Shown: positions 1 through 60,432 of the stretch, in pieces
Position numbering within the stretch: the stretch's first letter is position 1
Layout of the letters: the number at the start of each line of letters is the position of its first letter
Source of the DNA: Candidatus Woesearchaeota archaeon
GTDB lineage: Archaea > Nanobdellota > Nanobdellia > SCGC-AAA011-G17 > JACPNG01
Length of the DNA stretch: 60,432 nt
NCBI GenBank assembly: GCA_018303485.1
Contig: JAGVYC010000015.1
Coordinates: 1 to 60,432 of the forward strand
Reading direction: 5' to 3'
Position numbers and translations under genes: made by a program
The notes under the pieces: generated by a model
The model's input: only the letters and a program-made list of their open reading frames with translations
What the model was told of the DNA's origin: nothing
The model's database searches: none

Positions 1-228
1 AGGCAATGCAGACCAAGAGGCAATTGGTGTTGTGATATTTTAAAACACTTTCTGGGGCAAAAAAGGGGCTTGACCCTGCCATTATTACTTAAGTTTTATT
101 GATTGATGTTCCATAATTCTTTTTTTGAAAAATTTGTAATTAATGCAAATATTAAGAACACGCAGTAATTTAGTTACTACTTAGCAAAAACAGTGATTTT
201 TATATACTTGTTGATTATGTATAAAAAT

Positions 229-3144
229 ATGCCACAACATAAATTTAGTTTTACTGATTCTAAACCTGAGATTAATATTGCATTTGATCAAGCAGCTAAA
301 AAAGAAAGGCGTATCTGGTTTTATTTACTAATGATTGGCATTGTATTAGCATCAATGATTATTCCTGTTTCTAATGCAGGGAATGAAATAATAGCAGGGC
401 AATATGGAATTGGCAGCATTTCTCAAGTAAGAGTATTTTTGCCCACAAATGGTTCTTTTTTATCAAGTCCAGCATGGCAGTTTGCTGGCTTTGGTAGTGG
501 AAATACAGAAGGAAAAGTTGTTTTAAGTTCCTGCGATACTAATAATGATGGAATAAATGAAATCATTGTTGGCAAATAACATCATTTGGTACAGCAACAA
601 ATGCCATAAACATAGCCTGTGGTGATGTAAATAATGATGGTTATGGTGACATAATAGCAGGACAATCTGGAAGTGGAGGTATATCTGCTGTAAGAGTATT
701 TTTATCAAGTAATGGGATATTTTCGCCAACAGCATCGTTACAATTCAATGCATTTGGATCTGGAAATCCATCTGGTGGGGTTGTTTTAGCTTCATGTGAT
801 GTTGATGGAAGCGGAACTGATGAAATCATAGCAGGACAAGGATCTGGTGCAACTAACACTATAAGGATATTTGATTATGGCAGCACAACACCGATATCAC
901 AATTTTTTGCTTTTGGAAGTGCAACAAATGCCATAAACATAGCTTGCGGTGATGTAAATAATGATAGTTATGGTGACATAATAGCAGGACAATCTGGAAT
1001 AGGTTCAAGCTCGCAAGTGAGAGTGTTTTTATCAAATGACGGAACTTTCTCAGCAAATCCTTCCTGGCAGTTTGCTGGCTTTGGTAGTGGAAATACAGAA
1101 GGAAAAGTTGTTTTAAGTTCCTGCGATACTAATAATGATGGAATAAATGAAATCATTGTTGGCCAAGGTCCTAATGCAGGGAATGTTATAAGAATATTTG
1201 ATTATGGAAATGCAACACCTTCAAATCAATTCACTTCTTTTGGTTCAGCAACAAATGGAATAAACATTGCATGCGGTGAACTATACCAAGATTGTTTTGA
1301 TAATGATAATGATGGATATACTACGTGCGAGAATGATTGTAATGATACTGATGTGAATATAAATCCAGGGGCTTCTGAAATTTGTGATAGCCTTGATAAT
1401 AATTGTAATGGCATTGTTGATGAGGATTGCCAGTTTACATGCGATGATGCTAATAATGGCATTGGCTGTGGCAATGTGCTTCTTATGCACATGGATGAAT
1501 TAAATGGAACAATTAAAGACTATAGCGGGGAGCAAAACAATGGTGTAGAATCCGGAGGAGTAACTTATGGAGTAAGTGGGAAATTAGGTACAGCCTTAAG
1601 TTTTGACGGAAATGACGATCATATTATTGTTAATGATAACAATTCCTTGGACATAACAAATGCTTTAACTATATCTGCATGGGTGAATAGTAATGTCTTG
1701 CTTAACACCATACAGAGCATTATTTCAAAATGGGCATCACAAGTTATTTTTGATGGCAGTTCTTTCTCAAGTTACTATGTTAGTTTGTTAACAAGCAATT
1801 TTGATTATTATGGTGGTGTATTTGATGGCAGGTATGTTTATTATGTTCCATTAAATAACAATGGTAATGTTTTGCGGTATGATACTCAAGATAATTTTGC
1901 ATCAATGACGCTGGCTCAACAGGAGGGTTAGTTACCAAAGGCTATGCAGGTGGTGTATTTGATGGCAGGTATGTTTATTTTGTTCCATATTATTATAGTA
2001 ACTCTATTTACCATGGCAATGTTTTAAGATATGATACTCAGAGTGATTTTAATTCACCGAGCTCATGGAGTAGCTATGATGCTAGTGCTACAGGTACTGG
2101 TTATAAGGGTGGTGTATTTGATGGCAGGTATGTTTATTTTGTTCCATCTTTTAATGGCAATATGTTAAGATATGATACACAAAGTGATTTTAATTCATCA
2201 AGCTCATGGAGTAGCTATGGTACAAGTATGAACTATTATGGTGGTGTATTTGATGGCAGGTATGTTTATTATGTTCCATTAAATAACAATGGTAATGTTT
2301 TGCGGTATGATACTCAAGATAATTTTGCATCACAGGAGGGTTAGTTACCAAAGGCTATGCAGGTGGTGTATTTGATGGCAGGTATGTTTATTTTGTTCCA
2401 TATTATAATGTAATTAGTTCAAATCATGGCAATGTTTTAAGATATGATACTCAGAGTGATTTTAATTCATCAAGCTCATGGAGTAGCTATGACGCTGGCT
2501 CAACAGGAGGACTAACAACTAAGGGTTATCTAGGTGGGTTATTTGACGGGAGGTATGTTTATTTTGTTCCCAGTTCTATTGGCAATATTGATCACGGTAA
2601 TGTTTTGAAATATGATACACAAAGTGATTTTGCATCATCAAGCTCATGGAGTAGTTTTAATGCTAGTTCAACAGGCGGATTAGATACTGTAGGTTATGCA
2701 GGTGGTGTATTTGATGGCAGGTATGTTTATTTTGTTCCATCTTTTAATGGCAATATGTTAAGGTATGACACAACTAGTAGTCAAGCATCTTATGACCTTA
2801 GATTCACGGATTCTAGTAGATTAAGCGGAGCTTTACCAAGAACAACTTTTTTAGTAAATACCCCAACAAATGTTTTGTATTTGTCACTTAATGAAAATCT
2901 GCCTCCTGGTTGGAATTATATTGCAGCAAGTTATGATGGTTCCATGATGAAGCTATACTTAAATGGCGAATTAAAAAAGAGCAGAGCTGCATCTGGAATG
3001 ATCCAAACAAGTACAACACCAGTCAATATTGGGCGATATGTGGATGGAAATGGATATTTAAACGGTATAATGGACGAAGTGGCTATTTGGAATAGAAGCT
3101 TATCTGATACAGAGATATTAGATATATACAATAGAAGTCCTTAA
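229..3144 (+). CDS. Large membrane-anchored surface protein: FG-GAP-like repeats, Cys/Asp metal-binding motif, and a LamG domain with inserted beta-propeller repeats. Broken by 3 frameshifts, probably assembly artefacts
   Basis: Four consecutive open frames: 229-573, 573-1904, 1907-2332 and 2332-3144. N-terminal TM/signal, CGDVNNDGYGDIIAGQ-type repeats, DNDNDGY..CENDCND..INPGASEICDSLDNNCNG motif, LamG motifs (ALSFDG, LTISAWV, W.YIAASYDG, GIMDEVAIWNRSLS) and 7 GGVFDGRYVY[FY]VP repeats. Start ATG 229 chosen from the TATA at about 198-205. Confidence 0.75.
475..1163 (+). repeat. Exact 99-bp direct repeat pair (475-573 and 1065-1163)
   Basis: Identical base by base; the flanking bases differ on both sides. 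Confidence 0.95.
1806..2332 (+). repeat. Exact 99-bp direct repeat pair (1806-1904 and 2234-2332) within an array of about 7 coding repeats (about 1806-2770)
   Basis: Identical base by base. The ggtggtgtatttgatggcaggtatgtttat core recurs 6 times, plus one diverged copy. Confidence 0.95.
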
Positions 3145-3386
3145 GATATTGCATAAAGATGTAATGACTTATTTTGCTTTGTTCTTGTGCACTAAACTCA
3201 ACTGCTTATCAAAAATGTTAGTATATAATTGTGGACTGCACTCAAGAACATAACAATAAAATATAATTTTTTCATTCTGCTAATATTTATAAGCAAAATA
3301 AGAAAATTTATCACTACTGCTGTAGATACTATATAGATTTATAAGATTTAACAGCTTCTAAATTACAACGAATACGAGGTAACTTT

Positions 3387-5876
3387 ATGATGATTAAGAC
3401 ATACTTGGCATTATTCACATTGATATTGGCTTTGGCGTCAATTGCATATGCTGCATCACCAACAGAGCCAACAGCATTGCTGCCATTGAACCAGACAGCA
3501 TTAAATTATATTCCGGAATTTTCTTGGATAAATTCATCAGATATAGACGGAGATGCAATAACTTACATCTTGGAATTTGCAAATGATGATGGTTCATTAA
3601 ATGCAACGTCACCAGATGCAAGGCAGTTTATTTACGATTTTACACCGCCAAACATAACAAATGAAACTAATTCCCCTGATCCGGTCTTTAATGTAACAGA
3701 CGTAACCTTAACCTCAATAATCCAGGATAACCTGAATGAAAATGTAACAATATCATCTGTCTGGGTGGAAATAGATTACAATGGCTTGATGTTAAACTAC
3801 ACAGCATCAAAAAATCTTGATGGAGTTTATTCATATACCATAGATGATAAAAACCTCACAACAAACCAGACAATAAACTATACGTTTTATGCTCTTGATT
3901 CAGCTGGAAATGAAGCAAAAGGAACAACAAAATTCTTTACAGTCAATGGAACATTATTATTCATAAATCCTTCATTGCCAGATGGATTGAACAATTGGTA
4001 TGTGACAAACCCGACAATAGAGCTGAAAACAAATTTGGATGGCGTTATAACATACAAATGGGATGAGCTGGCGCAGATAAATTACACAGTTCCATTTAAT
4101 GCCTCGCAGATACTCCCGGTTGGTGGCCAGCAATTGCTAAAATACTGGTCAAGAGATTCAATAAATACAATACTAGAGCCTCAAAAAAACTTCACAATAA
4201 AAATTGATTTAACAGATCCAGCATTAATCTCGGCATACCCAGCAAACAACTCGGTGATTGGCGATATACAGCCGGTAATTTATGCAATAATGGATGATAC
4301 TTATTTTGATAATTCCCAAATAGACACATCAACAATTACATTTGTATTCGATGATCTTTTAGTAGCCCATTCAACAGCAGGAGCAACAACAATTAACATA
4401 AGTTATTTGCCAGCACCATTATCAGCTGGCGCGCATAATGCAAGCATAACAGCAGCAGATTACGCTGGAAATACTGCTAGCTATAACTGGACTTTTACAA
4501 TGGATATTTCGCCAATAAACCTTGCAATGCTTAATCCATTAAACCAAAGCTATAATACGAGCAATATAAAATTAAATTTAACAGCAAACAAAACAGTTGA
4601 TTTTTATAAATCATTGGACAATTCTGATTATGTTAAAATATGCAATGACTGCCAGGACTATGAAAAGCCTTTCTCATTTTCAGAAGGCTCGCATTTCTTA
4701 AGCATCAAGGCAGTAAACGGCGCTTCTAATGAAGAACTTGCAAACATAAGCCTTTTTGTTGATACAGTATCCCCTCAAATATTTGCAACATCGCCAAACA
4801 ACAATGCATTTATTTCATCAGGAAATTTCAGCATAACTTACAAAGAGCTTAATTTAAATTCAGTTAACTTATATTACAAGCCAAATACATCATTAATATA
4901 CAGTAATATTTCCTTGTTGTGCAATTCATCAACATCTTTGAACAGCAACCAAGACTGCTCAGCAATAGTGGACTTATCCCCTTATAATGGAGCAGCAATA
5001 AACTATTACTTTACAATCTCAGATGGCTTGCATTTAACATCAAGCAGCCTGAAAAACTTTACAGCAGATACATTAATTCCAGCAATAAATATAATATCGC
5101 CAGAATCAGCGAATTATAGCATTAGGCGAGTTAGAATAGACATGCAAACAGACAGCTTGTCAACCATGGCTTATGTGGATAATTTTACAGAGGTAGCACT
5201 ATGCAATTCCTGCAGCTCTTATAACAATACAAAATCATTCAAGGACAGTTTGCATAACATAACATTTATAATAACAGACAAGGCTGGAAATAAAAATAAT
5301 GTTTCATTGAACTTTTTCGTGGATTCAAGAGCCCCAAGGATTAGAAAAACATCACCATTGAACAATAAATTTTCAAACGGCAATTTCAGCATACAATATA
5401 CAGAGAGCAATCTAAGCAAGGCAAGGTTGTTTTACTACACAAATCCATTAGCATTGACAGAGGTTATATTGCCATCATGCCTTTCCGGAAAGAACCAAGA
5501 CTGCTCAGCATCATTAGACATGTCAGCTTATGAAAATCAGATAGTGTCTTTCTTCTTTAACATCTCAGATTCAGTAAGGGAGACAGAATCAAGAATAAAC
5601 AATGTAACAATAGATACTATCAGCCCGGCATCAGCAATAATCTCTCCAGCAAACGCAACATATTCATCAAGTTCTGTTTTATTGAATATAACTTCAACTG
5701 AAAATTCATTTATTTCATATTCAGACAACAATGGAATTTTCAAAGTCTTGTGCTCATCATGCAGTTCCATATTATCAACAAAGTTCTTTGATGAAGGCTC
5801 TCATTATTTAACAATAAAAACCATAGACAAAGCTAATAATATTGATCTAAAAACAGTTTCGTTTTCAGTAGAATAA
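3387..5876 (+). CDS. Secreted Ig-like repeat surface glycoprotein
   Basis: 829 aa with a signal peptide (ASIAYA), repeated D..P...SP.N and A.D.AGN Ig-like strands, many N-x-S/T sequons, and an SD-like GAGGT upstream. Confidence 0.8.
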   Translation: MMIKTYLALFTLILALASIAYAASPTEPTALLPLNQTALNYIPEFSWINSSDIDGDAITYILEFANDDGSLNATSPDARQFIYDFTPPNITNETNSPDPVFNVTDVTLTSIIQDNLNENVTISSVWVEIDYNGLMLNYTASKNLDGVYSYTIDDKNLTTNQTINYTFYALDSAGNEAKGTTKFFTVNGTLLFINPSLPDGLNNWYVTNPTIELKTNLDGVITYKWDELAQINYTVPFNASQILPVGGQQLLKYWSRDSINTILEPQKNFTIKIDLTDPALISAYPANNSVIGDIQPVIYAIMDDTYFDNSQIDTSTITFVFDDLLVAHSTAGATTINISYLPAPLSAGAHNASITAADYAGNTASYNWTFTMDISPINLAMLNPLNQSYNTSNIKLNLTANKTVDFYKSLDNSDYVKICNDCQDYEKPFSFSEGSHFLSIKAVNGASNEELANISLFVDTVSPQIFATSPNNNAFISSGNFSITYKELNLNSVNLYYKPNTSLIYSNISLLCNSSTSLNSNQDCSAIVDLSPYNGAAINYYFTISDGLHLTSSSLKNFTADTLIPAINIISPESANYSIRRVRIDMQTDSLSTMAYVDNFTEVALCNSCSSYNNTKSFKDSLHNITFIITDKAGNKNNVSLNFFVDSRAPRIRKTSPLNNKFSNGNFSIQYTESNLSKARLFYYTNPLALTEVILPSCLSGKNQDCSASLDMSAYENQIVSFFFNISDSVRETESRINNVTIDTISPASAIISPANATYSSSSVLLNITSTENSFISYSDNNGIFKVLCSSCSSILSTKFFDEGSHYLTIKTIDKANNIDLKTVSFSVE

Positions 5877-6003
5877 GCATTTATCATTATTTTACATAAT
5901 AAACATCAAACATTAGGAAGATGCCCTTATGAATTGCTGTTCCCTATTTGAAATTGAATAAGGGGAATAAATAGTTGGAGTTGATTAAACTCTCAAATAA
6001 AAA

Positions 6004-6255
6004 TTAGAGATTTTTTATTTCATATAATTTCTCTTCTAATTTTTTGCTATAGTATAACAATACCACTATAATCATGACAACTAAAAAAAAGAGCAAATCT
6101 GGTTTAGCAATGTTTAAACTATCTGGTAATTTATCAATTAAAAATACAGATATTATCGCAGTTCCAATCAGAACAAGCATAATATTCTGATTATTTAATA
6201 AATTATTATATTCCAAATCTTTAATGTTCTTTTCTTTTTGTTGACCATCAATCAT
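6004..6255 (-). CDS. Small 2-TM membrane protein
   Basis: ORF with two hydrophobic stretches; ATG 6255 lies next to the stop of the upstream ORF. Confidence 0.55.
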   Translation of the reverse strand: MIDGQQKEKNIKDLEYNNLLNNQNIMLVLIGTAIISVFLIDKLPDSLNIAKPDLLFFLVVMIIVVLLYYSKKLEEKLYEIKNL

Positions 6256-6256
6256 T

Positions 6257-6421
6257 TTATTTAACATCTAAGAAATATAAAAATCCTATGAGGGCAACAA
6301 TTACTCCAACAACAAATCCACTAATAGTTAAATTCGTACCTAGTCTAAATATTGGTGTTGTAATCATTAATAAAACCCCAATTATCATAGCGATGATAGA
6401 AGTTACTTTTTGACTTGCCAT
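6257..6421 (-). CDS. Small 2-TM membrane protein (54 aa)
   Basis: MASQKVTSIIAMIIGVLLMI...GFVVGVIVALIGFLYF hydrophobic hairpin; start moved to ATG 6421. Confidence 0.55.
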   Translation of the reverse strand: MASQKVTSIIAMIIGVLLMITTPIFRLGTNLTISGFVVGVIVALIGFLYFLDVK

Positions 6422-6582
6422 ATGTCTAAATGGATATAACAAATTATCACACTCCCTTTTAGTATTAAAAAAGTTATTTGATTTATTTAAACCTTCTTTA
6501 CTATAGTTTTGTAGTAAATCCATAGTTTCAACATCATTTAAACGAATATAATTTTATAAATGTATATGAACAAAAAACTAGC

Positions 6583-6768
6583 ATGACAGATGTACAGCCA
6601 ATAATCAATTGGGCATATGTATTAATTGTTTTTTTATTTGGTACCGCTATTAATATTATTATACCTTTTCTATTAGCCAAAATTTCTAAAAAATTTGCTG
6701 GCATCTTTGGTTTAATCTTTGAATTGACAATCCTAATTATATCTGTCTTAATGGGGTCAGCATCATAA
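6583..6768 (+). CDS. Small 2-TM membrane protein
   Basis: 61-aa hydrophobic ORF with TTTATAAA about 23 nt upstream. Confidence 0.55.
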   Translation: MTDVQPIINWAYVLIVFLFGTAINIIIPFLLAKISKKFAGIFGLIFELTILIISVLMGSAS

Positions 6769-6889
6769 AACCATTTCAGTTTATACTTTTTGTGATTTTA
6801 GCACCCTCTTACTTTGCAATTTAAAAAAAGAAAACACTTTTATACTATCTCTACTTTAAATTTTAGTGTAAATTTAAGGAGCAATTAAA

Positions 6890-7642
6890 ATAGAACATCA
6901 ACAATGGGATAGATATGCTGAAAATTATCATGAAAATATAACAAGTCCTTTGCAGCAAGGTATAGATAATCCCATATATAAATTAATAGAAGGCATGCCA
7001 AAGACAGAAGAGCTTGTAGTTGCTGATCTTGGTGCTGGAACTGGAGATTTGTTATTTTTCCTTTCAATGCAGTTTAAGCGGGTATACGCAATAGACTTTT
7101 CTGAAAAAATGCTTAATATAGCCAAAGAAAAATTTATTGGCAAGAAGAATATAACATTCAAGCAAGGCGATATAAGGGATTTATCAAAACTGGGTTTAAA
7201 ATTAGATATAGCAATAGCTATAAATTCGATACTATGTCCTTCTATTAATGATGTAAATAAAATATTGAAAGAAGTTTATGATTCCCTGAAAAGCGAAGGT
7301 TTATTCATCGCAATATTTCCAGCAATGGAAGCAGTATTATACCACTCTCTGCTTTTATATGAAAATGAACTTAGTAAAGGCGGTGACGAAGATTTAATTA
7401 TTAAAAATATAAACAGAAGGGTTGGAAAAGAATACTGTTTTATACCTGGTATTTTTAGAGACAAAGATGAAAAACAAAAATTCTTTTATAAGTTTGAACT
7501 GGAAAGAAGATTAAAAAATGCAGGATTTAAGCATATAAAATTTAAAAAAGTCTATTACCCTTGGGGTCAGCATGGTGATTTTGAAAGTTTTCCCAATGAA
7601 ACCATGATGTGGGATTGGTTTGTATTTGCTAAAAAAATTTAA
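6890..7642 (+). CDS. Class I SAM-dependent methyltransferase
   Basis: Motif I VADLGAGTG, AIDFSEKML and QGDI. The frame is open upstream of the TTG at 6950 and encodes WDRYAENYH; the start (ATA 6890 or ATT 6884, after AAGGAG) is uncertain. Confidence 0.85.
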   Translation: MEHQQWDRYAENYHENITSPLQQGIDNPIYKLIEGMPKTEELVVADLGAGTGDLLFFLSMQFKRVYAIDFSEKMLNIAKEKFIGKKNITFKQGDIRDLSKLGLKLDIAIAINSILCPSINDVNKILKEVYDSLKSEGLFIAIFPAMEAVLYHSLLLYENELSKGGDEDLIIKNINRRVGKEYCFIPGIFRDKDEKQKFFYKFELERRLKNAGFKHIKFKKVYYPWGQHGDFESFPNETMMWDWFVFAKKI

Positions 7643-7933
7643 CCATGCTAGAAAATGACAAGTAAGATAATTCTTATTGTGGATAATATTGTTACTACTT
7701 CTTTCAAAAACAATTCTGTCTTTTTAAATATTGTTGAACAGCAAAATAACAATAATTAATCAACTATCTTTTACCAATATTTAGTAAAAAAAACTTGCTT
7801 TTAATACATATCTGTGATGAATATTAATAGTGTTTATATAGAAGCCAGATTCATAATTATTGCCCACACTTGGTGGTGTTATAACATAACGATTTAGAGG
7901 TGATAATAGAGGTGATAAAATTAAAGGAGAATA

Positions 7934-8569
7934 ATGCAAATGAACAGAATAAAAACAATCGCTCTCTTGCTTGTATTTATCATGTCTCTGGCAATGCCTG
8001 TTTATGCATTAACAGCCTCTATAGGCAATGCAAGGATGATTCTAAATTACACATTGGAAAAGAACAAGGAAAATATTCTAGAAAAATCAATACTAGTAAA
8101 AAACGTAAATGACATGCCTGTTTTGATACAGTTAAAATCAGAAGGGGATATAAAAGACATAACTACTATATCAGAAAACAATTTTACACTGGCAGCCAAG
8201 CAAGATAAGGATGTTAAGTTCTCAATTAAGCTGACACAGCCAGGAGAGATAACAGGCAAGATTAATGTTTTCTTTAGCGATACAGAAGGCACACAAGCTG
8301 GTGCTGTATTGTCATCTAGCATTATTATATTTGTTCTTGGAGAAGGCTCAGTTACGCCAAGCCCAAATCAGACAATAAATCCAATAATAAAAAATAACAC
8401 AATAGACAATCCAGAGAATAAAACCCCTGTTACAGTTTCTGTTGGCGGAACAGGCAATGTAATTATAGAAAAACCAGAATCAGAGGTTAATACATTGTTC
8501 ATAGCATTCATTGTTTTAATGGCAATAATACTTTTTGCAATCATTATTATTATAATAAAAAGGAGTTAA
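7934..8569 (+). CDS. Secreted Ig-like protein with C-terminal TM anchor
   Basis: Signal peptide (MPVYA), beta-rich core, C-terminal hydrophobic helix followed by KRS; AAGGAG SD. Confidence 0.75.
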   Translation: MQMNRIKTIALLLVFIMSLAMPVYALTASIGNARMILNYTLEKNKENILEKSILVKNVNDMPVLIQLKSEGDIKDITTISENNFTLAAKQDKDVKFSIKLTQPGEITGKINVFFSDTEGTQAGAVLSSSIIIFVLGEGSVTPSPNQTINPIIKNNTIDNPENKTPVTVSVGGTGNVIIEKPESEVNTLFIAFIVLMAIILFAIIIIIIKRS

Positions 8570-8575
8570 ATTATC

Positions 8576-11500
8576 ATGAAAAAATTAGGATTAATATTTT
8601 TATTTTTATTAATAATCAATGTTGGATTTGCAGCTGATGTTGCTTACATACTTAAAAATCCAAATAACCCTGATAATAACTTGTTAAATGTTCTTACCCA
8701 AAAAGGCTTTACCATAGAATTAATAGATGATTCATTGGTAAGCACAACAAACTTCTCAACCTATAAGCTATTGGTTGTTGGGGACGAATTGTTTTCAAAT
8801 GCAGCACAGATTCCAGTTAATACCTATCCAAGCTTAATCTTGAATTCATATCATGTTGATGAATGGGGCTGGACTGACAAAATCTCAGCATTGTCAAGCA
8901 ACATGCCTTTGCAAGTAATCAATAACAATTTAACATCTTCAGCAGCTTATGTATCAAGGGATGTTCCTCAAGTAATGAATATTTACACAGCTTGCTGTTA
9001 TAGCGGAGGTAGTATATCCTTGCCATTGTATTATTTTGATAGGCTGGATTCAGCATTAAGCTTGCTGGTTGTTTCATCAACAACACAAAACCAGTATAAT
9101 AGGGCTTCAACAATAACACTTCCAGGAAACAACTTGCTTAATGGCAAAAAATCTTATGCAAGAGGCTGCTTTTTCGGAGCAACAGAAAGTGTTTATTGGA
9201 CTGATGATGCTAAAACATTATTGGCAGATTGTGCAGACTGGGTTGCTTATGGGGCTGATAAAGACAATGATGGTTATTATGAAACAGAAGACTGCAATGA
9301 CAATGATCCAAGCATACATCCAAATGCAGTAGAACTTGATGATGGCATAGATCAAGACTGCATTGATGATCCGCCAGTTTTATCAGACATGCCAAATGTA
9401 ACATTCAATGAAGATTTATCAAACTCATCTGTAGATTTAGACTATTATGTTACGGATCTGGATAATGCAGATTCATCTTTGTTATGGACTTATTTAGGCA
9501 ATGTAAATGTAAAGATTAACCTGAACAACTCAACACATGTTGTAAACTTTTCAGCAAATCCTAATTTTTATGGCCAGGAAACAATAAATTTTTCAGTAAA
9601 AGACCCAAAAAATCTGAGCGATTCAAAAAATATCATAGTTAATGTTCTTCCTGTAAACGATGCTCCTATATTAAATCCAATCAGCAATGTCAACGCATTT
9701 GCAACATCTTTGATTTCAGTAACAGCAGTTGCATCTGATGTGGAAAATGATTCATTAACATATTCAATCAATGACTCAAGATTCATGCAGAATAACAACA
9801 CATTTGCATGGCAGACAGATGTTAATGGTGTTGGCAGTTATGCATTTACAATAACAGTATCAGACGGCTATTTGCAGGCTTCAAGAACATTTAATGTTAC
9901 AATATCCCCAAAAATATTGATTAATGAGTTTACTTCAGATCCGTTTGCAGACAGAACCAATGATACATTTGTAACACCAGAAGATGAGTTCATAGAATTA
10001 TACAACCCGGCTAATATGCAGGTTTCATTCTTGAATTACCAGCTTATAATGAATGATTCCTCATCAACAACACAGTCTATATCTGGAACAATTCCAGCAA
10101 ACAGCCATTTAACAATTTATGACCCAACAGGATCCTTGGATGATAATGGCCAAATATCATTAAAAAATCAATTCTCTCAGATAATCGACAATGTAACATA
10201 CGGCAATTACAATGATGGCAATATGCTAAATAATGCTCCAAACGGCACATCGATTTCCTTGAATGATGAATGTGTTGCAAGATATCCTGATGGCACTGAT
10301 ACAAATACAGACATCAATGATTTTATCAAGAAATCCTGCAATCCTAGCACGAATAATAATCTTGATGTTGTTAATCCTGTTGTTTCATTGATTAGCCCTG
10401 CAAATAATACATTTGATAATGATGGAGATATAACCTTCATGTTTAATGCAACAAACCAGCAGTTAACAAGCTGTTCTTTATTAATTAACAGCAATGTTAA
10501 TCAAACAAAAGATGCATCTGGCAGTTATGTAGAAGATAGCTTTTCATTATTAGATATAGCAGATAATACTATTTTAACATGGACTGTGCAATGCAGTGAT
10601 GATGCCAATAATATAGGCACAGCACCATCAAGAGTTATAACTGTTAGAGTGAATGACGCTCCAACATTAACCCAAATACCAAATCAAACAATAACTGAAG
10701 ACGTAATATCATCAATAAACTTGAACTTGTATTCATCAGATCCAGAAAATGATTCATTAACATATTCTGTAACAGCACAAGATGCAAGCAAGGTAACTTG
10801 TTCAGTTGTTGGGTCAACATTAAGTCTAATGCCAAGTGCAAACTTCAATGGCATATCATCATGTACAATAATAGCTAATGATTCTAGCTTATCTAGCAAT
10901 CAAGTAACCTTTAACATTAATGTCTTGGCAGCAAACGATGATCCAACATTAACCCAGAACATACCAGACCAAACATGGAATGAAGACAACAACCTGACAA
11001 TCAACCTAAGCAATTACTTCCAGGATCTAGACAGAAGATTTATTGTATCAAACTGATGTAGATGCATTCGATCCAGACAATGATACAGTATCATATTCAC
11101 TCATCACAGCACCAGCCAATATGACAATAGATTTAGCTAGTGGTTTAATATCATGGACACCAATAAACAGCCAGGTTGGCATAAATCAAGTTACAGTCCA
11201 GGCATCAGACAACAACCTGACAAGCCTGCAGTTGTTTACAATAACAGTAGCAAATACAAACGATGATCCAACATTAACCCAGAACATACCAGACCAAACA
11301 TGGAATGAAGACAACAACCTGACAATCAACCTAAGCAATTACTTCCAGGATCTAGTCAGATTCATCAAGCTCTGTCAACAGCAACCTAATCCAACTAACA
11401 GTCCAATCAGTAAACGATGCTCCAATATTAACTCAAATCCAGAGCGTAAACGCAAATGAAGGAGATTTAATAACAATAACAGCAGTTGCATCTGATGTTG

Positions 11501-12591
11501 AAAATGATCCATTGGCATATTCAATAAGTGATCCAAGATTCATCCAAAATAACAACATATTCATATGGCAGACCACATTGAATGACAGCGGAGTATATAA
11601 TGTAAACATATCAGTATCAGATTCTATGTCTATGGATTCCCAAACTGTTACAATTAGTCTGGCCAGCATAGACAATGATGATGATGGCATATTAAATCAG
11701 AATGACAACTGCCAAAACAGCTACAACCCAGGCCAGGAAGACCAAGATAATGACAGCATAGGTGATGCTTGCGATGCATGTACAGATGTTGATGCAGATT
11801 TATCATGCGATCAAAATGATAATTGTCCTGGCGTATATAATCCAGACCAAGCAAATACAGATAATGACGCCATGGGCAATGAATGTGACTCAGATGATGA
11901 TAATGATAATGTCTTGGATGTAAATGATAATTGTCCAGTGCATTACAACCCAGGCCAGGAAGACCAAGATAATGACAGCATAGGAAATGTTTGTGATAAT
12001 TTAGCACCAGTAATAATAACAACACCACCAACAACAGCGACCACAAATAAGCTGTATTCATACAGGCTGGTAGCAGAAGACCCTGAAAATGACGAATTAA
12101 CATATTCAGCAAATGATTCAAGGTTTACATTAAACGGCTTAACATTCAAGTTCAAGCCATCGTATTCAGGCATAGTTGATGTAATGTTTACTGTAACAGA
12201 TAGCTTTGGCAATTCAGTTGATCAGTTAGCCCATATAATAATTGGAAATGCAACTATAAGCAAGATTAAGCATAACTTGGAAATATCAAGCGTAGTTTTC
12301 GAAAAGGAAAAAGTCAAGCCAAACGATTACCTGGAGATTTATATTAAAATAAATAACTACGGCAATAAAATAGAAGACAATGTCAAAGTGGCTGTTTCAA
12401 TACCAGATTTGGATTTATCAGATACTTCTGATGATATAGAGCTAAGAAGGCATGCATCAAGGCTTAACTATTTCAACTTTAAAATGCCTGGCAATGCTAA
12501 AAAAGGCATTTATCCTGTAAAGATCATTGTATACAACAATAATGACAAAGTAATAAAGTATGCTGCATTTGAGGTTATAGGGCTAAAATAA
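8576..12591 (+). CDS. Large adhesin-like surface protein: metal-binding motif, cadherin-like/tandem-95 Ig repeats, lamin-tail domain, TSP3 repeats, CARDB-like C-terminus. Broken by 2 frameshifts, probably assembly artefacts
   Basis: Frames 8576-11030, 11031-11355 and 11356-12591. Repeated VNDAP..I......ED motifs, ILINEF...EFIELYNP lamin-tail motif, DNC...YNPGQEDQDNDSIGD.CD TSP3 repeats. Confidence 0.8.
10932..11355 (+). repeat. Exact 99-bp direct repeat pair (10932-11030 and 11257-11355)
   Basis: Identical base by base; both copies are followed immediately by a frameshift. Confidence 0.95.
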
Positions 12592-12620
12592 GCAAAAAAA
12601 GAGGATTTTTAATATATATT

Positions 12621-12730
12621 TTGCCACAGGCTTTGCATATTTAAGCCTCTATTTATGTGCAAAATGGCTTAATTTGTGTGCAAAACGCATTTTATGTGCA
12701 AAGCCTTTGCCACAGAAACCTTTAAATATA
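12621..12730 (+). promoter_or_regulatory. Repeat-rich operator-like region with BRE/TATA upstream of the putative S-layer gene
   Basis: 3x TTT(A/G)TGTGCAAA, 2x TTGCCACAG and nested inverted repeats, followed by GAAACC-TTTAAATA at 12715-12728. Confidence 0.55.
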
Positions 12731-12804
12731 CGTTATAACTCAAAAATGGCAACAGAATAAGAAAAAGGGGCTAATTACTAATAATCTAGGGGGTTAAGTA
12801 CAAA

Positions 12805-14784
12805 ATGAATAAGGTATTTTTAAGTATTTTAGTGGTTTTATTATTTGCAATTAGCTTTGCCAGTGCAGCTGATTTGACAATAACAGATACAGTTAACGCA
12901 ACTGGTGTTTCAGTAAATCCAGCAGAATCATTCTCTGGATCATTTAAGGTTAATAATGTAAATCCAGCAGAAACAATATCTAATATTGATATTAGTTCTA
13001 CATCATTTTCAGGGCCCAATACAATTCCGGCATCAGCAATAGTTTTTAGTCCGGATCCAATAAGCTCAATAGCGCCTAATGGCACGCAGTCAGTTTCATT
13101 TACAGTTACAATGCCCACTTACCAGATTCCAGGTTTTTATGCAGGGACTGTGACAGCAGCAGATTCTTTAGGCAATACAACATCTATGCCATTAAGCTTT
13201 ACAGTTAATACATTGCAGAAAGTAGAGGTAACAGATCATTCAGCCTCAGCACCATTGATATTAACAGGTGAGGAGGATAATATTGTTTCAGGAACATTTA
13301 CAATTAAAAATTCTGGAAATGTAGACCTTTCTTTTTCAGATGCGAGCATAACTCATAATGTTGACTTGTCTGATCCAGATGGCGATAACATAACATTGAC
13401 ATTTTCAAGCATACCAGCAACATTAACACCAGGCTCAACAGACCAGATTACAGCAACAGCCAGCATAGCAAATAATGTTGATATTGATACATATTCAGGG
13501 ACTGTAACCATAACAAGCGCAGCATCATCCGCCAACTTCTCTTTGGAAGTGAGAGTGCAGCCAGAGGTTTGTGAAGACGGTGTTGTCGGCAATCTAGATC
13601 TGACAATTGAAGACCCTGATAATGGAGATGAATTCGCTCCAGGAGAGACAATAGAATTAGACGTCTCAGTTGAAAATAATGATAATGACGAATTGGATGT
13701 TATTGTGACAGCATTCCTGTACAACATAAATGAAGATGATAACATAGTTGAAGAAGATTCAGAAACCATTGAAATAAGCGATGGCGATGAAGAATCATTT
13801 ACCTTGGATTTAGTATTGCCATTAAACGGAAATCTAAATGATGAGGATGAGTACAAGATATTCATTAAATCATATGAAGATGGCGATGAAGATCAAAATT
13901 GCGATGAAGACAGCATAGACATAGATATTGAAAGGGAAAAGCATGATACAAGGGTTGATGACTTTACATTAAGCCCAAGCATAGTTTCATGCGGCGATGT
14001 CGTAGAGGCTGAGATTGACATTGTTAATATAGGCTCTAGCAATGAAGATGATGTTTATGTTGAATTAAAGAATTCCGAATTAGAATTAAGCGAGAAATCA
14101 GAGGAATTTGACTTGGACAACGGCAATGATAAGGACAATGATGCAACGCAAAGGATGACATTTACAGTACCTCAAGATGCTAGCGAAAAAACATACCAAA
14201 TTGAAGCCATTGTATACTATGATGATGGCGATGAAAAGACATCCAAGTTTGCAACATTGAGTGTTGAAGACTGTGGTGCTGCTGAAGAGCCTGAAGAGCA
14301 AGACAGCACAGAACTGCCAAAAGCAGACATTGAAGTATTGTCTTCAAGCATAGAAGCAAAGGACAATTCATTCAGCGTGCCGGTTAAGATAACAAACAAT
14401 GAAGCATCTCAGGAAACATATACTGTTGACATGTCAAATATAGCAGATTGGGCTGAGCCAGTATCAGCAAAGACATTAACATTGAATGCAGCACAATCAA
14501 GCACATTGTATTTTTATGTAAAAGCAAATAAAGATACATATGGAAAGCAAAGTGCAACAATTAGTGTTAAAGATCAAGCTGGAAAAACATTAACAACCCA
14601 GACACTTGCATTGGATCTTGGCGAAAAGCCATCTGAACCTGTTGAAACAAGCACATTTGATACATTAAAAGGATATTTCAGCAGCAATGGATCAAGCAGC
14701 ACGGTGTTTTGGATAGTGCTTGATGTTGTATTGGTTATTGTTGCAATAGTATTCCTTAAAGTTTTATTTACAAGGAAGAAATAA
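12805..14784 (+). CDS. Putative S-layer / major surface protein
   Basis: Signal peptide (FASA), highly acidic tandem Ig/CARDB-like domains, C-terminal TM helix followed by RKK; the architecture is typical of DPANN putative S-layer proteins. Confidence 0.7.
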   Translation: MNKVFLSILVVLLFAISFASAADLTITDTVNATGVSVNPAESFSGSFKVNNVNPAETISNIDISSTSFSGPNTIPASAIVFSPDPISSIAPNGTQSVSFTVTMPTYQIPGFYAGTVTAADSLGNTTSMPLSFTVNTLQKVEVTDHSASAPLILTGEEDNIVSGTFTIKNSGNVDLSFSDASITHNVDLSDPDGDNITLTFSSIPATLTPGSTDQITATASIANNVDIDTYSGTVTITSAASSANFSLEVRVQPEVCEDGVVGNLDLTIEDPDNGDEFAPGETIELDVSVENNDNDELDVIVTAFLYNINEDDNIVEEDSETIEISDGDEESFTLDLVLPLNGNLNDEDEYKIFIKSYEDGDEDQNCDEDSIDIDIEREKHDTRVDDFTLSPSIVSCGDVVEAEIDIVNIGSSNEDDVYVELKNSELELSEKSEEFDLDNGNDKDNDATQRMTFTVPQDASEKTYQIEAIVYYDDGDEKTSKFATLSVEDCGAAEEPEEQDSTELPKADIEVLSSSIEAKDNSFSVPVKITNNEASQETYTVDMSNIADWAEPVSAKTLTLNAAQSSTLYFYVKANKDTYGKQSATISVKDQAGKTLTTQTLALDLGEKPSEPVETSTFDTLKGYFSSNGSSSTVFWIVLDVVLVIVAIVFLKVLFTRKK

Positions 14785-14831
14785 GAAAAGAAACCTTTTT
14801 ATTCCTTCTTTTATTTTTAATTTTTTATAAA

Positions 14832-15179
14832 ATGACAGATGCTAAAAAAATCGCTATTAAACCACTATTGATAATGGAGAGAAGATTGAACGAATTCTTA
14901 ACGGATTTAGAAAAAGGCAAGGTAAAACCAAATCAAAGTGCGTTTATCGGTCACCTGGATTCTATCCTTAGTTACTTGCCAGAACAAAGAGAGCTTAAAG
15001 GCAAACCTATAATTGTTGAAAAATCAGAATATAATAGAATGATTGCCATGGAAAATTCGCTTGAAGCATATCTTCAGAGAACATACAATGCTGAAAATGA
15101 CAGCATAACTAAAGATTGCCCTTCTACGCAAGAAGTATATATATCAGATCTAAAAGCCATATTGGGCAAAGCAAAATAA
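14832..15179 (+). CDS. Hypothetical protein
   Basis: 115-aa ORF filling the intergenic space; no recognisable motif. Confidence 0.6.
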   Translation: MTDAKKIAIKPLLIMERRLNEFLTDLEKGKVKPNQSAFIGHLDSILSYLPEQRELKGKPIIVEKSEYNRMIAMENSLEAYLQRTYNAENDSITKDCPSTQEVYISDLKAILGKAK

Positions 15180-15207
15180 ATTTAAACTAAAGCAGTAAAG
15201 TTTTCTC

Positions 15208-16107
15208 ATGTTCCCGGAAGAGTTAGGCATTAAATTCAAGGATTATGTAAATTCAATAAAAACAGAGAGCTATACATTAACAGATAAAAAAACAATAATT
15301 CCGGAGCTGAACAAGATATTGGAAGATGCAGTCTCAAAGCGAACAGAAGATAAATTTGCAATAGCCTTTTCAGGTGGTTTAGACAGTTCAGTAATAGCAA
15401 TTATCTGCTCTAATCTAAAAAAGAAATTCTTGCTTATATCAGCAGGCCTACAAAAATCAGATGATCTAGCCTCAGCGCAAAAAATTGCCATGCATTACAA
15501 ATGGCCGTTGAAGATAAGGCTGATTACATTGCAGGAAGCAGAAACAATTGTTGAAAACGTTGTTGGCATATTAAAAACAAATGACGTTGTTAAAATTGGG
15601 GTTGGCTGCGTTGTTTATTCTGTTCTTGAAATGGCAAAGCAAAACAATATCAAGGTCGTTCTTGGAGGTCTTGGTTCAGAAGAAATATTCTGCGGCTACA
15701 AAAGGCACCAAAAGTTCCATATTAAAGGTCCAGAATCTGTTCATTCAGAATGCTGGCATGGCTTAAGCAATTTATATGCTCAAGATCTAGAACGAGATGC
15801 CAAGATAGCAGAGCATTTCAACATAAAAATTCTAGCTCCTTTTCTGGATGACGGCTTGATCAAGTTTGCGATGAAAATAGATCCAAAATTAAAAATAGCA
15901 AAAGATGACAAGAAAATAATTCTCAAAGAAGCAGCTGTATCATTGGGCTTGAAAGAAGAATTTGCATTTAGAAAGAAAAAAGCAGCGCAATACGGAAGCT
16001 ATTTTGACAAGGCTATAGAAAAGCTTGCAAAGCTTAATGGATTCAAGTACAAAAAGGATTATCTCAACAGCATTTTAAATGCAAACATCAAACATTCACA
16101 GTTATGA
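15208..16107 (+). CDS. Stand-alone asparagine synthase C-terminal (PP-loop) domain protein
   Basis: AFSGGLDSS PP-loop, GLGSEEIFCGY, APFLD, K.ILK, RKKKAAQYGS; no N-terminal glutaminase domain. Confidence 0.85.
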   Translation: MFPEELGIKFKDYVNSIKTESYTLTDKKTIIPELNKILEDAVSKRTEDKFAIAFSGGLDSSVIAIICSNLKKKFLLISAGLQKSDDLASAQKIAMHYKWPLKIRLITLQEAETIVENVVGILKTNDVVKIGVGCVVYSVLEMAKQNNIKVVLGGLGSEEIFCGYKRHQKFHIKGPESVHSECWHGLSNLYAQDLERDAKIAEHFNIKILAPFLDDGLIKFAMKIDPKLKIAKDDKKIILKEAAVSLGLKEEFAFRKKKAAQYGSYFDKAIEKLAKLNGFKYKKDYLNSILNANIKHSQL

Positions 16108-16585
16108 TTATATTTGCCTCTGAAAACTGTTTTCCATCTTTGCTTGCGATTATCTTTATGGGAAAAAAATCTTGCCTGTATTTGTAACTGCTTTCGATAA
16201 TTGGTTTTGCATCAACCTTAATTATTTTTTCAGAGTTTGCAGCAAGGTAAAATGAATTTTCTGCAATTCCAAAATTTATGTCGTTTCCAGAAACAGTTTT
16301 TGTCTTTTCTATTTTTATCTCAAAATTTCCAGCAACATCATTATTCTTAACCTTAACATCAAAGCCCCCTCCTATTTTGCTAAGGATTAAACCCTGGTTC
16401 ACAAAAACACCATAAATTCTTTCGTAAGCTTTTTGCTGCTGTTCCAATAGTTCTTTCTCCAGACCAGCCTTAATTTCCTTTTCAATAGGCTCTTTCAAGT
16501 AAGGCGGTAATTCCTTGTCAGATTCAACTTTGGCACATCCAACTAAGAAAATTAATGCCAGTATAATCATCAACAATTTTCTCAT
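16088..16585 (-). CDS. Putative lipoprotein
   Basis: MRK, then a hydrophobic stretch and an LVGC lipobox-like motif. Confidence 0.65.
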   Translation of the reverse strand: MRKLLMIILALIFLVGCAKVESDKELPPYLKEPIEKEIKAGLEKELLEQQQKAYERIYGVFVNQGLILSKIGGGFDVKVKNNDVAGNFEIKIEKTKTVSGNDINFGIAENSFYLAANSEKIIKVDAKPIIESSYKYRQDFFPIKIIASKDGKQFSEANIIITVNV

Positions 16586-16617
16586 GTTAAACTATTTTCT
16601 TTTATAAATGTAAAAAA

Positions 16618-16851
16618 TTAAGCATTTCTTCTTAATTTATCATATTCACTCCTGTCTAATTTAATTTGTTTTAATATTTCGAGCAATAATCCTTTCCCGA
16701 GGTCTTCATTTGCATGGACAGGAACAACAGTCAAGCGCCCATCATGTTAGATATAAGCACCCTGATTTCCCTTTTGATGTATCATTTGAAAGCCTAGTTT
16801 TTCAAGTAACTTGCACATTTCTTTACCAGAAATAGTTACTAATTTAACCAT
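16618..16851 (-). pseudogene. hicA: HicA-family toxin pseudogene
   Basis: Manual translation MVKLVTISGKEMCKLLEKLGFQMIHQKGNQGAYI*HDGRLTVVPVHANEDLGKGLLLEILKQ. In-frame TAA at 16747-16749; the catalytic GSH reads GNQ; the ATG overlaps the hicB stop. Confidence 0.85.
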
Positions 16852-17075
16852 TAAGCAGAAACCTCAACTTGTTGAATTCCAACAAATTTCAGAGGTTGAT
16901 ATACTTGTTTTTTTTCAGCTTCTAAACAAACTTCTATAGCTTCTTTAATCCTTTCCATTACTTGTTCAACTGTTTTACCTTGTGTATAACAACCAGGTAT
17001 ATCGGGAACCTTAGCTACATAAATTCCATTTTCATCTTTTTCTATTAATACAAAATACTTAAAGACCTTTTCCAT
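16851..17075 (-). CDS. hicB: HicB-family antitoxin (short form, no DNA-binding domain)
   Basis: IEKDENGIYVAKVPDIPGCYTQGKTVEQVMERIKEAI signature. Confidence 0.9.
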   Translation of the reverse strand: MEKVFKYFVLIEKDENGIYVAKVPDIPGCYTQGKTVEQVMERIKEAIEVCLEAEKKQVYQPLKFVGIQQVEVSA

Positions 17076-17266
17076 ACAAAATATAAGGCTAAATCCTTTA
17101 TAAAAATATCGGAAGTTAAATCGTAAATATTACAAATCATGCAACCTTTCTTTCCAACGTGCAGACAATCAATGTAAAAAATTAAGCCTTTCTATCAAAT
17201 TTTAAAAAGAATCTTACATAGTAATTGAAAGATTTAACGATATTTACACTAATCATATATTAGAAT

Positions 17267-17338
17267 AGCGCCGAGCAGGATTTGAACCTGCGCATCTGAG
17301 GGTTGCAGCCTCATGCCTTACCACTTGGCTATCGGCGC
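17267..17338 (-). tRNA. tRNA-Cys(GCA)
   Basis: Cloverleaf GCGCCGA...TGAGG-CTGCAAC-CCTCA...GCAGGTTCAAATCCTGC-TCGGCGC-T; no encoded CCA. Confidence 0.95.
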
Positions 17339-17346
17339 ATCTTAAG

Positions 17347-17442
17347 TGGACTTGGTGGGATTTGAACCCACGACCCTCTGCTTGCTTCTTGCTTCTTTTG
17401 CAATAGAAGGCAGGCGCGCTATCCAGTCTGCGCTACAAGTCC
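17347..17442 (-). tRNA. tRNA-Arg(TCT) with a 21-nt intron (17383-17403)
   Basis: GGACTTG acceptor stem, anticodon loop CT-TCT-A, intron at position 37/38 forming a bulge-helix-bulge (CTTC/GAAG), GTGGGTTCAAATCCCAC T-arm. Confidence 0.93.
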
Positions 17443-17575
17443 TTTTAGCAAAAATAAGGCCCTAACCCATTAATAAACCTAACTAATCCTAATAGCTTCA
17501 AACTAGCTTAAAGCTTAAAAAACATATATAAATAGGCTTTCTTTTATAATACCTGAATAATATGGAAGAATAAAC

Positions 17576-19780
17576 ATGATTAAAAAATATTTTGCAATAG
17601 TAATCTTAGCAATTGTATTGTTTTCAACAGTTGCATGCACAAAAACAGGTCAATATAAAACACCATTATCAACAAACCAGGAGCTTAAAAAATTCAGCTC
17701 AAGGCAGGAAATAATAAATTACCTTGAACAGGCTTCAAAATACAGCTCTTCTTATTATGGTGGAATTCGAAGCTTTGGAATGATGGCAGAAAAAGCAACG
17801 GCTCTGGAGTCAGCAGCGGCTCCTTTATCAGCAAGCGCAGGCATGGCTAAAGATTATTCAACAACAAACATCCAAGTAGCAGGTGTTGATGAGGCAGATT
17901 TCATAAAAAATGACGGCAAGTACATCTATACAATAGTGCAAAACAAGCTTGTTATTCTAGATGCGTATCCAGCTGAAAATGCAAAGATATTATCTGAAAC
18001 TAAAATTGATGGAACGCCTCAGCAACTATTCCTTAACAAAGACCGCTTGGCAGTATTTACCCAAGAAGATGCCCAGGTTCCAGTATTCGGGGAATTTGAT
18101 TACATGCCAAGACCTATTTACAAGCAGAAAACGCATGCTTTAGTTTATGATGTTTTAGACAAAGAAAATCCTAAGTTAGTCAATGATTATGATCTTACTG
18201 GTAATTATTTTGCAGCAAGAATGATTGATGACTATGTTTATTTGATAGTTCAGGACAATGTATATTATTATGGAGGGGTTCTTGAAATGCCTATGATAAA
18301 GGAATCATCAAAAGTATTGTTAAGGCCGAATGTATATTACTTTGACAATCCAGAAATAAATTATAACTTCAACACTATAATGTCATTCAACATGTTTGAA
18401 GAGGATTCTGTAAAGGCAGAGACATTCATGATGGGGTATACAAACAACCTTTATGTCTCAAAAAACAACATTTACATAACCTACCAGAAAAATGTGCCTT
18501 ATGTATATTACCAGCAGCAAAATGAAGAAAAGTTTTACAATGTAGTTGTTCCATCGCTGCCATCTGACATAAGAAGAGAAATAGAATCTATAAGAAAGGA
18601 TAACAGCCTAAACTCCTATGAGAAATGGGAAAAGGTATCTGATGAACTTGAGAAATTCTACAACAGGCTGGATGAGAATGAAAAAACAGAATTCATAAAG
18701 GATGTTGAAAATGACATGCAGGAATACGAGGCAAAAATGGCAGAAGAAAGAGCAAAGACAGTTGTGCATAAAATAAGCATTGATAATGGTGATATAAAAT
18801 ATGAAGCAAATGGAGAAGTAAAGGGAAATCTGCTAAACCAGTTCTCAATGGACGAGCAGGATGGCAATCTAAGGCTGGCAACAACATTTGAAGCATGGAC
18901 ATTCAACAAGAATATACAACATAACAATGTATATGTGCTGGATTCTGATTTAAAACAAATTGGCTCTCTGGAAAAAATAGCAGAAGATGAAAGGATTTAC
19001 TCAACAAGATTCATTGGAGACAGGCTTTACATGGTTACATTCAAGAGAATGGATCCTTTCTTTGTAATAGACTTGTCTAACCCAAAAAATCCAGAGGTAC
19101 TTGGAGAGCTAAAGATACCTGGCTTCTCAGATTACCTGCACCCTTATGATGAAAACCATATAATTGGAATAGGCAAGGAAACTGACGAGAACGAGTGGGG
19201 AGGCATATCAACAAAAGGAGTCAAGCTTGCCTTGTTTGACGTAAGCAATGTCAATAATCCAGTTCAGATTGACAAGTATGAAATTGGCGGGCAAGGAACA
19301 GATTCAGAAGCATTGCAAGATCATAAGGCCTTCTTGTTTGACAAAAAGAAGAATCTTCTTGTTATACCTATTAGAGAGGTTAAGGGCAACAAAGAATATG
19401 ATCCAAGACTAGGATATTACAGGCAAAACCTATGGCAGGGAGCTTATGTATTTTTATTGACTGAAAAGGGATTTGAACTTAAGGGAAAAATATCACATAT
19501 GGAAGGTCAAGAAACAGACTACTATTATTATGGCTCTCCAAATGCTGTAAGAAGATCCTTGTACATGGATGATGTGCTGTATACAGTTTCAATGAAAAAG
19601 ATAAAGATGAATGATTTGAACAATATAGACAATGAAATTAATTCAGTAAAGCTTCCTTATGAAGATTATTTTGACAGGCCATATCCTTTACCTATGATGA
19701 AAGGCATGTCTGGCGGTGTTGGGGTCATAGAAGTAGTACCTTCATCAACTTCAACAGCAGAAGCAATTGCTGAAAGGTAA
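17576..19780 (+). CDS. Secreted or lipid-anchored beta-propeller domain protein (Beta_propel family)
   Basis: YSTTNIQVAGVDEADFIKNDG, LNQFSMDE, ERIYSTRF, LGELKIPGFSDYLHP; TVAC lipobox-like motif. Confidence 0.88.
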   Translation: MIKKYFAIVILAIVLFSTVACTKTGQYKTPLSTNQELKKFSSRQEIINYLEQASKYSSSYYGGIRSFGMMAEKATALESAAAPLSASAGMAKDYSTTNIQVAGVDEADFIKNDGKYIYTIVQNKLVILDAYPAENAKILSETKIDGTPQQLFLNKDRLAVFTQEDAQVPVFGEFDYMPRPIYKQKTHALVYDVLDKENPKLVNDYDLTGNYFAARMIDDYVYLIVQDNVYYYGGVLEMPMIKESSKVLLRPNVYYFDNPEINYNFNTIMSFNMFEEDSVKAETFMMGYTNNLYVSKNNIYITYQKNVPYVYYQQQNEEKFYNVVVPSLPSDIRREIESIRKDNSLNSYEKWEKVSDELEKFYNRLDENEKTEFIKDVENDMQEYEAKMAEERAKTVVHKISIDNGDIKYEANGEVKGNLLNQFSMDEQDGNLRLATTFEAWTFNKNIQHNNVYVLDSDLKQIGSLEKIAEDERIYSTRFIGDRLYMVTFKRMDPFFVIDLSNPKNPEVLGELKIPGFSDYLHPYDENHIIGIGKETDENEWGGISTKGVKLALFDVSNVNNPVQIDKYEIGGQGTDSEALQDHKAFLFDKKKNLLVIPIREVKGNKEYDPRLGYYRQNLWQGAYVFLLTEKGFELKGKISHMEGQETDYYYYGSPNAVRRSLYMDDVLYTVSMKKIKMNDLNNIDNEINSVKLPYEDYFDRPYPLPMMKGMSGGVGVIEVVPSSTSTAEAIAER

Positions 19781-19970
19781 TTTCTTTTTCTTTTTATTAT
19801 TATTTCTTTTATGCCTTTCGATAAAGCTAAAAATTTTGCAGGAAAACAAGACAAGACACAAATGATTTTCAAAAAAACTGATTATATTTCAAATTTTAAA
19901 AAATTAATCCGCTTTTTTCTCCGCAATCTTCTTTAAAACATCCAACATTAAAACAAAAAAAATTGGAGGT

Positions 19971-21218
19971 GTGAAAATGAAACTGATTCAAATTATTTTT
20001 GCAGTCTTGGTTTCTATTTATGCAGCTAGTGCAAATGTGGTAATAACAGAGATAATGTACAATCCAACACAAGGATCAGATACAGATTTGGAATGGGTTG
20101 AGATATACAATAATGGGAATGCGCCCGTTGACTTGGCTTCCTGGACATTTGACGGAAGCAATTTTGATGACATAACAATAAATCCAAAAGAGTATATAGT
20201 AATAGCAAGAGAGCTTATAGATGGAACTGATGAAGATATTGAGAGCTTTGCAGCATTCTATGGTAATAATGATGGCATTTGGGAGTCTAATGATGGCTTC
20301 AGGGCTGTTGATGGTTCAATGTCCTTGACAAATGATAATTTTCTTGTATTGTCTTCTGGGTCTTATACTGATTCTGTTAATTACTCCAACTCTTGGGGTG
20401 GGAATGGAAATGGAAAGTCAATATATAAGATAGATTACAGCCTGCCAAATACAAAAGAAAACTGGGCAGAAAGCATTTTTGATTTTGGAACTCCTGGAAA
20501 GAACAAGAATAATAATGGAATCTTGGTTACATTACAGGTAATCGGCTCTTCAACAGAGATAACTTCTATTGATTTGCCAGATGATTCTTCAAATAACGGA
20601 TACCAAATATTGCCCATTGCAAATGAGATCAAGGTTATACCTATAACTGTTGATGTTTCAACACAATCAACTGTAACTGCGTATGCAGAGCTTAACAACA
20701 ACAAAATAACTTTAACCCAAACATCTAGCAACTCAACTTCAAAAAGCTTTTCTGGAAACTTGCAGATGCCTTTTTATAACCAGCAAGGAAACTATGTGGT
20801 AAATGTATCTGTAACAGACCAAAGCCAAAAAACAACTTCACAGCTTGTTAATTTTGAATACTTACCTTTAATATCTTCGACATTTGACATAGAAGAGATT
20901 AACTTTGGATCTTTGCCATCAGGCTCTTCATCAAGTGAAAAGACAGTTACTGTAAAAAATACAGGCAATGTATTGATTGACTTGACAGCTTCTGCCACTG
21001 ACTTAAAAAATGGCTTTGATTTAATTCCTGCATCTAGCTTACAAGTAAAGCATTCTAGCATCTATCTGCCTTTGTCAACTACACCAACAAATCTTGACAT
21101 AAATCTGTTGCCTGGACAAAGCAGCAACAAGCAAATCTATTTCAAGGCTGATGTGCCACAGGATGTAAATCCAAACATTTATTCTGGAGTAATAAGCCTG
21201 AATGCAGTGGAAGGTTGA
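19971..21218 (+). CDS. Secreted lamin-tail domain protein
   Basis: Signal peptide, VVITEIMYNP...EWVEIYN...GTPG lamin-tail motif, C-terminal Ig-like domains; GGAGG SD. Confidence 0.85.
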   Translation: MKMKLIQIIFAVLVSIYAASANVVITEIMYNPTQGSDTDLEWVEIYNNGNAPVDLASWTFDGSNFDDITINPKEYIVIARELIDGTDEDIESFAAFYGNNDGIWESNDGFRAVDGSMSLTNDNFLVLSSGSYTDSVNYSNSWGGNGNGKSIYKIDYSLPNTKENWAESIFDFGTPGKNKNNNGILVTLQVIGSSTEITSIDLPDDSSNNGYQILPIANEIKVIPITVDVSTQSTVTAYAELNNNKITLTQTSSNSTSKSFSGNLQMPFYNQQGNYVVNVSVTDQSQKTTSQLVNFEYLPLISSTFDIEEINFGSLPSGSSSSEKTVTVKNTGNVLIDLTASATDLKNGFDLIPASSLQVKHSSIYLPLSTTPTNLDINLLPGQSSNKQIYFKADVPQDVNPNIYSGVISLNAVEG

Positions 21219-21219
21219 A

Positions 21220-21399
21220 ATGCTTTCAATTAACAAATATAGCAAAGGATGGGAAGTTTCGATAATTAAGCTAGAAGACAAAATGAAAGAGAGAAAATAC
21301 AAAGTTACAAGGAAATGGCCAGAAATGAAAATTGCAGAAACAAAGATGTTTTCAACAAAAACAAAAGAGGGGCAAAAAGGCAATTTTGCAAATGGTTAG
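21220..21399 (+). CDS. Small hypothetical protein (possibly truncated)
   Basis: ATG 2 nt after the upstream stop; basic 59-aa ORF. Confidence 0.4.
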   Translation: MLSINKYSKGWEVSIIKLEDKMKERKYKVTRKWPEMKIAETKMFSTKTKEGQKGNFANG

Positions 21400-21701
21400 A
21401 GCAATGAATTGACTTTAGATTTTAAAATCTTTATGAGACTGGGTTGATTATGATGGTAAACGTCTGCTATTTCGAGGGAAAGAATGCGCTTTTGAATATA
21501 TACATCTGGAAACCTATTGGCTATCTCTGTTCTCTGGCTTTCTTCCATAACAACTACATTATCTGCCCAGAGAAGCTCTTTTCTTCTAACAGGCTTAGCA
21601 TTATAAAGACCTGCAGACTTGGTTTTAAATTGACCCTTAAAGATCTCTTTAGCAGTTTTGCTCCTATTCTTATTTTGATTGCATATGAACAATACTTTCA
21701 T
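21396..21701 (-). CDS. Low-molecular-weight protein-tyrosine-phosphatase-like protein
   Basis: N-terminal P-loop LFICNQNKNRS (CX5R), KSAGL, LLWAD.VVVME. Confidence 0.88.
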   Translation of the reverse strand: MKVLFICNQNKNRSKTAKEIFKGQFKTKSAGLYNAKPVRRKELLWADNVVVMEESQRTEIANRFPDVYIQKRILSLEIADVYHHNQPSLIKILKSKVNSLL

Positions 21702-21770
21702 GCCAATTATCATAGTTATATCTTAGATTTAAACTTTATTTTTTTTGGACATAAAGGGGTGGATTCATAA

Positions 21771-22334
21771 ATGGCAAGACCTATAGCAGGAAATCTTTTT
21801 TTGTTAGTTATCTTCTTGATTCTTTTCAAGGATGCATTAGCAATAGCAGCAACACCACCAACATTGATTTTTAATGGTGATGAGGAAAAAGAGTTTATGG
21901 TATTTAACACAAATAATTTTGAGTCAGAATTTATTATATTGCCAAATGAAGATCTTAAATTTTCAAGCAAGAAATTTACATTGGGACCAAAAGAAAAAAA
22001 GGAAATTTTAATATCCCCTCTTGAAGCATCAGCAAAAACAGGCATAATATACATAAAAGAAACATTGCCGAACAACAGCGGCTTAAAGCTAGAAAATGGC
22101 ATAGGTTTAAAATATAACATTAATGAAAAAATAGAGAAAGAAAGTTTTCTTGAAACAACTGGCTATTCAACATGGCAATCTGCAAGGTCAAAATATGCAA
22201 ATCCTAAATTTCTCAGCGCTATTTTGATTATTATTGCAATATTAATAATTATATTTTACAATAATGATATTGTGAAAGAAAAAATTAATTACTGCAAGTT
22301 TAGGTATAAGATTTACAAAAATGGAAAGATATAA
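21771..22334 (+). CDS. Secreted protein with C-terminal TM anchor
   Basis: N-terminal signal peptide, Ig-like core, C-terminal hydrophobic helix. Confidence 0.65.
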   Translation: MARPIAGNLFLLVIFLILFKDALAIAATPPTLIFNGDEEKEFMVFNTNNFESEFIILPNEDLKFSSKKFTLGPKEKKEILISPLEASAKTGIIYIKETLPNNSGLKLENGIGLKYNINEKIEKESFLETTGYSTWQSARSKYANPKFLSAILIIIAILIIIFYNNDIVKEKINYCKFRYKIYKNGKI

Positions 22335-22403
22335 TGAAAGACTCATCAAAGTAGTATTTGTAAACAAAGAAAATTAAAAATGCAAATTTCCATTTATGTA
22401 AAA

Positions 22404-23231
22404 TCACCTGAAACTTTTGCTTATCTTATCATTCCAGAAGCTTGGCAGCTCGTTTGAAACAAAACCAAGATAGGAATCAGAGTAAATGTATGACATTCCC
22501 CTAACATGCTTGTGCTTCTTGAATTTTTCAGCCTTTTCCCTATATATTTCCGATATCTTCTTTCTTTCAAAGTCCTTCTGCAGCAATGAAGATGGCTTTA
22601 AGATTAGGTAATCAATTTGGCGGATTATGTTTACATCGATATTAGCAGAATTCTGGGTTAAAAAGAGAACGCTCAAATCCTTATGCCTAGCTATCAACAG
22701 TAAATCTGAAAGAAACTTGTTTAATTCCTTCATGAAATTTCTTGAGCTGAATGTTATTCCTGACTCATCTATCAACAGAAATGAATCAACTTGAACTTCC
22801 TCAAGATTTGAAGCAAGCCTTATCCATCTTGGCAAATCCTTGAAGCCCATTGCATAAACCTTCTTTCTTGTCCTGCTGGCAATATTTTCCAATACTCTTA
22901 ATCCTAATGCTGATTTTCCAGTGCCTCTTGCACCAAGAATCAAGCCTATTGTGCTTTGCTTTTCATACAATATGTGCTTAAAATCCTCAAAATTACCTTG
23001 CTCATTTTCAATTTCAACTAGTTCCTTTAACATTGAATTCTTCCTTTCTTTTTCTGCAGTTTTATCTTCGATATTCTTATTTCTTTTTTCACTGGCTTTC
23101 CTGAAGATACTGAAAATACCTGCAAGAATGAATTTAACAGCAACATAGATGCCCTTCAATATATACCATACCAACCTGAATATACCTATGAAAGTAAATG
23201 CTATTAAATTCTGCTTTTTCTTTCCTGCCAT
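22404..23231 (-). CDS. Membrane-anchored Zot-like P-loop ATPase
   Basis: N-terminal hydrophobic segment, Walker A GARGTGKS, Walker B LLIDESG, ARHKDLSVLFLTQ and IDVNIIRQ motifs. Confidence 0.75.
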   Translation of the reverse strand: MAGKKKQNLIAFTFIGIFRLVWYILKGIYVAVKFILAGIFSIFRKASEKRNKNIEDKTAEKERKNSMLKELVEIENEQGNFEDFKHILYEKQSTIGLILGARGTGKSALGLRVLENIASRTRKKVYAMGFKDLPRWIRLASNLEEVQVDSFLLIDESGITFSSRNFMKELNKFLSDLLLIARHKDLSVLFLTQNSANIDVNIIRQIDYLILKPSSLLQKDFERKKISEIYREKAEKFKKHKHVRGMSYIYSDSYLGFVSNELPSFWNDKISKSFR

Positions 23232-23321
23232 TTTACTTAATAATTCCTTGTGGTTAATTAACCTTTTGATAACAAAAATTGTTTAGCAACCTTTTTAAAT
23301 TTCCTTTTACCTCATTTAGCT

Positions 23322-25973
23322 ATGCAAGGTTTTAAAGAAATAGAAAGAAAATGGCAGAATGAGTGGGAGAAAGCAAACATATTTAGGGTAAGGCCCAGCA
23401 AAAAAAAGAACAAGTTTGTTTGTCTTGAAATGTTTCCGTATCCTTCAGGCTACTTGCATATGGGGCATGTGAGAAATTATGCTATTGGGGATGCTTATGC
23501 TAGGTTCAAGAGAATGCAGGGTTTTAATGTATTGTATCCAATGGGTTATGATTCTTTTGGATTGCCTGCTGAAAATGCTGCTATAAAGAACAAAGCTGAC
23601 CCTGAAGAATGGACTGTTAGCAATATTGAAGGTCAGAAAAAACAGCAAAAACTGCTCGGATTGAGCTATGACTGGTCAAGAGAAATAGCAACGCATAAAA
23701 AAGAATATTACAAATGGAACCAATATTTTTTCCTTAAACTATACGAAAAAGGCCTTGCTTATAGAAAAGAATCCCCTGTTAATTTCTGCAACAGCTGCAA
23801 GACTGTTTTAGCCAATGAGCAAGTTGAATCTGGAAAATGTTGGAGATGCCACAATTATGTTGAAATAAAAGACCTTGAACAGTGGTTTTTCAAGATAACA
23901 AATTATGCAGAAGAGCTGCTTGATGGCTTGGAGAAATTAAAAAACTGGCCCGAAAGGGTTAAAGTAATGCAAAAAAACTGGATTGGAAAAAGCCATGGAA
24001 CATTGGTAAATTTTAAGCTAAAAGGAACAGATAAAACAATTCCAATATTTACAACAAGGCCGGATACATTGTATGGTGTTAGCTTCATGGCATTTGCGCC
24101 AGAGCATCCAATGGTCATTGAAATGACAGAAAATACACCATATGAAGAAGAAGCTAAGAAATTCATCAATAAAGTTGTGATTGAAGAAAAATTTACAAGA
24201 ACTGCTGAAGATAAAGAAAAAGAAGGGGTCTTTATAGGAAAGCATGCTATAAATCCATTAACTAATGAGGAAATTCCAATATTCATAGCTAATTTTGTAT
24301 TGCTGGATTATGGAACTGGAGCTATAATGGCTGTTCCCGCACATGACCAAAGAGATTTTGAATTTGCAAAGAAATATGACCTACCTATAAAAGTTGTTAT
24401 AACACCAAAGGAAAAAGAGCTTAAAGCCAATGAAATGGAGGCTGCTTATGTTGATGATGGAATATTAATTAATTCAAAACAGTTTAATGGCATTAACAAT
24501 AAAGAAGCTGTTGAAAAAATAAATGATTTTCTGGAACAGAAAGATTTTGGAAAGAGAGCAGTTCAATACAAGCTGAGAGACTGGTTAATTTCAAGGCAGA
24601 GATACTGGGGAACACCAATTCCGATAGTATATTGCGAAAAATGCGGCATAGTGCCTGTTGATTACAAGAATTTGCCGGTTGAATTGCCTAAGGATGTTGA
24701 ATTTACTGGCGAAGGAAATCCATTGGGAAAATGCGAGAGTTTTATGAAAACAAAATGCCCTAAATGCAAGGCAAAAGCAAGGAGAGAAACTGACACTATG
24801 GATACATTTGTTGATTCTTCATGGTATTTCTTTAGATACTGCGACAATAAAAATAAAAAAATGCCGTTTGGAGAGGAAGCAAATTACTGGATGCCGGTAA
24901 ATCAGTATATTGGAGGCATAGAACATGCTATATTGCATTTATTGTATTCAAGATTTTTTACAAAGGCTTTAAGGGATATGGGCTTGACAAATATAGATGA
25001 GCCATTTACCAGCTTGCTAACACAAGGCATGGTAACGAAAGATGGTGCAAAAATGTCAAAGTCATTAGGCAATATTGTTGATCCAATGGAAATCATAAAC
25101 AAGTACGGGGCGGATACAGCAAGATTATTTATTTTGTTTGCTGCTAGTCCGGAAAAAGAACTTGAATGGTCTGATCAAGGGATAGTTGGTTCATTTAGAT
25201 TCATAAACAAGTTTTATTCTTTAACAGAGCAAAAGGGTGCTGCAAATTTAATGAGGGATGAAGTTTTAGTGCACAAGACAAATAAACTAATAAGAGATGC
25301 AACAAACAACATAGAACATTTTGAATTTAATGTAGCAATAACTCACATTATGGAATTTGTAAATTTTATAAACAAAAACAAAGAAAGTTTCAGCGACAAT
25401 GAATTTAGAAATTCTTTAAACACATTGATTGTATTATTATCTCCTTTTATTCCTCATGTTTGTGAGGAAGTCTGGCATATTCTTGGAAATAAAAGCTTTG
25501 TTTCAAGAGCGAAGTGGCCAAAATACAACCAAAAAAAGATAAATGAAAAATTAGATGCATTAGAAATCATGACAGATGCAACAACGTCGGACATTAATGC
25601 CATATTAAAATTAATTAAAACAACACCATCAAAAATAACAGTAATAGTTTCAGGCAAATGGAAATATACATTCTTTAAAAAATTAAAACAAGAACTGGAG
25701 AAAACACGGGATGTGAAGGAGTTAATAAGCAAATTAATGGACAAAGAGCATAAAGAAGATATTCCAAAATTAATACAGAATGCTATAAAAAATCCATCCA
25801 TGGTGCCGGAATTAATATTAGACCAAGAAATGGAATTCAAGGCATTGTATGAAGCAAAAGAAATGCTAAGCAAGGAATTTAAATTAACTGTTGAAATAGG
25901 AAAGGCAGAAACTTCAAAGCACGAAAAGGCAAAAAATGCAATGCCAGGAAAGCCTGCAATTGTTATAAATTAG
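23322..25973 (+). CDS. leuS: Leucine--tRNA ligase (bacterial-type core)
   Basis: [47 protein letters not shown] and KMSKS; TATA at 23292-23299. Confidence 0.98.
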
Positions 25974-26018
25974 ACTGTATAGAAATATTAATAAAGTGTT
26001 TGCTTGATTAATTTATGT

Positions 26019-28406
26019 ATGGCAAGATCTATAATTTTATTGCTCTTAGTTGCATTGGTTTTATTGATATTAATCTATGTACCTTATATTGCTGCAGCAG
26101 ATAATGATAATACTGTAATTGTTGCAGCAGATGGTACAGGTAATTTTAAAGATATACAATCAGCCGTTGATGCCCTGCCAAACGGTGGAAAAGTCTTGAT
26201 AAAGGAAGGCATTTACACCATCGATAAGTCAATTAATCTGGCCAAAAATATGGCTGTTATCGGTTCAGGCGACAATACAGTTGTCAAGTTAGGCAATAAT
26301 GTTGACCCTGTACCATTAAGAGGCATATTCAGCATTAAAAACAAAGAGAATATTCTAATTTCTGATCTAAAAATTGACGGAAATATGGCCAATAATCCCA
26401 CATTCGAACAATGGGGCAGGCAAGTTGGCATTAGTATGTGGGATTCAAGAAACATAACAATCAGGCGAATTAATATCATTGACATACCTCATACAGGAGT
26501 TTTCTCAATCAGGTTAGATGGTTGTTTGATTGATGATGTTACTGTTAGAAGAGCAGGATATGGAGGCAGGGGAATTCATATTTATTTCTCAAATAATTGC
26601 ATGATAACTAATTGCTATACTGAGATTCCAGCCCCTGGTTTTGATGGAGTTTATCTTGATAATACAAATAACAGCAAAATTATAAATTGCATAGCTATAA
26701 ATTCCCAATGGGATGGTCTTGGTATTTTCGGGCCACATGCATATAATAATGAAATTAGAGACAGCACATCATTGCATAGTGGCGGTGGTAATATATTCGT
26801 TAGCGCTTCAGGAAACAGAATTATTAACAATGTCTGTAATTATGGTCAGACAGGTATTTGGTTAGGTGGCGAGCCTTTTGGATGGGCAAGAAATAATTTA
26901 TTTCAGGACAACAAATGCAACTATAATGCAAGATATGGATTAATACTATCTCCTAATTTTAATACGTTTTCGAATAATAATTTTATTTATAATCAGGAGT
27001 GTATGTACAATCCAGGAACAAATAGCACATTCAACAATAATTTATGTGAGCCTACTTTAAGTACAAGGCAAAATGATGCCCATTTTATTTACCAGAATGT
27101 TCCAACCAATATGGCTGCTGGTGAAAGATATAAAGTTGAAATCATTATGCAGAATAATGGCACATCTATGTGGACTAGAGCAGACAATTATAGACTAGGG
27201 TCACAAAATTCACCTGATAATGCAATCTGGGGCATTGGAAGAATCTTATTTGACCAGCAGGATACCATAAATATGGGGGCCCATAAATTATTTACATTTA
27301 ATGTAATAGCGCCATCTACGCCTGGAATTTATAACTTTCAATGGCAAATGTTAAGGGAAGGTGTGCAATGGTTTGGGGCCAGAACACCCAATATTGCTAT
27401 AACAGTAGAATCACCAGTTATTTGCGGCAACAATATCTGTGATCCAGGCGAAACAACTCAAAGCTGCCCTCAAGATTGCCAAGTAACTTGCTCAAATGAA
27501 TGCTCTCCTTCTGGAACGAAGCAATGCTTCGGTAATGGTTACCAGACTTGCGGAAATTCTGATGCAGATTCATGCTTAGAATGGAGTTCAATTACAACAT
27601 GCCTAACAGGCCAGACATGCAGCAATGGGCAATGCGTAATAACAACATTATGTGGAAACTCAATATGTGATGCAAATGAAAATGAAATTTCATGCCCTGA
27701 AGATTGTGTATCTCAAACAGGATCTTGCAATCCAGATGGCACTGATGAATTAGGATTGTGCATTATGGCATGCGGTGCCGATATAGCATGCAATGGAAAG
27801 CAGCCAAGAATAACATTGCCATATTGCAGCAAGGTAGGAATTACAGCTGTTTTAGACAAATGCTCATCAAGCTGTAAAGTAGAAGACAAGCCAGACAAGA
27901 TATGCAGGAGAACAGGCATAGAAGATTGCACTGGTGACTGGGAATGTCATGGAAAACAAGCAGGAACTTACAATTGTGATGATAACTGCAATTATATCCC
28001 TCCAGCATGCGGCAATGGCATCTGTGAGTTTGGCGAGACCCTTGATACTTGTTATGTTGATTGTGTAGATATTAAAATAGAATCATGCGGCAACAACAAA
28101 TGCGATTCTCCAGAATCATGCTCTGACTGCCCAGAGGATTGTGGTGTTTGTCCCCCATCTATAGTTGAGGAATCAGTTTGTGGAAATGCAATATGCGAAG
28201 CAGGAGAAACAGCTGAGAGTTGCCAAGCTGATTGCAATGAAATATTAATAAATCTAACAGAAAAACAATTAGAGCAAGAAAAACAAAAAGAAGAAGAGCA
28301 AAATGTTGTGTCAATATACATCTCTAATTTTTTTAGCAAGGTAAAGTGCCTTTTCCGCTCAATTTTCTTGTTTGAAAACTATGGTATTTGCTTAGCTTCA
28401 ATCTAA
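26019..28406 (+). CDS. Secreted parallel beta-helix protein with an NBR1-like Ig domain and Cys-rich repeats
   Basis: VAADGTGNFKDIQSAVDAL pectin-lyase-like start, beta-helix repeats, NNGTSMW...APSTPGIYNFQWQM, 5 CGN..C..GE...SC..DC repeats. Confidence 0.85.
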   Translation: MARSIILLLLVALVLLILIYVPYIAAADNDNTVIVAADGTGNFKDIQSAVDALPNGGKVLIKEGIYTIDKSINLAKNMAVIGSGDNTVVKLGNNVDPVPLRGIFSIKNKENILISDLKIDGNMANNPTFEQWGRQVGISMWDSRNITIRRINIIDIPHTGVFSIRLDGCLIDDVTVRRAGYGGRGIHIYFSNNCMITNCYTEIPAPGFDGVYLDNTNNSKIINCIAINSQWDGLGIFGPHAYNNEIRDSTSLHSGGGNIFVSASGNRIINNVCNYGQTGIWLGGEPFGWARNNLFQDNKCNYNARYGLILSPNFNTFSNNNFIYNQECMYNPGTNSTFNNNLCEPTLSTRQNDAHFIYQNVPTNMAAGERYKVEIIMQNNGTSMWTRADNYRLGSQNSPDNAIWGIGRILFDQQDTINMGAHKLFTFNVIAPSTPGIYNFQWQMLREGVQWFGARTPNIAITVESPVICGNNICDPGETTQSCPQDCQVTCSNECSPSGTKQCFGNGYQTCGNSDADSCLEWSSITTCLTGQTCSNGQCVITTLCGNSICDANENEISCPEDCVSQTGSCNPDGTDELGLCIMACGADIACNGKQPRITLPYCSKVGITAVLDKCSSSCKVEDKPDKICRRTGIEDCTGDWECHGKQAGTYNCDDNCNYIPPACGNGICEFGETLDTCYVDCVDIKIESCGNNKCDSPESCSDCPEDCGVCPPSIVEESVCGNAICEAGETAESCQADCNEILINLTEKQLEQEKQKEEEQNVVSIYISNFFSKVKCLFRSIFLFENYGICLASI

Positions 28407-28453
28407 TTAGAAGCTTAAACAATCTTTATAAATCATCAAATTATCTTAAGCTT

Positions 28454-29008
28454 ATGAATGAAAAATATCTCCTGGTATCGCTAGAAGAAGAAAAGTCAAA
28501 GCAGCTTGCCAATGTATTAAGCAATGACACTTCCAGAAAAATACTTGATTACCTTGCTGAGAAAGACATGTCAGAGACAGACTTGGCAAAAGAGCTAAAC
28601 CTTCCATTAAGCACAGTTCATTATAACGTTCAAAACCTGCTGAAAAACAATCTGGTTGAGATAAAAGACTTTTTGTATAGTGAAAAGGGCAACAAGATAA
28701 ACATTTACAAGCTCTCAAGAAAGCTGATTATAATAGCTCCAAGGGGAATTGAAATAAAGAATATTTTACCAGCTATTGGTGTATCCTTGATAGCCTCTGG
28801 CATAATTTACTTCTTGGCTCAAAGGCAGCAGGAAATCGAGCAGTTCACATTAATGGATACAGCAAAATCAATGGAACTAGAAGCAGCACCAATGCAGGCA
28901 ATGCAGCAAATAGCTACAGCGCCAAACTATGCATTCTGGTTTTTGGTAGGTGCTATATTTGCGATAATTTTATATTCCATCATTAATTACATCAGAAGCA
29001 GAAAATGA
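28454..29008 (+). CDS. ArsR-family HTH regulator with two C-terminal TM helices
   Basis: LANVLSNDTSRKILDYLAE..MSETDLAKELNLPLSTVHYNVQNL..NNLV, followed by two hydrophobic helices. Confidence 0.88.
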   Translation: MNEKYLLVSLEEEKSKQLANVLSNDTSRKILDYLAEKDMSETDLAKELNLPLSTVHYNVQNLLKNNLVEIKDFLYSEKGNKINIYKLSRKLIIIAPRGIEIKNILPAIGVSLIASGIIYFLAQRQQEIEQFTLMDTAKSMELEAAPMQAMQQIATAPNYAFWFLVGAIFAIILYSIINYIRSRK

Positions 29009-29427
29009 AATATGCATTGCTTCCAATCTTGTTAATATTGTCTTTGCTTGCAGCTTCTTGCACAGTGCCGCAAAAAAGCCAATGCAATCTTGCTTCTGAC
29101 TGCCCTAAGGGAAAATGCCCTGATGGCTATGGGTATAATAAATTTGAATGCATAAGCAATAAATGCTCAGAGCTTGTATTCTTTGCAGACCCTTGCCTAA
29201 ATCATTATCCTGAAGAAAAGGAATGCAGCTCAGATTCAGAATGCTCTACTGGTGGGTGTTCAAGCCAATTATGCGGGAAAAAAGGCTCCATCGAAAAGGC
29301 CATAACAACATGTGACTTTAAAGAGGAATATTCTTGCTTAAAATTAACAACTTGTTCCTGTATAAGTGATAAATGCAATTGGAAAGAGAATAATGCTTAT
29401 ATTAATTGCCTCTCAAAATATAGATAA
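29005..29427 (+). CDS. Lipoprotein with an eight-cysteine-cluster domain
   Basis: AASC lipobox-like motif; C..DSEC..GGCS.QLC...TTC.....Y.C.....C.C....C.W pattern. Confidence 0.75.
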   Translation: MKYALLPILLILSLLAASCTVPQKSQCNLASDCPKGKCPDGYGYNKFECISNKCSELVFFADPCLNHYPEEKECSSDSECSTGGCSSQLCGKKGSIEKAITTCDFKEEYSCLKLTTCSCISDKCNWKENNAYINCLSKYR

Positions 29428-29490
29428 CCACTTAAAAAAGACAACGATTATTTAAATAGACTGCACAAATCTTATAATGCAGTAAAGGAG

Positions 29491-29919
29491 GTGTTCATAT
29501 TGGCTAAAAAGATAAAAAAAACTACAATCAATAAAAAAACAATGGTAATAGGCATTGTTGCAATAGCTATTGTTTTAGTCGTTCTAACACTTTTGTTAAA
29601 TCCATCTTTAACTGGCAAAGCTATATCATGTGGTCTTGGCACAACTGTTTTTAGTGTGCATGTTGACGGCAATAAAGAGGGCTATATAGCTGGAATTAAC
29701 AGTGCAACAGTAAGATTGACCCCTAATGACAGGGCATGTACTTACACAGCAACAACCAATGAAAATGGTGATGCTAACATAAGATTAGAGCCAGGTAAAT
29801 ACAGAATATCAATATCAAAAATAGGCAAATGTAGCCCCCACTCAGAAGATATAATAATAACATCAAGCGGGCTATGGAACTTTAGGCTGCAGAACTGTAA
29901 GAGATTATTTTATGTATAA
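29491..29919 (+). CDS. Membrane-anchored carboxypeptidase-regulatory-like (CnaB/transthyretin-like) domain protein
   Basis: Basic N-terminus, TM helix, ATVRL...TTNENG.....L.PGKYRI motif. Confidence 0.7.
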   Translation: MFILAKKIKKTTINKKTMVIGIVAIAIVLVVLTLLLNPSLTGKAISCGLGTTVFSVHVDGNKEGYIAGINSATVRLTPNDRACTYTATTNENGDANIRLEPGKYRISISKIGKCSPHSEDIIITSSGLWNFRLQNCKRLFYV

Positions 29920-30380
29920 TGGCTAAAAGTACAAAAGCAAAAAAGAAGCAGCAAAAAGGAATAAGTATGCTATTGCTTATTTCTATTTCTTTTATTTTCA
30001 TAGGCCTGCTGACATTTAAGATAATAAATCTAACAGGCAATGTTGTAACTCCCCCATGTTCTGGCGGTTCAACATTGATTAAGTTTTATGTTTATGGCAG
30101 CAAATCAGAGGATTCAAACGATGGTCCTCTCTCTAAAGCTAGGATAACACTGCAGCCGCCGAATAAAAACTGCATGTACAGCGACAAAACAAATAAAAAT
30201 GGTTATTCTGAATTCTCGAATATAGTTCCAGGCACTTATAAACTTATAGTAGAGCAAAAAGACATTGGTAAAGGCAAAAGTCTATGCGATAAATATAGAA
30301 CACAAATCGAGATATTAAGGGATTCTGAATATACAATATTATTAACCAACTGCAATGATCATGCATTCAACATACAATGA
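29919..30380 (+). CDS. Membrane-anchored carboxypeptidase-regulatory-like domain protein (paralog of the upstream gene)
   Basis: PLSKARITL...KTNKNGY..F.NI.PGTYKL; same Cys spacing as 29491-29919. Confidence 0.7.
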   Translation: MAKSTKAKKKQQKGISMLLLISISFIFIGLLTFKIINLTGNVVTPPCSGGSTLIKFYVYGSKSEDSNDGPLSKARITLQPPNKNCMYSDKTNKNGYSEFSNIVPGTYKLIVEQKDIGKGKSLCDKYRTQIEILRDSEYTILLTNCNDHAFNIQ

Positions 30381-30652
30381 ACAATGAATTAAACCCCAAT
30401 GTTTTTGCATTTTCATTAGCATCTGTTTTATCAATAATTTATATATTATGTGCGGTTATTTTTGCTTTGTTCCCAGAAGCAGCACTTACATTATTCCAAA
30501 ACATGTTTCATGGAATAGACTTAGCAAAGATAGCCATTGATAATATCTCTTTTGGCAGTGTATTAATAGGGCTTGTAGAAATCATTATCTCATCGTTAAT
30601 CTTTGGTTGGTTGTTTGCATTGTTTTATAATTACCTTGCTGATAGAAAATAG
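30377..30652 (+). CDS. Small membrane protein (DUF5676-like)
   Basis: IYILCA...MFHGIDL...GWLFALFYNY pattern; family name recalled, not searched. Confidence 0.65.
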   Translation: MNNELNPNVFAFSLASVLSIIYILCAVIFALFPEAALTLFQNMFHGIDLAKIAIDNISFGSVLIGLVEIIISSLIFGWLFALFYNYLADRK

Positions 30653-30729
30653 CTTAAAAATATATGTTTTGGCAATATGAGCAGAATTAAAGGACTTGAC
30701 ATTAAAGACATCTATTAATCATTTTTTAC

Positions 30730-32502
30730 CTATTCAACAATCGCCTTTATTCTTCTAATGCCTGCTGCAACAGCCTCCTCTTTTAATATCTTGAATTTTC
30801 CAATCTCTATTGTATTATTGACATGGGGTCCAGCACATACCTCTTTTGAGTAATCTCCAACAATATAAACAGAAACTTTCTTAGCATATTTATCAACAAA
30901 TAGGGCCTGTGCTCCAAGCCTTTTTGCTTCATCCAAATTGATTTCTTTTCTTTCAATATTCAATCCAAGATTTATTACCTTATTGACCTCATCTTCAACA
31001 TCTTTAAGCTGCTTGTCAGTTAATTTTTTATCATAATTGAAATCAAACCTTAACCTCTCAGGAGTTATGTTGCTGCCCTTTTGTTTTATGCTTGGATCAA
31101 TAACATTTCTCAATGCCTGGTTTAGCAAATGAGTTGCTGTATGTAGCCTTGTTGTGACATAAGATATCTCTCCCAAGCCGCCTTTGAACTTCTTTTCAGA
31201 GCCAATCCTTGAAACATCCTGGTGCAGTTCATATTCCTTGTTAAAACCTTGAGCATCAACTTCAAGGCCTTTCTCTTTTGCAAGTTCTATTGTCATTTCT
31301 AATGGGAATCCAAAACTCTGGTATAATATGAAAGCATCCTTTGCATTTATTATTTTTTCATCAGCCTTTGCTATTTTATCAAATTCTTTTAATCCTCGCT
31401 CTAGGGTCTCCCTGAACCTCTCCTCTTCCTTTTGCATTTCATCAAGAATGAATTTTTTGTTATTCTCTAATTCATCATAATCTTCTTTGTAAAGTTCAAT
31501 TACAACATTGGCTATTTTAGCAGTAAAATCATTTTCAATGCCAATTAATTTCCCATGCCTTATGGCTTTTCTTATTAATCTTCTAATAACATAACCCTGG
31601 TCTATGTTTGATGGAGGAATCTGCTTTTCATCACCCAATATGAATGTTGCAGACCTTATATGATCTGCTATTATTCTTATAGATCTTTTTGTTTTTTCAT
31701 CATTGTAATTCTTTTTTGAAATTTCTTCTATCTTTTTTATTACAGGATTGAATATTGTTGTTTCATAATTGTCCTTTAACCCATTTATAACAGCCAATGT
31801 TCTTTCAACACCCATTCCAGTGTCAACATTCTTGTTTTTTAGCTCTTTATATTTGCCTTCTTTTGTTTTGTTGTACTGCATAAAAACATCATTCCAGATT
31901 TCGCACCAGTTTTCTTCATCATTTCCAGGGTTGCTTTCCTTAGATGGTCTATCATTTCCAATATAGTAAAACATCTCTGTATCTGGCCCGCAAGGCCCTG
32001 TTTCTCCAGCTGGCCCCCACCAGTTGTTTTTCTTAGGCAGATAAGTAATTCGTTCTTTTTTTATTCCAAGCTTTTTCCAGATTTCTGCTGATTCCTCGTC
32101 TTTAGGAGCATCTTTATCACCAGCAAAAACAGATATTCCTAATTTTTCAACTGGTATTCCTAAATCCCTTGTTAGGAATTCAAAGCTCCATTCAATTGCA
32201 TCTTTCTTGAAATAGTCTCCAAATGACCAGTTTCCAAGCATCTCAAAAAAAGTATGGTGAAAAGCATCTCCAACCTCATCTATATCAGAAGTCCTTATGC
32301 ATTTTTGTACACTAACCACTCTTTTTCCAAGAGGATGTTTCTGGCCAATTAAATAAGGCACTAAAGGATGCATCCCGGCTGTTGTAAATAATATAGAAGG
32401 ATCATTTTCAGGGATTAAAGACGCAGATCCAAGTACTTCGTGATTTTTGCTTTTAAAAAAATCCAGGTACTTTTTTATCAATTCCTGCCTAGTTTTTGTC
32501 AT
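30730..32502 (-). CDS. alaS: Alanine--tRNA ligase, short form lacking the C-Ala domain
   Basis: LFTTAGM, QKCIRT, HHTFFEMLGNWSFGDYFK, VDTGMGVER; editing motifs HTATH and CAGPH; the protein ends at GIRRIKA. Confidence 0.97.
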   Translation of the reverse strand: MTKTRQELIKKYLDFFKSKNHEVLGSASLIPENDPSILFTTAGMHPLVPYLIGQKHPLGKRVVSVQKCIRTSDIDEVGDAFHHTFFEMLGNWSFGDYFKKDAIEWSFEFLTRDLGIPVEKLGISVFAGDKDAPKDEESAEIWKKLGIKKERITYLPKKNNWWGPAGETGPCGPDTEMFYYIGNDRPSKESNPGNDEENWCEIWNDVFMQYNKTKEGKYKELKNKNVDTGMGVERTLAVINGLKDNYETTIFNPVIKKIEEISKKNYNDEKTKRSIRIIADHIRSATFILGDEKQIPPSNIDQGYVIRRLIRKAIRHGKLIGIENDFTAKIANVVIELYKEDYDELENNKKFILDEMQKEEERFRETLERGLKEFDKIAKADEKIINAKDAFILYQSFGFPLEMTIELAKEKGLEVDAQGFNKEYELHQDVSRIGSEKKFKGGLGEISYVTTRLHTATHLLNQALRNVIDPSIKQKGSNITPERLRFDFNYDKKLTDKQLKDVEDEVNKVINLGLNIERKEINLDEAKRLGAQALFVDKYAKKVSVYIVGDYSKEVCAGPHVNNTIEIGKFKILKEEAVAAGIRRIKAIVE

Positions 32503-32620
32503 GGCAAAATGAGAATTAGGAACTTATTTAAACTTTATGGTAATTTGTTGGAGTACAGCAGAAATTTTTTTGGTGGAATGTTTTTATAGTTGTAATTGAT
32601 TTGTTAGAATAATAAATTTG

Positions 32621-32983
32621 CTATAAATTATTAATCTTTTCTTTTAAAAGCTGCAGTTCTCTCTCTAATTTATCCATGTTAGCATCATTAGCATAATCTT
32701 TATTATGTTTTCTCGCTATTATCTTCCTATCTTTCCTGGAAGTTTCTTTTTTCATAAAGCTTGGCTCTTGGCTGCTTGGCATAAAATTCATAAGTTCTTT
32801 CATCTCGGTGCTTAATCTCTTTGTTGAAATTCTGAGCTTATTGACTTGTACAGTTTTTTTATTTCTTATTCTTTTTATATTCTCAATTCTTTTTAGCACA
32901 TTTATCAAATCAACATTTATATTCAGCATTTCTTTTCTATGAGAACTTGGATGTTCAATGCCGATATGCAAGTGCTCGTTCAT
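32621..32983 (-). CDS. Coiled-coil hypothetical protein
   Basis: 120-aa helical, heptad-rich ORF 6 nt downstream of the preceding gene. Confidence 0.7.
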   Translation of the reverse strand: MNEHLHIGIEHPSSHRKEMLNINVDLINVLKRIENIKRIRNKKTVQVNKLRISTKRLSTEMKELMNFMPSSQEPSFMKKETSRKDRKIIARKHNKDYANDANMDKLERELQLLKEKINNL

Positions 32984-32989
32984 GCTAAT

Positions 32990-33499
32990 TTATCTTCCAA
33001 ATAGCATCTTGTCTATGTTATTGATGCTTTCTCTGATATTGTCTATTTCACCATTGCATTTGTTTATCTCAGAATCTTCCTCTGATTTTAGCTCATTTAT
33101 CTTGCTTATGACCTTGCTTATATCTTCCAATTGGTATTTTATTTTTTCAATTTTTTCAATGGCTTCTTTGTATTTGTCTATTTTTATGAACAATGTTTTT
33201 TCTTGCTTGTAGACGTCAGTTGACATTGAAGGCTGTATTAATGGCTCTTCCATGTAGGGCATTCTAATTTCATCAGGCAGTTTAATGCTCGGCTCTTCTT
33301 TTATATGCATTGCTGCAAATGTAGGCTTTCTTAAGGGCATTGGCGGTCTTTCTTCTTGTTTTATAGCATATTTAATGGCACTAATGTCATCTGAAGAAAT
33401 CACGCTTTCATATTTTGGAAACTCTTCATGATATTGCGGAAAGCCAGGTTCTTTTCTAATGTCCTTCTGCTCTTCTTTTTTCTTTGAAAATAAACCCAT
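32990..33499 (-). CDS. Hypothetical protein with a Pro-rich linker and C-terminal coiled coil
   Basis: MGLFSKKK start, Pro/Glu-rich middle, LFIKIDKY followed by long heptads. Confidence 0.72.
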   Translation of the reverse strand: MGLFSKKKEEQKDIRKEPGFPQYHEEFPKYESVISSDDISAIKYAIKQEERPPMPLRKPTFAAMHIKEEPSIKLPDEIRMPYMEEPLIQPSMSTDVYKQEKTLFIKIDKYKEAIEKIEKIKYQLEDISKVISKINELKSEEDSEINKCNGEIDNIRESINNIDKMLFGR

Positions 33500-33632
33500 A
33501 TGTATAAACATCGATGGCGTCTTATTAAATATTTTGTATCATTACTCAATAGTTAAAATTTAAAGATATAAAAAACTATTTAAACCAGTTTCGGCTGTTC
33601 AATTTTCTACAAAAATTTATGGCATATATAAA

Positions 33633-34235
33633 ATGAAAATAACACCAAAGGATATAGAAGACCTTGTTGCAGACGTAGTGGGCAAAGACACATTGCAGGT
33701 TCTAAAACTTATTAAAAATAGAAAAAATGTTTCTGAATTCAAGATAGCAGAAAAAATGAAGATTAATGTCAACCAGGTAAGAAACATGCTTTACAGGATG
33801 AATGAATACGGCCTTGTTGGCTTTACCAGGAAAAAAGACAAGAAAAAGGGCTGGTACATTTATTATTGGACATTTAATGACAAGCAAGCAAAAAATCTCT
33901 ATACACATTTAAAAAGAAAAAAACTAGAGGCATTAAAATCAAGGCTTAACGACCCAAAAGAAGAAACATTTTATGTGTGCAAAATAGATTTTGTAAAATT
34001 TGATATTAATGGGTCATTAGATGTTGATTTCAAATGCCCTGAATGTGGCAAACTTCTAAAGGAAGAAAAAATAGTTCATGATTTTGACAGAATTAAAAAA
34101 GAAATTGAGATCCTAGAGCAGGAGTTAATTCAAAAGCCAAAAGTAATTCCTATAATAAAGCCCCCTAAAAAAAAGCAAAAGCAAAAACCAGTTTCAAAAT
34201 TCTCAAAATCCAAAAGAGCCAAAAAGTCCAGATAA
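33633..34235 (+). CDS. tfe: Transcription factor E (TFIIE alpha homolog)
   Basis: Winged helix EFKIAE...NQVRNMLY...GLV, GWYIYYW, and Zn ribbon FKCPECG. Confidence 0.92.
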   Translation: MKITPKDIEDLVADVVGKDTLQVLKLIKNRKNVSEFKIAEKMKINVNQVRNMLYRMNEYGLVGFTRKKDKKKGWYIYYWTFNDKQAKNLYTHLKRKKLEALKSRLNDPKEETFYVCKIDFVKFDINGSLDVDFKCPECGKLLKEEKIVHDFDRIKKEIEILEQELIQKPKVIPIIKPPKKKQKQKPVSKFSKSKRAKKSR

Positions 34236-34757
34236 AACCTTAAATCCATCAAATGGAGGTATTGGCAGCATATTGAAAATAAACAATATCATGTTAATTC
34301 TTTTTGTTGCATACAAAATTATTGATGCCTTTGCGTTATAATGCCTGTATTTTAGCAATAAAAAGGCGCCTATCCACAGCAGAAGGTTCATGAAAGGCCC
34401 CATAAAAGCTATTATCATTGATTGAACTGAAGTTGCATTTGCTATATTTACATATCCTGGCACGAACAGCAATAAAGGCGAGTTAATCAGCCTTAGCAAT
34501 ACACCTATGCCTAATCCAAGATAACTTGCAAAAAACTCCGCATTAATCCCAAAAGCTAGTGCAGTAAACTTATGCCCTAATTCATGCAGCAATACAGCAG
34601 GCGCAGCTATAGCTACAGCTATCTTAATATTGCCCCAGTCAAATCCTTTGTAAAAATCTTCTATGTCTTTCGGCAGTTTAATGCTGCTTGAAAATATATA
34701 GCCTAATGCAAATGTAACAACAACCAGCCTAAAAAATTCAATTAAAGAAATAATCAT
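34203..34757 (-). CDS. M50 family site-2 intramembrane metalloprotease
   Basis: HELGH, AFMGP..N and NMLPIPPFDG motifs. Confidence 0.92.
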   Translation of the reverse strand: MIISLIEFFRLVVVTFALGYIFSSSIKLPKDIEDFYKGFDWGNIKIAVAIAAPAVLLHELGHKFTALAFGINAEFFASYLGLGIGVLLRLINSPLLLFVPGYVNIANATSVQSMIIAFMGPFMNLLLWIGAFLLLKYRHYNAKASIILYATKRINMILFIFNMLPIPPFDGFKVLSGLFGSFGF

Positions 34758-34758
34758 C

Positions 34759-34890
34759 TTAAGAAGCTATATATGGTCCTTTCTTCTTCCCTTCGTACTC
34801 TTTAGGGTATTCATCCTCACCATAATCAATTTCGAATAGAAAGTCATTTAATTCCTCTTTCCAGCTGTCATCAAACTTTTTCATTTTCAT
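34759..34890 (-). CDS. Small acidic protein (43 aa, missed by the ORF track)
   Basis: MKMKKFDDSWKEELNDFLFEIDYGEDEYPKEYEGKKKGPYIAS*; its stop lies 1 nt before the M50 ATG; TATA-like TATTTAAA upstream. Confidence 0.55.
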   Translation of the reverse strand: MKMKKFDDSWKEELNDFLFEIDYGEDEYPKEYEGKKKGPYIAS

Positions 34891-34928
34891 AGGATTTGAT
34901 ATGGCACAAACATTTAAATAGCTTTCTT

Positions 34929-36095
34929 TTAAAAATTGCTTAATGTTTTTTGCTCTCTGATTTCTTTCAATAAAATGCTTTTATCAAAAAACATATTTGC
35001 TGGTATTTTCAGCCTGCTTTTAATGTTTTCAGCAGCTGATTTGAAGTCATTGAATTTCAATGGCTGTTTTCTCATTGCATTTCTTGTTACTTCTCTTAAA
35101 ATGCCGACTCCGCATGGTATTTCATAATCTTTTACTTCTCTTAAGACTAAGATAGAAGCCTGCCTTTTTATTTTGTCTAGATGCTCGCAGATGCCAAGAC
35201 GGTTCGAATAATACGCTCCAGTAACAGATGCAGCATAGGTTTTTCTTTTGTTATGGCTTTCATAATCCTGCCAGAATTGTATCATGTTGGAGTTGCTGTT
35301 GTATTTTGCTTCTATAACCTCGAAGCTAAAATGCCTCGGCATCAACAAAATTTCATAATGATTTCCAAGGTATTCATCATAAAAAACAAGGTATTCATTT
35401 ATTGCATTGTAATGCTTTATTTTTTCTATTAAGCTCTTCGATATCAGGTCATCAACAGCAGTTATGGACCATTTTGTCGGAACTAGCTTTCTCTGTATGT
35501 TTATACCTAGTAAGCCAGCAGAAAGTAGCTTGTTGATGTTTGATGCAGTAAAATTATGCTGGTAAAGGTCTAGTATTGCATCATTTGCTTTCATGTCGTT
35601 GTCGCCAACAATATATTCTACTCTTTTTTCAACTTTTGGATTTTCTTCCAAAACAGCCTTTTTTAATGGCGCAGGATTGAATATGGGCTTGTGAAAATTA
35701 TCCAGCTTGAAAGATAGGCCTGGCTTTTTCTTAAGCTCAAAATTAACATCAACAGGTTTCTTGGCCATGCTTACTTCCTGCATGACATTAGTAAGCTTAT
35801 TTCCATATTTTATATTGCTTACAAATCTTGAGTACACCATAGAAGCCCTATTCAGCAATATATCTCTTTCATTAAGCCTTGCTTTAAACCATTCTTCTGG
35901 ATCGCTTAATCTGTAGGAATATTCATCATGCTTTGCAGGAGATAAAATGCCAGTAAAAACATTGGGATAATTAAACTCCCCGACAAATATTTCAGGAGGG
36001 CTAGAGCCTGTAAAATTCAAGCTTATGTTCTTTAGCAAATCCCCCCTTATTTTATTAAGTGCTTCATAGTACTTGCTGTCTTTTTCTATTTTCAT
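34929..36095 (-). CDS. nreA: Nre-family DNA repair protein
   Basis: GSSPPEIFVG..NYPNV, LLSAGLLG....RKLVPTKWSITAVD, C-terminal PIP box QKTLSNF. Confidence 0.88.
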   Translation of the reverse strand: MKIEKDSKYYEALNKIRGDLLKNISLNFTGSSPPEIFVGEFNYPNVFTGILSPAKHDEYSYRLSDPEEWFKARLNERDILLNRASMVYSRFVSNIKYGNKLTNVMQEVSMAKKPVDVNFELKKKPGLSFKLDNFHKPIFNPAPLKKAVLEENPKVEKRVEYIVGDNDMKANDAILDLYQHNFTASNINKLLSAGLLGINIQRKLVPTKWSITAVDDLISKSLIEKIKHYNAINEYLVFYDEYLGNHYEILLMPRHFSFEVIEAKYNSNSNMIQFWQDYESHNKRKTYAASVTGAYYSNRLGICEHLDKIKRQASILVLREVKDYEIPCGVGILREVTRNAMRKQPLKFNDFKSAAENIKSRLKIPANMFFDKSILLKEIREQKTLSNF

Positions 36096-36126
36096 GATAT
36101 TAATAAGATATTAAGAAATAAAAAGC

Positions 36127-36951
36127 TTATCCTTTTCTTGGTATTCTCAGAACCATGCCTGTTTTAATTTTATCTATGTTTATATTTGGATTAAGTTTTG
36201 CGAATTTATCATAATTTTGCTCATTCCAAACACCATGTTTTAGAAGTATTCTGAATCCATTTTCACCTTTCTTTACCTTATACGATACATATTCTTTACC
36301 CACACTGTTTCTTTTTTCAGCATAATTGTTTGCAGCCATTGCCACACCCTCTTCCATTGTCTCTGGTTTTGTTTCAACAATTTTTCCATCATTGCTGCCA
36401 ACTCCAGCCATTCTCCAAGGGCTGCTGCCAAGAATTTTTTTAACATAATCTTTTGTTTCTGGTATGTTTGGAACTTTATTATCAGCTTCAAGAACCCTTT
36501 CTGGCCCTGCATTGTAAGCCGCCAATGCAAGCTCAAGATTGCCATTGAATCTTTTAAGTTGCTTTCCAAGGTATTGTATTCCACCTTTTATGTTTTCTCT
36601 AGGATCATATATGTCTTTAACACCAAGTTCTTCTGATGTTCCAGGCATTAATTGCATTAATCCTTTAGCGCCTTTTGGTGAGGTTGCACAAACTTCGTAA
36701 TTAGATTCTGCTCTTATTACATCTTTTATCAGTTTTTTAGAAACAGGATAAGCACCATATTGTCTGTTATGCCTTCTAACCTCTTCAGATATTATGTCGT
36801 CTATAGAAGGCTCTTTGTGTTTAATGTGCTTAATTATTATTTGAGCTGCATTTTCAGGTATTTTAGCCATATTCTTGTATTCAAGGTCCTTTATGTATTG
36901 GCCAAATAAAAAACTGCCTAAAACAGCTGCAGATATAATGCCCTTTTTCAT
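36127..36951 (-). CDS. Exported lytic transglycosylase (SLT/GH23) with a C-terminal LysM domain
   Basis: Catalytic AES, GAKGLMQLMP, DPRENIKGG..YL, ALAAYNAG and PETKDYVKKI motifs; LysM YKVKKGE...LNPNINIDKIKTGMVLRIP; hydrophobic N-terminus. Confidence 0.93.
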   Translation of the reverse strand: MKKGIISAAVLGSFLFGQYIKDLEYKNMAKIPENAAQIIIKHIKHKEPSIDDIISEEVRRHNRQYGAYPVSKKLIKDVIRAESNYEVCATSPKGAKGLMQLMPGTSEELGVKDIYDPRENIKGGIQYLGKQLKRFNGNLELALAAYNAGPERVLEADNKVPNIPETKDYVKKILGSSPWRMAGVGSNDGKIVETKPETMEEGVAMAANNYAEKRNSVGKEYVSYKVKKGENGFRILLKHGVWNEQNYDKFAKLNPNINIDKIKTGMVLRIPRKG

Positions 36952-37017
36952 AGAGAACTATATGAAAGTAATACTATATAAATCTTTCGCTTTGTTATTA
37001 TCTATAAGTGGTTACAA

Positions 37018-37203
37018 TTAATCTCTCAGATCTGAAAAGCTAAGCATAACTAACAATAAGCCAATTAAGCCAACAATTATGCCTACAGACCCTTTAATAA
37101 TATCCAACAGTTGCGGCCACCATTTCAATATGCCTAGCAATCCTAAAATGATAAACACCGCTCCAAGTATAATTTTAAATAAACCTACTGCTGCATTTGC
37201 CAT
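37018..37203 (-). CDS. Small 2-TM membrane protein
   Basis: Two hydrophobic helices; GGAGGT SD before ATG 37203. Confidence 0.7.
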   Translation of the reverse strand: MANAAVGLFKIILGAVFIILGLLGILKWWPQLLDIIKGSVGIIVGLIGLLLVMLSFSDLRD

Positions 37204-37289
37204 TTTTACCTCCATTAATGCCTTTTTATTGATATTATTTCTTTATAAAAATTTAGTTTTAAATTTATGCATATTTAAAGTATAGACTT

Positions 37290-37422
37290 TGTCCGAATAG
37301 TGCCCGAAAAGTCTTAATTATCTGACACCTTGATTGCTTTTCGGACAGAATCATGACTTTTCGGTCAAGAGCTACTTTATTAGACAAATCCTCTGACCAC
37401 ATGACCACAAAACCTTTTTAAA
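37290..37422. promoter_or_regulatory. Inverted-repeat operator-like array plus TATA between divergent genes
   Basis: TGTCCGAA/TTCGGACA (37290-37297/37340-37347), CCGAAAAGTC/GACTTTTCGG (37304-37313/37355-37364), 2x TGACCACA, then AAAACCTTTTTAAA. Confidence 0.5.
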
Positions 37423-37445
37423 CCATACCTATTATATATTAAATC

Positions 37446-38006
37446 ATGTTAAACAAGCAAGAATTTAAGAAAATAAAGAAAGAACTTGCAAAATTTGAAA
37501 CAGAGAGAGAAGCAGAAATTCAAAAATCAAGGGAGATAATAAGGTTTTCAAAATTAATTATATACGCCTTGCACAGAAATAGCATAAAAGAAGCAGCAGA
37601 CTATGTTAAAAAAATAAAAAACAAGGTAAAAGCACTTTCAAAAAATAATTATGACATGTCTCTTTCTAGTGTTGCCAAGCAGGAATATGTTGAAGCATTG
37701 TGCTATTATCATTTCATAAAAGATAGGAAAATACCAACAAAAAAAGAGCTAAATATTGATACAGAAACATATCTTCTTGGCATTTGCGATTTAACCGGCG
37801 AACTTGTAAGAAAAGCAGTTGATGATGCAATAAAAAGAAACTTTGGAAATACAATAGCCATTAAAGAGCTAGTCTCAGAAATCTACAGGGCTTTCTTGGA
37901 TTTCGACTTGAGAAACGGCGATTTAAGAAAAAAAGCAGATTCTATAAAATATAATCTCAAGAAACTTGAAGACCTTGTTTATGAGATCAAGACAAAGAGA
38001 CACTAG
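37446..38006 (+). CDS. Translin/TRAX (C3PO) family RNase
   Basis: QEYVEA, YLLGICDLTGELVR and LRKKAD motifs. Confidence 0.9.
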   Translation: MLNKQEFKKIKKELAKFETEREAEIQKSREIIRFSKLIIYALHRNSIKEAADYVKKIKNKVKALSKNNYDMSLSSVAKQEYVEALCYYHFIKDRKIPTKKELNIDTETYLLGICDLTGELVRKAVDDAIKRNFGNTIAIKELVSEIYRAFLDFDLRNGDLRKKADSIKYNLKKLEDLVYEIKTKRH

Positions 38007-39080
38007 TTATTTATACTCTTTCTTAACATCATCAAAATAATTCTTCTTTATTGATTTTCTTATTTCTTTCATCATCTCTTGTATGAAATGAACATTATGT
38101 ATTGAAACATACCTGAAAGCAAGAGGAACTTCTGATTTCAATAAATGCCTTAAGTATGCCTTGCTAAAGTTTTTGCAGAAATAGCAGGTGCAATCTTTTT
38201 CAATTGGACTCTTATCCTTTGCATAAATTCCTCTTAATATGTCTATTCTTCCATTTTTTGTAAATAAGCCGCCGTGCCTTGCTGTTCTTGTAGGAAAGCA
38301 GCTGTCAAATATGTCAATGCCATGGTCTACTGCATTTATGATTTCTTTTGGAGAGCCAATTCCCATCAAATACCTTGGCTTTTCTTTATTCAAATAAGGC
38401 AATGAGAAATCTATCATATTATACATTGCTTTTTTTTCTTCTCTAATTCCTAGGCCACCTAAAGCAATGCCATCAAAGTCCAGGCTATTGATGAATTTTG
38501 CACTTTTAACCCTTAATTTTTTGTCAATAGAGCCTTGTGTTATTCCGAACAATAATTGATTCTCGTTTTTATGAGCTTCTTTGCATCTTGCTGCCCATTC
38601 ATGAGTTCTTTTTACACAATTTGAAATGCTTCTGGAACTATTATGATGGGGAACATCGTCAAGTGCCATTGCAACATCAGAGCCAAGTGCATTTTGTATT
38701 TCTATTGCTCTTTCTGGCGTTAGCAGATGAACTTTCCCATCATATGGTGATTTGAAATAAAATCCACTTTCAGAAATCTTGTCATAAAAAAACTCGCTCA
38801 ACACCTGAAAACCACCAGAATCTGTAAAAATGACTTTGTCCCAGCTCATGAAGTTATGAAGGCCATTGAAATGACTTATGATTTCTAAACCTGGCTTCAA
38901 TGAAATCAGCAATGTATTTGTTATGATTGCATTTGTATTGTCAAGATCATCCTTGCTTAGATGTTTCATGGCAGCCTTAGTGGCAACAGGCATGAAAAAG
39001 GGCGTTTCTATAATACCATGGGCTGTTTTTAGCTTTCCTAGCCTTGCTTTTCCTTGTTCTGATACAATTTTAAAGACCAT
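38007..39080 (-). CDS. tgt: tRNA-guanine(34) transglycosylase, bacterial/eukaryotic (queuine) type
   Basis: TPFFMPVAT, TDSGGFQV, PRYLMGIG, GIDIFDS..PTR.ARHG and Zn site CTCYFC...HN; 357 aa with no PUA domain. Confidence 0.93.
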   Translation of the reverse strand: MVFKIVSEQGKARLGKLKTAHGIIETPFFMPVATKAAMKHLSKDDLDNTNAIITNTLLISLKPGLEIISHFNGLHNFMSWDKVIFTDSGGFQVLSEFFYDKISESGFYFKSPYDGKVHLLTPERAIEIQNALGSDVAMALDDVPHHNSSRSISNCVKRTHEWAARCKEAHKNENQLLFGITQGSIDKKLRVKSAKFINSLDFDGIALGGLGIREEKKAMYNMIDFSLPYLNKEKPRYLMGIGSPKEIINAVDHGIDIFDSCFPTRTARHGGLFTKNGRIDILRGIYAKDKSPIEKDCTCYFCKNFSKAYLRHLLKSEVPLAFRYVSIHNVHFIQEMMKEIRKSIKKNYFDDVKKEYK

Positions 39081-39098
39081 TATCAAGAAAGGAACAAC

Positions 39099-39114
39099 AA
39101 GGTTTATATACCTT
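39099..39114. promoter_or_regulatory. Near-palindromic bidirectional TATA box shared by tgt and aspS
   Basis: AAGGTTTATATACCTT; the TATA core is about 22 nt from each of the divergent ATGs (39080 and 39132). Confidence 0.6.
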
Positions 39115-39131
39115 TTTTAAACCGCATTATT

Positions 39132-40910
39132 ATGGAAAACAAGCATTTAGCAACGAAATTAAGAACTAACACTTGCGGTGAGCTTACAGCAAAAGATGAA
39201 AACAAAAAAATAAAATTATCTGGTTGGGTTGCTTCAAGAAGGGACCATGGCGGGGTTATTTTCATTGATTTAAGGGACAGGTATGGTTTAACACAGATTG
39301 TTTTTAATCCAGATTTTAAAGATTTCAAGCAAGCAGAGCATTTGGGAAGGGAATTCTGCATCTCAATTTCTGGAATTGTTAAAAAAAGAAAAAAGGGTAT
39401 GGAAAATCCAAAGATAAAAACAGGCGAGATAGAAGTTTTTGCTGACTCGCTGGAAATATTGAATAAATCTGAAATACCTCCTTTTGAAATCGATGACAGG
39501 ACAGTTGCAAATGAAGAATTGAGGATGAAATTCAAATATCTTGATTTAAGAAAGCCTTCAATGCAAAATAATTTGGCTTTTAGGCATAATGTTGCACAGG
39601 CAGCCAGAGCATTTTTAAGCAACAATGGATTTTTGGAAATAGAAACACCAATATTGGTAAAGCCCACTCCAGAAGGGGCTAGAGATTATGTTGTGCCAAG
39701 CAGAACCAATATGGGGAAGTTTTATGCTCTGCCTCAAAGCCCACAATTATACAAGCAGATATTGATGGTATCTGGATTTGACAGGTATTTTCAGCTTGCA
39801 AGGTGTTTAAGAGATGAAGATTTAAGGGCAGACAGGCAGCCAGAGCATACACAGATAGACATAGAAATGAGCTTTGCCACTCAAGAAGATGTATATGCAA
39901 TAGGAGAAGGCATGCTAAAAGAGATATTCAAAAAAGCATTAAACATAGATTTAAAGACGCCTTTTCAAAGATTGCCACATAAAGAAGCCATAGAAAAATA
40001 TGGCTCTGACAAACCAGACTTAAGATTCAACATGGAATTGATTGATGTAAGCGACATAGCAAAGAAATCAGAGTTCTCTGTTTTTAAAGATGCTATTGGC
40101 CAAAAAGGCATTGTAAAGTGTATGATTATACCTTCAAATTTAACAAGAAAAGAGCTTGAAGAGCTTATTGAGTTTTCAAAAATTTATAAGGCAAAAGGCA
40201 TGGCGTGGGCAAAACTGCAAAATGGGAGGCTAGAATCATCCATTATAAAGTATTTTAATGAAGATGTTCAGAAGGGACTAATAAAAAAAACAGATATAAA
40301 GGAAAACCAAACTGTTGTTTTTGTTGCTGACAAGGCAAAGATAGTTCATGATGCGCTTGGAGCCATAAGAAAAGAAATGGGCAAGAGGCTAAAGCTTTAT
40401 AATGAAAAGGAGTTTAAATTCTGCTGGATAGTTGATTTTCCATTGTTTGAATGGAATGAAGACGAGAACAAATGGGATGTAGCACATCATCCTTTTTGCA
40501 TGCCGATAGAAAAAGACATTCCTAAGATTGACAAAGATCCTGGAAGCGTTTATTGCACCCAATATGACCTTGTATTAAATGGTGTTGAGGTGTGCTCAGG
40601 AAGCGTAAGAATACACAAGCCAGAAATACAAAGAACAGTATTTGATGTTATAGGAATAACTGAAAAAGAAGCTGAGGAGAAATTTGGATTCTTGCTGAAT
40701 GCTTACAAGTATGGCGGACCGCCGCACGCAGGCTTTGGAATGGGGCTTGACAGGCTAACTGCAATGATGCTTGGCTTGGAAGACATAAGAGAAGTAATAG
40801 CGTTTCCGAAAAACAAGAATGCAGAATGCCCTATGGATGGTTCGCCTATAGAAATCAACAGCAAACAACTTAAAGAACTGCATATAAAAGTTGATATAGC
40901 CAAGAAGTAA
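39132..40910 (+). CDS. aspS: Aspartate--tRNA(Asp/Asn) ligase, bacterial type, probably non-discriminating
   Basis: 592 aa with the GAD insert, RRDHGG, TPEGARDY, ALPQSPQ, RDEDLRADRQPE and PPHAG..GLDR motifs. Confidence 0.97.
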   Translation: MENKHLATKLRTNTCGELTAKDENKKIKLSGWVASRRDHGGVIFIDLRDRYGLTQIVFNPDFKDFKQAEHLGREFCISISGIVKKRKKGMENPKIKTGEIEVFADSLEILNKSEIPPFEIDDRTVANEELRMKFKYLDLRKPSMQNNLAFRHNVAQAARAFLSNNGFLEIETPILVKPTPEGARDYVVPSRTNMGKFYALPQSPQLYKQILMVSGFDRYFQLARCLRDEDLRADRQPEHTQIDIEMSFATQEDVYAIGEGMLKEIFKKALNIDLKTPFQRLPHKEAIEKYGSDKPDLRFNMELIDVSDIAKKSEFSVFKDAIGQKGIVKCMIIPSNLTRKELEELIEFSKIYKAKGMAWAKLQNGRLESSIIKYFNEDVQKGLIKKTDIKENQTVVFVADKAKIVHDALGAIRKEMGKRLKLYNEKEFKFCWIVDFPLFEWNEDENKWDVAHHPFCMPIEKDIPKIDKDPGSVYCTQYDLVLNGVEVCSGSVRIHKPEIQRTVFDVIGITEKEAEEKFGFLLNAYKYGGPPHAGFGMGLDRLTAMMLGLEDIREVIAFPKNKNAECPMDGSPIEINSKQLKELHIKVDIAKK

Positions 40911-40920
40911 AGAGGAAATA

Positions 40921-41205
40921 ATGGAAGTCAGCAAAGAGTTTATAAAAAAGGTAGTAGCAAATGCAAGGTTGAAGTTGACAGATGAAGAAATAAGCAATTT
41001 CATACCTGAGCTTAAGGAAATTCTAGAGCATTTTTCAAAGCTAAACAAACTAAAAACTGACAATGTAAAACCGAGCTTTCATCCAATAGAGCTAAAGAAT
41101 GTCATGCGGGAAGATGTTGCAAAAAGATCATTAAGCCAGGAAGAGGCATTGTCAAATACAAGGCATAAAAAAGACAATTACTTTAAGGGACCAAGGGCAA
41201 TATGA
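40921..41205 (+). CDS. gatC: Asp/Glu-tRNA amidotransferase subunit C
   Basis: VVANARLKL..EE, NVMRED, YFKGPR; directly upstream of gatA. Confidence 0.93.
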   Translation: MEVSKEFIKKVVANARLKLTDEEISNFIPELKEILEHFSKLNKLKTDNVKPSFHPIELKNVMREDVAKRSLSQEEALSNTRHKKDNYFKGPRAI

Positions 41206-42578
41206 GCATATCACAATTTGTAAAGGATGTAAAGTCAGGAAAAATTGACATAGAAAAAAATACAAAATCAATTCTTGATGAGGCAAAAAAAATAAACAAA
41301 GATTACAATTACTTCAATACAATCTGCGAGAAAGAGGCATTTGCAAAAGCAGAAGAAATAAAGAAAAAATCAACAGGAAAGCTAGCAGGGCTTCCAATGT
41401 CTATCAAGGACAATATCTGCGTCAAGGGAATAGATTCAACAGCAGGCTCAAAGATACTTGAAGGATATAAGCCTTTGTTCAATGCAACAGTCATTGAAAA
41501 GCTAGAAAAAGAAGGCGCAATAATAATTGGAAAAACAAGCCAGGATGAATTTGGTTTTGGTGGTTTTAGCATAAATATAGGTTTAGATAAAAAAATACCA
41601 AAAAATCCTCTTGATAAGGATAGGGTTACAGGTGGTTCTTCAGGGGGTTCAGCTGGCTACACAGCAATAACAAAATATCATCATGTTTCAATTGCAGAAT
41701 CAACAGGGGGTTCTATTGTAAATCCCGCTTCTTTCTGCGGTGTTATTGGTTTATGCCCGACTTACGGGTTATTGTCAAGATACGGCCTAATAGATTATGC
41801 AAACAGCTTGGACAAAATAGGCATTATGGCAAAAGACATAGAAGATATTGAAATCGTTCTTAATATAATCAAGGGGCATGATGAAAAGGATTCAACATCT
41901 TTAAACATGGAGCTGAAAGACAAAAGCATTAAAAAAATAGGAATCATAAAAGAATCTTTGAATGTTGATGAAGATATAAAAAAGATAATGCTTGATTCAG
42001 TGGAAAAACTCGGCACCCCATACGAAGAAATCTCCCTCCCAATAGTTTCAGAATATGGCATAGCAGCTTATTACCTTATAGCAATGTCAGAAGCATCAAC
42101 AAATCTTGCAAAATTTTCAGGGCTTAGATATGGCTATGAAGAAAAATTAGAAGGAGACTTCAACGAATACTTTTCAAAAGTAAGGAATAATGCATTTGGC
42201 AAGGAAGCAAAGCGAAGGATTATTCTTGGTACATTTGCAAGGATGGCTGGATTTAGAGACCAATATTATCTTAAGGCAATGAAAGCAAGAACCTTAATGA
42301 TAAATGAATATAAAAAAGCCTTCAAGAAATATGACATTCTTGTTAGCCCGACAATGCCGATAATAGCCCCAAAATTCTCAGAAGTAAAAAACCTGACGCC
42401 ATTGCAAAACTACATGATGGATATTCTGACAGTGGGCCCTAATCTAGCTGGCCTGCCACATATAACAATTAATGCTGGTTTTAAAGATAAAATGCCTGTT
42501 GGAATAATGTTCATTGGAGATCATCTTTCTGAAAATAAGTTAATAGAAATCTGCAAAAACAAGATATTTAAAAAATAA
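41202..42578 (+). CDS. gatA: Asp/Glu-tRNA amidotransferase subunit A
   Basis: IKDNI, GGSSGGSA, STGGSI, EASTNLAKF.GLRYG and FGKEAKRRIILGTF amidase signature. Confidence 0.95.
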   Translation: MSISQFVKDVKSGKIDIEKNTKSILDEAKKINKDYNYFNTICEKEAFAKAEEIKKKSTGKLAGLPMSIKDNICVKGIDSTAGSKILEGYKPLFNATVIEKLEKEGAIIIGKTSQDEFGFGGFSINIGLDKKIPKNPLDKDRVTGGSSGGSAGYTAITKYHHVSIAESTGGSIVNPASFCGVIGLCPTYGLLSRYGLIDYANSLDKIGIMAKDIEDIEIVLNIIKGHDEKDSTSLNMELKDKSIKKIGIIKESLNVDEDIKKIMLDSVEKLGTPYEEISLPIVSEYGIAAYYLIAMSEASTNLAKFSGLRYGYEEKLEGDFNEYFSKVRNNAFGKEAKRRIILGTFARMAGFRDQYYLKAMKARTLMINEYKKAFKKYDILVSPTMPIIAPKFSEVKNLTPLQNYMMDILTVGPNLAGLPHITINAGFKDKMPVGIMFIGDHLSENKLIEICKNKIFKK

Positions 42579-42594
42579 AAAAATATAAATTTTA

Positions 42595-43053
42595 TTAGAT
42601 TTTATGTTTATTTTGAATTCCTTTTTGTCTTAGTTCTTCAACCCTTTTATAAGGGTCTTGATAGCCATCAATATTGCATCTTGATGTTCTGTCAGAACTT
42701 AAAATGCGATAGTAATATGATTCTAAGCGAACTTCTTCAAATATATCTGCCTTTTTTATTGCATAATCTATGCCAAGACAAATAACATCTAAAGTTGCTT
42801 TTTGTTTTTCTGTTAACACCGTCATTTTCTCACACTCCTGTATTCTTTCTTGTTTTTTCTGCACTGAATTATCATCATTAGTATACCTGCTGATATCATA
42901 GCCATTGCCTTTAAGATCATTAACATATTTTTGGTATATGGAACCTAATTCCATTTTTATCTTATTATTACCTGTATTTTCAATAGCCAATGATAATATC
43001 TCTAAAAATTTTTTGTCTTTTGCAAACAATTCTTTTCTTTTTGGTTCTTTCAT
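42595..43053 (-). CDS. Hypothetical protein
   Basis: 152-aa ORF with a TATA-like sequence upstream and a possible internal duplication (L..I..AI...KY). Confidence 0.55.
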   Translation of the reverse strand: MKEPKRKELFAKDKKFLEILSLAIENTGNNKIKMELGSIYQKYVNDLKGNGYDISRYTNDDNSVQKKQERIQECEKMTVLTEKQKATLDVICLGIDYAIKKADIFEEVRLESYYYRILSSDRTSRCNIDGYQDPYKRVEELRQKGIQNKHKI

Positions 43054-43126
43054 CTTCAGTAAAAAGAATAAGCAATATTGTGTTTGTTTATAAATATTGT
43101 TGTTATCTACACTTTAATTAAAAATA

Positions 43127-43825
43127 TCAACCAAGAACTTTTTTTACATGCTCCTCCCTTGCAACATTATATCCTTGGCTTACAGAATATCTGCATACAT
43201 CTTCGCAGTTCTTTAATAATTTTCTTGGATTTCTGTTGGATTTTTTGAATATCATCTTTATTATGTCATCAGATAACAGCCTTATGTTGCCTGTTCTCTT
43301 TCTTATAATGGCAATGCCATCGCCCTCTGTTAATTCTCCTAGCCTTATAATGTTACTCCCAACCAGCTTTGTCAATCCATTTGAAAGCTTGACTCTGTCA
43401 AAATTATTTGCAACAAGGACTATGGACTTAAAATTTTTATTGTAATAATCAATGAGCTTTTCAGAATCTTCTCCGCTTAAATCTTGTACCTCATCCAGAA
43501 GCAGTATTAAATTTTCATCATCGCTGAAGAAACTGCTGAAAAAGCCATGCCTTCCTTTAATAAGATTGTCAAAATCAATATTATTGTCTGTTATATTGCA
43601 GCTGTAATAAATTAATTCTCTTTTGCCACCAAACCTTCTTATTATTTTTTTTAATATTGTTGTTTTTCCCTTCCCATAATCTCCTTCTATAAACAAAACT
43701 TCACCATTCTCAATCTTGTTAAACACTAAATCTATGTCATAGCCAATAACCTCATCATGAAATGCTAGGGGCTTTATGCTGAACGGATTGCTGAAAAATC
43801 CAATTTCTTTATACCAGGGTTCCAT
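43127..43825 (-). CDS. AAA+ ATPase, ExeA/AAA_22-like (paralog 2)
   Basis: WY..IGF..NPF, Walker A GDYGKGKT, Walker B LLLDEV, RNPR sensor motif. Confidence 0.85.
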   Translation of the reverse strand: MEPWYKEIGFFSNPFSIKPLAFHDEVIGYDIDLVFNKIENGEVLFIEGDYGKGKTTILKKIIRRFGGKRELIYYSCNITDNNIDFDNLIKGRHGFFSSFFSDDENLILLLDEVQDLSGEDSEKLIDYYNKNFKSIVLVANNFDRVKLSNGLTKLVGSNIIRLGELTEGDGIAIIRKRTGNIRLLSDDIIKMIFKKSNRNPRKLLKNCEDVCRYSVSQGYNVAREEHVKKVLG

Positions 43826-43826
43826 T

Positions 43827-44654
43827 TTAGTAATACCTCTCTGCTGCATCTTCCTGCTCATAAACTATTCTTAGTTCCTCTGATTTTTCATCTTTCTTCT
43901 TTGCAGCTTTCTCAGGCTTTTTTGCTTTTTCAATGTTTTTCTTTGCTGAGCTTTCTGATTTTTTAGTTGGCAGTATCTTGTTAACGTGCTCCATTGTAAC
44001 AGTTTCTTCTTTTGTTTCAGCAATACTCTTGCATAATTCCTCGCATATCCTTAGAAATTCCCTGGGGTTATTGTTTGTTCTTTCAAATATTTCCTTTGCA
44101 ATGTCATCCTGTATTAGCTTCTTTCCATCCAGCCTAGAATTTAACATGTCAACAGCCTCAAAATCTTTTAATTCCGGCAGTGTTATAACATTCTTAATCC
44201 TATCTTTTAATGATTCAGAAAAATTCAGCTTGTTGTAATTATCGCCTGTGAAAATAACTGATTTTATATAATTTTGGTCGTAATAAAACTTTAGCCTTTC
44301 TGTATTCTTCTTGTCTAGCTCATTAACATCATCTACAAGAACTATCATGTCCCTTGGTGTTTTCTTGAATAGCCGTTCTATGAAGTTATATTTGCCCATA
44401 AGGACATCTTCAACATTTATGTCTTTTACTTTGCTGCAATCCACATAAGCTACTTTTCTAAAGCCCCTGAATTCTTCAATGGCTCTCTTTAATATGGCTG
44501 TTTTGCCAAAGCCGTTCTTACCTTCTATAAAGATTATATTGCCTGCTTTTATGTTGTATATAACTTCATCAAGAATATTCTCATAGCCGACTAGTTTTTT
44601 ATTTGCATTGTCGTCAAAAGGATTTTCCATGAATCCAAGATCATTATACCACAT
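43827..44654 (-). CDS. AAA+ ATPase, ExeA/AAA_22-like (paralog 1)
   Basis: WY..LGF..NPF, Walker A GKNGFGKT, Walker B VLVDDV, NNPR motif, charged C-terminal tail. Confidence 0.85.
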   Translation of the reverse strand: MWYNDLGFMENPFDDNANKKLVGYENILDEVIYNIKAGNIIFIEGKNGFGKTAILKRAIEEFRGFRKVAYVDCSKVKDINVEDVLMGKYNFIERLFKKTPRDMIVLVDDVNELDKKNTERLKFYYDQNYIKSVIFTGDNYNKLNFSESLKDRIKNVITLPELKDFEAVDMLNSRLDGKKLIQDDIAKEIFERTNNNPREFLRICEELCKSIAETKEETVTMEHVNKILPTKKSESSAKKNIEKAKKPEKAAKKKDEKSEELRIVYEQEDAAERYY

Positions 44655-44871
44655 TTTCCATCTCCTCTGCCTTTTTTCTGAAGAATTCAGATTCAGTATA
44701 ATAGTCTTTGGCTAAGTCTTCTTCTCCAATATCATGGTAGTAAGCCCCTTTTTTATGACATATCTCTGCTTTCTTATAATATTTTTTTGCTGATTTGTGG
44801 AATAAAGAATACAGTATAATAATAACAGCAATTATAACAACCAAAAGGATTATTATCTCTTTTACATCCAT
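44644..44871 (-). CDS. Small single-TM protein with a TPR-like helical hairpin
   Basis: MDVKEIIILLVVIIAVIIILY, then KYYKKAEICHKKG..Y...GE..LA..YY; its stop overlaps the ATPase start. Confidence 0.7.
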   Translation of the reverse strand: MDVKEIIILLVVIIAVIIILYSLFHKSAKKYYKKAEICHKKGAYYHDIGEEDLAKDYYTESEFFRKKAEEMENVV

Positions 44872-45138
44872 ATAATTTTTAATTAAAATTCTCTTATAAA
44901 CTTTACTAGCTTTAAAACTATATTCTAAATTATACATATTCACATGAAAAAACAACCACTAATAAAAGATGACTATGATAAAAAACAACTATGAAAAAGA
45001 AGCTCATATTTCCAGATCCAATCGAGGGTTACAATGAACGCTTTCCAGCAGATAGTTTATTTTAGTTTATGGTTATCTGTAAGCATTCTTTAGCGATCTT
45101 GAGTCCAACTGAAATGCAAGGGTTAGAATAAATGCAAA

Positions 45139-46014
45139 TCAGACAATCTCGCGGATTGCAGCAATCGCAACCTTAATCATATAATCATCCGGCTCTGCTG
45201 TTGTTATTTTTTGTATTAAAGCCCCAGGATAAACCAATGCCTCAGTAATGAAGTTTTTCTTCTTGGAAGATAATTTTAATATTTCATAAGCTACTCCTAA
45301 AATAACAGGCAGGAACAGCAAATGGCTTATAGTTCTTGTTAAAATAGACGTGCTGCCATTAAAATAAAATAAAGCTAGGTCGATAAACGAAAATCCAATA
45401 ATTGCAGTTATAAAGACAACAAGCAAGAAACTAGTGCCGCATCTTTTATGTATTGTCGTATATTTTTTTGCATTTTTTAAAGTTATCTTTTCTCCATGCT
45501 CATAGCAGTTAACAACTTTATGCTCCGCGCCATGGTACATAAACAGCCTTTTTACATCATTCATAAAGGATATTGCATATACATAAATCAAGAAGAATAT
45601 TATTCTAATGCCACCTGCTGCAGCATTAAAATACAAAGTAGTTCTTTCAATATTAAATAATCTTGTTGTTATAAATATTGGCAGGAATAAGAATATAAAC
45701 AACGCTAGAGCAAACGCAAATAACATCATGCCATAAAACCCTAGATTACTTTTTTTGCATCCTGATTTTTCATCCTTTAACATTGCAATGTCTGCGGAAT
45801 AATTCAGCGTATTAATCCCTATTTTCATGGTCTCAAAGAATCCAATTACGCCCCTCAAGATAGGCAGGCTTAATATTTTATATTTTTCAGTCAAGGAATG
45901 AAAATCTTCTTTTTTTACGATTATCTTTTTTTCATTCATTAAAGCTGTTGCTATCTTGTTCTTGTTCCTTATCATTACGCCTTCTATTACAGCTTGTCCG
46001 CCTATGCTTTCCAT
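45139..46014 (-). CDS. DUF1385 family membrane protein
   Basis: IGGQAVIEGVM, YHGAEHK, HKRCGTSF and QKITTAEPD motifs. Confidence 0.92.
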   Translation of the reverse strand: MESIGGQAVIEGVMIRNKNKIATALMNEKKIIVKKEDFHSLTEKYKILSLPILRGVIGFFETMKIGINTLNYSADIAMLKDEKSGCKKSNLGFYGMMLFAFALALFIFLFLPIFITTRLFNIERTTLYFNAAAGGIRIIFFLIYVYAISFMNDVKRLFMYHGAEHKVVNCYEHGEKITLKNAKKYTTIHKRCGTSFLLVVFITAIIGFSFIDLALFYFNGSTSILTRTISHLLFLPVILGVAYEILKLSSKKKNFITEALVYPGALIQKITTAEPDDYMIKVAIAAIREIV

Positions 46015-46015
46015 G

Positions 46016-47221
46016 TCAAACCTGCTTTAAGATTGTGAGCAAATAATTGTCCCCGAAATATTTGTTTGAAATATTCTTAATATCCTCTCTTGTAATTTTT
46101 CTTATATTTTTTATATAATCATCCAATTTGAACTTGTAATCTATCTGATTCCAGAAAAGCAGGTTATCTGCTAATTTTTTGGGATCTTCATTTTCTATGA
46201 CAAAGCTTCCTTCAATGAATGTTTTTGCTTCTTTTATTTCCTTGTCATTTAATTTTTTAAGCCTTTTCATTTCTTTCTTTATTATGTTCACAACAATTTC
46301 TATGTTCTTTTTGTCAGTCCCTACAAATATTGAAAAATAGCCATAATCCAATCCAGATTCATAATGCGCTCCGACGATATAGCATAGTCCTCTTTTTGTT
46401 CTCAGCTCATTGAATAATCTTGCTGACTGCCCCTTTGCCAGTACAGCCCTTATTATATCTACAGCATAGCTTTCCTTGCTGGTTCTATATGGGACCTTGT
46501 ATCCAAAAACAAGGTATGACTGTGAGATTTTTCTTTCTTCTGTAAATGTTTCCTGCCTTTCATTTAATGGCTCGTTAAAAAATAACTGCCTCTTTATTTT
46601 TCCTTCTTTTAAATTTTCAAATTTATTTTTTATCTTTTTCTCTAAGTCATTTACATCTCCAATGACAGTTATTATCATGTTATCAGGCACATAATGCTTT
46701 TTGTAGTAATTTATTATGCCCTTTCTTGTCAGTTTGTTTATAGTTTCCTTATAGCCCGATATTGGGTGCATTATTGGGTGCTTCTTGTACAAATGTTTCA
46801 AGAAAAATACAAACTGGTAAAATTTCGGGTCATCGTGTATGAGATTTATTTCATCAATTACAACCCTCTTTTCCTTTTTAATAGCCTTTTTATTGAAATC
46901 TGAATTTTGTATAATATCTGCAATTACATTAATGCCAACATCAAAATATTTTTTAGGCACAATTGTATAAAAAACAGTCCTGTCATGAGAGGTATAAGCG
47001 TTTAGCTCCCCGCCAAGCCTTTCAATATCATTGCTTATTTCATTTGGTGTCCTGTTTTTTGTCCCTTCAAACACCATGTGCTCTATGAAATGGGATATGC
47101 CTTTATTGGAATCATCTTCATTATTAGATCCAACATTCACTTGCAAGGCTATAACAATAGAGCCAGATTTTCTTTCCTCAAACAACAATGTTATGCCGTT
47201 CTTTAATTTAGACCTTATCAT
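46016..47221 (-). CDS. M16 (pitrilysin/insulinase) metallopeptidase
   Basis: GISHFIEHMVFEGT (HxxEH), NAYTS, EK.VV.DE, RLFNELRTKRGLCY. Confidence 0.95.
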   Translation of the reverse strand: MIRSKLKNGITLLFEERKSGSIVIALQVNVGSNNEDDSNKGISHFIEHMVFEGTKNRTPNEISNDIERLGGELNAYTSHDRTVFYTIVPKKYFDVGINVIADIIQNSDFNKKAIKKEKRVVIDEINLIHDDPKFYQFVFFLKHLYKKHPIMHPISGYKETINKLTRKGIINYYKKHYVPDNMIITVIGDVNDLEKKIKNKFENLKEGKIKRQLFFNEPLNERQETFTEERKISQSYLVFGYKVPYRTSKESYAVDIIRAVLAKGQSARLFNELRTKRGLCYIVGAHYESGLDYGYFSIFVGTDKKNIEIVVNIIKKEMKRLKKLNDKEIKEAKTFIEGSFVIENEDPKKLADNLLFWNQIDYKFKLDDYIKNIRKITREDIKNISNKYFGDNYLLTILKQV

Positions 47222-47262
47222 AATGAATAATTTTATATATCCCATTTATATTGTTTATGCTC

Positions 47263-48252
47263 ATGCGCTTGAAAGAATTGCAGTCCTTTTTAAAAGGCAA
47301 AAACATAGGTTTCTCATTGATATCCAGCGAAGATGCAAATTTCAAGTACTTTAATGGGTTCAATGACCTTATGGGGTGCTTAGTCATATCAAAAAATGAC
47401 GCCTTTATAGTCTCTTCACCCTTGGACATTAATGCTGCAAAATCAAATTCAAGAATTAAAAAAATTTATCCAGTAAAAAGAACATTAACAAGTGCAATTA
47501 AGATTAAGAGCAAAACAATAGGCATAAACAAGGACAATATAACATTAAACCGCTATAAGCAATTTAAAAAATGTTTTAAGAAAGCAAAATTTATTGATAT
47601 AAGCAATATCCTATCTGAATTAAGATCAAAAAAAACAAATGAAGAAATCAGCAGAATAAAATATGCCTGCAGAATAGTTGATAAAATCTTGTTCAGGCTG
47701 GCAAAAGAGCTAAGCAGAACTAAATCAGAAATTGGAATTGCAAGTTTTATAAAAAAAGAAATTAAAAAATATAATTGCGAAGAAGCCTTTCCAACAATAG
47801 TTGCTTCTGGAAAAAATTCCTCCCATATTCACCATATTCCAACTAAAACCAAATTAAATGGCTTTACGATAATAGACATCGGCGTTAAATACAAGAATTA
47901 TTGCTCTGATGTTTCAAGGACATTTTACATTGGAACCCCAAGTAAAAAAGATATAGTGGATTATTCAAGGGTTTTCAATATAATCAACAATATAAAAACA
48001 ACAAAAGACATTAATAAAATAAAATTGTTAAAAAATCAGGTTCATTCATTAGGGCATTCAATCGGCTTAGAGGTTCATGAAAAGCCAACAATAATCCAAA
48101 AAACAAAATTATCAAATGGCATGGTTGTTGCAATAGAACCGGCGTCTTACTATAAAAGCTATGGCATAAGAATAGAAGATACATTTTTAATAAAAAACAA
48201 TAAACTTATTAACCTAAACAAATTTCCTAGAAACCTGATAATAAGGCATTAA
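47263..48252 (+). CDS. M24 Xaa-Pro peptidase family protein
   Basis: IDIG....YCSDVSRT, HSLGHSIGLEVHE, IEP and GIRIED metal ligands. Confidence 0.92.
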   Translation: MRLKELQSFLKGKNIGFSLISSEDANFKYFNGFNDLMGCLVISKNDAFIVSSPLDINAAKSNSRIKKIYPVKRTLTSAIKIKSKTIGINKDNITLNRYKQFKKCFKKAKFIDISNILSELRSKKTNEEISRIKYACRIVDKILFRLAKELSRTKSEIGIASFIKKEIKKYNCEEAFPTIVASGKNSSHIHHIPTKTKLNGFTIIDIGVKYKNYCSDVSRTFYIGTPSKKDIVDYSRVFNIINNIKTTKDINKIKLLKNQVHSLGHSIGLEVHEKPTIIQKTKLSNGMVVAIEPASYYKSYGIRIEDTFLIKNNKLINLNKFPRNLIIRH

Positions 48253-48254
48253 AA

Positions 48255-49733
48255 ATGAGAACAAATGTAGTTTTTGTCAAGCCAGAACTTGTAAGGGATA
48301 ACTTGATAATTATACCCATTATGGAAGAAGATTCTGTTGAAAAAGCTTCTTATCCAAAACCCCTGAACAAGGCAATTGAAAGCAAGGATTTCAAAGGAAG
48401 TCTAAGCCAGACTCTTGTCTTTTATCCAGAGCACAATTACAGCGCCAAGCGTGTTTTATACATAGGCCTTGGAAAAGAATCAGAGCTTGACAAAGAAAAA
48501 TTAAGAAGGGCATATTCAACAGTTGCAAAAACAGCTCGAGCCTTAAAATCAAGCAGCTTTTCTGTTTTACTGCCAATAATAAAAAGCATTGACAGCATCA
48601 CAGTTGCAAAATCCGTAACAGAAGGAATCTTGCTCGGTTCTTATAGTTTTACAAAATACAAAACAGACAAAAAAGAACTGCCTCCGGAATTGAAGGGCAT
48701 TACATTAATACTCTCCAGCCAGAGCCACATAACAGAGATAAAAAGAATAGTTGAAAAAACAAGAATAGTCTGCGATAATGTGCAATTTGTCCGTGATCTT
48801 GTTAATGAAAACAGTAAGGATAAAAGCGCATTAACAATGGAAAGCATGGCTATATCTATTGCAAGAAGGCATAAGTTAAGGCTTTCTGTATTGACTGAGA
48901 AAGAAATGAAAAGGCTTGGCATGAACTTGATACTTGCTGTAAATTCAGGCGCACAAAAACCGCCAAGGTTATTGATATTATCATATTATGGCAATCCGAA
49001 ATCAAAAGACAAATATGCTGTTGTTGGCAAGGGAATTATTTTTGATTCAGGCGGCTTGAATTTAAAGCCAACTGGTTACTTGGAAACTATGAAAAGCGAT
49101 ATGGCTGGTGCAGCGACAGCTTTAGGCATAGTTAAAACAGCATCAGAATTAAGGCTGAGAACAAACATAATAGCAGTAATGCCTTTATGCGAGAATTTAG
49201 TTGGCCCAAGTTCCTATAAGCCAGGTGATGTTTTTACAGCATTCAATAAAAAGACAGTTGAAATAACAAACACAGATGCAGAAGGCCGCTTGATACTTGC
49301 AGACGCATTGTCATACACAGTCAGCAAGATAAAACCAAGGTTAGTAATAGACCTTGCAACATTGACAAGCGCTTGCATGGTGGCGCTTGGAAGATTTATA
49401 GCTGGCATGATGTCAAATAATGAAGAATATTCATCAAAGCTTTTGCAGTCAGGCAAGGATACAAATGAGATAGTTTGGGAGCTGCCATTATCAGATGATT
49501 TTAAGGATTTATCGAAGAGCGATATAGCTGACATGTTAAACTCAAGCAAAGGAAAATTTGCCGGTGCAATAGAAGGCGGCATGTTTTTGAAGAATTTTGT
49601 TGACAAAACACCTTGGATACATTTGGACATAGCGGGCCCATCATACCTTTCAGAAGCTGATTTTAATTACATGCCAAAAGGCGGAACCGGTTTTGGATTA
49701 AGGCTTTTACTGGACTTCTTTGAAAGGGTCTGA
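48255..49733 (+). CDS. pepA: Leucyl aminopeptidase (M17)
   Basis: VGKGIIFDSGG, MKSDMAGAA, NTDAEGRLILAD, DLATLT, WIHLDIAG. Confidence 0.96.
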   Translation: MRTNVVFVKPELVRDNLIIIPIMEEDSVEKASYPKPLNKAIESKDFKGSLSQTLVFYPEHNYSAKRVLYIGLGKESELDKEKLRRAYSTVAKTARALKSSSFSVLLPIIKSIDSITVAKSVTEGILLGSYSFTKYKTDKKELPPELKGITLILSSQSHITEIKRIVEKTRIVCDNVQFVRDLVNENSKDKSALTMESMAISIARRHKLRLSVLTEKEMKRLGMNLILAVNSGAQKPPRLLILSYYGNPKSKDKYAVVGKGIIFDSGGLNLKPTGYLETMKSDMAGAATALGIVKTASELRLRTNIIAVMPLCENLVGPSSYKPGDVFTAFNKKTVEITNTDAEGRLILADALSYTVSKIKPRLVIDLATLTSACMVALGRFIAGMMSNNEEYSSKLLQSGKDTNEIVWELPLSDDFKDLSKSDIADMLNSSKGKFAGAIEGGMFLKNFVDKTPWIHLDIAGPSYLSEADFNYMPKGGTGFGLRLLLDFFERV

Positions 49734-50150
49734 TTTGACAGAGTGAAACATTTTATCATTTTTTTTCAATGCATATATGATAATAGCTTTTAAAATAACA
49801 CCATCAAGTGTTGCTATGCTATATTTGTCTATAAATCCATCAGCACCAGCATCTTTCCATTTTTCTGCACATTCTTCAAATAATAAGCTGGCAGACATAC
49901 CAATTACAGCAGAATCATAGTCATTATTTTTAATTCTTTTACAAATTTCATAACCAGCTAAATCTCTGCCCATGCTGGTGTCCATAAAGATTAAATCAGG
50001 AACATAGCCATTTTTAAACAAAATTTCTACATCTCTATTATTGCCCGCTTCTTCAACAGCAGAATAACCAAGCCTATTTAATCTCTCTTTTATTAATTTT
50101 CTGTTAATCTCTTCATCATCCACAACTAATATCTTAGTTAATTCTTTCAT
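49707..50150 (-). CDS. Stand-alone response regulator receiver (CheY-like)
   Basis: ILVVDDE, DLIFMD phospho-acceptor, [13 protein letters not shown]. Confidence 0.85.
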
Positions 50151-50799
50151 CTTTAATTTTCCTCTCCCTGTATTTGTATTTTATAAATTCAATTATAGCG
50201 GGAATAAATGAAGCCAGTATTATAAACAATAAAACAAGAGTAAAGTTTTCTTTTACAATTGTTAAGTTTCCAAAATAATATCCTCCAAAAACAAAAATCC
50301 CGACCCATAAAACACCGCCAATGACATTGTAGCTGATAAACTTCCAATAGCTCATCTTGCCAATGCCAGCAACAAATGGTGCAAATGTCCTTATTATTGG
50401 TATGAATCTTGCCATTATTATTGTCTTGCCGCCATACTTTTCATAGAATTTATGTGTTTTATCCAAGTATTCTTTCCTGAAAAACCTTATGTTTTCTTCT
50501 CTAAACACCCTCGGACCTATAAAATAACCAATCCAATAGTTTACTGTATCCCCAAGGATGGCGGCTGTCACCAGAAGAAAAAACAATAAAATAACATTTA
50601 ATGAGCCGTAAGCAGCTAATGCACCAGCTGCAAATATCAATGAATCTCCTGGCAAAAATGGCGTTGCAACAAATCCGGTTTCCATGAATATTATAAGAAA
50701 TAATATTAAATAAGTCCACAACCCATATGTTTGTATTATGCTTGCAAGATTCTTATCGAGATGCAAAAAAATTTCAATTAATTTATTTATCAGTTCCAT
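50134..50799 (-). CDS. dedA: DedA family membrane protein
   Basis: FMETG....[21 protein letters not shown] and [16 protein letters not shown]; start moved to ATG 50799. Confidence 0.95.
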
Positions 50800-50911
50800 T
50801 TTAATCCAAAAATATTCATTAGTGTGATTTAATGACCTTTTAAAATAACCGCTTTTTGCCTTAAATATTACTCTAGAAAATTTTATAAAGCATACTCCTT
50901 GATTTTTTGGC

Positions 50912-51385
50912 ATGGGTTATTTAAAATATGTGAGTGCATTGTACAAACAGCCTAAGAAGGGTTTAGGTGGCTTATATAAAGACAGGCTAATCAAAATAAG
51001 AAAAGAGCCTACAATAACAAAGCTTGAAAACCCAACAAGGATTGACAAAGCCAGGGCACTAGGTTTTAGAGCAAAAAAAGGATTTTTTGTTGTTAGGGTT
51101 AGGATAAACCGTGGCTCTAAGATGAGACCTCACTTTATGGGTGGAAGAAAGCCAAAGAAATCCAGAAGGACAAAAATTCTTGAAATGGACTATCAAAAAA
51201 TTGCTGAAGACAAGTCAGCAAGAAAATATAACAACTGCGAAGTTTTAGGTTCATATTGGCTTGCAAGAGATGGCATCTATTACTGGTACGAAGTCTTATT
51301 GGGCGACAGAAAAATACTAAAAAACTATCCAGAATATAAGAGTTGGATTGCAAAAAACATCGGCAGAGTATTCCGGGGTAAGTAA
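50912..51385 (+). CDS. rpl15e: 50S ribosomal protein L15e
   Basis: [51 protein letters not shown]. Confidence 0.96.
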
Positions 51386-51462
51386 TTCTTTTGACTTTTT
51401 TCAAAATAGATTAAACAAAAGTTATTTTAACTTCAAGATTTTTCTAGAGTTATAGTGGGTCA

Positions 51463-51546
51463 GGGCTTATGATGCAATGGATAGCATAAACGGCTTCGGA
51501 GTCATGGAGAAACCGTTATATCTGGGTTCGAATCCCAGTAGGCCCA
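51463..51546 (+). tRNA. tRNA-Arg(TCG) with a 12-nt intron (51500-51511)
   Basis: GGGCTTA/TAGGCCC acceptor stem, ATGC/GCAT D-stem, AACGG/CCGTT anticodon stem, CTGGGTTCGAATCCCAG T-arm. Confidence 0.92.
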
Positions 51547-51549
51547 AGA

Positions 51550-52698
51550 TTAATTTTTTAAAAATTTCTCAAGCCTATTCATGGCTTCTTCTATAAGCTT
51601 GATGTGCGTTGCAAAAGAGCATCTTATATAGCCCTCGCCATAAATTCCAAATTCAGTTCCAGGAATAACAGCCACTTTAGTTTTCCTTAGCAAATCTGCA
51701 GCAAATCTTGATGATTTCTTGTCAAAATTCCTAATATTTGAAAACGCATAGAAAGCGCCGTCCGGCTTTATAGTTTTCAATCCAATCTCGTTCATTCTTT
51801 TGACAATGAAATCCCTTCTTTTTCTGTAAATACCTACCATCTCGTCAATATATTTCTGTTTTGTCTCAAGTGCTTTAATGCCAACTAACTGGGACAATGT
51901 CGGGGCTGTGACTGTTGTATAAACGTGTACTGATGTCATTGCATTTATCAATTTTCTAGGCCCAACCGCATACCCTAACCTATAGCCGCACATTGCATAA
52001 GTTTTGGAAAAGCTCTGGAAAGTAACAACATGCTTTTGCATGCCATTCAAAGATCCAATGGAAACAAATTTCTTGTCATAAACGATTTTTTCATAAGCCT
52101 CATCGCTGAAAACATAAACATCATTGTCAACAGCAATGTCAGCAATTTCCTCAAGAACATTTTTTCTTATGACATTTCCTGTCGGGTTAGAGGGGGAATT
52201 TATTATTATGGCCTTTGTCCTTTTCTTGTTTATTACCTTTTTGATGTCATCAGGGTTTATTTCAAACTTATTATTTTCTTTTAGTTGCAATGGAACAGGA
52301 TTTACATTTAAAAGCTCAACAGCAGGCATATATCCAAGATAAGACGGATTTGGAACCATTACCTCTTCAGAAACATCCAAGGCGCATGCTGTCGCCAAGA
52401 ATATAGCTTCCTGACTTCCGCATGTTACAACTACATTGTCAACATCTGCATTTATTTTGTTGTCTTTTTTTATTTTTTTTAATATGGCTTCTTTTAATTC
52501 CAGCCTTCCCCCTGGTTGAGAGTAATGATTGCAGTTTTTTGCAAACCTCTTGGTATACTTTATTATAGGTTTGAATGTGTTAAAATCAGGCTCACCATGC
52601 CCCAATGATATTATTGACTTGTCTTCTATTGTCAGTTTTATCAGCTTGCCTATAACAGCATCAGGCAGCTCAAGCTCTCTTTCAGATATGTGAACCAT
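51550..52698 (-). CDS. PLP-dependent aminotransferase class I/II
   Basis: GEPDF, NSPSNPTG, SDEAYE, SFSKTYAMCGYRLGY, PG..FG..GEGYIR. Confidence 0.95.
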   Translation of the reverse strand: MVHISERELELPDAVIGKLIKLTIEDKSIISLGHGEPDFNTFKPIIKYTKRFAKNCNHYSQPGGRLELKEAILKKIKKDNKINADVDNVVVTCGSQEAIFLATACALDVSEEVMVPNPSYLGYMPAVELLNVNPVPLQLKENNKFEINPDDIKKVINKKRTKAIIINSPSNPTGNVIRKNVLEEIADIAVDNDVYVFSDEAYEKIVYDKKFVSIGSLNGMQKHVVTFQSFSKTYAMCGYRLGYAVGPRKLINAMTSVHVYTTVTAPTLSQLVGIKALETKQKYIDEMVGIYRKRRDFIVKRMNEIGLKTIKPDGAFYAFSNIRNFDKKSSRFAADLLRKTKVAVIPGTEFGIYGEGYIRCSFATHIKLIEEAMNRLEKFLKN

Positions 52699-52885
52699 TA
52701 AATTTAAAGCATATTAAATAGTATATATATCTTATCATTACCTTTCTTCTGCATGGAATTATACAGCTTCCAGAATGTATTCCAAAAGATATATAAATTT
52801 GAAATATCATGGTTAAATTCAAGGTGATTGACATAAATTATATTAATTCTGTAATATGCTATAATAAACTTAAAGAGGTGATATT

Positions 52886-53077
52886 ATGAATTCAGCCAAT
52901 GTAATAGAGGTTATAGGCAAGAGCAAAAAGGGCTTTGATGATGCAATAGCAAATGCTGTAAAAGATACATGCAAGTCAAAGGATGTAGTTGGCATTGATG
53001 TTATAAACTTAACAGCCAATGTAAAGAAAGGCAAGATCATAGAATATAAATCATGTATAAAAATGGCCTGTTGTTGA
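52886..53077 (+). CDS. Dodecin family protein
   Basis: VIEVIGKS..GFDDAIANAV...V..GKIIEYK; GAGGTG SD. Confidence 0.85.
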   Translation: MNSANVIEVIGKSKKGFDDAIANAVKDTCKSKDVVGIDVINLTANVKKGKIIEYKSCIKMACC

Positions 53078-53080
53078 AAA

Positions 53081-53185
53081 ATGAGCGAATACTTAACACC
53101 TTATGATAGGAAAAAGAAGCTAAGATACAAGTCATACAAAAAAGGCGGCAAGTATAGGACTATAAAATTAAAGAAAAATGGTTGA
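53081..53185 (+). CDS. Small basic protein (34 aa, missed by the ORF track)
   Basis: MSEYLTPYDRKKKLRYKSYKKGGKYRTIKLKKNG*; fills the gap between dodecin and the M42 gene. Confidence 0.45.
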   Translation: MSEYLTPYDRKKKLRYKSYKKGGKYRTIKLKKNG

Positions 53186-54209
53186 ACTGCTATTCAAATT
53201 AATGAATGCTCTTGGCCCCAGCGGGGACGAGCAGTTAGTAAGAGATATTATTACCTCTGAAATTAAAAAATATGTAAATGAAATTTATGTTGACAAATTC
53301 GGGAATCTGGTAGCACATAGAAAGGGCATTGGTGAAAAAATAATGCTTGCCGCCCATATGGATGAAATTGGTTTAATGGCCAAAAAGATAGAAAATAATG
53401 GCTTCATTAGGGTTAGTTCAATAGGTGGCATCGAACCAATAACACTGGTTGGCCAGCCAGTTAAAGTGGTTGGTGATAAAAATAAAGTCATATGCAACGG
53501 CGTTATATCTTTTTCAGAGCTTCACGAAGACCTAAATATTAAAACACTGCCAAAGATGGATGAACTGTATGTTGATACAGGGCTTAATGTAAACGAATTA
53601 AAATTATCTGGTGTTGAAATTGGCAATTATATAGTTCCATTGCATCATGCGAGGTATTTAGGCAATAACAAAATAATATCGGGAAAATCATTAGATGATA
53701 GAACTGGCTGTTACATTTTGATAGAGCTTGCAAAAAAGCTAAAGAATTTGCATAGCAAGCAGGATATTTATTATGTGTTTACAGTTCAGGAAGAAATGGG
53801 GTTGTACGGGGCAAAAACAGCAGTTTACCATATTGCACCTGACTGGGGTTTAGCAATAGACGCAACAAATGCCAGAGATTCCAGCATATCGCCTTCAAAT
53901 ATTATAGGCAGTGGCCCTTTTCTAACAATCAAGGATTCTGAAATGCTGGGCAATAAATGCTTAATAGATTGGATAAAGAAAGTAGCTAAAATCAACAAGA
54001 TTCCATTGCAGCTGGAAGTTGAAGATTCTGGAACAACAGATGCTGCATCAATAATGCTTGCAAAAGGAGGAATACCCTCGGCAACAATAGGCATACCAGT
54101 TAGAAATCTGCACAGTACAGTTGGCATTGCACATGTAGATGACATAAACAATTCAATAAAATTATTAAGCGAATTCTTAAAAAAACCCCCAAAAATCTGC
54201 ATGGTTTAA
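53178..54209 (+). CDS. M42 (TET/Frv) aminopeptidase
   Basis: AAHMDEIG, LDDRTG, TVQEEMGLYGA, GTTDA, RNLHS. Confidence 0.95.
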   Translation: MVELLFKLMNALGPSGDEQLVRDIITSEIKKYVNEIYVDKFGNLVAHRKGIGEKIMLAAHMDEIGLMAKKIENNGFIRVSSIGGIEPITLVGQPVKVVGDKNKVICNGVISFSELHEDLNIKTLPKMDELYVDTGLNVNELKLSGVEIGNYIVPLHHARYLGNNKIISGKSLDDRTGCYILIELAKKLKNLHSKQDIYYVFTVQEEMGLYGAKTAVYHIAPDWGLAIDATNARDSSISPSNIIGSGPFLTIKDSEMLGNKCLIDWIKKVAKINKIPLQLEVEDSGTTDAASIMLAKGGIPSATIGIPVRNLHSTVGIAHVDDINNSIKLLSEFLKKPPKICMV

Positions 54210-54210
54210 C

Positions 54211-54369
54211 ATGGCAAAAAAACGAGATGTTAATAATAAAGAGTATTATACATGTGAAGAATGTGGTTTCTTATATAAAACAAAAAATCTTGCTGAAAAA
54301 TGCCATGAATGGTGCAAAAAGCATAAAAGCTGCAACATTAACATTGTTAAACATGCTGTAAAATTGTAG
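54211..54369 (+). CDS. Small Cys/His zinc-finger protein (52 aa, missed by the ORF track)
   Basis: YTCEECGFLY.....AEKCHEWCKKHKSC; ATG 2 nt after the M42 stop. Confidence 0.75.
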   Translation: MAKKRDVNNKEYYTCEECGFLYKTKNLAEKCHEWCKKHKSCNINIVKHAVKL

Positions 54370-54458
54370 TTTGTTTGTTTACGAAAAATTTAGCATAACG
54401 TATATTATTGAAGCATAACGATAGCTTTAAAAATAATCAAGATTACAAAACACCCAAG

Positions 54459-54848
54459 ATGGATATAAAACAAGTTCAGGCATCAAGCATAAAAGAAGGC
54501 AATTATGTTGTATTTGATGGCATAGCGTGCATTGTTAAGTCCATCCAAAAATCAAAAACAGGAAAGCATGGCAGTTCTAAATGCAGGATGGAAGCCATAA
54601 GCATTATAGACAGTAGGAAAATAATAAAAATAGTGCCTGGCAGCGATAATCTTGAAGTGCCGATAATAGAGAAAAAGTCTGCTCAAGTCTTGTCTGTTCA
54701 TGGAGATATTGCTAATATAATGGATACTGAAACATTCGAAACATTTGATATAAAAATACCAGAAGATTTAAAAGACAATGTTGTAGAAGGCATTCAGGTT
54801 GTTTATTGGACAATCTTGGGAGAAAAAATAATAAAACAGGTAAAATAA
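54459..54848 (+). CDS. eif5a: Translation factor aIF-5A
   Basis: Hypusine site SKTGKHGSSK, VPIIEK..AQVLS, MDTETFETF. Confidence 0.96.
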   Translation: MDIKQVQASSIKEGNYVVFDGIACIVKSIQKSKTGKHGSSKCRMEAISIIDSRKIIKIVPGSDNLEVPIIEKKSAQVLSVHGDIANIMDTETFETFDIKIPEDLKDNVVEGIQVVYWTILGEKIIKQVK

Positions 54849-54849
54849 A

Positions 54850-55020
54850 ATGGTAAAATTTCCAGAAGCTGTTGCAAGGCTGCACCATAATGTATTTGTA
54901 TGCAAGAAATGCAAGGCTAAAATGAGAACACAGATGGCAAGAATACTTCAAAAAAGTGTTGCATGCAGGAAATGCGGTTCAAAAGTTTTTAGGCCAATAA
55001 AATCCAAGCAAACCAAATGA
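54850..55020 (+). CDS. rpl40e: 50S ribosomal protein L40e (missed by the ORF track)
   Basis: MVKFPEA.ARL...VCKKCKA...CRKCGSK.FRP zinc ribbon, 56 aa. Confidence 0.88.
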   Translation: MVKFPEAVARLHHNVFVCKKCKAKMRTQMARILQKSVACRKCGSKVFRPIKSKQTK

Positions 55021-56282
55021 ACATCGATCTAGTTTTAGCAGTAATATTCTATTTAATCCTAATTTTATTTTATTATAAATATAAAGAAAAATTTGAAGTC
55101 CAAAATAAAATTTTTGTTCTTTACAAGACTAATCTTGGTTTAAAGCTAATGGATAAAATAGCATTAAAATTTCCAAGAGCGATTAAAATTTTTGGTTATT
55201 TTTCTATTTTAATTGGTTTTGCTGGCATGCTGTTAATGTTCATAATCCTGATAAAGGTAACAAAAGACCTCCTATTTATTCCTGGTTCTCAGCCAGGTCT
55301 AGCACCAGTATTGCCTGGTGTTTCGATTCCAGGAATGCCTGCCTTGTCATTCTTCCATTGGATTATAGCAATATTGATTGTTGCAGTAGTCCACGAATTT
55401 TTGCATGGTGTTTACGCAAGATTCATAAAAGTAAATGTTAAATCATCTGGTTTTGCCTTCTTAGGTCCGATACTTGCTGCGTTTGTCGAGCCGGATGACA
55501 GTCAATTGAATAAAAAATCAAAAAAAGATCAGCTTCTTGTTTATTCAGCAGGACCTTTTGCAAATATTTTTCTTGCGTTCTTGTTAATATTGCTATTTGG
55601 CTTGTCAATCCCAGCAATAGGATTAACTCATAATATAACAAAATACACTTCCATAATTGACATTGAAAATCTAGCAAACAAAACAGTAGAGCCTAATTTT
55701 AAATATCTCATACTTGACAAAATAGAGGAAAACTCTCCTGCATCAAAACCAGGCTTGAAAATAGGGGATAAAATAATAGCATTAAACTCTGTTTCAATCT
55801 CAAACAATACAGAAGAATTTTTTAACATACTTTCAAATTTAAAACCCAATCAGCAATTGAAAATAACAACGCTTGAAAATGAGTTTGACTTAATAACAGC
55901 TGAGAATAAGGACAACAATTCAAAGGGTTACATTGGTGTTAGTTTCAAGCCGGATGCTGCACTAGAGCCAAAAAAATCCTTAGTTGATAAATACGGCAGT
56001 TTTATTGCTTCAATACCGTTGTGGTTTATAATGCTTTTAAACTGGATTATTGTCATTAATGTGGGTGTTGGCCTTTTCAATCTATTGCCTATTGGCCCTG
56101 TTGACGGCGGCAAGATGTTTTATACCCTAATGCTTGCAATATTCAAAAACGAAGGCACAGCCAAGAAGTTGTTTAATATAGTAACAATATTTTTAATAGC
56201 CCTAATAATAATTAATTTAATCCCTTGGCTACAAAAGCTCCTTGTATTTTTATTCAAGCCTCTTTTAGCAGTAATTATCTAA
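55017..56282 (+). CDS. M50 site-2 protease with a PDZ domain
   Basis: HEFLHG, AAFVEPD, SAGPFAN, PDZ SPA...GLKIGDKIIALN, NLLPIGPVDGG. Confidence 0.94.
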   Translation: MNIDLVLAVIFYLILILFYYKYKEKFEVQNKIFVLYKTNLGLKLMDKIALKFPRAIKIFGYFSILIGFAGMLLMFIILIKVTKDLLFIPGSQPGLAPVLPGVSIPGMPALSFFHWIIAILIVAVVHEFLHGVYARFIKVNVKSSGFAFLGPILAAFVEPDDSQLNKKSKKDQLLVYSAGPFANIFLAFLLILLFGLSIPAIGLTHNITKYTSIIDIENLANKTVEPNFKYLILDKIEENSPASKPGLKIGDKIIALNSVSISNNTEEFFNILSNLKPNQQLKITTLENEFDLITAENKDNNSKGYIGVSFKPDAALEPKKSLVDKYGSFIASIPLWFIMLLNWIIVINVGVGLFNLLPIGPVDGGKMFYTLMLAIFKNEGTAKKLFNIVTIFLIALIIINLIPWLQKLLVFLFKPLLAVII

Positions 56283-56283
56283 A

Positions 56284-57072
56284 ATGCTAGTTGATGTACA
56301 CTGCCATTTAACCCATGAATCCTTGAAGAATCAGATAGATGATGTTATAAAAAGGGCTAAGGAAAAAGGCGTTGTTGCAATTATTGCCTCTGGTGTTAAT
56401 GCTCCTACAAACAGGGAAGTCTTGGAGTTAGCAAAGAAATACCCTGATATTGTGAAATGCTCTCTTGGCTTGTATCCAATAGACTTGCTCGGATTAGAGA
56501 CAGATGAAGTTGGACTGACAAGGCAGATTGAGAAATTTGATTTGGATGAAGAACTGGAATTCATAAAGAAGAACAAGAACAAGATTGTTGCTGTTGGAGA
56601 ATCTGGGCTAGATTATCATTGGGATTTTGAACATCATGAAGAGCAGAAAAGGAATTTTAAAGAGATCCTTGCATTTGTAAAGAAGATAAACAAGCCTGTA
56701 ATAGTTCATTCAAGAAAAGCAGAAGTTGATGCTATTAATTTACTTGAACAATCAGGCGTTAAAAAAGTAATATTGCACATGTTTGAGGGAAGGAAAAATC
56801 TAATAAAAAAGGCCATTGACCTTGGCTATTATTTTACTGTTCCAACTAACATATTAAAAAGTCAGCATTTTCAGATGCTTGTCAGCATGGTTGAAATGAA
56901 CAAATTGCTTACAGAAACAGATTCTCCATGGATGAGCCCAAAGCCAGGAAGTGTTAATGAACCAGCAAATGTAGCTGAAAGTATAAAAAAAATAGCTGAG
57001 ATAAAAAATCTTGATGCCAAGGAAGCTGAGAACATTATTTACATGAATTACCAAAATGTGTTTAAACAGTAA
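56284..57072 (+). CDS. tatD: TatD family nuclease
   Basis: DVHCHL, AVGESGLDY, VIVHSR, ILH and LLTETDSP motifs. Confidence 0.95.
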   Translation: MLVDVHCHLTHESLKNQIDDVIKRAKEKGVVAIIASGVNAPTNREVLELAKKYPDIVKCSLGLYPIDLLGLETDEVGLTRQIEKFDLDEELEFIKKNKNKIVAVGESGLDYHWDFEHHEEQKRNFKEILAFVKKINKPVIVHSRKAEVDAINLLEQSGVKKVILHMFEGRKNLIKKAIDLGYYFTVPTNILKSQHFQMLVSMVEMNKLLTETDSPWMSPKPGSVNEPANVAESIKKIAEIKNLDAKEAENIIYMNYQNVFKQ

Positions 57073-57102
57073 TTTTATAAATTTAATTTTCTTAATAGCT
57101 TT

Positions 57103-58041
57103 ATGAATTTTGCAGATAGGAGAACCATTTTAGAAAAGCAAGGGTACAGGATAGTTGGAAACCATTCAGCTATTAAGATATGCTATTATTGCAAGACTTC
57201 TATTAGAGGAAATGACAAATGCTACAAGAACAAGTTTTACAATATTGACTCTTCAAGATGCATACAAGCAAGCCTGACATTAGACATATGCAATTTGAGA
57301 TGCCAATGGTGCTGGAGAGACATAAGTTATTCCGGATTTGGCAGCAAGTTCAATGACAAGCCAGAAGATATAATAAAGGGATTGATTGAAGAGCAAAAAA
57401 AGATACTAGTTGGTTTTTACGGCAATAAAAAGATATTAAGAAAGAATGTTGACAATGCAATGGATCCTATGCATGTTGCTTTAAGCTTGAGCGGAGATGC
57501 ATGCCTATACCAAAAATTGCCCGAGCTAATTGATTTGATACATAAAAAAGGCATGACTTCTTTTGTAGTCACCAATGGAACTTTTCCCGAAATGATTAGG
57601 AAGCTTATAAATCACCAGCCAACACAGATTTACATTACATTGCCAGCTCCAGATAAAAGAACCTTCATAGAAGTATGCAGGCCATTTTCAAGAGGTTCCT
57701 GGAGCAAGATAATGAAATCATTAAAATTACTTAAGCATTTCAAGAGGGGAACTGTAAGGCTTACTTTATACAATGGAATAAACATGCTAAATCCAGAGGG
57801 ATATGCAAAGGTATTAAAAGATGTTAATTTTAAATTTTTAGAAGTTAAAGCAGCGATGCCTGTTGGATATGCACAATATAGATTAAAATATTCTGACATG
57901 CCGCTGCATTCTGAGATAAAGAGATTTGCAAAGAAGATAGCAAAAATAAACAAACTTAAGATAATAGATGAGAAGAAAAATTCAAGAGTTGTCTTATTAA
58001 TGAAGAATGATTCTAAAGACAGGAAATTGAAATTTATATAA
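57103..58041 (+). CDS. taw1: 4-demethylwyosine synthase (radical SAM, TYW1/Taw1)
   Basis: GNHSAIKIC, CYKNKFY.I.S.RCIQ, CNLRCQWCWR, HVALSLSG, FVVTNG, PTQIY. Confidence 0.93.
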   Translation: MNFADRRTILEKQGYRIVGNHSAIKICYYCKTSIRGNDKCYKNKFYNIDSSRCIQASLTLDICNLRCQWCWRDISYSGFGSKFNDKPEDIIKGLIEEQKKILVGFYGNKKILRKNVDNAMDPMHVALSLSGDACLYQKLPELIDLIHKKGMTSFVVTNGTFPEMIRKLINHQPTQIYITLPAPDKRTFIEVCRPFSRGSWSKIMKSLKLLKHFKRGTVRLTLYNGINMLNPEGYAKVLKDVNFKFLEVKAAMPVGYAQYRLKYSDMPLHSEIKRFAKKIAKINKLKIIDEKKNSRVVLLMKNDSKDRKLKFI

Positions 58042-58076
58042 GAAACCTTTTTATAGAAGGCTTGCTAAACAATTAA

Positions 58077-58508
58077 ATGGCAAAAAAAGGCGGTGCTTCA
58101 ATGCTTGTAGAGACAATACTTCTTATAGGGTTTGTTGTAATTTCAACAATAGGTGTTTATTCGTTTATGAAAGAGAAGGCAGAAACTGATACTAAAAAGA
58201 CTATAGAGGGAATAGCTTCAAACTTGGAATGTGCTGATGTAAAAATAGATTCAAGCTGCGATGAAGATAATACTATAATAAATAACACTGGTTTTTTTGC
58301 AATAAAAAACTTGCTTATAAGAACATCAACTGAAGAGCCAGTTATCTTGGATATTAATATGTTGCCAAAGGATTCTATTGATGAAATCAGCAATCTTAGA
58401 CTGTTATTAACTCCCAATATTGAATATGAAGTAGCTCCTTTGGTCAATGCAAACAACAAGCTGTACATATGCAAGGGAAAAAGCATTAAAATCACGAAAT
58501 GCCAATAA
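58077..58508 (+). CDS. Archaeal type IV pilin-like protein
   Basis: Class III signal peptide KKGG/A followed by hydrophobic SMLVETILLIGFVVI, and paired Cys residues. Confidence 0.75.
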   Translation: MAKKGGASMLVETILLIGFVVISTIGVYSFMKEKAETDTKKTIEGIASNLECADVKIDSSCDEDNTIINNTGFFAIKNLLIRTSTEEPVILDINMLPKDSIDEISNLRLLLTPNIEYEVAPLVNANNKLYICKGKSIKITKCQ

Positions 58509-58523
58509 AAAAAAAGAAAAAAA

Positions 58524-58628
58524 TTAAGCGCAATAGCCCTCCATAAATCCTTCTTCAAAGATTGCTATTTCATCATCCTCTATTAGCTCCTCTCTAATCT
58601 TTTTCGAATAAATTCCATCTTTTCTCAT
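58524..58628 (-). CDS. Small acidic protein (34 aa, missed by the ORF track)
   Basis: MRKDGIYSKKIREELIEDDEIAIFEEGFMEGYCA*; strong GAGGTGA SD; T-rich terminator-like run downstream. Confidence 0.65.
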   Translation of the reverse strand: MRKDGIYSKKIREELIEDDEIAIFEEGFMEGYCA

Positions 58629-58722
58629 TTTTATCACCTCTATTTATATCTATTTTTTCAATCGGCAGATTCATCAACTGCCTGCTGAATATCCTGCTTA
58701 TTGTATCATGGCTTATGTCCAT
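58594..58722 (-). CDS. Possible small protein (42 aa)
   Basis: GGAGGTG SD followed by MDISHDTISRIFSRQLMNLPIEKIDINRG...; overlaps the downstream small ORF by 35 nt. Confidence 0.3.
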   Translation of the reverse strand: MDISHDTISRIFSRQLMNLPIEKIDINRGDKNEKRWNLFEKD

Positions 58723-58953
58723 TTTATCCACCTCCCTGAATATAGCTAACGCTAGGTCTTTTGCATTTTCAATATTTTTAATGACTTAAACCAATAGAAG
58801 TGAATTTTCTTTATAAACCCTACGGGCATCTGTCATGTTGTCATTTTGTCATCTATGATTTTAGGGTTTTATAACTTTTAGATTACTACAAAAAATCAGC
58901 TTATGGTGCCATAGGGCAGCAGATATTAACACATTAGTATCAAAACAATTTTC

Positions 58954-59009
58954 GTTATAATAATTGATTTCCACCAGTCTATAACTGGTGGAAATCGATT
59001 ATTTATAAC
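58954..59009. repeat. 56-bp near-perfect inverted repeat (hairpin)
   Basis: GTTATAATAATTGATTTCCACCAGT-ctata-ACTGGTGGAAATCGATTATTTATAAC; one bulge and one G-T pair. Confidence 0.9.
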
Positions 59010-59091
59010 ATGGGATTATGAAGGTGAAGAAAAAATACATGGGAAAAAGATAAAATATATTCCGCTCTGGAAATGGCTGCTTGAGAACTAA
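59002..59091 (+). pseudogene. 3' remnant of an AAA_14/DUF4143-type ATP-binding protein
   Basis: Translates as FITWDYEGEEKIHGKKIKYIPLWKWLLEN*, resembling the C-terminus of that family; no 5' part is present. Confidence 0.6.
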
Positions 59092-60371
59092 TTGTTGTCT
59101 TCTCTAACCTCGGGAAAATACCTTGCAACTTCCTCTAGGAACTTTATTTTTTCTGTCTCTTTTGCATATAAAACAATATCTTTAAGGAACTCATTTCTAA
59201 ATTGTCCATCTTTATTTAGTCTATCGATATTCCTATAGAATGTTTCTATTGCAGCATCTTCATTTATATTTTTAAAATTAATTATGCCGCCATAAGAATA
59301 CGGTACCTCGCTTTTCTTTAATCCAAAATCACTAATATTTATACTCTCAGACTGTGGAGGTGTTAAATAATATTTTATTAATTTATTTGAGTCATTAGAT
59401 AATATTCTAGCACATTCATTTTCTATTCTTACCCTCAAATCTTCTCTAATTGATAATAATTCGGCATTATAATCATATGAACTTATTTTAATCAAAGAAT
59501 ATGTGGCACTCAGTTCTTCTAATGTAATAGGGCTTTTAGAAACTAACATTTCATATGCATCTATTGCATCTTTTATAGATATTGGTGGCGGCAAATTGCT
59601 ATCTAAAGAAATATATTTTATCTTTACTGCCCATAATGATAAACTAGATAATGGCTCTGTATTGTTTGCTTCAAAATATTTATCCTTTGCATATTGAGCA
59701 AAATCTCTAAGTAGATTAATATTATCATAATATGCCTGCCCATCCCAATCTTCTTCTTTAACCTCCCCTTTATATTTCAACAAATTTAATATCTCTAATT
59801 GTTTAAATAAGCCATCGCCTAAATAATTTATCTCCCTAATATTCAATGATAGGGTGTCTAGGAATTCTTGTATAAAATCAATTAAGAATTGCTTTTCATC
59901 ATTTTTTATTAATAATTCTTCAAGTTTTCCAAGTTCCGATTGACCTTCAAGAATTACATGCCATTTAGTCTTTGGATTGAATTTGTTCAAAAGTAAGTCT
60001 TTAAGTACATCGCTATCAATGAACCTCTTATATTGTTTACAAGCTATTAGGTCTAAAAATTTATCTGAAGGCAAATTAAGAGTGTAATCAATAAATTCTT
60101 CTTTAGATATGCTGGTTAGATATTCTAAATAAGCATCGTCATTGCATATATTCTCTTTTTTTTCAGATACGCCTGTTTCTAATGATATATTTTCAGTTAT
60201 GTTTTTATTTTGGGGTATGATTTGTTCTAGTCTAAACTCTAATAGTTTATTATCATTAAACCCATTATTTTTTTCAGAGAATGTATTTTCTGTATTATAT
60301 CTAAAAAGCCCTAACGCACCTATCAAGCTAATTCCAGCAACCAGCAACTTCTTGTTCTTAATTTTCATCAC
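59088..60371 (-). CDS. Hypothetical membrane-anchored or secreted helical protein
   Basis: 427 aa, basic N-terminus plus TM helix, very AT-rich; no recognised family. Confidence 0.7.
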   Translation of the reverse strand: MMKIKNKKLLVAGISLIGALGLFRYNTENTFSEKNNGFNDNKLLEFRLEQIIPQNKNITENISLETGVSEKKENICNDDAYLEYLTSISKEEFIDYTLNLPSDKFLDLIACKQYKRFIDSDVLKDLLLNKFNPKTKWHVILEGQSELGKLEELLIKNDEKQFLIDFIQEFLDTLSLNIREINYLGDGLFKQLEILNLLKYKGEVKEEDWDGQAYYDNINLLRDFAQYAKDKYFEANNTEPLSSLSLWAVKIKYISLDSNLPPPISIKDAIDAYEMLVSKSPITLEELSATYSLIKISSYDYNAELLSIREDLRVRIENECARILSNDSNKLIKYYLTPPQSESINISDFGLKKSEVPYSYGGIINFKNINEDAAIETFYRNIDRLNKDGQFRNEFLKDIVLYAKETEKIKFLEEVARYFPEVREDNN

Positions 60372-60432
60372 ATTAAATTATTAGAAATTTATTTAAACCT
60401 TCCTTAAGGAATTATTACTTCACAATAACTCT

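Follow-up and report, generated by a model that had tools for sequence, protein, structure and literature searches.

Does a gene for a peptidoglycan-cutting enzyme that lies in an archaeal contig belong to the archaeon and, if so, on what would its product act? This question is raised by one gene, termed here the SLT-LysM gene, in a stretch of 60,432 nucleotides (the window) from a Candidatus Woesearchaeota archaeon. A first-pass annotation had claimed complete transglycosylase motifs, a C-terminal LysM and an N-terminal export or anchor segment for its product, and had inferred a bacterial target. Our reading, to which we give a probability of roughly 0.65, is that the archaeon, a DPANN member of Woesearchaeota type, makes from this gene a small exported family-1 lytic transglycosylase resembling MltD, which would act on foreign bacterial murein. 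The features of the locus are as follows.

36127..36951, minus strand: SLT-LysM gene, 274 amino acids, predicted export (open reading frame list, Pfam SLT and LysM; stop codon within the span)
36892..36951, minus strand: codons 1-20, predicted export signal or N-terminal anchor (hydropathy; MKK, then 13-14 hydrophobic residues)
36469..36753, minus strand: SLT/GH23 catalytic domain (Pfam residues 67-161; folded domain about 50-177)
36706..36708, minus strand: codon of E82, predicted catalytic glutamate of the ES motif (invariant in 74/74 aligned sequences)
36139..36282, minus strand: C-terminal LysM, residues 224-271 (Pfam; genome scan; beta-alpha-alpha-beta fold with pLDDT of about 90)
36975..36982, minus strand: TATA box TTTATATA (exact match, -31..-24 from the ATG)
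33633-34235, plus strand: TFE alpha
34929-36095, minus strand: Nre
37018-37215, minus strand: two-helix membrane open reading frame of 65 amino acids, directly upstream of the SLT gene
37446-38006, plus strand: translin

The open reading frame is intact and its boundaries coincide exactly with 36127..36951. Just two codons of open frame are found upstream of M1 (a 276-aa frame), and M1 rather than M28 is taken as the start since residue 28 is a leucine (CTG) in some strains. The SLT domain (PF01464, residues 67-161) was found with an E-value of 2.3e-25 and 88.8 bits against a cut-off of 21.3, and it scored 90.5 bits in the genome scan of the same protein. The LysM domain (PF01476, residues 224-271) was found with an E-value of 1.4e-5 and 25.4 bits against a cut-off of 20.9, and with 27.8 bits in a separate six-frame genome scan in which it is the sole LysM of the assembly. 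Four motifs occur in the translation, namely IRAES (E82, S83), GLMQ (97-100), AYNAG (145-149) and ETKDYV (165-170). The names ES, GLMQ and AYNxG for the motifs of family-1 lytic transglycosylases follow Blackburn and Clarke. In an alignment of 74 sequences, E82, S91, G94, G97, Y146 and G149 are invariant while S83, Q100, N147, E165 and T166 are conserved in at least 90% of them, and the ES motif at E82 aligns with the ES of the LtgA-type transglycosylase 5mpq and with that of a phage SLT domain. Both the full motif set and the C-terminal LysM of the first-pass annotation are thus upheld, the latter by a score above the cut-off and by its fold in the structure model.

The N-terminus MKKGIISAAVLGSFLFGQYI contains a single hydrophobic stretch, with a 15-residue Kyte-Doolittle maximum of 1.58 at residues 4-18, which agrees with the export or anchor segment claimed earlier, as far as hydropathy can predict it. 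In the N-terminal sequence MKKGIISAAVLGSFLFGQY, a few residues of a charged n-region precede 13-14 hydrophobic ones; there is no cysteine, and therefore no lipobox. The predicted export signal is a short one in which no cleavage site stands out. In the FlaFind class III (archaeal type IV pilin) pattern, about 20 hydrophobic residues come after a [KR][GA] cleavage motif. MKKG/IISAAV matches this class III motif, but the hydrophobic stretch that follows has only 13-14 residues, and a set of other proteins of the genome encoded on contig C25, described below, matches the pattern much better.

An AlphaFold2 model built on the 74-sequence alignment has a mean pLDDT of 82.7, with values above 95 in the SLT domain (residues 50-177) and about 90 in the LysM (residues 221-271), which adopts a beta-alpha-alpha-beta arrangement; the linker (181-194) and the N-terminus have low pLDDT. 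The modelled SLT domain has a goose-lysozyme-like alpha-helical fold. The top matches of the model in a Foldseek search of the PDB were LtgA (5o1j), Slt (6fc4) and MltD (8rhf), followed by others including MltC, MltF, MltE and a T7 internal core protein, with a probability of 1.00 to LtgA, Slt, MltC, MltE and MltF. The alignments to MltD span 277-313 columns with the LysM included (306 columns for 8rhf). By sequence, NCBIfam gave only sub-threshold, domain-level matches to the lytic transglycosylase equivalogs BB0259, MltF, Slt and MltD. Among solved structures, the SLT domain of a phage tape-measure protein (9b45, E-value 1.6e-16) was the best sequence match, followed by LtgA-type enzymes (5mpq and related entries), Slt, MltD (8rhe) and MltF.

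Of the known systems, MltD (family 1D, GH23; 8rhe, 8rhf and 8rhi from P. aeruginosa, PRK10783 in E. coli) has the same domain order, SLT and then a C-terminal LysM. Both proteins share ES, GLMQ and AYNxG, and the sequence match to 8rhe has an E-value of 8.4e-7. A lipoprotein signal with a lipobox cysteine is a feature of MltD, whereas the SLT-LysM protein lacks this cysteine (no cysteine in residues 1-87). The title of 8rhf names two LysM whereas the archaeal protein has one, and its score against the MltD equivalog NF008050 is 41.3 bits, below the cut-off of 508.

The nearest sequences to the SLT core, among the matches listed, are small bacterial SLT proteins of Nitrospirota, Desulfobulbia and other phyla, many of which carry an N-terminal DUF4124 (PF13511). 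Their identity is 45-65% over about 100-170 residues and they end by about residue 195, so that none of those listed covers the linker and the LysM. These are housekeeping enzymes of murein-making bacteria, unlike the archaeal SLT-LysM protein. A HMMER scan of the full library listed 150 matches, among which residues 1-274 were matched only by the protein's own cluster. The top matches in two stretches were tandem-SLT proteins and not SLT with LysM (10 of the 150 listed were checked), and P0134 (633 aa) was the only LysM carrier among those checked.

The phage tape-measure match counts in favour of a rival explanation, in which a bacterial or phage gene, such as an endolysin with its holin, was either misplaced into the archaeal contig during assembly or transferred there only lately, and does nothing for the archaeon. 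In PHROGs, endolysin and lytic tail families also match (E-values of 1e-32 to 1e-33), the 65-aa two-helix open reading frame lies directly upstream, and the identity of the SLT core reaches 60% with bacterial proteins (100-126 bits) but at most 47% with the SLT domains of the sampled relatives from the order (at most 93 bits). The bacterial set compared is, however, the best 80 of at least 587 matches from about 185,000 species and is thus biased to high identity.

The evidence from the contigs and the neighbourhood argues against this explanation, which we regard as largely refuted and highly improbable. Four metagenome runs on groundwater and soil, which belong to three studies, yielded contigs that bridge the junctions of the gene. 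A contig of the first run (X1, record 1) spans 33500-38086 without differences and one of X2 (record 11) spans 33830-39272, the two junctions are bridged by separate contigs in X4 (records 19 and 21), and an X5 contig bridges the junction between nre and the SLT gene; X4 and X5 are runs not flagged as a possible source of the assembly. With each side of the gene crossed by independent contigs, the window contig is not chimeric here. A 90%-identity cluster holds five strain variants, all of 274 aa, from several assembling sources with twelve recorded contig placements, the longest contig being 77.6 kb. The five variants differ at six positions (10, 28, 63, 67, 70 and 261) and are identical over residues 71-260. 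Six of the seven population variants found in the gene are non-synonymous, which counts against our main reading, although none of them touches the catalytic core; the number is too small for a selection test.

The composition of the gene is also native, with a GC content of 34.8% against a genome mean of 34.3 +/- 2.8% (432 genes) and a GC3 of 23.6% against 31.0 +/- 4.9%. The TATA-like element placed about 25 nt upstream by the first-pass annotation is an exact TTTATATA at -31..-24, where the motif peaks genome-wide, and it is preceded by a purine-rich GCGAAAGA. Upstream of the 518 longer open reading frames of the genome, the TTTATATA motif with at most one mismatch was found 60 times in the -30..-21 bin against 4-31 times in the other bins. 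The gene is therefore predicted to have its own promoter in the native position.

The neighbours tfe, nre and translin are of archaeal type as claimed, according to Pfam calls in the window, and an M50 peptidase gene is also located nearby. The window further encodes L15e, aIF5A, TFE, Nre, a wyosine enzyme and GatCA, and the nearest L15e loci in named genomes belong to Candidatus Woesearchaeota in 8 of 10 cases, confirming the archaeal, DPANN-type host. The SLT-LysM gene thus belongs to the DPANN genome of Woesearchaeota type in which it lies. Within about 10 kb of it, no genes of phages or mobile elements were seen, and the earlier statement to that effect holds over this distance.

The nearest oddity, 13 kb away at 22404-23231 on the minus strand, is an open reading frame of 275 aa with a membrane segment at its N-terminus and a weak Zot-like P-loop match (PF05707, 25.1 bits, cut-off 20.3); nothing else in the window hints at a mobile or viral gene. 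The minus-strand gene at 38007-39086 encodes a member of the queuine/archaeosine tRNA-ribosyltransferase family (PF01702, E-value 3.8e-134); a queuosine pathway was noted in some DPANN by Castelle 2021 (PMC8204110). Rfam places tRNA genes at 17347-17442 (minus strand, 96 nt) and 51463-51546 (plus strand, 84 nt). ARAGORN missed the first and could not read the anticodon of the second, and hence both probably contain introns. Large secreted proteins occur in a run at 1017-14784, 17576-21218 and 26004-28406, with Ig-like, He_PIG, thrombospondin-3, lamin-tail, beta-helix and beta-propeller domains. One of them (12805-14784) has a sub-threshold match to a WxL-interacting peptidoglycan-binding domain (25.1 bits against 27.3).

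A holin-endolysin cassette of a phage was considered for the SLT gene and the 65-aa open reading frame, and was rejected. The latter matches neither Pfam nor PHROGs. Conserved counterparts adjoin nre or translin in the closest relative G005 (64% identity), in G010 (40%) and in G013 (35%), and no SLT gene accompanies them in G010 and G013. The assignment of this small protein as a holin was dropped on the same grounds, and the neighbours of the pair are housekeeping genes.

The locus itself belongs to a block conserved in the family, consisting of TFE, M50, Nre, the 65-aa open reading frame (not in all cases), translin and AspRS. Within the family, an SLT gene between the 65-aa open reading frame and nre was found only in the genome studied here (G000) and in G005, where the order is small open reading frame, SLT, nre, M50 and TFE and the Nre is 69% identical. 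G007 probably has an SLT gene in the same place, as SLT and nre lie on adjoining contig ends. A divergent SLT-LysM gene convergent to nre occurs in G003. The nre loci of G004, G010, G013, G008 and G002 have no SLT gene, which shows it to be dispensable. Next to nre, the gene is thus an insertion with a patchy distribution. Both the G005 and the G007 protein retain the motifs and a hydrophobic N-terminus but stop without a LysM, and among syntenic orthologues the LysM is confined to the copy of this species.

SLT domains were found in 117 of 200 other genomes of the order, in frames of about 170 to 3034 aa, in 56 of 102 high-quality genomes of the order (G000 counted) and in 157 of 300 other genomes of the phylum, a count that includes one unpublished genome (G401). 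Judged from these scans, the domain is a lineage-wide trait. The LysM domain is less common, with 26 of 200 genomes of the order. SLT and LysM share one frame in five further genomes of the order (G183, G170, G003, G108 and G034), and in G072 they do so with the LysM below the cut-off. The frame in G170 (L133; G170:C7:67-1353, minus strand) is an open frame of 429 aa consisting of a signal, LysM, SLT and then a sequence like the middle of alanyl-tRNA synthetase, for which the window open reading frame 30730-32502 may be compared; a gene fusion, a frameshift or a false join in the assembly could each account for it.

The phylogenetic check for an archaeal clade gave a partial answer. A quick domain tree of 109 rows and 113 columns is unresolved; the window sequence groups in it with three bacterial rows, without significant support (SH-aLRT 81). 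A single clade of the window, G005 and G007 sequences is not rejected by an AU test (p 0.306); this clade was named after the tree was seen, on synteny grounds. Left out of the tree were ten duplicate loci, three filtered loci (L026, L073 and L048) and two with matches of fewer than 80 residues (L108 and L116); L113 and L118 had no match and are not in the tree. The filter drops matches with fewer than 80 query residues or with a stop, and as L026, L073 and L048 span at least 120 residues they were presumably dropped for a stop. Taken with the orthologue of G005 in the same place, and probably that of G007, we read the SLT-LysM gene as an old resident of a fast-evolving sub-clade and not as a fresh transfer.

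If the gene is native, the substrate of its product is the next question. Searches for Mur_ligase_M, PBP transpeptidase and GT51 gave no match in the assembly, which is 73.6% complete, while as positive controls they matched 12, 10 and 10 of 14 control genomes, respectively. At this completeness, the murein synthesis genes are to be described as not found rather than absent. The best explanation of this result is that the substrate would be foreign, and the producer differs here from the bacteria that carry MltD in that no murein of its own to remodel was found. For the bacterial target inferred in the first-pass annotation, an action outside the cell on bacterial murein is thus a reasonable part of the claim.

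The steps that we propose are as follows. The protein would be exported through its N-terminal hydrophobic signal or anchor, and the LysM would hold the enzyme on bacterial peptidoglycan by its glycan strands, which contain GlcNAc. E82 would next serve as the only acid catalyst while the SLT domain cuts the MurNAc-GlcNAc bond and leaves a 1,6-anhydroMurNAc end. The substrate may be the wall of a bacterium that the archaeon attaches to, feeds on or competes with.

The binding domain leaves room for a substrate other than murein, such as chitin, chito-oligosaccharides or an envelope glycan of an archaeal host (e.g., pseudomurein), with the LysM serving as a general binder of GlcNAc glycans. Some GH23 enzymes act on chitin, and the title of 8rhi describes the P. 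aeruginosa MltD crystallised with chito-tetraose. The lytic transglycosylase reaction needs the C6 hydroxyl of MurNAc, which the talosaminuronic acid of pseudomurein does not have, and this chemistry speaks against pseudomurein. LysM can bind chitin and pseudomurein as well (PMC12352652, citing Visweswaran 2012). However, the close relatives in sequence and fold are all murein lytic transglycosylases, and according to PMC12352652 archaeal hydrolases of such kind are rare in the lineages that make pseudomurein. We therefore consider a non-murein substrate decidedly unlikely.

A milder alternative keeps murein as the substrate and takes the protein as a secreted enzyme that solubilises the peptidoglycan debris of dead bacteria, with the stem peptides or amino sugars being taken up as nutrients. 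In favour of this, the organism is present in metagenomes of groundwater and soil, and the abundance of aminopeptidase genes in the window (M17, M24, M42 and M16) fits a peptide-based diet; peptidoglycan-derived amino acids are discussed for Pacearchaeota in PMC11537232. On the other hand, AnmK and Amidase_2 were not found in the 73.6%-complete genome, leaving the sugar products with no visible onward route, and the pilin-like N-termini of a second set of wall-cutting proteins in this genome suggest a contact-dependent use. Scavenging thus appears unlikely, and we prefer the reading in which the enzyme would act on the wall of a bacterial partner, prey or competitor.

This second set is found on contig C25 (5 kb), where seven abutting co-directional genes occupy locus L012:171-5027 on the minus strand. 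Most of the products open with a basic motif and then about 20 hydrophobic residues, and such N-termini look pilin-like by the class III pattern. They include an SLT protein of 466 aa with its domain split by an insert and an M23 peptidase of 352 aa. The C25 SLT protein is matched in 14 of 16 genomes of the family, over its full length by orthologues in G005 (51%) and G007 (49%); it is the conserved copy, and the SLT-LysM gene of the window is the accessory one. A prepilin peptidase (Peptidase_A24, contig C8) and four T2SSE-type ATPases are also encoded in the genome. The SLT-LysM protein would probably complement this family-wide set.

A more specific arrangement can be offered tentatively. 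The genome may hold a two-tier kit against bacterial walls, in which the C25 SLT and M23 proteins form a family-wide, contact-dependent tier that fibres resembling type IV pili could carry by way of the pilin-like N-termini, and a soluble or anchored lineage-specific SLT is added to them. The LysM of the latter, gained in this species alone among syntenic orthologues, would perhaps have retuned the enzyme to the wall of a particular bacterial host. We consider this arrangement possible and rather doubtful as it stands.

The claim that the locus is a candidate novel system did not hold up, as the domain is found throughout the lineage and the inference is already in print (PMC8204110, PMC9723730, PMC10936187, PMC11537232 and PMC12352652). 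Murein-like lytic transglycosylase proteins were described as typical of the small-genome Woese- and Pacearchaeota in Castelle 2021 (PMC8204110), which proposes attachment to bacterial walls and cites the sightings of Rinke 2013 and Castelle 2015. A predatory, ‘vampiristic’ use of GH23 was proposed in Woesearchaeota by Vigneron 2022 (PMC9723730), and the same bacterial-wall point is repeated in PMC10936187 and PMC11537232. The fam00969 proteins of the former study and the GH23 proteins of the latter come from the same lineage and share the SLT domain and the proposed bacterial-wall role. The published Woese- and Pacearchaeota SLT proteins are large, up to 3,000 aa, whereas the SLT-LysM protein has 274 aa; fam00969 is compared here by its description only.

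The modular archaeal peptidoglycan hydrolases of PMC12352652 likewise join a wall-binding to a catalytic domain in an archaeon without murein. In the part of that work available to us, the M23 zoocin A homologs are the only family reported as traced in archaea. Its domain list (supplement file 6) has SLT as catalytic and LysM as wall-binding, and the GH25 of Aciduliprofundum (Metcalf 2014) is cited there as an earlier report. Such hydrolases are described as prominent in Nanoarchaeota and able to kill bacteria, and no assayed archaeal SLT is reported in the same part. A bacterial-wall role for the SLT-LysM protein is plausible, neither new nor proven, and the gene is a further example of a kind that has been reported. 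Three local points are modestly new: the gene is inserted next to nre in a patchy manner, its LysM is specific to the species, and a wall-cutting set with pilin-like N-termini exists alongside it.

Murein-cutting enzymes are the main genomic hint that some Woese- and Pacearchaeota depend on bacteria and not on archaea. The SLT-LysM protein is compact, intact and conserved among strains, and with 274 aa it could be expressed and assayed far more readily than the published giants, which reach about 3,000 aa. Knowing which substrate it prefers could narrow the search for a host. If the two-tier arrangement is true, this easily expressed enzyme would serve as a probe for the bacteria on which these uncultured archaea live. 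The local history, with a patchy insertion, a LysM in one species and a family-wide SLT and M23 set, points to a toolkit that is actively reshuffled within one family.
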